Positions 1 to 41,258 of a DNA stretch of 41,258 bases are shown piece by piece. Position numbers and translations under genes: made by a program. The stretch is from Novakomyces olei (lineage: Eukaryota). Where the stretch lies: NCBI GenBank assembly GCA_016906335.1, contig JADEYG010000009.1, positions 1,612,001 through 1,653,258 on the forward strand, written 5' to 3'. The notes below the pieces were generated by a model, which was given only the letters and a program-made list of their open reading frames with translations, was not told where the DNA came from and did not search any database. Position 1 is the first letter of the stretch; every line of letters begins with the position of its first letter.

Positions 1-1762
1 ATTGTCTGGCCTCTCGTGCTTCACATTAACGTCATTCGAGGAACCAATCCGATTGCAATCAGTGAAGTGTGAAAGGTTTATATCAAATAGCCTTTGCCCG
101 CTGAAAGCTAAAGCAGCCAGTTCATTTGAGTTTAAATTAGAAGCATGAATGTCGTTCGCCAATCTCATATTGAAAAGACTGGCTAGAGCTCGATTTTCTA
201 GTTCGGCCATCGATTTATCATTCTTCGAGTTGGTATTTGCTCCCAAAGACGATGCAACGGCATTCCGTGCAATCTGATCGTTTCCATGATCCAGAATCGA
301 ACCTGCTACTTCGAGCAAGCCGGGATCAATCGCACTATGGCTAGGCCAAACAGCTTTTGAGTCTTGCTTTGTTTCCATATTGTTGGCCCGAGCAAAGGAG
401 TTGTAATTGGTGTCGGGCAGCGCCACCCGTCCCTGTTCAGCCACAGTTTGGCGAATCAAGCCTAAATCTTGGTCTATTTCCCAATTGCTCAAGTGGAAAA
501 TGTTGAGCGGCACGCAATATTTAGGGAATGGTGATTTCTCAGACAATTTTGGGTATATTTCACGTAATTTGACGTTACGGTATCTTTCAACAATTGCATA
601 ACGTTTACGAGAATTGTCTCTCAAAAGCTTTCCAAAAAGTTGCTGCTTTTGCCACTAGAGATACTGATTAGCGACGCAATCCAATATAAAGTGGCATTAA
701 AAGACAAGATCGATCTCGAGATACAAAACAAATAGCACGAGTCAACAGAGATATAAAAAAAAGAAATTCAAATAAAGAAAATTAACATTAAAGTACCAAA
801 TATGTCTGTAGGCATTGCTGTGTCATTGAACGCTGAACTCTTCTCGACATTTTTTTCTTCATCGCCATTTCCGAATGCGCCCTTTGAATACGTCGGTCAC
901 GAGCAGCCGCCAGCTGCTGGATATCATCTGCAAACATTGAGCTCTTTCCTAGTCGTACATTTGTCTCCTCCGCCCGCAAAGATGCTTCTTTAAGATTGCA
1001 CAACGTAGTAGCTATGGCCCTGTAAAAGTTTGCGAGTATATTTTGTAAGGAATCCTCATCGCGACTTTGACTATTCTCCGATACTTCTAGCATACTTGCA
1101 ACTTGAGACTGTTGCTCTTGTTTTAGCGGCACCGAATTGATCTCTGGGTTTGAATAAATATTAGGGTTTAATCATAAAATTTATAAATTGAATACCCTTT
1201 GAATGATATAGCTTTCGTCTCTTGACAGGCGTAAACGATTCCATCTCTACATTTTCTTGTGACGGTTGTAAGCTTTCATTTTCCTGAGAAAGTCTGTCCG
1301 CCTCTTCATCCGTTTGTGCCATACGATTCTCTCGTTTAATTATTTCCCCGTTTGAAGAATGATTGCCATTTCTGAATGATAACGGCGAGGAAGCGTTTTC
1401 AGATTGCTTTTCTCTTGCAACAGGCGTCTCTGAGGTATTTCTTGTTGCGCTCGGCTCACCGCTTGATGCATCGACTTGCTTTCCTGTATATTCTTTTGCA
1501 AATGCAGTTAGTATCCACTCTGTAATGATTGCGTATATCGAAGAATAGACTTTTAAAAGAGAAACGAGCAACGAGAACCAAGATTCTTTGTATTTAGTAT
1601 ACTTGAAAAGGGCGACCATATAAAGGCCGAAGATTCTTCCGTCGGAGCGGAATTAGACCCCGCCGGAATAGTTTCCGGCTGTGGATTTTTCTTGAAAAAG
1701 GCGCGCTTTATTGCATTAGATCGATTATTGCCTATCCCCTGGCTAAATAGCCCAAAGGGCAT
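1..1762 (-). CDS. Multi-exon gene, 3' end truncated by the window; divergent Sds3/Dep1-like (Rpd3L/Sin3-HDAC subunit family) coiled-coil protein
   Basis: ORFs 1553-1762, 1161-1619, 788-1132 and an open frame from ~656 to 1 can be joined through GT..CTAAY..AG introns (~1601-1490, ~1195-1143, ~796-657). The segments LRAEETNVRLGKSSMFADDIQQLAAARDRRIQRA and LSNWEIDQDLGLIR resemble the Sds3-like coiled coil and its C-terminal L..xEIxxDL motif. Family assignment is by eye. Confidence 0.5.
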
Positions 1763-3240
1763 TTTTCATCCCCAAACTTAGACGCAGTGCAACGATAAAA
1801 ATAGGCGAACAAGGCAATCAAACCGAACAAAAAGTATCAACGGGGCTGCTAAACAAATCTGCAGCTTTTAGTTTAATCTTGGTCTAAAAAGTGACAAGGC
1901 CAAGACACAAAAGTGCGAGATTTAGTGGTGTATAATAATAATGTATGACTACTACATTGAGTTATAGCAATGTTTCTAATATAATAATTATGTAATTTGC
2001 ATGCATAAATTACTTGGGCTCTCAATATGAGGATCAAATATTGAGGATCAATAATCCAGCTCATGGATCCGGCGACGACCAAGACGGAGATTCAGTTTTG
2101 AATCTACCCATATTTCTAATTCTGTTAAGAGAAACATTGGGCGACGTCTTTGGAGCCATCGGACTTTCTTCACAAATTTCACGTTAATAAAGAAGATGTA
2201 AAGACAACTTATTTTGGTCCATTCATATGCCGTAGTGACAGTCAGAGGAGTCCTTCAACGATACAAATATCATTCAGAGCGCCGCGAAGGCTAGGCTTAA
2301 CAGAATTATGGCTTTAAAAGGGCATTGAATAAGCTCCGTAATGAATATAGAGACAGCCTTTGGCTAATAGTGAAGTATAATACAAATCTGGTAGAAAGGT
2401 TAAAAAAATTAATATTACATTCCATGGGTTCATCCGATTTAAAGCAAGCAAAATTGAATACCAGCAAACCGCTTCCTGTTTTCTAATTAACAATAAACTA
2501 TAATCGCACAACTCTACTTCACTCCCATTAGCCTCTGTAGAAACTTTGCCATTTATACTACTTCATACAGCACATTGGACTAGTCAGTATCTTGTCTCAT
2601 ATTTAAAACCAGAAATTACTCTAATGGGACAATAATCAAGTAATGCACTCCACGCGCGATGCTACTGGTGCGTGAGTATATGTGTTTAGTTTCCTGCCAA
2701 TTATATTTGCAGATCAAGATAAGCCCAAAAAAGTAATAGTAATCGCTTATCAAACTCGAACAACAAAATCGCAAAATAGTGTGTCAATCAAAAGTGGCGA
2801 TTACCGAGATTTTGATAAATGGATACTATAAAATACTCCGAAGATGCTTAAAGAGTTTTGCAATTTATTCTACGACGCTACAAGAGATTTAATCTCTAAA
2901 TCCAACCCAGTGCCTAAGCCAAGTCAGGCAAGCATTAAGATTTGTAAGGCAAAAGCCCGATTTTCAACAGAAACGACTATATTAGGAGCAAAAGGCCACG
3001 TGAAACTAGTAGAGACTAATAATTTGATTAAAAAATTTAGACGCTCAGCCTTGTTTGCGGAATCCTACGTTTATTTTTTTCGCTCACTTTAAAGGCTAAG
3101 TTAAGGCCAATTGTGACCCCTCAACTATAGCACAGTATAGTCGTTTTGACACGCAATTATATTAACAGTTTTCCAAATTAATTTGTTTATTTCACAATAA
3201 TTATACTTCAAATTTAATCCCTAAAGTCATACTGACACTA

Positions 3241-4386
3241 CTACGGCTGCACGCTCAATAACAAACTCGCACTGGCCAGTTGTCTTCGTAAATCAGCGTG
3301 ATTAACATCATGCGTATCCTCAACTTCTCCCCATCTCTCAGCCTGGAACCGTTCTTCCAGTCCTGCGAGCCGAGCAACATCCTCAATAGACATATAATCA
3401 GCGGCCCCATTTCCCGCATCAACAACCATTCTTGTTGCCAGTAAGAAAGACTTTGTGGCCATAAGAATACGCTCAAATGCGCATAATCGCCAATTGTTGA
3501 GGCTTTCTAGCCATTTTAACACTGCCTCGTGACACTCAGCCGATTGTGAGTGAGGTGCGAATCCTTGATCTCCGTCTTGAGCAGAAATAGCAACGCCAAA
3601 GTACTCTTCCGCCCATAAACGTAGTGGATCCCACTCTTGATGCTGAGCATCTAATAAGCGGCCATCATACTCACTAGACGGAGAATATATCAACGTGGCA
3701 TCCGTGTCGAGATAACGCAGAAATTTACGTACAGTAACTTTACGTTCTGTACGCCTTGCCTCCGTATCCGCTGGATTCTCTTTCCAAAAGTCAATAGCCC
3801 TTGTACAAAGACTCGTAAGTGGTAGGGAATAGTGCCGGATAGTGGCAGTATGTAGAGAATTCCATTCCCCAGCTACCAGCATGGCCAAGCGTCTCTTGGA
3901 TTTTGGTATAAGTATTATATGGCCATCGGGAGTCTTTAAGGTACGAGAGTCAAGTAGAATGGTGTAGCCGTCTGATCCGTTAGTTTATATAGACCAAACC
4001 ACTGTTAAGAAGGGGTAGAAAGACGTGATCAAATATGACACGAGTGAGGCACCGCACAGTTTAACGCCAGAAAAGAAAAGCAAAAATATAATAAAGTAAA
4101 GCTCAGAACGGAAGCAAAAAGCGATTAATTCTGTTCATAAATGAACTTGCGAAATCAACGAAAACGCGCTTGCGGACGTACCAATAGCTTCCCCGATATC
4201 TACAACGGAGTAAAAGCGACGAAATTTTTGCTTGTTCAAAGCCGCCTCTATTGCCTGTGTCTGTGCTTTTGCCGGTTCAGTGGCGTAGCATCGAGATTTT
4301 AAAGCAGAGAATGCATGAACGCGACCTGCATTGAACAGCCTCAGCTTTGTAGAAACCGGTAAACGGATCCGCAAACGAAGCGCCAT
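3241..4386 (-). CDS. ATP12: Mitochondrial F1-ATPase assembly chaperone Atp12; 2 exons (4386-4182, 3971-3241)
   Basis: Arg-rich mitochondrial presequence; motifs RRFY..V, ILLDSRTLKTP, LVAGEW, LPLTSLCTRAID, RYLDTDATL, LEERFQAERWGEVEDTHDV. Intron 3972-4181 (GTACGT..ACTAAC..CAG) joins the frames. Confidence 0.95.
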
Positions 4387-5316
4387 CGACGGCGAACGAG
4401 ATATGAGTATTTTTGCAACAAGACTTCCATATTATATAGTTTTGAATAGAATAATAAACTCGTTACATTATTCTTTATGTATATTAGCTATTGCGAAGAC
4501 TATTATCCAATAAAATATTACATATTAAAATCATAATGCAGCTTTCACTAGGCCGGACAAGGGACCAGTCCATTTTTTAGTCCTCTTGTGTAGTCAAGAC
4601 TTTTATGGTTAGCAATAAAGTTCAACTGTAAAGAGATAGTGTGATTATGCAAAATGATAAAGCATACGTCTCAAACCAGGCATAGGCATAATGCATTTGC
4701 CACTACTCTGTTATTAATCTCTTGATACTATTCTACACAAGCATCTTTTTGACATGTGTCTGTCTAACAGTTCATTGTGTGGGTATATTATGCAGTGAAT
4801 ATAGCAGATAGATTATCCTACAGCCACCACATAGCACTGAGTGATGCACAAATAAGCAAACCAATTAAAATAGCATTAAAATATACATCACATTACGGTG
4901 CAGGTCCTATAAAGGGCTTGAAAGAGTCCCTGTCCTATAAAGGACTTGAGAGTCCCTGAATCTGATCTTATATGATCGACATTGAGCGCAATTCAATTTT
5001 TTTGCCATTGAATTTGCCTCTAGCGAGCTTTTACGAACGATAGCACGGACAAAACAGGCTTTATCTAACAATGAGTCAATGAAGTGGTGACATAAATGTA
5101 TCCTTACGTGGTATTGTCTCAGAAACACAGCATTCTTATTATTTAGTTTTCTTATTATTATTGATCTTTTTAATCTTGTCATTCTTAGTATTGTCATTAT
5201 CTATGGAAGCCTGTCCGAAAAGGGTGACATTTTTTACGTCCTGAATATATTAAGCCAAAGATGCCGCTTTGTCCATATTTCAAAAGGCAATCATTTATCA
5301 TTTTCAAAACGTGGAA

Positions 5317-5976
5317 ATGATGCGTCTCGCAATTTTGGGTGTCAATGGTGGGTGTGCAAAAGAGGCGTGTCTTGAGGCAATTGCCAAAGGCTATGACGTG
5401 ACTGTTCTCGTCAGGGACAGGTCCCGTTGTTCTGTCAAAGAACAAGAAAATGTCTCAATAGTCGAGGGCGGTGCCCGCGATCCTGTAGCCGTCAAAACCT
5501 TGGTCACAAATAGCGACATTGTCTTGTTTGCCGTTGGTGGCAAACCCGGGTTTACGCTGTTTCATGGCTTTGTCAACGATGATCCGCATATTTGCGGAGA
5601 GGCAATGTCAGTTTTGGCTTCCGTAATCAACAAACTCGAAGCGCCACCGCGTCGCGTAATAGCGATTTCGACTACAGGTCTAGAACCTGGGGCACAAGAC
5701 GTTCCGTGGGCGTTTCGCGGCCTTTATCGTTACGCTCTTCATTCGCCACATCTTGATAAACAGGCTATGGAGTCTGTGCTGAGACAAGATGTTAAAGTGC
5801 CGGAATGGATTATCGTCCGAGCGAGTCTGCTGACTGACGGGGATAGCGCATATGATAGCGTACGCACTCAAGCTGTAGGCTATACTATTTCGCGAGTTGA
5901 CGTGGGCAAATTTATTGCCCGTGAGTGTTTTGAGACTGACCGGTGGGTCAACCAGATTGTGACGGTTACGTACTAG
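5317..5976 (+). CDS. NAD(P)H-binding Rossmann oxidoreductase (flavin reductase/BVR-B-like atypical SDR)
   Basis: N-terminal LAILGVNGGCA..GYDVTVLVRD, IVEGGARD, HLDKQAME, WIIVRASLLTDG, GYTISRVDVGKFI; intronless. Confidence 0.85.
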   Translation: MMRLAILGVNGGCAKEACLEAIAKGYDVTVLVRDRSRCSVKEQENVSIVEGGARDPVAVKTLVTNSDIVLFAVGGKPGFTLFHGFVNDDPHICGEAMSVLASVINKLEAPPRRVIAISTTGLEPGAQDVPWAFRGLYRYALHSPHLDKQAMESVLRQDVKVPEWIIVRASLLTDGDSAYDSVRTQAVGYTISRVDVGKFIARECFETDRWVNQIVTVTY

Positions 5977-6168
5977 CTGAAAACAGGAAACTGTTGAAAA
6001 TCAAGGAGGGGAGAGTGGCCGTTCGTCCATCAGGGTCAGGGCTTGTATAGTTGCGATGATAACCATCAATTTTGGCGGGCAACCGTAAACAATTTATTGA
6101 TTTATGTACTAGTGTTTAATCGAGATTATTCTAAACTAGTCTAATTTTTTAATTGTTTTACTTTTGCT

Positions 6169-8007
6169 TTACAATGACACAGATCTAATCGAAAGTGTAT
6201 CATTTTGCTTGATCTCGTCCCGCGAATCGTCGTTCTTTCCATTTCTTCCCACAGTGTTCACCAATTTTTCTTGCTCGATAGAGCTACTGCTGTTTTTGGT
6301 GTTATTACCGAATTTGCGTAGTAGAGCCCACAGGAGAAAGGCAAAGAGAATAGTGGAAACGTTTAGAGCAAACGTCATTGGGTATGCCCGTTTATAATGT
6401 GGCGCCTCTGACGAAGGAAAAACTGTCGCCAAAAGAATCGCACTAATGGCTTGACCAATAGTGTTTGTGATCGTTAGAGCGAGGCCTCTATGAGCATGAT
6501 TGTGCTTGTAAATGTCGTTCATCCAGCTATAAATGGCTGGGGACATTGCCGTACTGCAAAACAAGGTGTTCATGGCAAACCATGTTGCATTTTTTGGCAC
6601 GTCCCAGATAGTCAGGATCAAGTTTCCAATACCGCAAACTCCACATGCTAGAATCGTTGGGACAAGGTACGAATCCAAGGAGTCCGCCAGGTAAGAGGCC
6701 ACAACAACCCAAAAAAGTCCAATTGCTGGGGCAGTAATAGAAAGAATATTAAGGTAACTTGTAGTGAACTGATCCAGTGATTTCAGCCAAAGCAAGTACG
6801 AACCTGCTGAGGAAGCATTTCCTGCGTTCCAAAAGACAATATCAAAGGGAATAAGCACCCAAATTTTCCAGTCTTTAATGAAATTGAGAAAGACTCTCCA
6901 TGTAATTCGAGAATCGTGCACATCACCGCCCACGCTTTCCATTCGAAGTCGTGAAATTTCGATTTCGCGTTTAGTTAGTAACAAACTGGTGCAGCGCTCT
7001 GGAATTCCCGGCCAGATTACATAACCCAGTAGTCCACAAAAGATTGTGACTACCCCGCAAATGACTGGGAAAGTTAGCTTTGGTAATCGTTGCTACTCAA
7101 TAAATATTTGTGAAAATAAATAAAAAAGAAACATAAACATATAGACACATACTAAATGTCCATTGCCAGCCCTCAAGCTCGCCTCGTCCATGCAGATTTC
7201 TAATTGCAGCAGACTGAATAAGACCCGAGGTCAGTGTTCCAAGACAAAGACCCAAATAGAAAATTGACGCGCGCCGTTTCTAAAGCAAATTTGAGTAATT
7301 GTCAAATGGTATTGCGCCTTACAATTTCTGTAGGTTTATACCAAGAGCCTAGCAGGTAATGGACCGCAACAAAGTAAGGTCCTTCGCAGGCTCCAATGAA
7401 AAATCGGAAAGCGGCGAGGTCGTTAAAGCTGCGTGACCGATACTGGACAAGAGTAAAAATTCCCCAAACGATGTCGAGAGAAGGAATAAGATACTGGACT
7501 GGAACAATAGTAGCGCTATAGGCAAAAGTGAGCTGAAACACACACGTAGCCGCTGTGAAAATTGCTTGAAGATTGCTAAGATCATTGCCTGCTAAACCTG
7601 CACTGCCAAAAATTATGTTAATTAGAAATATTATTTCATTTTTTGCTGTTATGGAACTTACGATTCTCGAAGACCGCTCACCTGAAAACATTAGTTGGTT
7701 AGACTTGCAAAATATGCCGACAAATATTATTCAGGAGTAGCAGTAGCGACAATAAATGGAAAAAGTGAAAGTGAAATCGAATTAGCAGATGGATATTATT
7801 TTGTAAAACTGAAAAGAAAATCATCTAGCTCAAGACGAGAAAACTTACGTATGCATTATTCAAACTCGTTTGGTCCAAATATTTAATCCAATAGAGAATA
7901 AATCCGTAGACCGGGATCATCAAGTCCAGTTTGGTTAGCAGCTTTCGCTCTTCTGGTGTATCCTTGGGATCAAACCACCGAAATTTGGATAGAACGGAGA
8001 CAGCCAT
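6169..8007 (-). CDS. MFS anion:cation symporter, Fen2/Liz1/Seo1 (pantothenate/allantoate-type) permease; ~5 exons including a ~20 nt microexon
   Basis: ERKLLTKLDL..YWIKYLDQTSLNNAY|VSGLRES|AGLAGNDL, FRFFIGACEG, LGSWYKPTE, RRASIFY, HGRGELEGWQWTF; introns with GTAAGT/GTAAGG/GTATGT donors. Confidence 0.85.
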
Positions 8008-8984
8008 TGTTTTTTTTGTGATGATGGAACCAGAGTTTTGAAAAGTGTAAACAAAAGAGCGTTCAGTCGGCAAACATCCAACCTTTAACAAGTTCAGAGA
8101 TATCCATTGTCTTTTATAGACATCACCCGTATCAAGCACGTCAGTCCTCATTATTGCGCTAGTTTCTTATTTCATCGCCGGCATCTTGTGCGGAGAGCAC
8201 GTAACTTGGTATAATACTACCGTATTGGGCTGCGTGGGATGCCAACATGGGACAAAGGGCCAATCACAGAGGAGTTTAAATGCGTGAGCAAAATACCATT
8301 ATTAAGAGTTATTTTGCATGTTGCAATTACAGTATCTTCAGACGATTTGGAAAAGTCAAAAGGGCCAGGCTTACATACGCTTGCGAGCTATTTTGCTTTT
8401 AGGCTTCGAAATGGTGCTGCTAAGCGAGAGATCTAGCATATATTGTCGGCATGATACATTATAAGCGGAGACACGCGCGCAAAATACTCAAGTATAGGCT
8501 CCACAAATTAGGGCCAGGGTTTACACTCAAAGGCGGGAAGTAATCTTGCCGCCTCCCACGTAACGCGTAAACAGAATTGATAAAATTCGCTATTCACTTC
8601 CAACTGTTTGCAAATGCTAAACATATCGATGGCAAGAGCTTTCAAAATTTGCTTTTTGTATCTGTCTATCTTCTATTGTAATCGCACACAGCCAGGCTCA
8701 TCCATACCGTTTATTACAATGAGGACTATCCTAAGAGTGTTCTCTTGTTATCACACTTAGAATTATAAAGTTAGTTCCACCGTAAATTATACAAATTTTG
8801 CACCTTGATACCACAAGCTCATGTCAGAAAAGCTTGGATTTATATATACAGACGGTGAATGATATCGAACAAGTTTATTAAAATAGCTTAGAATTAAAAA
8901 GTACTCCGCATTTCTCTGATCATGTGTAAATATTGCTCTACCATCTTACGTGATCATACCAATTCGCCAAACCAAATGACTATT

Positions 8985-10031
8985 TTATGCAATTGCTTCA
9001 CGTATGAATATCAAAGTTTCAGCTCGAATCCAACTTTGAAAGTCCTCTAAAGAACTCTCCGTCGGCTCCCATCCAGCATTACGCGCTCTGACTGCTCGGG
9101 CTCTGCTGTTACTGCCGATCAGATAACTCGGCTCAATAGGCAGTGAAACACCTTTAAAAAAAGCATCGATTTCGGGCTGAGTAGTATTAACGACCTTTGA
9201 ACCCGGCTTACTCAAACCCGCATCGATGAATGATTGGTTCACAGCGTGAGAAACGAATCTCCACTCAAACTCGCCATTCTCAGCAAAGTAAAATCCGCTA
9301 TATTTTTCTTCGTCCTCCAATAGCTTGCTAAATAGCAGGGAATAAGCTCGAGCGAGATCAGTTACATTTATCTGTGTCCAAACCGCCAATCCTTTGCCGA
9401 TATGAAAAGCCTGTCGGTTTTGTATTCCGATTTTGATGTTAAGCGGTACTTGAAACGAGTGCACAGTCAGTCCAGTCCCATGTCCCCAAATAAGTGGAGG
9501 CGCTATTATTGCAGTTGCAACACGGTTCTGCCTGGTGACATGCTGAATTAATAGATCAACGTTCCTATGTGGAGCATTATCAGGAATAGAAGCGAGTTCA
9601 TGCTCATTGTCGTCATGATAAACTTTGCCGCCTTTGAATTGACCCTTTGCGTCGTCCTGTAGCAAACTCGTACCGCTCGTATGCAAATAAATCGGATTAG
9701 CTCCCGACTTTTTAGCAGAAACAAGTCCTTTTAATATTGCGTCGGCCGCATCATAGTCATCGGCATTTGCAGTATGTACAGTTGCATCAGCCGCAGCAGT
9801 CTCTTTTTCTAGTAAGCTTAAATCTTGCAAACTGCCTTGAATGATTTCAATATACTGCGCCCAACCTCTGAGCTCGGCCCAGCGCTCTAATTGCCGCTGT
9901 TTTTCTGGTGTGCGCACTAATACACGCACGCGTATATTCTTGATGTTTTGTAGTTGATCCGCCAAAATTCGGGTCAAAACGGTTCCCCCAATGTAGCCTG
10001 TTGCGCCTGTAAAGAATATCGTAAACGCCAT
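8985..10031 (-). CDS. NAD-dependent epimerase/dehydratase-like extended SDR (YLL056C-like)
   Basis: IFFTGATGYIGG Rossmann motif, YLHTSGTS, HRNVD, IIAPPLIWG, GSNSRARAVRAR..GWEP; intronless, 348 aa. Confidence 0.85.
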   Translation of the reverse strand: MAFTIFFTGATGYIGGTVLTRILADQLQNIKNIRVRVLVRTPEKQRQLERWAELRGWAQYIEIIQGSLQDLSLLEKETAAADATVHTANADDYDAADAILKGLVSAKKSGANPIYLHTSGTSLLQDDAKGQFKGGKVYHDDNEHELASIPDNAPHRNVDLLIQHVTRQNRVATAIIAPPLIWGHGTGLTVHSFQVPLNIKIGIQNRQAFHIGKGLAVWTQINVTDLARAYSLLFSKLLEDEEKYSGFYFAENGEFEWRFVSHAVNQSFIDAGLSKPGSKVVNTTQPEIDAFFKGVSLPIEPSYLIGSNSRARAVRARNAGWEPTESSLEDFQSWIRAETLIFIREAIA

Positions 10032-10804
10032 CTTGTCTCTGTTCCACTACTTGCAACTTTTCACGGCTCATCCACGAGCCGAAGTCTGTATATATATATT
10101 TTGGCCATTGGCAATTTGACGTAATACAAGTAGTCGATTATGTAATCACAATTAGCACATATTGTATCAGTAAAATGGATCTCGATACTTTTTTACGGTT
10201 TTTACTACTTTCTGTTGAATCATGCATAATTTCTATTGCCTTGTACATCGACTCGTCCACAAAGATACGAACCAATTCAGCTGATGGAACAGCTATAAAA
10301 CGCCTGCAATTATTATACGGTTTTTTGCGTATTAACTGTAACTTATTACAATATTAGAATAAAAGATTCAAACTTTGTACTATATGACGTAATAATTATG
10401 ACACTTCTATGTTCTATCACCAAATTTACGAGTAAAATATGATATAAATGTATAAGACCTTAATTAATTCGCATCCCCATTATATGTTCAGCTGCATTCT
10501 GATCACCGAACTGTAATTTATTTGTTTAGGCGCTATCAACAAGAGCTAAATTACAAAACATATATAATTTGAACAGCTTCTACAGACTTGTTTGCTTGTT
10601 CTATCTTTATGCTCGCAGGCGCCGGTAAAAGCACGGATTTCCATATAGTACAAAAATCATCAACACATCAATAAAATGTACACCAGTTTTATAGTATCTC
10701 ATCATCCCACTGAATGAAATCCTCACCTTTAAAATCCCAGTTTCTCGCAAAATACTTAGTATCAAACAGTTTGCCTTGACCCGTGTTTCAAATCCATTCT
10801 TGTA

Positions 10805-13672
10805 TTACCATATATTATGCTCCAGCATTGTATTAAATACCCAGTCTGTATCGCTGCTTTGGATCGAATTTGCTAATGCCATTAATTGGGTTGCTGTTGA
10901 CCCATCAACAAGGACGAGATCATCACTTATTATCGAATTAGCAGTCGGCCAAGCTTCCTCTGGAGTAATTTGATCAACCGCGTGTGCTAATTCCGGAGGC
11001 ACTAGAGCACTGGATGAAGGTAAATTCACGTTTGATGCTTGGGGATTTATTGGATGCCCATTGTCGTTTGATGTACTAGACTCGCGTTCGAAAGAGCGCA
11101 TTGAATCTTCCCGTGTTATGTAGTAAATATTAGAACTCAGCTGCTGAAGCTCTGAGCGACGATATTTCGCAATAAGATTGCCGCTTAAAACCATTTCTTT
11201 AAAGACTACATCCGCTTTTTTCAACCAGATTTCCCTGTCTTTTAAAAGATCTTGATTAATGGCAGAGCACGTTAAGAGAATGACGGTAGAAACGGATATA
11301 TTCTCAAGATCATGCGCCAAAAATGTTTCTTTTACACCGTTAGCCGCTAGTATTCAAGCAAGCAAAATATATTAATTCGCAAACATTAATTCAACCACGA
11401 AAATTAAAATTTATATATAAATACCGAAACTCAAGATCAAAAGCAAACAAAAACTTTATCAAGAAATGAAACATTGAAGCTTAAAAAAGAAGACAACGAA
11501 CTAAATTGAAATTCATTATTTTACCTAGTAGACCTTGTGATTGAAGTCTATTAAGAATATTAGTTATTTGCTGTGATGATTCGACACATGTACGCATAAG
11601 ACTGCTGACGCTATGCGAAGAATATAGAAGGTCTAAAAGTGATTTCGAAGCTTTTAATCGGATTTTCAATAGGCAGAAAGCCAGTGGACGAATTGCAAAA
11701 ACGATACACTTGTCTTTTAGTAAAAGCTGGCATCAAAGAATCCAGAAAATAGGCTAAGGCATCTTTATACTCTTACCTGGTGATACAAAAGATGAAGATG
11801 CGCTGACGTCCTGGAAACTCCACTTGTTTCCTTGTCAGATTGTAAAGGAAAAGTACTGCGAAGTTCATCGTTTAATTCTGCCAAATTCGATAATGCCGCC
11901 TTTGTGCTAAGTAAAAATGTTCGGTTTAGTCTTCCTTGAAGAGCATACACAGCTATTTTGTTAATTGTACGTATAAGATCATAGCAGCTATAGTTGCACT
12001 TACTGTTGTTAATTTTCGCAATAACTCTGGAGAGCTTTAAATGCATTTGAAGCGAAGTCGTCATTTCTGCCAATCCGGGAGAGCTTATAGGCATTATATT
12101 TGTGGCATCGTTGCTTAGGTATTGAGGTAGACCCATCAAAGAAGTCATCTCAAGATCTAAAACGTATATAGTCCACCATATTTTAGTGCATCTTGCGACT
12201 GTCTTTTCTCCTAGAGACTCTTTGGACATGGCAGTGTGCATGCCTTGCGCCATAGCCATTCTAACAGCTTGGCCAATCTATTTTATAGTTAGACAAAGAT
12301 CAAACACTAAAGGCAAAAGGAAAATTATCGAGCAAAGACCAAACATGGAAGATTTAAAACATCAATATTCAGATATCGAAATATTTGTTAATGATATAAA
12401 CACCAGAACCCCGAATTAATAGAAAAGACCTGATATCAGCTTACATAATTGTGAGCTGAGGCTCTATAATCAATTGCTTGGTAATAGAGCGCGATACAAG
12501 TCAAGATTTCTATAGATTGCACGTAATCGCGATACAATGCAGAAGGGTCCGGTAAGAGTTGCAGAGCCTTTACAAAAAAGACGGCTCCCGGCGGTCTATT
12601 ATTGCTAAGACCCTTTTGCTGCGCGAAGCCTTTACCGAGCGCTAAAATAAGCAGGAAGTGAATGTACCACAAGCTGTTTTTAGACAGTGCGGAACAATCG
12701 TCCGAATAAAATTCTTGTAAATTCTGCATAAAGACATCCTCGTCGTATAAATGATATAATTGCCCACAATGAAACTTGACGGTATTGATAAGGTAAAGGG
12801 TATAATCTAACGTAGGGATCGGAAGAGAACATTCGTCACTAACATTAAACCGCAGCCCATCCCAGCCCGTATCATACGTCGACTCATCAAATATTAAAGC
12901 GTCCGTTGGCAAAGGTCTTTCGTACAAGTGCAGATAGGTCATGCTCAGAATTCTGAGTATAAACGACCAATTTGACGATGTTCCCATATAGACTAAGAGT
13001 CAGCATTTTGAAATATGCAGGAAAGAGAGTAGAAAAGTTAAAAATAAAATGAATAACTGTTTGTCGTGTCGAAAAAACATTGATAAATCAAAAGTGCTAT
13101 TAGAGGCAATAAAACTGAACGTACAAGTTCTCCCGCGCGATGTTGACATGTATGCAGGCGGCCCTGAAGAAAGCGGGTTTGGTAGACTCGCTGCTAATTC
13201 TTCAGTTTGCCCTTGCTCATCGATCCCTTGATTAACAGAGCTGCTGTAGGCCTTATTGGGCTCTTGATGAGATATATCTTTATCAGTTTGTATATGCCCA
13301 GAGCCTTATAACCCATACCGAAATTTTGGGAGTGATCTAAAGACTGATCTTGTTCCATCTTGCTCTGTTCCATGGCAGCTATTTTCTGCTGCAGTCGCAA
13401 AACGTATCTGAGATTAGTATATCTCTTCATTGCCCCTAAATATTAGCCTTTAAATAATTACCCTTTAGTCACGAGAATCCGCTGCTCATGGCCATCAAAA
13501 ACACACGCGAGGTTGCGTTTGCCGCATACATCGCACGGTTGAGTACCAGAACACTTGATTTTGAGCCTTCGACATCGCGAGCATCTAATACGGTACATTT
13601 AGCTTACGCATAATATTGTCAAACTTACGCGTTAGGGGCCCTTTTGTTAACCCGGTGAGCATTGCCCGCCAT
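10805..13672 (-). CDS. Zn(II)2Cys6 transcription factor with fungal-specific TF domain, Put3/PrnA-like; multi-exon
   Basis: Spliced N-terminus MAGNAHRVNKRAPNA|CSRCRRLKIKCSGTQPCDVCGKRNLACVF (intron 13585-13628; missed by the ORF track), a coiled coil, then YMGTSSNWSF, FHCGQLYHLYD and KIWWTIYVLD..SLMGLP, as seen in proline-utilisation-type regulators. Confidence 0.85.
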
Positions 13673-14584
13673 TGCCGCCCGCCTTTGGGCAGAGTGATGT
13701 ATGTACCCCGAATAGACGGCGATACTGCACTATTATTTGTATTTTTATCAATTAATATAAATAGAGAGTGAGTGGGGAAATGTAGGAGAACGCTTGCCAT
13801 AGTAAAATAAAAGGCATATGTACGAGGTCAGACAACGACATGATAAGGTCGATATGCGATGGGCAAATAGGCTTTGTCGCTATTGAATGTGGGAAAGTAA
13901 AATCTGCTTATTATGGGACTAGATACCATCGTTGTGATCATTGCTGAGCTATAGTCAGGCGAAATTCAAAACGAGGGAGAGTATTTATAAAAGTGGTCTA
14001 TTAGGAAGCTGTGCCGTGGTGCAACACAAAATGCAGCATACCCAGGAAATTATTCCACATGAACGCTTTCAAGTTTGATTTGTGCTTGCACCTTTTCACT
14101 CATGTCATAAACTTTTAACAAAGCAATTTTAACTGAAAAATATAGCCTCCACTTTTTTTTTTTTTTTTTGCGCAAATGAGAATTTTATTTTATTTTATTT
14201 TTTTCTTCAATAAAATTGTATGCGGCAATTGATCACTTTTGCTGAGCAAGACAAATCAAATTTTCCTTCATATCAGCCGACAGCACTGTCTTCTTACAAC
14301 TTCCAATCATTTTGAAAGACTTGGATGGCCAATTTTTTTATTTGCAGGGTTTGCGATACCAGATTGCCAGATAATATAGTAAACTTTGTTATAATTGATT
14401 CAATTGTTGGCAACCGAATGCTGGAATTTTTACAAATTGGGGGCAAGAGAGCCAGAAAACAGGTCGCACATAGAATAAGACTTTTAATCCAATCTGAGTG
14501 AAGAGAAAACGGCCAGCGCTTCTCGTCCTTTCGGAACGATAATTTGTTATCGCTGCTTAAGCAAGCGCGTCACATACATCCAAT

Positions 14585-14598
14585 CGGAAACGTTCCCG
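14585..14598. promoter_or_regulatory. CGG-N8-CCG candidate Zn2Cys6 site (TF/oxidase divergent promoter)
   Basis: CGGAAACGTTCCCG. Confidence 0.6.
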
Positions 14599-14689
14599 AT
14601 CGCTGAGTGGGTACGATATAGTCAATACTGATAAAGTGAGAAGGAGCTTACCTTTGTGTTACTTTCTTTATTCTATAAATACCTGTTAT

Positions 14690-14703
14690 CGGAAGCGCTA
14701 CCG
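14690..14703. promoter_or_regulatory. CGG-N8-CCG candidate Zn2Cys6 site (oxidase promoter)
   Basis: CGGAAGCGCTACCG. Confidence 0.6.
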
Positions 14704-14857
14704 CGAGATACGTGGGCGCAATGTAACCTGCCTTTCGGAGAGCGATCTGGTCTTACATCAGATACTCCATCTTTATGGACTTAATAAAGACTGAGTAACT
14801 ACTTGAACTTAATTAGCAATTACAGTTCTGCTGCTTTGATATTTGAAGACGCGCAAT

Positions 14858-16283
14858 ATGAAAATTCAAAAGTCAGACCCAATAATCATAGTTGGTGGGG
14901 GCGCTTATGGTCTTTCGACTGCACTCCATTTGTTGCAAGATGGTTTCACCAACCTATCCGTCTTTGAAAAGAGCGAGACAATTCCTCCTTTACAGTCGGC
15001 TGCGAATGATCTCAACAAAATTGTGCGAGCGGAATACGAGGAGCCATTCTATTCGGATTTGACCTTGGTAGGCAGTATACTTTTTTTCAATAAACATATT
15101 TTTGTTCAATTTTGATCCGGTTTAGACATCGGCATAAAATGTTTTGTGCTATCATCTTTGGCTATTTACAGTTTTATTAATTTATCAGAAAGCAATTGAA
15201 GCTTGGAAAACTCCTCTTTTTGCGCCACATTTCCACCAAGTTGGTTTCGTCCACTGTGTGTCTGGAGCTGCTCCACAGGAAGCACAAAACACTCTAAACA
15301 GGTTCCAGAAGGCGGCGGAAAATAATCCGGTTCTAAAGCCTCATGTGAAACCAATTAACGGGCCCGTCGACGTGCATGAAACTTGCTGGCAATTCAATCA
15401 GGGCCAAACGCCAGGCTGGAAAGGCTACGTCAACTACTATGACGGTTACGCACACTCAGGAAATGCTCTTGTTTCTGTCTTTCGAGCCACAATTTCATCT
15501 GGCGTAAAGTACTTCTTGGGGCCTCAATACGAAGTCAAGAAAGTGATTTACGGTAAGCCTGTGTCTCAGAATTTTGCCGGTGTTCAAACAAAAGACGGTA
15601 AGATTTATAAGGCCGCGCTCGTTATTGTAGCGGCTGGAGCGGCAGTTGGACGCTTGATTCCAGAACTTGGAAGGCAAGTCGTTGCTAAGTCTTGGTCTGT
15701 AGCCCATGTCCATTTGACGGACGAAGAAACGTCGGCTTTACGTGGAATCCCTGTCACTTATGCCCGTGATTTAGGCTTCTTTTTCGAGCCTGATCCAAAG
15801 ACAAATTTGTTGAAACTGTGTCCCATGGGTGGTGGCTATATCAATACTGACCCAATGAATGGAGTATCTTATGCTCCGGAGTCTTATGGAGATAGTGCGT
15901 TTATGCCAGAGGAGGACGAAAAGAAAGTACGGCTTTTACTAAAGCAAACCCTACCTTATTTGGCCGATCGCCCTCTGGTGCAAAAGACACTTTGCTGGTT
16001 TGCCGATACAAAGGACACAGATTTTATTTTCGATTATGCCCCAAATTCTAATTCTACAGTACTTGTAATGTCTGGTGACTCTGGCCATGCTTTCAAGATG
16101 TTTCCAATAATTGGTTCATGGATCGTCGATCTTTTGAAGGCTCCCAATGGCCAACAGAATACAAAGCGCTGGCGCTGGAAGGAAGCTAACGACAAAAAAG
16201 AGAAATGGGCCGGAGAAGTCAGCTGGCGGCTTGGCGCAAGCACAGAGTTTGCGGATATCAAGCAGCCAAGGTCCAAACTATAG
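14858..16283 (+). CDS. FAD-dependent amine oxidase of the monomeric sarcosine oxidase / L-pipecolate oxidase / fructosyl-amino-acid oxidase family; peroxisomal; 2 exons (intron 15068-15188)
   Basis: IIIVGGGAYGLSTALHL, SAANDLNKIVR, LCWFADT (covalent-FAD Cys), GDSGHAFKMFP, C-terminal SKL (PTS1). Confidence 0.9.
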
Positions 16284-16790
16284 ATCTTGGCAACAGAATT
16301 GGGATTATTATTATTAGAATTATTTTTAGGTAAATAGTAAAAACATTTTCTTTTGAATTGGGAATCATGCTGAGCTTGAACAAATTAGATATAATAAAAA
16401 TCAATTGAAATCGGGGAAAAATTACAGTGAAATGCAAAGGTGTAGTGTGAAGAAGAATGGGCAGCAATGTGAATTTACTAATGATAAGATTTGTCTTTTG
16501 TCCTTCGACAGAGGCAGCTGCACTAAATTAATAAGATCAGATATTTACAAAAATACAGTGCATTCTGACCTATAAAATTGCTCCTCGAGTTATAAGACAG
16601 ACATAATGCGGGTAAGTGCTTTAGAACCTTTTTGCAATATGTAAAAAAAGGCTTTTTAACCTAAGAGACAACTGTAATTTAGATTGTATTAGCCAAATTG
16701 TTGAAATGAAACTTTTTATCATATCCGTCTATATATTTATAGTGACTCGAGACCTGATCAGCTAAAACTGGAGATGCTGTCGCGAACAAC

Positions 16791-18774
16791 TTACTCGTTG
16801 CTTGGATATAAGAAACCGACCTGGGGAAAAAATTCTTCCTTGATCAAACGAGGATTACAGAATTTGCGTAATACGTCTGAGCTGCCCGCCTTATCGTTCG
16901 TACCGCTAGCTCGAGCGCCGCCGAAAGATTGCTGACCAATTAGAGCAGCAGTAGTTTTGCAGTCTGTGAAGAGTTAGAATTATTACAAAATAATAAATAA
17001 AACAGCTAAAATAAATGAACGTACTGATATAAAAGTTTCCGGCAGAATAGCGGAGCTCATTTTCAGCCTCTCGGATGATTTTCCGGTCCTGAGCGAAAAT
17101 AGCACCTGTAAGGGCCAACCCGCCACCGGCCTGGTCAACAGTCTTAAGCATCTTTGAGAAATCGGCATCAGGGTAAACGTAAACAGTAAGAACAGGCCCA
17201 AAGATTTCCTCATTGAAAAGCCTATGCTCCGAACTCTTTGCAACGTAGACAGTAGGCTTGACATAATATCCCACAGAATCATCATAACTACCACCAGCAA
17301 TGCACTCCAAGCTGGAATCGCTATTGCTCTCATCGATAATCTTCTTGATCTTATCGAAAGAGCGTCGGTGAATGACGGGGCCCATATAAGCTTCCATATC
17401 CTTGTCCGGGTTGCCGATAGTAATCTTGCTGATACCATCTTTCAACAGAGAGAGAAACTCTTGTGCTCGCGATTCCGGAAGGTACAAACGCGAAGTTGCT
17501 GAGCACTTTTGGCCCTGGTACTCAAATGATCCACGGATAGTGTGGTAAACAGCACTTGGAATATCAGCGGTAGAGTGAACAAGATGGAAGTTCTTCCCAC
17601 TTGTCTCAGCTACAACACGAGGAAACTCGCGATAAGATTTGCTGGCAATTCCTTGACCAATACGGCCATAAAGAGATCGAAAAACATCAGAAGACCCAAT
17701 AAAATTAAGACCAGCGAAGTCACGGTGTTTAAAGACCGCGTCGTTGATGATCTCAGGATCACCAGTGACGAATTGAATTACATTCTTTGGCAGACCTGCT
17801 TCCAAGAGGATTTTGTATACCAGATAACTGGCATAGACGCTAGAGGGAGAAGGCTTCCAGAGAACCACGTTGCCCATAAGAGCGGGAGCAGAGACCAAAT
17901 TACCTCCTAGAGCGGTAAAGTTGAAGGGAGAGATGGAATAGACGAAACCCTCCAGAGGCCGATAGTCGAGTCGGCTATATTCAGGTTAGAATTGTGAACA
18001 AGGTATAAAACTGCAATACGCTAGTAAGATTGAGTATTATATATTTGAACATTAACCGAGCAGACACAAAAGTAAGCCAGGGAATCATACCTCCACATTC
18101 CATCACTGCCCCGGTCAGGCTGTCTAGCAAAAATTTCTGCGGCATAATTACAGTTCAATCGAAAGAAATCGGCCAATTCGGCGGCAGCATCAATTTCAGC
18201 TTGCCAGATGTTCTTTCCTTGGCCTAACATAGTGGCTGCAATAATCTCATATCTGTACTTTCCAGTCACCAATTCAGCTGCCTTTAAAAAGATGGCTGCA
18301 CGATCGACGAATGGTGTGTTCTCCCACTCCTTCTTAGCACTTAGGGCTGCTTCAATGGCCTCAGAGACTTGCTCCTTTGTCGCAAGAGGGTAATTAGTGA
18401 ATTTAATTGCGTGCTCTGCTGGTAAAGGCTGATCCCATGATTTTTCGCTACTGTGCGATTTGCCATCGAATACAATTTCGCTTTGCAAAGGCAATTGAGA
18501 TCGGAGTCTCTTTAGAACAACTTCCAACTTTTCACGTTCCTCTGAACCCTTTTTATAGTGTAACTAGAACAAATTTAGCAAACAGTTTGGTTAATTGATA
18601 GCAAAATAAAGAATTTTTTGAACGGATTGGAGGAAAGTTTTTGCATTGGCGTACGTTAGACTCGTTTCTGGGATCAGGTAAGCGAAATGGCATGGTGGTG
18701 CTTGTTCGAAGTTGAACAAACCGACCCGCCTGGCGCATTGATCGCGCATTAGAGATTAATGATAATCTAGCCAT
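16791..18774 (-). CDS. PUT2: Delta-1-pyrroline-5-carboxylate dehydrogenase (ALDH4), mitochondrial; 4 exons
   Basis: Presequence MARLSLISNARSMRQAGRF; MLGQGKNIWQAEIDAAAEL, ISPFNFTA, ETSGKNFH, FEYQGQKCSATSR (catalytic Cys), EEIFGPV, GGARASGTNDKAG, end YPSNE*. Probably a cluster-specific paralog. Confidence 0.95.
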
Positions 18775-18927
18775 ATTACGATGTGCTGACGCCTTGCTTT
18801 TGTATAAAATGCTGTTACACCGGAAGTCTGAAAGCACAAGAACTGGCTTGTCAAAGAGCAGGCTGTCCCCTTTATACATCTGTTATCGGATAATAATTAT
18901 TATAATTCAGCTACAATAAATGTACGT

Positions 18928-18941
18928 CGGATGCTTTCCCG
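18928..18941. promoter_or_regulatory. CGG-N8-CCG candidate Zn2Cys6 site (P5CDH promoter)
   Basis: CGGATGCTTTCCCG, ~155 nt upstream of the ATG at 18774. Confidence 0.6.
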
Positions 18942-19479
18942 ATGGTTATTTTTTCCTTATCTTGTTTCCATATCGGACGGAACACTCCAAATTTGGAGTG
19001 GCGGTAAAGTGCGAATATATCCCTAGACACAAATCGCATTTGAATGGAATATGGAGAGCGAAGCAGACCATGTATTTGTAAGAAATTCTGTATTTTGATG
19101 TTTTCAAACTAAAATGACCCCAGCTGTCAAATGTTTGCGTGTTGTTTTGGGACTATTTTGTATCATGTTGATGAACCATGTGATGTGTTCAGTACTAGCA
19201 AGTGATGGTTAAATGTATATGTATTTTTTTCTAATAAACAATTACCTAAAACTACTGAACTTGTCGTTATAATTAACAGTGCTTGTAGAGCTATGGGAAA
19301 AGACATGCTGACCTAAGAAAATTCTGCAAAACATGTAGTCAGAAATAATTACCAATAAAATGTGCCGTCCTACTTAAAAGCCAGATAAACTTTGGACGTG
19401 AATTGAATCTCTTTAGCCAACTGAAGAATCTCATATTTTAATGAAGCAGATCAATACTGTAAAATCTATTTAAAACATT

Positions 19480-20453
19480 TTAGTGCCTTGTATCGTTAAT
19501 GTGGGGTACACTTCCCATAAGGCGGGCTACGGTAACTGCTTCACGCACAGCTCGTCCCAAATGACCTCGAACCCCTGCTTCTTCCATGACCATCACTCCA
19601 GCGATTGTACAGCCTCCAGGTGAAGTGCCCTGATCCCTCAATTCCGCTGGAGATACCCCACTTTGAAGAATACCCGCTGTACCGCGCATAGACTGAAATA
19701 TCATTTTACGGGCAAGACTGCGGGGCACGCCAACAGCGACAGAAGCATCAATCATAGCATCACAAACAATTGAGAAAAATGCGGGCGTAGAGCCAGCCAC
19801 AGCAGTAGCTGCATCCATCAATTTTGGTTCAATTTGGACTGTTTCGCCAATTTGTTCGAAAATGAAATTTGTCAAGTAAAAAAGGTCCTCTGGAGGTTTT
19901 GGATCTGATACTTCAATAGCAGTCAGAGACTGTGCAACCTGGGAGGCAACATTGGGCAAGGTACGAACAACCCAAGCCCGATCTTTTGTATGGTTCTCAG
20001 CCGTAGTTTTAGATCCGTAAAGTGCTTCTTCCAATTCTGGTCTTGTCCAGCCAGCAGCTACACTTATCAAAAGTTTGCCCTTCAATACCTGACGAAGAGC
20101 GTCATTGTTCAGTACCTCTGCAATCTCGCTAGGTTCAACGCCTAAGATTATAGTATCTGCCTCCTCGACCGCTTTGACGTTCTGGCTTCGATAAACTGAA
20201 AGCTTGTCCGAGTATTTGGAAAAACGAGCCTCAAGTCTTGAGCCCGACGCTTCGCTGCGTACGCATGCAATGAACCGTGAAAAGGGGAAATGTTTCGCGT
20301 CTTTTTCAACAGCGGCAAGTAGACCGCCTAAAATGGCAACGCCCATGTTTCCTGCCGACAGAGCGAAAATTCAGGTCAGAGAAATACTTCAAAGGTGTGC
20401 TAGGCTAACGTACCACATCCTAGTATACACAGAGTCAAGTTACTAGGAGCCAT
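19480..20453 (-). CDS. PRO3: Pyrroline-5-carboxylate reductase; 2 exons (intron 20352-20413)
   Basis: Spliced ILGC|GNMGVAIL, LLISVAAG, VVRTLPN, TAVAGSTPAF, TSPGGCTIAG. Confidence 0.9.
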
Positions 20454-20904
20454 TATATACAATAGAGTCTGCAATGGAGTTAAAGCAAAGCCTAAGCGCG
20501 TCCGGTTTTGTCTGGTCTACTGCTGATATTAATTTATTATATACGCTTGAAAAACAGAGAGTATAGTGCAAATCTTTCGATGCGTTATCTTCCAAATCTT
20601 CGGTATACGTGTGATAAAGCATTTAAATGGGTTCTATCGGGATTCGGATCCGATGATATCTTGTGCGGGATATATAAAACGGTGTGTGTGGGCGTAATAT
20701 TAAATATAGTCTGAAATGGATAAGTCCGATAAGAAACTAATGAAATAATCTGCAAACTTTTTGGCGCTATTATTACTAAAATTTTCATAACTGGATCTAC
20801 ATAATCGATAACGGAAGGGTTTTACTCATACCTCGTAATCATCATTTATCTAAATTTCTTTTCATCGCTTAAATGTTCTGTGTTCAATTTGAAAATCAGG
20901 ACTT

Positions 20905-22432
20905 CTATGTAGAGACAGCTGGTAAAAATCGAGAAAAACATCTCCGGGCCAGCTCCTTCTTTAAAGCTTTGTGTTCATCACCAGTGCGTGCTACAGCGTC
21001 TCTATTTTCAACAGCTCTGCGAAGAAGGTACGCCAGACATTCAGTCATCGTTCCCCATTGCGAGCACTTGTAAACCTCTGGAGTGCCGCTGTTGTCCTTC
21101 ATTTGTAGTAGAGAGAAACTGACTTCGTCGGACATTCCATGAAGCTGTCCAAATCGAACTGGTACCGTTGGTAAATTGTGCTCGATTCGATGCTTGTGAA
21201 GATCGTGAGCTTCAATTACACTTTTCTTGTTGTGGCTTGCCAAGAAAAGGTTAACCAATGGGAATGGCTTATCAATACCAAATTGTTCAAACTGTTGTTT
21301 AAGTACAGACTGAGAGATGTAGTTGTAAGCATCGTCAGTATTCTCTTTTGTATCGTGGATCAGACACCTCTCGTCGGTATTCATATAGGCGCCTCTGACT
21401 AACTTCAGACCGAGTGTAAATCCTTCTTTTTCAGCCTCATCCATATGCTTGAGGATTGTCGACGGAGTACTTTTCAAGTAAGCCTGATATGTATTATAGA
21501 TAATCGCATAGCCGTCCCTGTTATATTTGCGCATGAGAACCATGCCGGCTTTGAATATTCCCCATTGGAAACGCTGAGATTCAGCATCAATGAGGATGCG
21601 AATACCGCGAGATTTGCATTTTGTAGCAATTTCATCCATAGCATCAACTGCTTGTTGTGACGGAAGTTCGTTCCGTGCTAAAGCCGCCGCAACATTAGGC
21701 CCGGCTCCAGTCATTCTAAAAATTAGTTTAAAAGAATTTTCTAAAAAAGTCTTGAACCTGTTTCGGTTTCAAGGCTTTAGCGCCTTCTTTCACTTACTTT
21801 AGAGCCAGATAGTCCCCTTCTTCCAGAAACTCCACAGTCAATAAAGTTCCGACCCGCCAGGATTCTATGTTTGCACACTTAGCAAGAGCTGGGTCTACAG
21901 ACAGTCCCTTTTCTTTTTTTTCCAACACCGCCATTCCTAAGCCTTGCTCTGTTCTTGTTTTATGATCGAAAGTTATCTCCTTCGCATAAGTCATAATCAT
22001 GCCACGAAACCCCATATTTTTTATTTGCCGAACGGTAGATTTGACTTGATCAGCATTTTCTCCAGAACAAAACTGATTGTAAAACGTTTTCTTCAGAAGA
22101 TTTTTTAACAAAGGGTTGCGATCGACATTATAAATAACTGATTCTCCTGGGCTTGAGATTTTTGTTAAGGCAGCAAGCGCTGGAGTAAGAAGATATGGTT
22201 TTGATGAGACTGTTGAAACGAGCAGTGACCTTAAAAGGATAGGAGTCGGTATCGCAGACAGAGGTGGTAACGCAGATGTCTCAGCAGGCTTATCGAGCTG
22301 CTCAGCCCGTACCCCGGCACTTGAAGAGGAGGACTGGATTCCCCTGACAAAAGATCGATCAAGTAATTTTGAAGAATTTGCAACCGACTTTAAAAGATCT
22401 AGTCTAGAATTTGACACAGCAATACTTGCCAT
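20905..22432 (-). CDS. PUT1: Proline dehydrogenase family, likely hydroxyproline dehydrogenase; mitochondrial; 2 exons (intron 21716-21797)
   Basis: TFYNQFCSGEN, ALK|MTGAG, LIDAE, YNTYQAYLK, GLKLVRGAYM, ASHN, GQLHGMSD, VYKC..WG..YLLRRAVEN; N-terminal presequence. Confidence 0.92.
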
Positions 22433-22769
22433 TTCGATCTTACTTCTGTCAAGTTTAGTTTTTCGAATCTAGTATTTGGAGGTTCAAGGAGATGGAGCTT
22501 TGATTTAAAGGTGGTAGACTCCATCTCTTATCAGCATATCGAATCATGCCTATTAGATTCTTTATTCATTCTCGGGTTTAGTTTCCGTGTCAGGCACGAC
22601 AGCGGTAAATACAGATTATTTTTGCTTTACAAATTGTCATTACTTGATTGTTCGCCATGCCCACAATTGCCGCCTGGAACTCCTGTCATCGGCCAATCAA
22701 AGACCACTATCTTATCAAGGGTGGAAAAAATAAAAAAATACACTAACCCTCTCCTTTCGGACATGACAG

Positions 22770-22846
22770 CGGGAGCTCTTCCGTCCGCCATATTGTGGAG
22801 ACAGGGCAGTTTTACCGACGATGCTGCCGACACGGCAAAGCTCCCG
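22770..22846. promoter_or_regulatory. Two CGG-N8-CCG candidate Zn2Cys6 sites (PRODH promoter)
   Basis: CGGGAGCTCTTCCG at 22770-22783 and CGGCAAAGCTCCCG at 22833-22846. Confidence 0.6.
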
Positions 22847-23277
22847 ATTACTTTCGTATGAAGTTGTTAAACAGGCACAGTAATCCCAGTCCGCTAGCAG
22901 CATTTATAAGCAAAGTTATTACAGTATTTTACTAATTTTATTGCGGCCTAGAACGAGAATCAATTGGTCTTCAGATGAAAGGGAAACCGATTTCTTGCCA
23001 AACTCCATTTCTCTAAAAGACGAGGAAAAACTGCTAGTTTTTGTCATTATATACTTCTAGACTCTTATTTCTAGTATTGCTCTAGCCGCCATCAAATCCA
23101 TATTAACGTTCGTTTTCATCGGCTTCGAACTTCTATTCAAGGATTAATATAATAAATAAATAATGCCCAAAATATTTGCCCGACGAGTTTTACCATTGCT
23201 CAATTAATGATACAATATTTATGCAAGTTCTTACATCTAAGCTTTGACATTTATATGATTAAAATTGGCTATGGCAA

Positions 23278-24789
23278 TTATCCTTTTAGCGCGTTGGCTA
23301 TAGATTTCGCCACGTACTCAACATTTCCTGGATTAAGACCAGCAATGGAAATACGAGAATTTTCCGCCATATATATATGGTATTCCTCTTCATTTGTTAG
23401 AACAATCGATTATTGGATATAAGATGATAACAAACCTTTAAGTTTCCGAACAATCTCCGGAGACAATCCAAGAAAGCCGAACATGCCAGTCTGCTTGATT
23501 AAATGGTCCCAAGTCCCAGGGGCACCTTCGATATTAGTCAACAGTTCTAGTCGATATGATTTAAATGAAATGCTGAAGGAGATACCTAATGAAAGCAGAT
23601 TCTCATATAATCTTTCCCTCATCAACCGAATCCTTGAGCTCATAGTAATCAAATCTCGGAACCATTCTTGCCGAAGATCATCATTGGTTAGAATATTTGT
23701 AGCGATTTTAGCCCCGTAAGCCGGAGGATTGGAGATTTCAGATCGCTGCAGCATTTCAAGCATAGATTGACTATTAATAGCTGACGTTGTGCTGTTCGTC
23801 TTGAGAACAAAGCATCCAACTCGTTCTCCTAGAAAGTAAAAACAGTCAAATAACTTTCAGAATAGAAATGCAACACCCAAATTTCTAATTAACATTAAAA
23901 AATTCATCTTTGTCAAGCTTCTTACCATAAAGACCCATATTTTTAGCAAACGATACACAAACTCCAGCTTCCATATGTAATTCGCCGATGATGTAGTGAA
24001 TAGCAAACGCGTCGTTATCAATATTTCCAGAGTTAAATCCCAGATACGCGGCATCAAGCAGAGGGAACATTTCTTTAATTTTCAACAATTTGCACAATTT
24101 TACCCACTGATCTCGGCTTGGATCACAGCCAGTTGGATTATGAGCACAACAATGCAAAATGACAACTGACTTATCATCTGCCGCTTCCAAATGAGAATAA
24201 TACGTATCAAAGTCCAAATCTTTAAATTCTTCATTATAATATTGCAATTTTTCACACTTGAAGCCTAGCGAAGAGAAAACTTGGAAATGATTCGACCAGG
24301 TTGGCACAGGAATATAAATTTTTGGTAGAGTTTTTGGATGACATGCCCTTAGAAGCGCTCCTGCCACATGCAAAGAGCCAGTGCCCGATAAGGTCTGACA
24401 TGTTGCAATCTGAGATTAGCCCTTGACCAATTAATCTCATTTATAACATTTTAGACACATTCGAAAATGAATAGATGTTATACCTTGTCTTGAGACTTTG
24501 CATAAATCTCTGAGCCCAGAACCAGCTCGGCAACAGACTGCCTAAATCTAGGCAGTCCTAGAATTGGAAGGTATTCATGATTCAGACCCTCATATGCTAA
24601 GCTTTCGCGGCTTTTCCTGACAGATGGCAGGATCCATGGTTGTCCATTTTCATCACGATATGTCCCTTGTCCCAGATTGACTTTTCGTGTATCAGTGTCT
24701 TTCTGAAACTGTGCAGTCAGTGCAAAAATAGCATCAGGAGGAACGTATATGGCGCACGCCAGAAAAGACGGCGTCTCGTCTTTTGTCAT
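23278..24789 (-). CDS. Aspartate aminotransferase family (class I PLP); candidate 4-hydroxyglutamate transaminase; ~5 exons
   Basis: PPDAIFAL, KVNLGQGTYRD, HEYLPILG, PTWSNH, LHCCAHNPTGCDP, SFAKNMGLYG (PLP Lys), RSEISNPP, QTGMF, SRISIAGLN; no obvious presequence. Confidence 0.92.
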
Positions 24790-25046
24790 TTTTGCCGATC
24801 CTGCTATTGAGCCCAAAATAATGGGTTCTTTTGAGAGGCACAAGGCACGTAGTCCTATATTATATGTACATATATATATTTGCCGGACCTCATCGAGTGT
24901 TCTGCGCTTTCGCCTTTATACATAGCTCCAATTCTCCAGAGATTACAATAGTGCTATAAGTGAATTGAGGTCAATTTTCACGTTATTGGAAGTATCTTGA
25001 GTTGTTCTCATTAACCCTGCGATACTTTTGCGAAGTTTCTTGGACA

Positions 25047-25060
25047 CGGAAGCGATCCCG
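25047..25060. promoter_or_regulatory. CGG-N8-CCG candidate Zn2Cys6 site in the ~410 bp divergent aminotransferase/aldolase promoter
   Basis: CGGAAGCGATCCCG. Confidence 0.6.
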
Positions 25061-25197
25061 TTCATATCAAAGGCGCCCACTTAAGATTGATTAAATAAAT
25101 GTTCAAGTTATTGAGAGTATAATTTAGCGCGCTTGGAACGACTTAGCAAAATCCCGTCTAGCAGCCAAACCTACGAGTGCTCTGCCGCAAGATAACA

Positions 25198-26157
25198 ATG
25201 ACAAACCATCCTAAGTTGCACGTTCCATCATCAGGCGTTTGGTGCCCGGCCATAACCTTCTTCAATCATGATACGGACTCATTGGATTTAGACTCACAAT
25301 CGCAATATTTTTCGTACCTGGCGAGATCAGGGCTCACTGGACTCGTTATACTTGGCACCAACGCGGAGGCTTTTCTGCTGACCCGTGAAGAGCGCAAGCA
25401 GCTTATTGCAACAGCCCGCGAATCAATTGGACCCGAATTTCCGATCATGGCCGGTGTCGGAGCCCACTCTACAAAACAGACGTTAGAACTTGCTCAGGAT
25501 GCTTATGAAGCGGGGGCTGACTACTTACTGGTTTTGCCTCCCGCTTACTTTGGCAAAGCCACCACCATAAGCGTGATAAAGAATTTTTTCGTTACTGTGG
25601 CAGCCAAAGCCCCGCTTCCAGTCGTCCTGTACAACTTTCCCGGTGTTTGCAATGGCGTCGATTTGGATTCAGATACAATTACGGCGATTACACGCGAAGC
25701 GCCTAATCATAATGTTGTGGGAGTTAAACTGACTTGCGGATCTGTCGGTAAGATCACCCGTTTGGCAGCAACATTTTCGCCTGAAGAGTTTGCCGTGTTT
25801 GGTGGTCAGTCTGATTTCCTTATTGGCGGTTTAGCGTCCGGCAGCGCAGGATGCATTGCCGCGTTTGCAAACGTTTTCCCAAAAACTATCTCTTGCATCT
25901 ATAGGCTGTACAGTGAGGGCAAATATGAGGAAGCTTTGAAATTGCATCAAAAGGCAGCCCTGGCTGAGAGTGCTATCAAGGGAGGAATTGCTGCTACAAA
26001 ATATGCTGTAGCCTACCATCTGGAATCTGCTGGAGTATTCAAGAGCATTACTTCAAAATTGGAGCCAAGGCAGCCATACGAGGCTCCTAGCGAGCCAGCT
26101 AAGCAAACTATCAGGGAAAAACTAGCTGAAGTTGCCAAGATTGAATCAAATCTGTAG
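25198..26157 (+). CDS. DHDPS/NAL-family class I aldolase, probable 4-hydroxy-2-oxoglutarate aldolase (HOGA1-like)
   Basis: GLVILGTNAE, LTREER, MAGVG, LVLPPAYF, LYNFPG, VVGVKLT (Schiff-base Lys). HOGA specificity is inferred from gene context; the same family includes L-threo-3-deoxyhexulosonate aldolase. Confidence 0.85.
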   Translation: MTNHPKLHVPSSGVWCPAITFFNHDTDSLDLDSQSQYFSYLARSGLTGLVILGTNAEAFLLTREERKQLIATARESIGPEFPIMAGVGAHSTKQTLELAQDAYEAGADYLLVLPPAYFGKATTISVIKNFFVTVAAKAPLPVVLYNFPGVCNGVDLDSDTITAITREAPNHNVVGVKLTCGSVGKITRLAATFSPEEFAVFGGQSDFLIGGLASGSAGCIAAFANVFPKTISCIYRLYSEGKYEEALKLHQKAALAESAIKGGIAATKYAVAYHLESAGVFKSITSKLEPRQPYEAPSEPAKQTIREKLAEVAKIESNL

Positions 26158-26834
26158 ACAAAGGTTTAAAGAGACGCCAGGTATATAAAGAAAAATTGTT
26201 AATTAGCACTGTATTTAAAATTTGGTCTGTGTTCCCGCTGATATTGAAAACTTTTTGGTGTAAATTGTTGTAAATTTGTTATGACCTTATTGGAGACCTA
26301 TCGTAACTTGACAATCTGAAGGGATATCTGCCAGGTCCACTATACTAGATGCTCGACACAACAGTTTTGAGAAGGTTGGATTTCAGCTGGTCGAATAAAT
26401 TGGATTAACCGAGCAACACTTTGTATAATTAGGATGAAACAAATAATTATACTTAGGGGAACTGTCTTCTACCGCCTTTTTTACAGGAGCAAGAGGAAAT
26501 CAAAATTGTAAGTAGAAAAAAGCACATCCTACCTTTTGTTGATTATTGCCGAAAAACATTAATTATCATTCGAGTTCATGCGTTCAAAGTGGATTCGCCC
26601 GCATCAGGTTTGACTTTTTCTTCATTACAAGAGTCGTTCTTAAAAAAATCTAAAAACCTGAAGGTACGATTTGAGGTACGAGAGCTGTAGTTTGATCTTG
26701 ATTGAGAGCACGCCAGAGTTCACCGAGTACTTCGTCTAAGTTTCGGACGATGAGTATAGTATGTGCAGTCAGCACTCAATCCGGCAAAATTAAGCGCTCG
26801 GAGAAACTCCATTTTTTCAAGCCAATCAAAGATT

Positions 26835-26896
26835 AAATCAATTATCAGATTAATTATCAGATTAACTATCAGATCAATCAGATTAATTATCAGATT
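26835..26896. repeat. Short tandem repeat of ~TTAATTATCAGA (4-5 imperfect copies) forming a GATA-site array upstream of the OPT gene
   Basis: attatcagat taattatcag attaactatc agatcaatca gattaattat cagatt. Confidence 0.75.
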
Positions 26897-27133
26897 GCGA
26901 CATCGGCAATATGGTCTGGTTTAGTCAGCGAAGTTATTATTTTTTTCCTGTGTTTATCTCATACCCACTCTGCTGTTGTAAGCACATTGTTCTGCGCACA
27001 TTCAAATGCCGATGGCCGCTTTGTGGACTGATGCAGTTCGCATGTCGAATATCCACCACGTTTCGCAGAAGGCATAAAAGCAAAAAGATACAGACACACA
27101 AGGCATTTGGTCTTTAAATTCTAATCCGACGCA

Positions 27134-29715
27134 ATGCTGACAGGATCTGACGTAGAAAAAAGTCAGAATACTCGACCTTTAGACGACGAAATGGCAACGG
27201 CGGTGCTCAAGGATGGAGAATTGGCTTCAGAGCATGAAGTTAGAGATGACAGGTCCAGCGCAGACTCTTCCTCTTTTATTTCCAGCAATGATCTGGACAA
27301 AATTACGCAAATAGACGGTTCCAATGTGCTCTGTGCCAGTAAGTGCTTAATAAAATGTTCCTCGTGTCTAAGCATGTAGCCCTGCGGATGTGGGTAATTG
27401 CTATATTCCTGGTGACTATCGGTGTTGCTGTCAATTCCATATTTATGTTTCGTTTCCCTTCCGTAACAATTTCGGCCATTGTTTTGCAGATCGCCGCTTT
27501 CCCGCTCGGACGGCTTTGGGAGATTATTATGCCAAACAACTCTATATCTTTGTATAGATGGAGTATACCAATAAACCCCGGGCCATTTCACGTGAATGAA
27601 CATTGCTGCATTTTTATTATGGGCAATTTAGCCTTACCGTAAGCACGAAATTGCTCAAAAAGAAAAAGACGAAAAAAGAGAATCTTTTTAGGATCAGAGA
27701 TGCAAGAAACTGTTAATGGAAACGAGAACAATCTCGAGGCAAACCCTTGATCCCCAATCAAAAGCAGCTTTCAAAGAGACTTACAATTCTAGCATTCGCC
27801 TGAGTTCAGAAATTTTGTTAGAAATAAAACACTATTGGAAGCAAGATTTCAATGGGGGTTTCCAATATCTTTTTACAATCTCTGTTATGCTATTTGGACT
27901 GGGTATGGCCGGGATGTCAAGGTCCATTCTTGTAGACAACCCGGACATGCTTTGGCCTTCTAATCTCGGCAACATTGCTTTGCAAAACGTATTGCATGGC
28001 CGCAATTCTCAATCAAAAGAACTTACAGGCTGGAGAATTTCCGTTTACTCCTTTTTTATCTGTGTTCTTTCCGGCGCTTTTGTTTGGCATTGGTTTCCGG
28101 ACTTTATTTTCCCGGCTTTAAGCACTTTGGGTGCCTTTATCAGCTGGTGCAAGCCGTCTTCAGCTACTCTTGCCCAAGTATTCGGAATGAGCACAGGCAT
28201 GGGATTGTTTCCACTAACTTTAGATTGGAGCCAGATCGCCAACTTGGGCTCACCTCTCACCACACCGTGGTGGGTGATTACAAATATGGCTTCGTCAATT
28301 GTGTTTTGGCTGTTTATTGTTACCCCGGCACTGTACTATTCTAATGTTTGGGATTCTGCTTATTTTCCTCTGCTGAGCAACAAACGTGAGTTTGTCTCCA
28401 ACCCCTTTGCATTTAACAACAGATTTTAAGCCTTGCCTACCGCCGTTTACGTATTTATTATTTGACTTTAAATTTTTATTTTTGCTTAGTCTTTGCCGTT
28501 ACTAATAGGCCAGTTTATGACAAGAACGGTAAAAGCTACAAGACCGACAGAATACTAAGCGGCATCACTTTCAATGAAGAAGGGTACAGCAGCTATTCCA
28601 GTATCTATCTGCCTATTACATACGCTCTTTCTTTTGGATTGGAGTTTGCCACGATTAGCAGCACTATAGTAGACGTCGGTCTAAACGAGTTGCCTAAATT
28701 CTTTAAACCTCACCGTGATAAAAGCGCAACAGAAAATGTGTACAATCAAATACAAGTAAAACACAATCCGACACCCTACTGGTGGCACGGATCTATCCTT
28801 ATAATTGGCTTTGCTCTTATGATGGCAGCATCTCAAGGCTGGGGTACACAAACGCCTTGGTACGCTGTGATCGTAAGCTGTCTTATTGCTCTCGTTACAT
28901 TTGTTCCTTTTGGCGTGTTGCGAGCTAAAACAAATCAAAAGGTTTCAATTATGGTCCTGATGCAAATTATTGCGGGTTACTGGTTTCATGGAAGACCACT
29001 ATCTGTAATTTTTATGATGGCTTTTGGGTTTTTGTCGGCTGATAAAGGTCTGGCATTTGCACAAGACATGAAGTTTGGGTATTACCTGGGAATCCCACCG
29101 AGAACTGTTTTCTTTGTACAGCTTGTTGGAATACTTTGGTCAGGTCTAGTGGAAGTTGGCGTCGTAAATTGGACGCTGGCAAATGTGGCGCACGTTTGCA
29201 CTAAAGACGCTTATAATAACTTCAATTGCCGGTTTGCCCAATCACATTACAATACGAATATAATCTGGGGCGTTATTGGACCTCAGAGAGTTTTCGGCGA
29301 GACTCATTATGGCAAACTATATTGGTTCTTTCTCATTGGTGCAATATTGCCAGTCATCAGGTTCGTTATACTGCGCTTTAGGCCTAAATCTTTCGTGCGG
29401 CTTGTCAGTATTCCTTTGTTCTTTAGTGGCGCCAGCAATATTCCAACCATAACTGGTGTTAATATTACGTCTTGGGCAATCGTTGGTTTTGTTTTCAACT
29501 ACGTCATCCGCAAAATAAACAGAGCCTGGTGGTTGATCTACAATTTTCCCTTGAGCGCTGCGCTGGATGCTGGTACCAGCATTGCAACGATCTTAATATT
29601 TCTTGTCATTAATTTGACTGGGGCGAGTAGTAGTTTTTCCTGGTGGGGGACAACTGTCGCAGGGAAAGGCTGCGACGCGGAGGGCTGCCCCCATTTAAAT
29701 ATTGCCAACAGCTAG
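27134..29715 (+). CDS. Oligopeptide transporter (OPT/Isp4 family); 4 exons (introns ~27339-27379, 27639-27792, 28386-28513)
   Basis: TLRMWVI, NPGPFHVNEH, MLWPSNL, WHWFPDFIF, TLDWSQI..GSPLTTPWW, QDMKFGYYLGIPPR, WGVIGP, LSAALDAG, SWWG. Confidence 0.95.
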
Positions 29716-30496
29716 CTGTAGACTGAATCCAGTCAACAAACTTCGTATGAATGAATAGATTAGAATTGAAACTAATTAAAAGGAAAACGGAAAACAGTAG
29801 CAGATAGCCAATGGAAAATTGAGTAAAGAAGGTAACAATAATCTAGAACTTTATCCCCATCGTCCATGTAGAACACTTTTATCTACAGTCACCTTTGAGG
29901 CTATAAGCTTGGCTTGTCCTCGCTTCAGGGTGTTGACCTCAGCAGTAAGATCTTCCCGCCTCTCCCTAATACTTCGCACCACAGTGTCCATTGGCAAGTC
30001 GCTTCCCGTAGACGATGCGTCCTCTTCAGACCCTTCCTCTACTTCAAACCCACGGGCCTTACACCATCAAACACTACGCATAATGCCAGCGCAGCAATTT
30101 AGGGTGAGGTAACTACTAACAATAATCTGAGTTGTATTTCTAATATAAAAAGTATCATTGGGCCCCTACAACAAGGAAGTCTACAATCGCCATGAAAAAT
30201 ACATTTAACATTTATTAAAGAATGCCAATTTGAAATTTTCAAGTAAAACAGATATTCGAAACCAAAATTTCCCTTTGAACTAATGCGCTAAATTAAATCA
30301 AGCAACGCTTATAGTAAAACGAAGTAATGTCCATGGCAGATATGCGGAATGCCTCTAAGTCCTACTTATCCGAGCCGACGAGGCAGTCATTATATATACT
30401 ACCGATCAACTACTTACTAAACTAAGTCAGTGTACAACCTAAACTTCGTTAGTTTAATTCTTCAAAAGTGACTATTCAATTACTTAAATAAATCTA

Positions 30497-30528
30497 TTAG
30501 GGTTATATATGGTTAGGGTTAGTTAGGT
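30497..30528 (+). repeat. Interstitial telomere-like tract
   Basis: ttagggtta..ggttagggttagttagg, in the same orientation as the terminal telomere. Confidence 0.5.
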
Positions 30529-30589
30529 ACCCGTATTACTTCTTAATTCTATTTTCAGACGCTGTTCAGCTCCGCCTTTCGTTTATCTT

Positions 30590-30865
30590 TGTCACGGGTT
30601 GCTTAAAAAGTGGCTGGGAGCACTTAAGTAAGCAACTTCGTAGTTTAGTTTAGTTAATTTAGTTTAGTTAGTTTAATTTAATTAGTTTAGTTAAGTTGTA
30701 TTGGAGGAAGGTGCTTAGAGTAGCGCTCGGAGCTCGGACTCAAGCACTTCTGCAATAAGTTAATAACTTTAGTAGTTTCGTAGAGTGGGGTGGGATCTTT
30801 GGCTAGTAACGAGCCGAGCCCAAGTATAAGAAGAAGTATTCTTCTACTGGATTCGGGGCGTTACA
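30590..30865. mobile_element. Putative degenerate solo-LTR-like relic (~276 bp)
   Basis: Begins TGTCACG and ends GGGGCGTTACA (TG..CA with a 6/7 terminal inverted repeat, typical of Ty3/gypsy LTRs). No target-site duplication (ATCTT vs AAAAC). Confidence 0.4.
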
Positions 30866-31243
30866 AAAACCAAGGTTCCGCCTAATATAAGTGTCTTGAG
30901 ATTAGTTCTAAAGATTGGGTCTCCCCAAAGTTCGATTACACGTAGCGAGAAAAGTAGAAGCAGGACCTCTATTTATATCCTCGCTATTTCGATAGGGGTT
31001 TCAGTGGGCAGAGATTACGGGAACTGCAGCTGAAAGCTAAGCCCGATATTGCGTAGTGTCAAAAGTCAGGGTTAAAGCCTTTTATACACTAAAGCTCCTA
31101 TGGAAACTAAGTAATAGCACAAGATAGTGCTATATAGCACTACCTAGTACTATTGCTATAAACTACTATATAAAACCATATAGTCCTTATCCTTGAGTAA
31201 TCCAGCTTTCGCTTTTTTAACATAGGGCCATGTCACACCTAAA

Positions 31244-32335
31244 TTATGACCCCCCTCCCAGGGTAGGCTCTATTTCTTTCAGGCCTTCTCTACTAATTTC
31301 ACCTAATCTATCTGCCCCTTTAATTCTGGCTCTTCTCCATTCCTGAGCCCCAATCGTGTGCTCCTCGTAGACATTTGCCAATGCCACGGAGTTGTCCGAA
31401 TCCGCCGACAGTGTCTCCAATTCCCACCTCACTAGGCGTTCCACAGTGTTTTCCTGCCCAACTGGTATCACGCTGTAACCAGTGAGCGCACTGTTTTCCA
31501 AGGAGATCACTGCATGGAGCCAACCGGGTCCCATGTAGCAGGCGAATCCCTTCTTCAGGTCACAAACATGTAGCCCCTGAAGCTCATGAATGCCCTGGTA
31601 CAAAAACATATCCCCCACCTTGTGGTGGTACTGCGCGAAGTAGTCAAGGTTCGCAGCCGACGGTGGCCAGGCGAATACCAATTTCCTTCCCAGCACGCAA
31701 ACCAGCACGTGACCCAAGAACACGTTGTCCACGTGTATGTCCGTGATCGTCCCAGCCGGAGAGACCACCGTGCTCCAGTCCGTTTTGAGGCGGTTTTTGT
31801 ATCTATTTGTAGCGGGTAAGGCCCTCGGGCTCAAGGTTAGTAAGCCCTGCGTCGAGGGCGGCACATTGTAAGCCGCGTACCACTCGATTTTTTCCGCGCC
31901 GTAAACGAAACCTGCCACAAACCGAGCCACCGAAATGTCCGTAGATTTTGCTCGGTCACGAACGTTAAAAAGTTGAAGGTCGTGCTGCAGAACGTCCTCC
32001 ATAACGGCCGGCCACGTTGGCTCCCGCTCAAAACAGTCTTTCCGGGATTCCGTAACGGTATGAAGCCATTTGTGCTTCGTAGCCGCCGCTGCCCAAAGTA
32101 TATTCCTACCCGTCCGGTGCGTCGGCATTTTTGACGTTCGAAGATCCCATTCCGACACCAGTTCTGTCATGATCCTCGCCTTGGCGAGTTCCTGACAACC
32201 GCGTTGGGAAGCGAGGGGCGACGCCTGTAGTCGGACTTGGGATGTCCGCGCGTCGCAAGCTTCGCCAACGCGGCCCAAGACCAGTCGGCGCGTAACGCGA
32301 TGGTCTTGGGACGTAGAAGTTGTCTTAGTGCGCAT
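31244..32335 (-). CDS. JmjC-domain Fe(II)/2-oxoglutarate oxygenase, intronless and GC-rich (start ATG 32335 or 32170)
   Basis: SPAGTITDIHVD (HxD), GRKLVFAWPP, YMGPGWLHAVISLENSALTG (distal His): canonical JmjC cupin motifs. Confidence 0.8.
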   Translation of the reverse strand: MRTKTTSTSQDHRVTRRLVLGRVGEACDARTSQVRLQASPLASQRGCQELAKARIMTELVSEWDLRTSKMPTHRTGRNILWAAAATKHKWLHTVTESRKDCFEREPTWPAVMEDVLQHDLQLFNVRDRAKSTDISVARFVAGFVYGAEKIEWYAAYNVPPSTQGLLTLSPRALPATNRYKNRLKTDWSTVVSPAGTITDIHVDNVFLGHVLVCVLGRKLVFAWPPSAANLDYFAQYHHKVGDMFLYQGIHELQGLHVCDLKKGFACYMGPGWLHAVISLENSALTGYSVIPVGQENTVERLVRWELETLSADSDNSVALANVYEEHTIGAQEWRRARIKGADRLGEISREGLKEIEPTLGGGS

Positions 32336-32847
32336 GTAGGTACGCGCACTAAGCCAGCTTGGCCCACGGGAGCGAGGGGCTCCATGCACAATGTGCACGG
32401 ACCTCGCTTCCCGTTCACATTCTCGCACGCTAGCGAGTGCGACCCTTCGCACTCTGCTAGCGCGAGAACATTCATAGTTATTTCCATAGACTAGTTTAGG
32501 CTGAGAGCTTCCCTCTCTAACTTGTGCGACCTTCGCATAAGTTAGCTTGGGAAGAGTAGTTTAGAATGCGAAGGAGCATCCGCTCCTCCGCAACTTAGTT
32601 TAGTTTATAGTTGCCCGTGAAGGCCTCTCGCCCTTCACGGGTTGATTATCTCAAAGTGGGAGTAATATATTATATTACTCCTGGTAAGCTTTACAGTAAT
32701 CGCTAGATATATTCAAGACGGAATTATGGCGAAATTCCATTTTTATGTAATGTGATTCTTATTATGTATAATTCTAGTCAGGGTTTTCGCTTTTCCTTTA
32801 CGCCATAATTCCATTTCGAAAAATAATTAATGTATGAGGGGGGGGTC

Positions 32848-33001
32848 ATGCCAATTTCCTTAGCATTCCCGCGAATTATGGCGTAATTCTAATAAGAATG
32901 GTAGGAGAAACGTGGAGGCAGGGTTTTTTAGGGAGAATTTTCCGACTAAATTCCAAATTATAATATGGGAAATTGCGCGGGAATGCTAAGGAAATTGGCA
33001 T
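32848..33001. repeat. Perfect 26 bp inverted repeat with a 102 bp spacer
   Basis: ATGCCAATTTCCTTAGCATTCCCGCG (32848-32873) and its reverse complement at 32976-33001. Confidence 0.9.
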
Positions 33002-33074
33002 AAACGGGGGTAAGAACGACGTAAGAGCAAAAATAGTTTCCGCCTTAATTCTAATACATTGGCAAACCATATTG

Positions 33075-34545
33075 CGGCGAGGGTAGGGTTGCTGAATTTA
33101 TAAAATATAATTATTATACAAGATGGTCTACACATATTATAGCTATCTGATAATATAATAAAATATTATAGAGAGAGCCCCATAGTAATAAAGTATAATA
33201 AGAAAAACGTCAGAAAAATAAGAAAAATTAAGAGTGTGTAGTCCATGTGTAGAGGTGACAAAACGTCGAATGAACAAGTGTTTTTACAAAAAGTGTATGG
33301 TTGGATAGAGGGGTGCAGTAGGAGTGTAAATATATACTTGTTTACAAGATTGGATTAGTAATTATGGAGATATATGGGTTTAAAGATTTATAAAAAGCTC
33401 ATGACGGCGCAGGATGCATTTTATGTGGCATTATAATAATGTATAGTAGAATAATTTATTGTAAAGCAATGTATGTATAATAATGTATAGTATAATAATG
33501 TATGGTAATTTAATGTATAGGAATAATGTATGTATAATAATGTATGGTATAATAATGTATGGTATAATAATATATGGTAGAATAATGTATTGTAAAGTTA
33601 TTGTAAAGTAATGTATGTATAATAATGTATGGTAGAATAATGTATTGTAAAGTTATTGTAAAGTAATGTATGTATAATAATGTATGGAGGAATAATGTAT
33701 GGAGGAATAATGTATGTATAATAATGTGTGGTATAATAATATATGGTAAAATAATGTATTGTAAAGTGAATAATGTATGTATAATAATGTATGGTATAAT
33801 AATGTATTGTAAAGTAAAGTATGTATAATAATGTATGGTAAATAATATATGGTAGAATAATGTATTGTAAAGTTATTGTAAAGTAATGTATGTATAATAA
33901 TATATGGTAGAATCATATGGTATAATAATATATGGCATTATAATGTATGGTATAATAATATATGGTGGAATAATGTATGGAGGAATAATGTATGTATAAT
34001 AATGTATGGTATAATAATATATGGGGGATTAATGTATGGGAATAATGTATGGGGAATTAATGTATGGGGGATTAATGTATGGAGAATAATGTGTATGGGG
34101 AATAATGTATGGGGGAATAATGTACGGTGATATTTATTTAGGGTTAGGGTTATTTATGATCGAATGGAGTAGAGAATTATATTGAGATTGTTGGATATGA
34201 AAGGGAGGGAGAGAGTTGGAGTTGAGATAGGAAGTAAAGGGAAATAGAAAATGGGAATAGAGTAATGTAGAAGTTGCCAAAAAAATGTTTGATAAAGGAC
34301 AGTTATTGAAAGGAAGATTGTTTTAATATTATTTAGTATTTTATAATATTTGGTTAAAGTTTAGAAAGGATCAAATAAAAATGATGATGTAAAAGTTTTA
34401 AAAGGGCGGAAAATGTGAATAATAATAGATTGAAGGGGTGTGAGGGGATGTGGAAAAGTGATGGGAGATGAAGAAAGAAAGATTTTGGAAGAGTTGAGGG
34501 AAGCAGATGGAAGTTGATGGAGTTAGGAGGTAGGGCTATGGTTAA
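33075..34545 (+). repeat. Subtelomeric direct repeat, copy A (unique head + minisatellite + purine-rich tail with TTAGGG tracts)
   Basis: Starts CGGCGAGGGTAGGGTT..GAATTTATAAA, as at 39441, and aligns by eye with 39441-41172. Confidence 0.9.
33431..34126 (+). repeat. Minisatellite built on ATAATGTATGG / ATAATGTATTGTAAAGT variants (units ~11-18 bp)
   Basis: Dozens of AATAATGTATGG(T/A/G) units; + strand almost free of C. Confidence 0.95.
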
Positions 34546-34919
34546 AGTGAGAAGAATTAGGGTTATTTAGTTCTAAGTGTATGAATGTTAGGGTTAGTAA
34601 TTTATTATAAGAGAATGATAGCATGTTGGGGGAAGAAGTTTATAAAATAGAGAATGGTAATGGGGGTTAGGGTTATGGAGGAATAATGTTTGGTAAAATG
34701 ATGTATGGGGATTAATGTATGGGGGAATAATGTATGTAGGAATATATATGGTATAAATATAAGTATTTATTAAGCATGGAGACTAATATAAATATATTCA
34801 AAAAATATATATTCAAGACGAAGCTATTGCGAAATTTCATTTATGTGTAATGTAATTCTTAGTCTTTAGCTTATTAATTATGTATCTTAGCGGTAGTAAA
34901 TTCACTTTGCCAAACAGTC

Positions 34920-35846
34920 ATGGAGTATGTCAAGATTGAGCAATTTGGGGGCTTGCATCTGGTGGTGTGTAGAATTTGTTGTGTCTGCCTCAAAGCCGGC
35001 ATTGGAAATAATGCGGTAGAAAGGCATTACAGACATACACATAGACTCAGGTCTGGGTCCCTTAAGCTTGTTGTTTCTTATGTTACTGCTAATTCACAGG
35101 TGGTTTCCCCAGTGACAACGATTTTAAAGCACACTCCGAGTCTGAGCGAAGTGTGTGAAAGAATTCCTTTTTTGAAAGTTCAAGAGGGTTACTATTGCAA
35201 AATATGTCTTAAAGTTGCTTCAACATCTCGAAAATGTCTACAGCAGCACGTCTCTGCTTGCCATCGCGATGGACTGGGTAAGCACGAAATACAAAGTGCC
35301 TTACTTCAGTCGTTTTTCTCTGAAAAACAGTTTATTCGTTATTTTCGCGTATATAAACCACAAGCGGAAATCCCCACTGCTGCTGCTCTAGATTTCATTT
35401 TGAAAACTCAGTCAACTCTACCAGCAAATTTGATGAATTACAATTCAGATGACAGAGATACACCCCCGTGGGTGCTAAAATTTGGTTTTCATAAAGTGCA
35501 CATAAAAACTACAGGCGGGAATATCTTGAACAGTTGGGACGAATCGTATAATGTACTTATACGTCAAGAAGTTGGTTTTATGTACGAAGAGATTTTTGCG
35601 ATGTGCGACGAGTCAGGAGGGAAAATGACCTCGGCTATGGCAACCAAACTGAGCAGTTTTGTGCCAGATCAGTCAGGCCGAGTTCATTATTTTCGGCGAA
35701 CAATTCAAAGTTCTACCCGGCAACGCTATTTTTCGTATTGGGCCGGTGCAGTTGAGTATTACTTTAAGTATTGTTCTCACGAATTAAGTGAATGCAGAAA
35801 CCTAAATGTGAATGGATGCATACTTGCTTTGAAGCCGGAATATTGA
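34920..35846 (+). CDS. N-terminal ORF of telomere-linked helicase (DUF3505/OrsD-like zinc-finger region)
   Basis: LVVCRICCVCL..HYRHTH, IPFLKVQEGYYCKIC..HVSACH, LQSFF..RYFRV, PPWV, STRQRY..YW. Overlaps the next ORF by 55 nt in a different frame. Confidence 0.75.
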   Translation: MEYVKIEQFGGLHLVVCRICCVCLKAGIGNNAVERHYRHTHRLRSGSLKLVVSYVTANSQVVSPVTTILKHTPSLSEVCERIPFLKVQEGYYCKICLKVASTSRKCLQQHVSACHRDGLGKHEIQSALLQSFFSEKQFIRYFRVYKPQAEIPTAAALDFILKTQSTLPANLMNYNSDDRDTPPWVLKFGFHKVHIKTTGGNILNSWDESYNVLIRQEVGFMYEEIFAMCDESGGKMTSAMATKLSSFVPDQSGRVHYFRRTIQSSTRQRYFSYWAGAVEYYFKYCSHELSECRNLNVNGCILALKPEY

Positions 35847-38800
35847 GTCTTGCTCGGTCCTTTATATTCAATATTAGCTTGAGTCTCATTCAGCAACCAA
35901 TTCACGAAAACGATTTTGATTCGCCCATTCTAAGATTCTGTGCGTCACGGGCATGCTTGGATGAAGGCGACCCATCTAAAGGATGGAAGAAACCGACCAG
36001 TTTCAATACAATACTATCTGGGTTGATTTATTGTGCGCAACTAGCTCTTTTCAAAGAAGCGCATCGTTTACCAGGAGATACGAGTTCAGGCTTAAATACT
36101 CTGGTGGAGCAATTTTTAAATCCGGGGAAGAGTACGTCAATCGGTATACTGTTGAATTGGAGAGTTTATCTTTTTCAATTCTCAAAATATTATATGAATA
36201 CTGACCAATGTATATGGAACACAAACAAAGATCAAGTGTCATACCATAAAACCTCTATTTTTATGTATGAAGTTACCCGGCTATACGTTTCATCTGTGAA
36301 GCAAGCTTTCAAAGTTTTGAGAACTGCTCTTATGTTTGACACCGAATTCAAATTTTTATGCACTAGACATTTATACGATTTTATTTACAATACAGAGTTT
36401 GGATGGTGGTTTGGTGTCGCACCCGAAAACCAGCGGTATTTACATCAGACGGAAAAATATTTGTATAAGCTTTTGACAGCGAATACGATTGTAACGGCTT
36501 TTTTTCATGACAGAATGGGAGATTGGGATCGATCAAAAGTACAAAGTTACTTGTATTCCGCAGATATGTTCCTTCGGTATGCATATACGTTGTTATCGAT
36601 TTCAGCCCCGCCACTGCGAGGGACAGAAACAACTACAATCTGGTACAAGAACGGTTCACGGAAACGCAATATTTTTATCAAGGATGGCAAAATGGTCATT
36701 GGGACGACGTATACTAAAACTCAAAATCTGACTGGAAGACCGCGAGCTATAAGCCGATTTTTGCCTGAAGATGTTGGTGATCTGCTGTTGAATTATATTG
36801 TGTATGTACAACCATTTTTATTCTACCTTGAAGGAATTGTAGGGTTGAGAAGAGACCAACCATCTTTATTCATGTCTAATGGTACTTTATGGGATGCCAG
36901 AAACTTATCAAGATATCTTGCACAATGTTGTTCACACGCTTGTGTGCCAAGTCTTTCAGTGTCTTCATGGCGACAAATATCGGCTTCAATCATTAATGTT
37001 AAATTTGCAAACCAAAACTTTGAGAAAGCACTGGGAGATATGGATGACAGCAGCGACGAAGACGATCTGGCTCATAGCGGTATTGCGGGAAACCTTATTC
37101 AGCTGTCGAATCACGCGACTTCTACGCACGATTCAGTTTACGGTAACAGTACGGGATTTGCAAATATACCAGATCTTGTATTGAATAACAGCCAAAAAGC
37201 ATGCGAAGCATGGATTACATTTTTTAAAATGGATAAGCGATATCTCAGTCAAAAAATTGATACTAACGCGCCAGCCGCACTTCTTGACAAGGTAGGCTTA
37301 CCAGGTCAACACAAATTCACAATGGAGGATGCTTTGAGAACAGCTAGGCGATTATTTGGAAATCATTACCAATTTCGCTCCAACATTCAAGGCGAAGCTA
37401 TTATGGGCCTTGTTAAGAAAATCCCAGAAGTAGTACTTGTTTTTCCAACCGGATATGGAAAGACTAGTGTTATACAAGTGGCCGCTAGCACGCATGGTGC
37501 AGTGTGTACCGTGGTTATCGTTCCTTTTGTTGCTTTGATGCTTGATATGGAACGTCATTGCAAATCCATTGGCATAAACACAGGGGTTTGGACTGCACAG
37601 GACAATCTTGACAAGTACTACAGCATTACACTTATGTCTATTGAGATCGCAATTTCAGGCTCTGGGCAACAATACCTAACAAATTTATATCAACGCGGTA
37701 TTATTGACCGGCTCGTTTTTGATGAATGTCATTTAAGTCTAACGGCGTCATACAGAGCCACATTAAAAAAGCTCCCTGATTTGAGAATGAATAACGTACC
37801 TATTGTATTAATGTCTGCAACTTTGCCGCCATCTATACGAGCAAGGTTTGCTGAGCATTTTTTGCTAGAGGACGCAACTTATTACACCGTGCCAAGCCGG
37901 CGAGAGAATATAAGTTACAGCGTTAAAAGATGCAAAAACATTATTTTGGCCGCCTCTAGCACACTCAAGAACGCTACATTAAATGAAAGAAACCGTGCAA
38001 TGTGTATTACACGAAGCCGAAAAGATGCGGAGGCTATTTCTGAGCGCTGCGGCGCACACTGTTTAACAGCACGATTGAGTAAGGATACTAAAGAACAGAC
38101 GCTAATGAACTGGGTTAATGGGGAACAAAGCAAAATTTTAGTAGGAACAACAGCAATTGGGACCGGAATAAATATGGAGCACGTCCGCTTGGTTATCCAT
38201 GCGGGGGTACCCTACGGCTTGATAGATTTCAGTCAGGAATCTGGGCGTGCAGGCAGAGATGGTGAACAGTCTGTGAGTATAATATTAGACGACAGAACAG
38301 AAGCCCAAGCGATCGAAAAACCATTGCTCACATATCTCGAGACAACAATTTGTCGACGGAAGACTCTTGATAATTTCTTTGACGGCATTGAAAACCCCCC
38401 AGCGTGTGCCCCTGATGAGTCACTTTGCGACATATGTCAAAATTCGCAAGAAATGTCAGATACAGTGGGCAGGGAGACTGCGAGAGAACGCGTATTGAAA
38501 CGAAAGCGGTCGGATATTTTAATTACAGAAAACATAGAAGAATTGATGATAAAATTAACCGGAAAATGTGTGCTTTGTTTACTCGCAGGACATCAAGAAA
38601 TAGAACATACGTTTTATCAGTGCAAAAATCAGCTTAAGTTTAAGTATATGGACGAGAAAAAAAAGGCGTTGAATCGAAGTCAGCGAGGATGGATCAAGTC
38701 TAGTAGCGTGTGTTACCGCTGCTGCTTACCACAAAATATATGCCAGGCAGCACTTAGTGCGGGCACGAAACCGTGTAAGTATACTGACAGAATCATGCCT

Positions 38801-38983
38801 GCATTGTTTGCTATTTTTGAATTGAAGTATGATAAGCTTACGTACGAAAACTGGATGGAAGAAGAGCTTCCTGCACGAGGGTCAGACTGTTTTATCTGGG
38901 GCGGAAAGGAGACGTCTGGTGCGGCAAGAATTCGAGCCGTCAGACTTGTTTATGATTATTTTAATGGCACTGAGAAAATATAA
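35792..38983 (+). CDS. Telomere-linked RecQ-family helicase (TLH), main ORF, with an upstream tyrosine-recombinase-like region
   Basis: FPTGYGKT (Walker A), VIVPFVALM, DECH, MSATLP, GTTAIGTGIN, QESGRAGRDG, RQC-type Zn site CRR..C..CDIC and C-terminal Cys clusters; lies 2.2 kb from the telomere and is transcribed toward it. Confidence 0.92.
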   Translation: MQKPKCEWMHTCFEAGILSLARSFIFNISLSLIQQPIHENDFDSPILRFCASRACLDEGDPSKGWKKPTSFNTILSGLIYCAQLALFKEAHRLPGDTSSGLNTLVEQFLNPGKSTSIGILLNWRVYLFQFSKYYMNTDQCIWNTNKDQVSYHKTSIFMYEVTRLYVSSVKQAFKVLRTALMFDTEFKFLCTRHLYDFIYNTEFGWWFGVAPENQRYLHQTEKYLYKLLTANTIVTAFFHDRMGDWDRSKVQSYLYSADMFLRYAYTLLSISAPPLRGTETTTIWYKNGSRKRNIFIKDGKMVIGTTYTKTQNLTGRPRAISRFLPEDVGDLLLNYIVYVQPFLFYLEGIVGLRRDQPSLFMSNGTLWDARNLSRYLAQCCSHACVPSLSVSSWRQISASIINVKFANQNFEKALGDMDDSSDEDDLAHSGIAGNLIQLSNHATSTHDSVYGNSTGFANIPDLVLNNSQKACEAWITFFKMDKRYLSQKIDTNAPAALLDKVGLPGQHKFTMEDALRTARRLFGNHYQFRSNIQGEAIMGLVKKIPEVVLVFPTGYGKTSVIQVAASTHGAVCTVVIVPFVALMLDMERHCKSIGINTGVWTAQDNLDKYYSITLMSIEIAISGSGQQYLTNLYQRGIIDRLVFDECHLSLTASYRATLKKLPDLRMNNVPIVLMSATLPPSIRARFAEHFLLEDATYYTVPSRRENISYSVKRCKNIILAASSTLKNATLNERNRAMCITRSRKDAEAISERCGAHCLTARLSKDTKEQTLMNWVNGEQSKILVGTTAIGTGINMEHVRLVIHAGVPYGLIDFSQESGRAGRDGEQSVSIILDDRTEAQAIEKPLLTYLETTICRRKTLDNFFDGIENPPACAPDESLCDICQNSQEMSDTVGRETARERVLKRKRSDILITENIEELMIKLTGKCVLCLLAGHQEIEHTFYQCKNQLKFKYMDEKKKALNRSQRGWIKSSSVCYRCCLPQNICQAALSAGTKPCKYTDRIMPALFAIFELKYDKLTYENWMEEELPARGSDCFIWGGKETSGAARIRAVRLVYDYFNGTEKI

Positions 38984-39440
38984 GCCAAATTAAACAGGCC
39001 ATAGCTGTTACAGGTGTTATAGATCTATATTTAATTCTAAATCTCCAGTTCTTTTGCAAAGCAAAGACGTGTACTGTACTCCGAACGTTTGCAGAATCGA
39101 AGAAAGAAACTAAATGTACACACATGTATATGAACTAGACGATCAAATCAGCAAAGAACTAGATTTCAAACAAATTATTTTAAGGATTGGTGAGTCCGTG
39201 CATTACGCTAACCTGTTGTATAAGAACGCTAGCTGCTATTACTATAGTTATTCCACCTTGCATTTCACGTCTTTTACAAAAATCCTCCCATTTCATTCGC
39301 TGAGCGCCCTTACATTTTAGGAAAGTCCTGTCCATGTTACGTGAATTACACGTACGCAACTTGCATTTCACGTAACCTGTAAATCTTATTGGACCGTGCC
39401 ATTTACTATTACTTGCTGCCGCTAAACTTACAAATACTGT

Positions 39441-41172
39441 CGGCGAGGGTAGGGTTATTGAATTTATAAATATAATTATTATACAAGATGGGCTGCACAT
39501 ATTATAGTTATCTGATAATATAATATAAATATTATAGAGAGGGCAACATAGTAATAGAAGTATAATAAGAAATACGTCAGAAAAATAAGAAAAATTAAGA
39601 GTGTGTAGTCCATGTGTAGAGGTGACAAAACGTCGAAAGAACAAGTGTTTTTACAAAAAGTGTATGGTTGGATAGAGGGGAGCAGTAGGAGTGGAAATAT
39701 ATATTTGTTTACAAGATTGGAATGGTAGTTATGGAGATATAAGGGTTTAAAGATTTATAAAAAGCTCATGACGGCGCAGGATGCATTTTATGTGGCATTA
39801 TAGTAATGTATAGTAGAATAATTTATTGCAAAGTAATGTATGTATAATAATGTATGTATAATAATGTATAGTATAATAATGTATAGTATAATAATGTATG
39901 GTATTATAATGTATTGTAAAGTAATGTATGTATAATAATATATGGAGGAATAATGTATAGAGGAATAATGTATGTATAATAGTATGGTATAATAATGTAT
40001 GGTATAATAATATATGGTAGAATAATGTATTGTAAAGTTATTGTAAAGTAATGTATGTATAATAATGTATGGAGGAATAATGTATGGAGGAATAATGTAT
40101 GTATAATAATGTGTGGTATAATAATATATGGTAAAATAATGTATTGTAAAGTGAATAATGTATGTATAATAATGTATGGTATAATAATGTATTGTAAAGT
40201 AATGTATGTATAATAATGTATGGAGGAATAATGTATGGAGGAATAATGTATGTATAATAATGTGTGGTATAATAATATATAGTAAAATAATGTATTGTAA
40301 AGTAATGTATGTATAATAATATATGGTAGAATAATGTATGGAGGAATAATGTATGGTAAAGTAATGTATGTATAATAATGTATGGTAGAATAATATATGG
40401 CATTATAATGTATGGTATAATATATGGCATTATAATGTATGGTATTATAATATATGGTAGAATAATGTATGGTAGAATAATGTATGGAGGAATAATGTAT
40501 GGAGGAATAATGTATGGATGAATAATGTATGGATGAATAATGTATAGAGGAATAATGTATGGTAAATTAATGTATGGGCATTAATGTATGGAGGAATAAT
40601 GTATGGATGAATAATGTATGGATGAATAATGTATAGAGGAATAATGTATGGTAAATTAATGTATGGGCATTAATGTATGGGGGCATAATGTATGAGATTT
40701 GTTCAGTTAGGGTTAGGGGTAATTATTGGGATAATGTATGTGGTATTATAATGTATGAGGAAGTTGTTTTATTAGGGTTAGGGTTGTTTATCAGGGAGTG
40801 GAGTAGAGAAATTTGTTGAGATTGTTGGATAAAGAAAAGGATGGAGAGAGTTGGAGTTGAGATGGGAAATAGAAGTAGAAAATGGGAATAGATTTATGTA
40901 GATTTTGGCAAAAAAAGGTTGAAAAAGGAGAGTAATTGAAAGAAAGATTGTGATAATATTGTATAGTATGATATAGAGTTGTATGTTAGATTATAAAGGG
41001 ATCAAGCAGGGTTAAGGATATAAAAGATAAAAAAAGGCAGAGAATGAGAATAATAATTGATTGAAGTGGTGTGGGGGGATGGTGAAAAGAGATGGGAGAT
41101 GAAGAAGAAAGAATTTGGAAGAGTTGAGGGAAGGAAATGGAAGTAGTTGGAGAAAGGAGGCAGGGTTAGGGT
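39441..41172 (+). repeat. Subtelomeric direct repeat, copy B, running directly into the telomere
   Basis: Homologous to 33075-34545; contains an expanded minisatellite and TTAGGG tracts at ~40707 and ~40772. Confidence 0.9.
39799..40760 (+). repeat. Minisatellite (ATAATGTATGG family), longer copy with higher-order internal duplications
   Basis: Same units as 33431-34126; block ~40010-40230 is near-identical to ~33625-33840. Confidence 0.95.
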
Positions 41173-41258
41173 TAGTTAGGGTTAGTTAGGGTTAGTTAGG
41201 GTTAGTTAGGGGTTAGTTAGGGTTAGTTAGGGTTAGTTAGGGTTAGTTAGGGTTAGTC
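41162..41258 (+). repeat. Telomere: (TTAGTTAGGG)n, 8 full units (one with an extra G) preceded by one TTAGGG
   Basis: Tandem G-rich 10-mer running to the end of the sequence, G-strand 5'->3' toward the end. Confidence 0.95.

Follow-up and report, generated by a model that had tools for sequence, protein, structure and literature searches.

Among the closest described counterparts of the locus analyzed here is the mammalian mitochondrial pathway for 4-hydroxyproline (Hyp), with the enzymes PRODH2/HYPDH, ALDH4A1, GOT2 and HOGA1. Among fungi, the prn cluster of Aspergillus nidulans (prnA, prnX, prnD, prnB and prnC) brings together a Zn2Cys6 regulator, a proline dehydrogenase (PRODH) and a delta-1-pyrroline-5-carboxylate (P5C) dehydrogenase with divergent promoters, as passages of PMC5983819 describe. 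Bacterial Hyp clusters are mentioned in parts of PMC5144071. In general, the bacterial lhp/hyp clusters are dedicated and regulated Hyp catabolons with DAO-, DHDPS- and ALDH-family genes, and their route runs through an epimerase, a D-Hyp dehydrogenase, a deaminase and KGSA dehydrogenase. Single genes of the locus also resemble fungal and bacterial DHDPS-family 2-keto-3-deoxy-acid aldolases (such as yeast LRA4, the L-KDR aldolase), as well as amadoriases (fructosyl amine oxidases) and the sarcosine/pipecolate oxidases of peroxisomes. No description of a fungal hydroxyproline cluster was found in the literature searched; an excerpt of PMC2526178 reports slow growth of A. fumigatus with Hyp as nitrogen source.

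The window (the whole stretch of 41,258 nucleotides that was analyzed) carries at 10805-29715 adjacent genes for a regulator, an FAD oxidase, a P5C dehydrogenase, a P5C reductase, a PRODH, an aminotransferase (AT), an aldolase (ALD) and an OPT transporter. Families were assigned by Pfam, NCBIfam and PDB sequence searches, which located all eight where the original prediction had placed them; intron positions are from our own splice-site models, predicted without RNA confirmation. We read the window as plausibly a subtelomeric catabolic cluster for Hyp with its own Zn2Cys6 regulator, a reading in which we infer all substrates and to which we give about half of our confidence. If it is true, the fungus degrades hydroxyproline, which is characteristic of collagen and of the walls of plant cells, via an animal-type route. 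Parts of the gene group recur in many other fungi. The four enzyme families and their logical order are those of the mammalian pathway. A specialised PRODH paralogue would oxidise Hyp to 3-hydroxy-P5C, which the P5C dehydrogenase would turn into 4-hydroxyglutamate; the aspartate-aminotransferase-like enzyme would then provide 4-hydroxy-2-oxoglutarate, for putative cleavage by the DHDPS-family aldolase to pyruvate and glyoxylate. A telomere-like (TTAGGGTTAG)n run closes the window (41165..41257, plus strand) and probably places the cluster ~11.5 kb from the chromosome end.

Unlike the mammalian genes, those of the window are clustered with a regulator of their own. Its gene (10805 to ~13600-13680, minus strand) encodes a complete six-Cys Zn2Cys6 finger (~13583-13503) and a Fungal_trans domain (PF04082 in Pfam, 11765-12277, E 4.6e-6), with an uncertain 5' end: translation may begin at an ATG at ~13598 or in an exon farther upstream, near 13670. 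The factor had been called Put3-like; the Zn2Cys6 assignment stands, and the Put3 part is weak, with just 3 of 120 listed relatives automatically named proline utilization trans-activator. Two further genes encode enzymes that the animal route does not use, which counts against the Hyp reading. The FAD-dependent amine oxidase of the amadoriase/sarcosine-oxidase group (14858..16283, plus strand; DAO PF01266, E 1.2e-14) is modeled with 434 residues and a single predicted intron (15068-15188). It has the DAO fold, the N-terminal GGGAYG dinucleotide motif and a C-terminal SKL, and among solved structures it comes closest to fructosyl amine oxidases (PDB 3djd; amadoriase II, E 3.7e-48); for amadoriases, genomic company of a regulator, a P5C dehydrogenase and an ALD was not found described in the literature searched. 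The P5C reductase (19480..20453, minus strand; 303 residues, one predicted intron) matches P5CR_dimer, F420_oxidored and TIGR00112, the last with 206.7 bits, above the cut-off of 196.75. We would guess that the SKL-tagged oxidase gives an imino acid or N-substituted amino acid a second way into the pathway, through peroxisomes, and that the reductase turns (hydroxy-)P5C formed outside mitochondria back into the imino acid, which would enable mitochondrial entry and keep a toxic intermediate low.

The remaining enzymes belong to families of the mammalian scheme. The P5C (glutamate semialdehyde) dehydrogenase (16791..18774, minus strand; Aldedh E 1.1e-68) is modeled with 571 residues, three predicted introns and a basic, hydroxyl-rich N-terminus; a single 316-residue exon scores 445 bits on TIGR01236 (NCBIfam). 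The AT (23278..24789, minus strand; 410 residues, four predicted introns) has Aminotran_1_2 matches in three exons, and its best solved relative is the yeast cytosolic aspartate aminotransferase 1yaa, in an alignment that includes RSE.SNPPAYGAKI. Across the divergent AT/ALD promoter (24790..25197) lies the intronless ALD gene (25198..26157, plus strand; 319 residues), a DHDPS-family class I aldolase (PF00701, E 2.6e-43) and candidate 4-hydroxy-2-oxoglutarate aldolase. Read from the gene models with no predictor, AT and ALD differ from their mammalian counterparts in having no N-terminal extension, and the last two steps may thus be non-mitochondrial. The OPT-family oligopeptide transporter (~27191..29715, plus strand) is an approximate model of ~790 residues with at least three introns and only approximate splice sites; PF03169 matches in three ORF pieces and TIGR00727 gives 325 bits from one exon.

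In the PDB search ALD matched 3qfe at E 3.5e-140, HOGA1 at E 7e-30 and bacterial DapA at E 6e-34; against the Hyp reading, by sequence it is not nearer to HOGA1 than to DapA. Lys177, Tyr145, Tyr117, Asn55, Thr179 and Asn152 of ALD align with Lys196, Tyr168, Tyr140, Asn78, Ser198 and Asn173 of HOGA1, whose roles, including those of the three positions that set HOGA apart from DHDPS, are described in PMC3188589. The catalytic Lys and Tyr are common to both enzymes, and at the three distinguishing positions ALD has Asn, Thr and Asn, retaining the HOGA1-unique Asn78 and Asn173 with Thr in place of Ser198. Also against the Hyp reading, the ALD loop is GTNAE versus G-X-X-G-E. Some clusters combine an ALD relative of 58-62% identity with a dehydratase of the enolase superfamily, an SDR, an MFS transporter and a Zn2Cys6 factor, and 4 of 120 listed relatives bear the JGI name 2-keto-3-deoxy-L-rhamnonate aldolase. 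The dehydratase of these sugar-acid clusters is glucarate-dehydratase-like, far under the model cut-off, and does not imply rhamnonate activity. The closest LRA4 homologue of A. niger, at most a possible orthologue of the window ALD, is not rhamnose-induced (PMC5674754). The window differs from such clusters in having no dehydratase, and the amino-acid-context ALD clades differ from the sugar-acid one in eight alignment columns, among them those with Ser182 and Thr267 in the former and Ala and Val in the latter. The HOGA-like residues are absent from these columns and are therefore no discriminator of substrate.

The PRODH (20905..22432, minus strand; Pro_dh PF01619, E 1.5e-48; 481 residues, one predicted intron) belongs to a "type-2" clade. 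In our tree it groups with fused or linked relatives in a clade of 22 leaves (support 1.0), separate from representatives of 39-48% identity, one of them automatically named PrnD; in Aspergillus hancockii both types occur, with one PRODH each. On this phylogeny the window PRODH is a distinct paralogue, apart from the automatically PrnD-labelled type, and, unlike the mammalian enzyme, arose within fungi. Merged GenBank gene models from Fusarium, Colletotrichum, Neofusicoccum, Scytalidium and Aureobasidium reveal AT-PRODH-P5C reductase and regulator-PRODH adjacency, with gene order and strand as in the window, and the AT-PRODH-P5C reductase collinearity recurs across several fungal classes. Among 120 listed PRODH relatives, seven are fusions with a downstream P5C reductase homologue (58-61% identity), four with AT and seven with a regulator domain. 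Regulator relatives of 49-63% identity adjoin PRODH genes in other fungi, and in six assemblies the regulator and PRODH locus tags are 2-8 apart. In several Penicillium assemblies, however, the best ALD match has a locus tag distant from the PRODH-regulator pair, which speaks against the Hyp reading. So would the window copies of PRODH, P5C dehydrogenase, P5C reductase and AT if they are the organism's sole ones, as they could be.

Linkage around ALD was surveyed in 80 metagenome loci (61 distinct genes) by tblastn searches of the flanks for partners. At least one pathway partner (AT, P5C dehydrogenase, PRODH, regulator or oxidase) lies beside ALD in 14 of the 80 loci, or 11 of the 61 distinct genes, in three arrangements. 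An AAT-family gene adjoins ALD in 11 loci, a P5C dehydrogenase (70-73% identity) in six, the regulator and the FAD oxidase in four each, and PRODH is near in one. In none of the 80 loci did tblastn place an OPT next to ALD. Flanks of 5 kb or more on both sides are available for 21 distinct ALD genes; of these, only four have a pathway partner, six have the enolase-superfamily dehydratase, SDR and MFS transporter, and 11 have neither; most well-flanked orthologues are unlinked or in sugar-acid contexts, which counts against the Hyp reading. The claim of a Hyp cluster keeps the enzyme logic, the recurrent linkage, the PRODH paralogy and the HOGA1-like ALD residues in its favor, with Hyp itself inferred. 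That the cluster is self-contained is doubtful, as the OPT, correct as to family, has no conserved linkage to back its membership and as the oxidase and the reductase fall outside the animal route.

These two enzymes are better accommodated if the same enzyme chain serves a different imino acid or N-substituted amino acid, or a mixture of such compounds, with the amadoriase-like oxidase as the true first enzyme; cis-4-hydroxyproline, an N-alkyl, opine-like or Amadori-type compound and pipecolate-like rings are candidates. The oxidase would yield (hydroxy-)P5C outside mitochondria, and P5C reductase would turn it into the imino acid, which mitochondria could then oxidise, the role this reductase has in yeast arginine breakdown. 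This accounts for a reductase kept beside PRODH, which the animal route does not. The SKL terminus is consistent with it, as are solved relatives that cleave N-substituted amino acids and the company of the oxidase (homologues of 45-58% identity) with the regulator in both regulator-bearing arrangements (L002, L033/L034 and L062). We nevertheless hold it rather unlikely: an aldolase that requires a 4-hydroxy-2-oxo acid and receives it from an AAT-type enzyme speaks for a five-carbon dicarboxylate hydroxylated at position 4, for which there are few other natural precursors, and the sequence names no substrate.

The core of regulator, PRODH and P5C dehydrogenase is also that of Aspergillus prn in the passages of PMC5983819, and an ordinary proline cluster with AT, ALD, oxidase and OPT as unrelated neighbours would suit the automatic regulator names and the Penicillium pairs lacking a nearby best ALD match. 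It is distinctly unlikely, given that ALD is repeatedly linked with AAT-family genes, P5C dehydrogenase, regulator and oxidase in other fungi, that the PRODH falls outside the PrnD-labelled type, both types coexisting in A. hancockii, and that a PrnB-type permease was not found by a Pfam scan of the window ORFs. Relative to prn, the window adds AT, ALD, P5C reductase and the oxidase. Sites of one promoter motif, CGG-N8-CCG, precede AT/ALD as well as PRODH and P5C dehydrogenase, which also speaks against an ordinary proline cluster. Enzymes of three superfamilies present here (DAO, DHDPS and ALDH) also serve the bacterial Hyp pathway; if that route applied to the window, pyrroline-4-hydroxy-2-carboxylate would arise from the oxidase and be deaminated by the DHDPS-family protein, with 2-oxoglutarate semialdehyde left to the aldehyde dehydrogenase to oxidise. 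The dehydrogenase, however, is of the P5C type (445 bits, whereas the model for 2-oxoglutarate semialdehyde dehydrogenase gives 144), a proline-racemase-type epimerase was not found by Pfam in window ORFs of at least ~100 residues, and PRODH, P5C reductase and the conserved AAT gene are left unexplained, making this highly improbable. Least probable of all is precursor supply for a secondary metabolite, with a modified proline or pipecolate made by the oxidase and P5C reductase. Fungal biosynthetic clusters do contain P5C-reductase homologues and amadoriase-family oxidases, and the location is subtelomeric; but no NRPS, PKS or tailoring enzyme was found by Pfam among the scanned window ORFs, P5C dehydrogenase and PRODH are catabolic, and the linkage that recurs involves an aminotransferase, an aldolase and transporters.

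Returning to the Hyp cluster, the promoter motif CGG-N8-CCG, a point of difference from prn, occurs 14 times in the window against 2.41 expected, a count reached in 0 of 100 shuffles. Six sites sit in four cluster promoters, the AT/ALD site at 25047-25060, and a site of this kind precedes ALD in all 12 of the A1/A2 loci. It may be the regulator's site; this link, the compartments and the roles of oxidase, reductase and OPT are all putative. The AAT genes of the three arrangements are just 33-65% identical to the window AT yet all of the AAT family, which suggests repeated recruitment. At L048/L049 and L053/L054 a glyoxylate/hydroxypyruvate-reductase-like dehydrogenase adjoins ALD, which fits glyoxylate as a product.

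The window has a G+C content of about 41% and reads as fungal DNA with short introns. Pfam searches of stop-to-stop ORFs, combined with predicted splice-site gene models, bear out the eight adjacent genes of the original prediction at 10805-29715, together with their families; its Put3-like label for the regulator is the weak part, as three of 120 listed relatives carry the automatic name proline utilization trans-activator. This regulator, a Zn2Cys6 factor, lies on the minus strand between 10805 and about 13680, with its six-cysteine finger at 13583 and a Fungal_trans domain. A FAD oxidase of 434 aa (14858-16283, plus strand) ends in SKL and has fructosyl amine oxidases as best solved relatives (3djd, E 3.7e-48); its DAO fold, dinucleotide-binding motif and closeness to solved members are those of the amadoriase/sarcosine-oxidase group. 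ESM Atlas searches with this protein and with one regulator exon returned generic names only. The minus strand continues with P5C dehydrogenase (P5CDH, 571 aa, 18774-16791), P5C reductase (P5CR, 303 aa, 20453-19480; TIGR00112, 206.7 bits against a cut-off of 196.75) and proline dehydrogenase (PRODH, 481 aa, 22432-20905; PF01619, E 1.5e-48), the PRODH exon having no match in the PDB at E 1e-5. P5CDH is identified by TIGR01236, to which one 316-aa exon aligns at profile positions 165-476 with 445 bits (next model, 213 bits); the TIGR01236 cut-off of 613.6 is a whole-protein value that does not apply to a single exon. An aspartate-aminotransferase-like enzyme (AT, 410 aa, 24789-23278, minus strand), whose best solved relative is yeast AAT 1yaa, keeps the SFAKN lysine in the gene model and, in the alignment to 1yaa, the arginine of RSE.SNPPAYGAKI, which we take to be the distal-carboxylate Arg292. 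On the plus strand stand an intronless DHDPS-family aldolase (ALD, 319 aa, 25198-26157; PF00701, E 2.6e-43) and, in an approximate gene model at about 27191-29715, an OPT oligopeptide transporter. The flanking genes are unrelated to the cluster: ATP12, two NAD-binding/NmrA-like proteins and an MFS transporter (6169-8166, Pfam on window ORFs) upstream, and a helicase ORF downstream.

To our knowledge, the only linear pathway joining PRODH, P5CDH, an AAT-type transaminase and a 4-hydroxy-2-oxo-acid pyruvate aldolase is the animal route of 4-hydroxyproline (Hyp) breakdown, PRODH2-ALDH4A1-GOT2-HOGA1. The window shares with it a PRODH-family flavoenzyme, an ALDH4-type P5CDH and an AAT-type enzyme, and to this extent the animal-type route of the original prediction stands; the residues of ALD, however, do not discriminate its substrate. 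Conserved linkage, a specialised PRODH, a glyoxylate-reductase-like neighbour of ALD in some loci and the ALD residues all fit the animal route. With every enzyme substrate inferred, we put the chance that the cluster breaks down Hyp in this way at about even. A full-text literature search found no description of a fungal Hyp cluster or pathway; Table S8 of PMC2526178, possibly relevant, lay outside that search.

The linkage was followed in JGI/ENA metagenome contigs, scanned with an alignment of 14 ALD sequences (98 confirmed stretches, 80 loci kept), in which partners were sought by tblastn with the window's proteins at E <= 1e-10. An AAT-family gene lies beside ALD in 11 of the 80 loci (L001-4, L010 and L071 at 44-65% identity; L033/34 and L062 at 33-36%; L048/49 at 40%) and P5CDH in six (L030, L033, L034, L037, L062 and L066, at 70-73%), a count that leaves out ALDH matches of 25-26% identity in L008 and L028. 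The regulator and the FAD oxidase are each found in four (L002, L033, L034 and L062), and PRODH in one (L002, 60% identity). P5CR, OPT, the NmrA-like gene and the downstream ORF were each found beside ALD in none of the 80 by the same search. Linkage of ALD to pathway partners thus recurs, with at least one partner for 11 of 61 distinct ALD genes once near-identical copies are collapsed, but most well-flanked ALD genes lack one: where at least 5 kb of sequence flanks ALD on each side (21 distinct genes), four have a partner, six a sugar-acid context and 11 neither.

The linked loci fall into three arrangements. Class A1 has the divergent AT/ALD pair of the window, with oxidase, regulator and PRODH added in L002; class A2 runs P5CDH-ALD-amino-acid permease-AT-regulator-oxidase; and class A3 has AT and ALD followed by a D-2-hydroxyacid dehydrogenase, which has glyoxylate and hydroxypyruvate reductases among its best matches. 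In A2 and A3, AT is likewise of the aspartate-aminotransferase family yet only a distant relative of the window's AT, and therefore AT and ALD seem to have been brought together more than once. Transporters in the other clusters are amino-acid permeases, Aa_trans or MFS proteins and not OPT; the OPT of the window may be a mere neighbour. A 5-oxoprolinase-like gene (16481-19057) lies near the AT-ALD-dehydrogenase group of L048, and a D-aminopeptidase-like gene (14543-15814) near the cluster of L002. In a third recurring context (L023, L057, L058, L061, L064, L069 and L077), a multicopper oxidase gene precedes the ALD relative and one for a cytochrome-b5-domain protein follows it.

ALD itself is 72% identical to Coccidioides PDB 3qfe, a 'putative DHDPS family protein', and shows the features of the DHDPS/NAL class I aldolase superfamily, the TIM-barrel family profile PF00701 and the Schiff-base lysine. 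Rank does not favour HOGA1, the human 4-hydroxy-2-oxoglutarate aldolase, since its match (E 7e-30) is not better than that of bacterial DapA (E 6e-34). Passages of PMC3188589 assign the Schiff base of HOGA1 to Lys196, the proton relay to Tyr168 and Ser77, binding of the distal carboxylate to Asn78 and of the 4-hydroxyl to Ser198 (the last two termed HOGA-unique), and place Asn173 where DHDPS has Arg138. In the alignment to HOGA1, Lys196, Tyr168, Ser77, Asn78, Ser198 and Asn173 correspond to Lys177, Tyr145, Thr54, Asn55, Thr179 and Asn152 of ALD, so that Thr179 replaces Ser198, and the loop is GTNAE, not G-X-X-G-E. These residues fit, short of proving the substrate, an aldolase for 4-hydroxy-2-oxo acids whose distal pocket is polar. 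Relatives of ALD number 1849 at E <= 1e-10 among 5226 candidates from a 5.8-billion-protein collection; the best 120 of them, from Eurotiomycetes and Dothideomycetes, are 65-73% identical, and within these 120 the automatic name 4-hydroxy-2-oxoglutarate aldolase stands on at least 14 rows and 2-keto-3-deoxy-L-rhamnonate aldolase on four JGI rows.

Sugar-acid breakdown and plain proline breakdown are two further settings against which the cluster can be read. Class B, 12 of the 80 loci (L028, L029, L042, L047, L050-52, L059, L063, L070, L075 and L076), places ALD relatives of 58-62% identity with an enolase-superfamily dehydratase, an SDR, MFS transporters and another Zn2Cys6 factor, genes that probably serve a sugar-acid pathway. 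An L-rhamnose assignment for this class was dropped, as the best NCBIfam match of the dehydratase is glucarate dehydratase, far below cut-off, and no rhamnonate dehydratase was matched. Class B forms a derived clade in the ALD tree (FastTree, 90 sequences, midpoint rooted; one locus with an ALD ORF of less than 250 aa left out), and eight alignment columns split it from A1 and A2, for instance Ser182 and Thr267 against Ala and Val. The HOGA-like residues are absent from these eight columns and so are apparently kept in the sugar-acid clade as well. The window ORFs, searched with Pfam, hold neither the enolase-superfamily dehydratase nor the sugar dehydrogenase expected beside ALD in an LRA4-like cluster. 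In A. niger, a portion of PMC5674754 describes the gene nearest yeast LRA4 as hardly expressed and not rhamnose-induced; this gene is at most a possible orthologue of ALD. The Aspergillus prn cluster differs from the window in its PrnB-type permease, whereas the window ORFs have no AA_permease match in Pfam and OPT adjoins ALD; the description of the A. nidulans cluster in part of PMC5983819 also includes prnX, considered here as a possible P5CR, which the paper characterises only as a 40 kDa protein of unknown function.

Of 2025 candidates retrieved with a PRODH fragment, 1015 are relatives at E <= 1e-10, and identity is 60-71% in the best 120. Merged GenBank gene models record adjacency in 18 of these best 120 (proteins P0163, P0188 and P0159 among them): PRODH is merged with P5CR domains in seven rows (five Colletotrichum, Neofusicoccum and Scytalidium), with an aminotransferase in four (Fusarium) and with regulator domains in seven (Aureobasidium). 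Another four of the 120 are PRODH rows wrongly named aspartate aminotransferase. Such merged or misnamed models are annotation errors that happen to preserve synteny. Identity of the fused parts to the window's proteins, by blastp, is 58-61% for P5CR, about 50% for AT and about 41% for the regulator, and their order, AT then PRODH then P5CR, is that of the window. A HMMER search with PRODH matched 1234 of 1.84 billion cluster representatives at E <= 1e-10, starting with one of the close type at 66% identity and continuing with many full-length fungal proteins at 39-48%; the 20 named representatives looked up include dermatophytes, powdery mildews, Sclerotinia and one auto-named 'proline oxidase PrnD'. 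In a tree (FastTree, midpoint root) that joins the window's PRODH to 40 representatives, the 20 named and 20 more, and to 20 of the 120 close relatives, the window type forms a 22-leaf clade (support 1.0), and thus on this phylogeny the window's PRODH belongs to a distinct paralogue clade born within fungi, the same that is seen beside P5CR, AT and the regulator. The auto-named PrnD representative (41% identical) falls outside it; A. nidulans PrnD itself is absent from the tree. Both types occur in Aspergillus hancockii, as one PRODH each, with locus tags that share a prefix.

The regulator search gave 170 matches at E <= 1e-8 among 665 candidates, the best 120 of them at 49-63% identity. Regulator locus tags lie 2-8 from PRODH tags in Penicillium atrosanguineum, P. 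argentinense, P. odoratum, Scytalidium, Neopestalotiopsis and Fusarium lateritium. The modules are not always together, however, since the best ALD match of several Penicillium assemblies has a tag distant from the PRODH-regulator pair. The relative in A. nidulans var. acristatus has 663 aa; PrnA is presumably longer. The window has 14 CGG-N8-CCG motifs where 2.41 are expected, a six-fold excess reached in none of 100 shuffles, and six sites (14585, 14690, 18928, 22770, 22833 and 25047; often CGGAAGCG.T.CCG) fall in the four promoter regions of regulator/oxidase, P5CDH, PRODH and AT/ALD, the eight tallied intergenic regions making up 5885 of the 41258 bases. For 65 loci the sequence suffices to score the 600 bp in front of ALD, and at least one site is present there in 12/12 of class A1 or A2, 3/12 of class B, 8/32 unlinked loci, 4/5 of a further context class, C, and 0/4 of A3; several of the 65 loci are near-duplicates, so the independent count is lower. 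We infer that the motif is a candidate site of the cluster regulator.

The FAD oxidase and P5CR lie outside the animal Hyp route, yet both are conserved with the cluster. The SKL-tagged oxidase could provide an extramitochondrial entry step, and P5CR could convert (hydroxy-)P5C back to the imino acid. Parts of PMC12899673 report that E. coli ProC takes both 4-hydroxy-L-proline isomers as substrates, poorly, and that in some bacteria proC homologues adjoin catabolic genes for Hyp and proline. A wider proposal, which we hold tentatively, its joint chance falling a little short of even, is that filamentous ascomycetes share a widespread modular 'hyp' regulon of catabolic route, oxidase/P5CR shuttle and one switch. 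The fungus-born PRODH paralogue would take the role of animal PRODH2 and, with P5CDH, repeatedly recruited AAT paralogues and the HOGA-like aldolase, would turn collagen or extensin hydroxyproline into pyruvate and glyoxylate; the peroxisomal amadoriase-like oxidase and a dedicated P5CR would form a second entry and shuttle; and one Zn2Cys6 factor would switch the whole set through CGG-N8-CCG sites.

Hydroxyproline is plentiful in collagen and plant cell-wall glycoproteins, and fungi living on animals, plants or litter constantly encounter it. If the Hyp reading is right, it would name a function for a conserved uncharacterised aldolase, including the solved Coccidioides protein, give roles to the second PRODH clade, the aminotransferase paralogue and the amadoriase relative, and imply an independent assembly of the animal route in fungi, in clustered form. 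It would also offer a regulator and motif for testing, and bear on fungal glyoxylate/oxalate production and nutrition during infection. The regulon, if real, would further provide a physiological role for the enigmatic fungal amadoriase relatives and for the silent 'closest LRA4 homologue' of Aspergillus. Parts of the cluster occur in tractable moulds, which makes the reading readily testable. In A. fumigatus, growth on Hyp is slow, according to PMC2526178, which also describes the induction of a proline oxidase and subtelomeric clusters that are regulated together.

At 41165-41257 the window closes with a 10-base unit, (TTAGGGTTAG)n, repeated about nine times, which looks like a variant telomere repeat with its G-rich strand outwards, so the cluster would be subtelomeric, about 11.5 kb from the probable telomere. 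A 438-aa open frame (31244-32560, minus strand) lies in DNA whose G+C content of 49-50% clearly exceeds that of the window as a whole; it has no Pfam match and no relative in the 80 loci. An A+T-rich 15-base unit, AATAATGTATGGTAG or TATAATAATGTATGG, forms arrays at 33435-34128 (about 48 copies) and 39799-40694 (about 59), both with extreme G-over-C skew and flanking the helicase ORF on either side. Between them, an OrsD-like ORF (34878-35846) and a 1063-aa ORF with DEAD, Helicase_C and ResIII domains (35792-38983) look like a subtelomeric helicase element.

Follow-up and report, generated by a model that had tools for sequence, protein, structure and literature searches.

Genes of the cluster

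The window (the whole 41,258-nucleotide stretch of Novakomyces olei DNA that was analysed) carries catabolic genes next to a gene for a Zn2Cys6 regulator, and it raises the question of whether these genes share a promoter element and which factor would read it. Pathway-specific zinc-cluster factors that use CGG inverted repeats are a textbook class, and an earlier note on this DNA had proposed CGG-N8-CCG as the site of the cluster's own factor. The genes concerned are:

10808..13672, minus strand: cluster regulator gene, with a Zn2Cys6 cluster, linker, short coiled coil and fungal-specific TF domain
14858..16283, plus strand: FAD amine oxidase (Pfam DAO); closest solved relatives are fructosyl-amine/peptide oxidases
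16906..18774, minus strand: pyrroline-5-carboxylate dehydrogenase-type aldehyde dehydrogenase (P5CDH, Aldedh)
19480..20346, minus strand: pyrroline-5-carboxylate reductase (P5CR), single exon
20905..22432, minus strand: proline dehydrogenase family gene (PRODH, Pro_dh)
23278..24789, minus strand: aspartate-aminotransferase-like (GOT-like) aminotransferase, E 4e-38 to human GOT1
25198..26157, plus strand: DHDPS-family lyase, candidate 4-hydroxy-2-oxoglutarate aldolase, single exon
27134..29715, plus strand: OPT oligopeptide transporter

Contigs of four sequencing runs over 9001-29000 were identical to the window where well matched and revealed neither variation nor transcript ends.

Mammalian-type 4-hydroxyproline catabolism ends in pyruvate and glyoxylate and uses the enzymes PRODH2, ALDH4A1, GOT2 and HOGA1. 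All four enzyme types are encoded here by adjacent genes, with the PRODH-type, P5CDH, GOT-type aminotransferase and candidate aldolase genes side by side, whereas the mammalian scheme has no set position for the FAD oxidase and P5CR. The lyase matched HOGA1 at E 7e-30 and bacterial DHDPS equally well (E 6e-34), and the PRODH exon had no match among solved structures at E 1e-8. In other fungi (loci L027, L029 and L044) the aldolase gene adjoins a D-2-hydroxyacid dehydrogenase that is glyoxylate-reductase-like. By analogy, these enzymes correspond to the mammalian-type steps that convert 4-hydroxyproline into pyruvate and glyoxylate, and hydroxyproline would be the substrate or inducer.

CGG-N8-CCG sites in the window

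The six copies of CGG-N8-CCG (hereafter N8 sites) given in the earlier note were all recovered at exactly their positions, roughly 150-400 bp upstream of the start codons of the oxidase, P5CDH, PRODH and aminotransferase/aldolase genes. They had been described as lying in AT-rich intergenic DNA; all six are intergenic, but the DNA is AT-rich only insofar as the whole window is (~40% GC), and the kilobase bins with these sites have a GC fraction of 0.39-0.48. The sites, together with N9 variants and two further positions, are:

14585..14598: N8 site, divergent intergenic region between regulator and oxidase; -273 from the oxidase ATG, -913 from the regulator ATG
14690..14703: N8 site; -168 from the oxidase ATG
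18928..18941: N8 site; -154 from the P5CDH ATG (18774)
22770..22783: N8 site; -338 from the PRODH ATG (22432); perfect extended-consensus match, minus strand
22833..22846: N8 site; -401 from the PRODH ATG
25047..25060: N8 site, divergent aminotransferase/aldolase promoter; -151 from the aldolase ATG, -258 from the aminotransferase ATG; perfect extended-consensus match
20638..20652: CGG-N9-CCG variant, candidate weaker site; -292 from the P5CR ATG
22573..22587: CGG-N9-CCG variant, candidate weaker site; -141 from the PRODH ATG
1648..1677: N9 site (1648) abutting N8 site (1664); intergenic, 12 kb outside the cluster
9693..9706: N8 site fitting the extended consensus; inside an NmrA-like ORF just downstream of the regulator gene

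The reverse complement of the site at 22770 is CGGAAGAGCTCCCG. Four of the six cluster promoters in the window have an N8 site, and no intact one was found in the P5CR and OPT promoters. The N9 variant that had been noted in the P5CR (PRO3) promoter is present, and the partial match reported near 26799 in the OPT promoter amounts to a single intact CGG triplet.

The window contains 14 N8 sites, compared with 2.41 +/- 1.53 expected from 100 dinucleotide-preserving shuffles, of which none reached 14 (maximum 7). When spacings of the inverted CGG repeat from N0 to N20 were compared, N8 was the mode, followed by N9 (10 sites), with all others at 0-7. Similarly, the extended consensus CGGAAGNGNTCCCG, which is the earlier note's own, had nine matches at eight places when up to two mismatches were allowed, against an expectation of 1.16 +/- 1.10 that again reached the observed count in 0 of 100 shuffles. 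Cluster promoters make up 4,025 bp of the 41,258 bp (9.8% of the window) and hold 6 of the 14 N8 sites (binomial P 1.3e-3).

The eight additional N8 sites, which the earlier note had missed, lie at 1664, 9693, 15316, 17072, 20313, 25827, 38760 and 31757, and only the first two fit the extended consensus. Five are within coding ORFs (15316, 17072, 20313, 25827 and 38760), and the site at 31757 falls in a long open frame (31247-32560, minus strand) without a Pfam match. The gene adjoining the pair at 1648..1677 has no Pfam family; the pair is a candidate extra target outside the cluster. Adjacent N8 sites are 31 bp apart in 5 of 21 adjacent pairs, one of the five being in coding DNA; with so small a sample and that coding pair, a preferred 31-bp spacing was dropped as a claim.

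CGG-N8-CCG in orthologous clusters

Orthologous clusters were recovered from metagenome contigs. Among 54 metagenomic loci encoding a 48-71% identical aldolase, eight had cluster neighbours (at least 45% identity over at least 60 residues), and an N8 site was present upstream of the aldolase in all eight; of the other loci, 38 had 150 bp or more of sequence on the upstream side, and 6 of these 38 had a site. In 21 defined cluster promoters (11,876 bp, window included), with boundaries that were set by gene annotation but drawn after the N8 lists were known, there were 30 N8 sites in 19 promoters, 11 N9 sites, 7 N7 sites and 0-5 sites of every other spacing, so that N8 was modal here as well. 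In the orthologous set outside the window (15 promoters from 7 loci), every promoter had an N8 site.

An unbiased scan of 31,753 dyads in this orthologous set ranked CGG-N8-CCG first (15/15 promoters versus 2.17 in shuffles, z 9.7); the next-ranked dyads were its sub-patterns, and no alternative motif was enriched. In 187,872 bp of other fungal metagenomic DNA, N8 was not special, with 37 sites (0.20 per kb) against 16-44 for other spacings, and 28 of 303 600-bp tiles of such DNA had an N8 site. The density of 3.06 per kb in orthologous cluster promoters is ~15-fold above this background, which is fungal metagenomic DNA of other sources in place of same-species genome-wide promoters. The earlier concern that the motif might be equally frequent in random promoters was not borne out in this other fungal DNA.

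These data bear on whether the sites reflect chance or composition, with CpG-containing triplets occurring in promoters and serving no function. Eight of the 14 window sites are outside cluster promoters, mostly in coding DNA, and some coding N8 sites recur merely through codon conservation, as such an account would have it. However, the shuffles never reached the observed counts, the signal is confined to one spacing, the dyad leads the scan in independent orthologous promoters, and the background DNA has no N8 excess. We regard this account as effectively refuted already, with a negligible probability of being right. Judged by its distribution in sequence, CGG-N8-CCG is a real, conserved regulatory element.

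The orthologous promoters are otherwise unalignable, with three short blastn patches in common, and the aldolases of these loci are 56-90% identical to one another. The spacer similarity claimed earlier holds within the Novakomyces olei genome (CGGAAG.G.TCCCG), but the orthologues do not keep the spacer. Positions do recur: aminotransferase sites were found at -166 and -169, and the aldolase site is at -151 both in the window and in L001. Across the window and its orthologues, site-to-ATG distances were 130-550 bp.

In L018 (15.3 kb) all five N8 sites are upstream of cluster genes (P5CDH/aldolase, permease, aminotransferase, regulator and oxidase), as are 7 of the 12 in L033. The permease promoters of L021, L016 and probably L035, where the downstream gene was not identified, have N8 sites too. 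L018 and L033 are the two other loci that have oxidase and regulator genes, and in both the promoters of these two genes contain N8. Since an N8 site is found in the oxidase promoter of the window, L018 and L033, the oxidase would belong to the regulon, in keeping with what had been suggested from the window.

The N8 specificity that had been inferred is borne out insofar as N8 is the dominant spacing in the window and orthologues, but N7 and N9 are somewhat enriched too. In aldolase upstream regions there were 24 N8, 16 N7 and 16 N9 sites, compared with 1-10 for other spacings; because N7 and N9 are above background here, a strictly fixed N8 spacing is too simple. This may indicate a looser CGG-N7..9-CCG or composite site, read by two related factors or one flexible dimer, in which case the specificity for N8 has been over-read. 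Loci L001 and L002 resemble each other in their succession of N8, N7 and N9 sites and in how far apart these lie, and the N9 variants in the P5CR and PRODH promoters of the window point the same way. Against this, the 15 orthologous promoters contain 24 N8 sites spread over all 15, whereas 9 N9 sites occur in 6 and 7 N7 sites in 4, and a single 66% GC promoter (L033) supplies much of the N7 count. We consider the looser site rather unlikely.

Comparison with known zinc-cluster sites

The Put3 site, UAS(PUT), is CGG-N10-CCG, as in the solved complex 1zme. The cluster resembles the Put3 system in its inverted CGG repeat, in having PRODH and P5CDH genes among the targets and in the homologous DNA-binding domain of its regulator, but the spacing is 8 rather than 10 and the regulon extends to aminotransferase, aldolase, oxidase and transporter genes. 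N10 sites are at background (5 in the window, 3 in the 21 cluster promoters), and the only one in the window's regulator/oxidase region is in the regulator's first coding exon. The prn cluster of Aspergillus nidulans is similar in that PrnA is a pathway-specific Zn2Cys6 activator within a catabolic cluster with PRODH, P5CDH and permease genes. The PrnA-type site is CCGG-N-CCGG (PMC5983819); the two counts for such sites were 0 and 0 in the window and 0 and 1 in the 21 promoters, and in site type the cluster differs from prn. The proposal of a control distinct from that of proline by Put3 agrees with this lack of N10 and PrnA-type enrichment. Put3-type N10, Gal4-type N11, Ppr1-type N6 and PrnA-type sites were all rejected as the cluster element on site counts.

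The N8 spacing is not unique to the cluster regulator. A. nidulans ClrB has a CGGN8CCG site, and its binding is reported to be abolished if either triplet is lost (PMC13267753); CGGN8CCG has also been proposed for BcSpd1 and GliZ. The ClrB/CLR-2 site has the same triplet orientation and 8-bp spacing as the one described here, but ClrB targets cellulase and mannanase genes, whereas the targets here are amino-acid catabolic genes, not cellulase or hemicellulase genes. These targets, and Put3 being its best solved match, would set the regulator apart from ClrB.

The candidate regulator

The regulator's ATG is at 13672, followed by a 44-nt intron (13628-13585) ahead of the zinc-cluster exon, with the C-x2-C-x6-C...C-x2-C-x6-C pattern at 13583 on the minus strand. 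Splice models are rough overall; the 3' exons were modelled roughly and this unreliable part was left out of inference. The earlier description of the factor as Put3-like proved accurate: among solved structures, Put3 was the best match to the DNA-binding domain (1ajy, 1zme; E 2e-6), with residues 4-56 aligning to Put3 residues 3-55 gaplessly through the zinc cluster, linker and start of the coiled coil. The domain also aligns to those of Lac9, Ppr1 and Gal4. The regulator has the parts expected of a factor for such sites, namely a C6 zinc cluster, a linker and a coiled coil for dimerisation, and this region is free of indels among 10 orthologues. By name, the regulator's relatives are from Eurotiomycetes, Sordariomycetes and Dothideomycetes; judging from these names, the cluster is present across the three classes.

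A linker of the same length as that of Put3 would naively predict N10, and this mismatch is one reason to ask whether N8 is a genuine cis-element read by another Zn2Cys6 factor encoded elsewhere (e.g., a wider-domain regulator of amino-acid catabolism), with the cluster regulator recognising something else. The use of the same site by the unrelated ClrB, and its proposed use by BcSpd1 and GliZ, would fit, as would the N8 sites upstream of unclustered aldolase genes (L007, L009, L010/L024, L017 and L038), where no regulator gene was found in the flanking sequence covered (at most 10 kb to either side). Either a regulator encoded elsewhere or a different factor could account for the sites at these aldolases. 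However, in three independent lineages (the window, L018/L019 and L033) the cluster itself includes the regulator gene, and an N8 site lies upstream of that gene, at 500-550 bp in both non-window loci. Neither N10 nor PrnA-type sites nor any other motif is enriched as an alternative target. In addition, where cluster-like loci had no regulator gene within range (L027 and L049), the motif was missing too: the relevant intergenic DNA of L027/L028 (aminotransferase-like/aldolase) and L049 (aldolase-PRODH) contains zero CGG-N5..12-CCG. We therefore judge a factor from elsewhere to be quite improbable.

The explanation that we favour, and consider likely, is that CGG-N8-CCG serves a conserved catabolic cluster of the Pezizomycotina as its upstream activating element and is most likely read by the cluster's Zn2Cys6 regulator. 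The regulator would bind as a homodimer, with one CGG triplet per zinc cluster and with the linker and coiled coil setting the 8-bp spacing. In the presence of the substrate, presumably hydroxyproline, it would activate the genes for the enzymes and probably also the one that encodes it. The cluster so controlled would comprise PRODH, P5CDH, the GOT-like aminotransferase, the DHDPS-type aldolase, the fructosyl-amine-oxidase-like FAD oxidase, P5CR and a transporter. Counting against this explanation are the window's P5CR and OPT promoters, where no intact N8 site occurs, the two cluster-like loci devoid of the motif, the excess of N7 and N9 sites, the sites at unclustered aldolase genes and the Put3-like linker length. 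The earlier interpretation is supported in that every computational test capable of refuting it favoured it, and we infer binding by the regulator from sequence.

Significance

Among the papers searched, none was found that connects fungi with both a hydroxyproline cluster and a zinc-cluster factor. The motif offers a cis-element that can be tested, and the Zn2Cys6 protein a candidate regulator, for a catabolic cluster of which these searches found no description. The motif groups the oxidase, aminotransferase and transporters into a single pathway, and with it the full regulon can be delimited in any fungus that has been sequenced.

A more far-reaching reading, which we offer tentatively as possible rather than probable, is that of an undescribed, widely conserved Pezizomycotina regulon for 4-hydroxyproline from collagen or plant cell walls. 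It would be governed by a dedicated Put3-like Zn2Cys6 activator that has the linker length of Put3 and a CGG spacing of 8, with 7-9 tolerated. To our knowledge, the physiological substrate of the fructosyl-amine-oxidase family in fungi is unsettled; if the reading is true, it would place a fructosyl-amine-oxidase-like enzyme in imino-acid catabolism. The comparison with Put3 (N10, equal linker length) and PrnA (CCGG-N-CCGG) is relevant to the question of how Zn2Cys6 proteins encode their preference for a spacing. If true, a linker kept at the Put3 length with triplets 8 bp apart would make this regulator a natural test case in which linker length alone does not set half-site spacing.

The CGG-N8-CCG element in the window

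The cluster consists of fungal, intron-bearing genes, which were modelled by comparing six-frame open reading frames (ORFs) with Pfam and checking start codons by hand.

Cluster genes of the window and the CGG-N8-CCG (N8) sites upstream of them. Genes rest on Pfam and hand-checked starts; site positions are counted from the ATG.
ATG 13672, end about 10808, minus strand: Zn2Cys6 regulator
14858-16283, plus strand: FAD oxidase, DAO family; N8 sites at -273 and -168
ATG 18774, minus strand: P5C-dehydrogenase-type aldehyde dehydrogenase (P5CDH); N8 site at -154
20346-19480, minus strand: P5C reductase (P5CR)
ATG 22432, minus strand: proline dehydrogenase (PRODH); N8 sites at -338 and -401
24789-23278, minus strand: aminotransferase; N8 site at -258
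25198-26157, plus strand: DHDPS-family lyase; N8 site at -151
From about 27134, plus strand: OPT transporter

An earlier note had proposed six N8 sites, sharing an extended consensus, as the binding site of the cluster's transcription factor. A pattern search of the window recovered all six where they had been placed, including site 22770, which reads CGGAAGAGCTCCCG on the minus strand, and all six lie between genes as defined by the Pfam-annotated ORFs and hand-checked starts. The 41,258-base window contained 14 N8 sites, compared to 2.41 ± 1.53 expected from 100 dinucleotide-preserving shuffles, none of which reached 14 (maximum 7). When inverted CGG/CCG repeats were scanned across spacings N0-N20, N8 (14) was followed by N9 (10), and the rest numbered 0-7. 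The extended consensus CGGAAGNGNTCCCG, allowing at most two mismatches, had 9 matches at 8 places in the window (1.16 ± 1.10 expected), namely the six sites together with 1664 and 9693. Cluster promoters, which total 4,025 bp, contained six of the 14 N8 sites (binomial P 1.3e-3); the promoter set for this test took 13599-14857 as the regulator/oxidase region, 74 bp of which belong to the first exon and intron of the regulator, and the counts are unaffected.

The window's P5CR and OPT promoters were without an intact N8 site. An N9 variant described at 20638 was real in the spacing search of the window; a 'partial match' described near 26799 retains only one intact CGG triplet. Half-sites in the window read CGG[A/G]A[G/A]C, with A at the fifth position in 11 of 12. 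The similarity between spacers that had been pointed out holds within the window and is lost in the orthologues, where the spacer pattern is not kept and the half-site flanks show T before CGG in 24 of 48 and otherwise weak G/C and G preferences.

Elsewhere in the window, an N9 and an N8 site abut at 1648-1677. They are intergenic, 12 kb away from the regulator gene, and adjoin a minus-strand gene (1-1652) without a Pfam family. This N8 site fits the extended consensus, and the neighbouring gene is possibly a regulon member outside the cluster. Another site fitting the consensus (9693-9706) lies within the ORF (8985-10031, minus) of an NmrA-like/NAD-binding gene, directly downstream of the regulator gene. 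HGATAR (GATA-factor) sites occurred at 6.2 per kb in the window's cluster promoters (13599-14857, 18775-19374, 20347-20904, 22433-23032, 24790-25197 and 26534-27133) versus 3.2 per kb for the window as a whole, with six each in the N8-less P5CR and OPT promoters. This density, a count alone, hints at nitrogen-metabolite control on top of the cluster regulator.

A telomere-like repeat (41165-41257; unit GTTAGGGTTA, 9.2 copies) closes the window. Further in, a 15-bp minisatellite forms two arrays (33432-34128 and 39799-40694, about 48 and 59 copies), and between them lies a DEAD/Helicase_C ORF of 1063 aa (35792-38983). These features indicate that the cluster is subtelomeric, about 11-27 kb from the chromosome end.

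Conservation in orthologous loci

With the lyase ORF as query, 54 metagenomic loci (L numbers) were recovered, their orthologues 48-71% identical, and neighbouring genes were located by tblastn with window exon translations. The aminotransferase gene is divergent from the lyase gene in L001 and L002, as in the window, and P5CDH is divergent from it in L016, L018, L021, L033 and L035 (L019 is a 99.9% duplicate of L018). By Pfam, the order in L018 and L033 is P5CDH, lyase, amino-acid permease, aminotransferase, regulator, oxidase. The cluster transporter varies by lineage, being an OPT oligopeptide transporter in the window and an AA_permease in L018 (5552-8000), L033 (11418-13800), L021 and L016; an Aa_trans gene (2172-3665) lies near L002's aminotransferase/lyase pair.

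The 5' end of the lyase gene was present in 49 loci, 46 of them with at least 150 bp upstream. Within 700 bp upstream there were 24 N8 sites in 14 loci, 16 each of N7 and N9, and 1-10 of other spacings. N8 was found in 8/8 loci with cluster neighbours versus 6/38 others (L007, L009, L010 and its duplicate L024, L017, L038), and most unclustered lyase orthologues in this survey had no N8 site. We then defined 21 cluster promoters by gene annotation (11,876 bp; six from the window and 15 from seven other loci), with boundaries that follow genes although they were drawn after the N8 lists had been seen. These held 30 N8 sites in 19 promoters, compared to 11 N9, 7 N7 and 0-5 of every other spacing. 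All 15 promoters from outside the window carried N8 (24 sites).

All five N8 sites of L018 (15.3 kb) lie in front of cluster genes, namely P5CDH/lyase, permease, aminotransferase, regulator and oxidase (P 2.3e-4), and 7 of the 12 in L033 do so too (P 4.0e-4). N8 is also present in the permease promoters of L021 and L016, and the N8-bearing upstream region in L035 is probably a permease promoter. Positions recur, at -166 (L018) and -169 (L033) for the aminotransferase and at -151 for the lyase in both the window and L001. Oxidase sites lie at -133 (L018) and -275 (L033), beside -168 and -273 in the window, and in L018 and L033 the regulator gene has a site 500-550 bp upstream. Adjacent N8 sites were exactly 31 bp apart, about three helical turns, in 5 of 21 adjacent pairs (L010, L021, L032, L035), one of the five (L032) being in coding DNA.

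Specificity of the element and its spacing

In a scan of 3-mer/N0-15/3-mer dyads against 40 dinucleotide shuffles, CGG-N8-CCG ranked first of the 31,753 dyads seen in the orthologous promoters (15/15 versus 2.17, z 9.7), and the next-ranked dyads were its sub-patterns with a preferred flank. Background DNA (187,872 bp from 14 non-cluster loci) held 37 N8 sites, within the 16-44 seen across all spacings, and 28 of 303 600-bp tiles had one. Promoter enrichment was evident, with 3.06 N8 sites per kb in orthologous cluster promoters versus 0.20 in this non-cluster DNA; window cluster promoters had 1.49 and the window's remaining DNA 0.215. Among the compared loci, pairwise lyase identity is 56-90%. 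Since blastn among the orthologous promoters found three short patches in common and no more, recurrence of N8 does not reflect residual sequence identity.

The N8-less P5CR and OPT promoters of the window, the many unclustered lyase orthologues without a site and the unconserved spacers go against the earlier note's reading, as do further results. No CGG-N5..12-CCG was present in the relevant intergenic DNA of L027/L028, where an aminotransferase-like gene is divergent from the lyase gene and a 2-hydroxyacid dehydrogenase gene is present, or in that of L049 (lyase, PRODH, P5CR). N7 and N9 also exceeded background, and the two closest relatives, L001 (1290-1744) and L002 (7498-8089), have similar series of N8, N7 and N9 sites, spaced comparably from the start of the lyase gene, an indication that N7 and N9 variants are in use. 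It therefore seems that the spacing tolerates a change of one base either way or that a second factor acts.

The regulator

The zinc-cluster exon of the regulator was located by pattern search. The gene's ATG at 13672 opens a first coding exon of 44 nt, and the intron after it is 44 nt long as well (together 13585-13672, minus). This first exon encodes a peptide that matches the basic N-terminal tail conserved among the orthologues. With two exons joined as the query, the best solved relatives of the DNA-binding domain were the Put3 entries 1ajy and 1zme (E 2e-6), with Lac9, Ppr1 and Gal4 next. Zinc cluster, linker and the beginning of the coiled coil align with Put3 without gaps, in a shared domain layout and with a linker of equal length, and 10 orthologues from three classes have no indel from the first cysteine to the coiled coil. 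Of 677 candidates, 254 were related to the largest exon at E 1e-5 or better. Named relatives among the best 120 of these 254 were from Pezizomycotina, Penicillium being top at 63% identity, and bore generic or automatic names ('hypothetical protein', 'Zn(II)2Cys6 transcription factor', 'Proline utilization trans-activator, partial'). From the gapless alignments and these names, the architecture of the family is Put3-like, and by name the family is uncharacterised.

Put3 sites have N10 spacing. Here, unlike Put3, N10 sites were at background level in cluster promoters, and the sole CGG-N10-CCG of the regulator/oxidase region (13653) falls in the regulator's first coding exon. PMC5983819 describes binding of A. 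nidulans PrnA to CCGG-N-CCGG and CCGG-6/7N-CCGG; unlike PrnA, the present system lacks PrnA-type sites. The pattern CGGN8CCG was known before: other papers report it for A. nidulans ClrB (PMC13267753) and suggest it for GliZ at gliA (PMC4006717) and for BcSpd1 (PMC9280406).

Proposed pathway and regulation

The aminotransferase is aspartate-aminotransferase-like (human GOT1, E 4e-38). The lyase's best structural match was 3qfe, an uncharacterised fungal-type DHDPS-family structure (E 3.5e-140), and its match to human 4-hydroxy-2-oxoglutarate aldolase (E 7e-30) was about level with bacterial DHDPS. The oxidase groups with fructosyl-amine/peptide oxidases (3djd, E 7e-49). In mammals, 4-hydroxyproline is converted to pyruvate and glyoxylate in four steps by PRODH, P5CDH, a GOT-type aminotransferase and a HOGA-type aldolase. 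4-Hydroxyproline is the candidate substrate of the cluster and may be its inducer as well. According to PMC10621835, the C. albicans Put3 target Put2 was not induced by hydroxyproline compounds, which is compatible with a separate regulator for such compounds and uninformative on this fungus.

Outside the cluster, the orthologous lyase gene of other fungi often adjoins a D-2-hydroxyacid dehydrogenase gene (L027 11408-12511, L029 8359-9024, L044 8484-9200), a neighbour compatible with a lyase producing glyoxylate. No CGG-N7..10-CCG lies upstream of the lyase in L027 or L044, and L029 has one N9 site at -591.

Most likely, the regulator would bind the palindrome as a homodimer, with one zinc cluster on each CGG, and when bound would activate divergent as well as single cluster promoters. 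It would probably also activate its own gene; the shared regulator/oxidase region of the window has two N8 sites. We found no description of such a cluster or regulator family in the literature searched. At the level of sequence analysis, the earlier note's interpretation is supported. The N8 element is real, spacing-specific, cluster-specific and conserved, and its kind, a pathway-specific zinc-cluster factor with a CGG palindrome, is already known.
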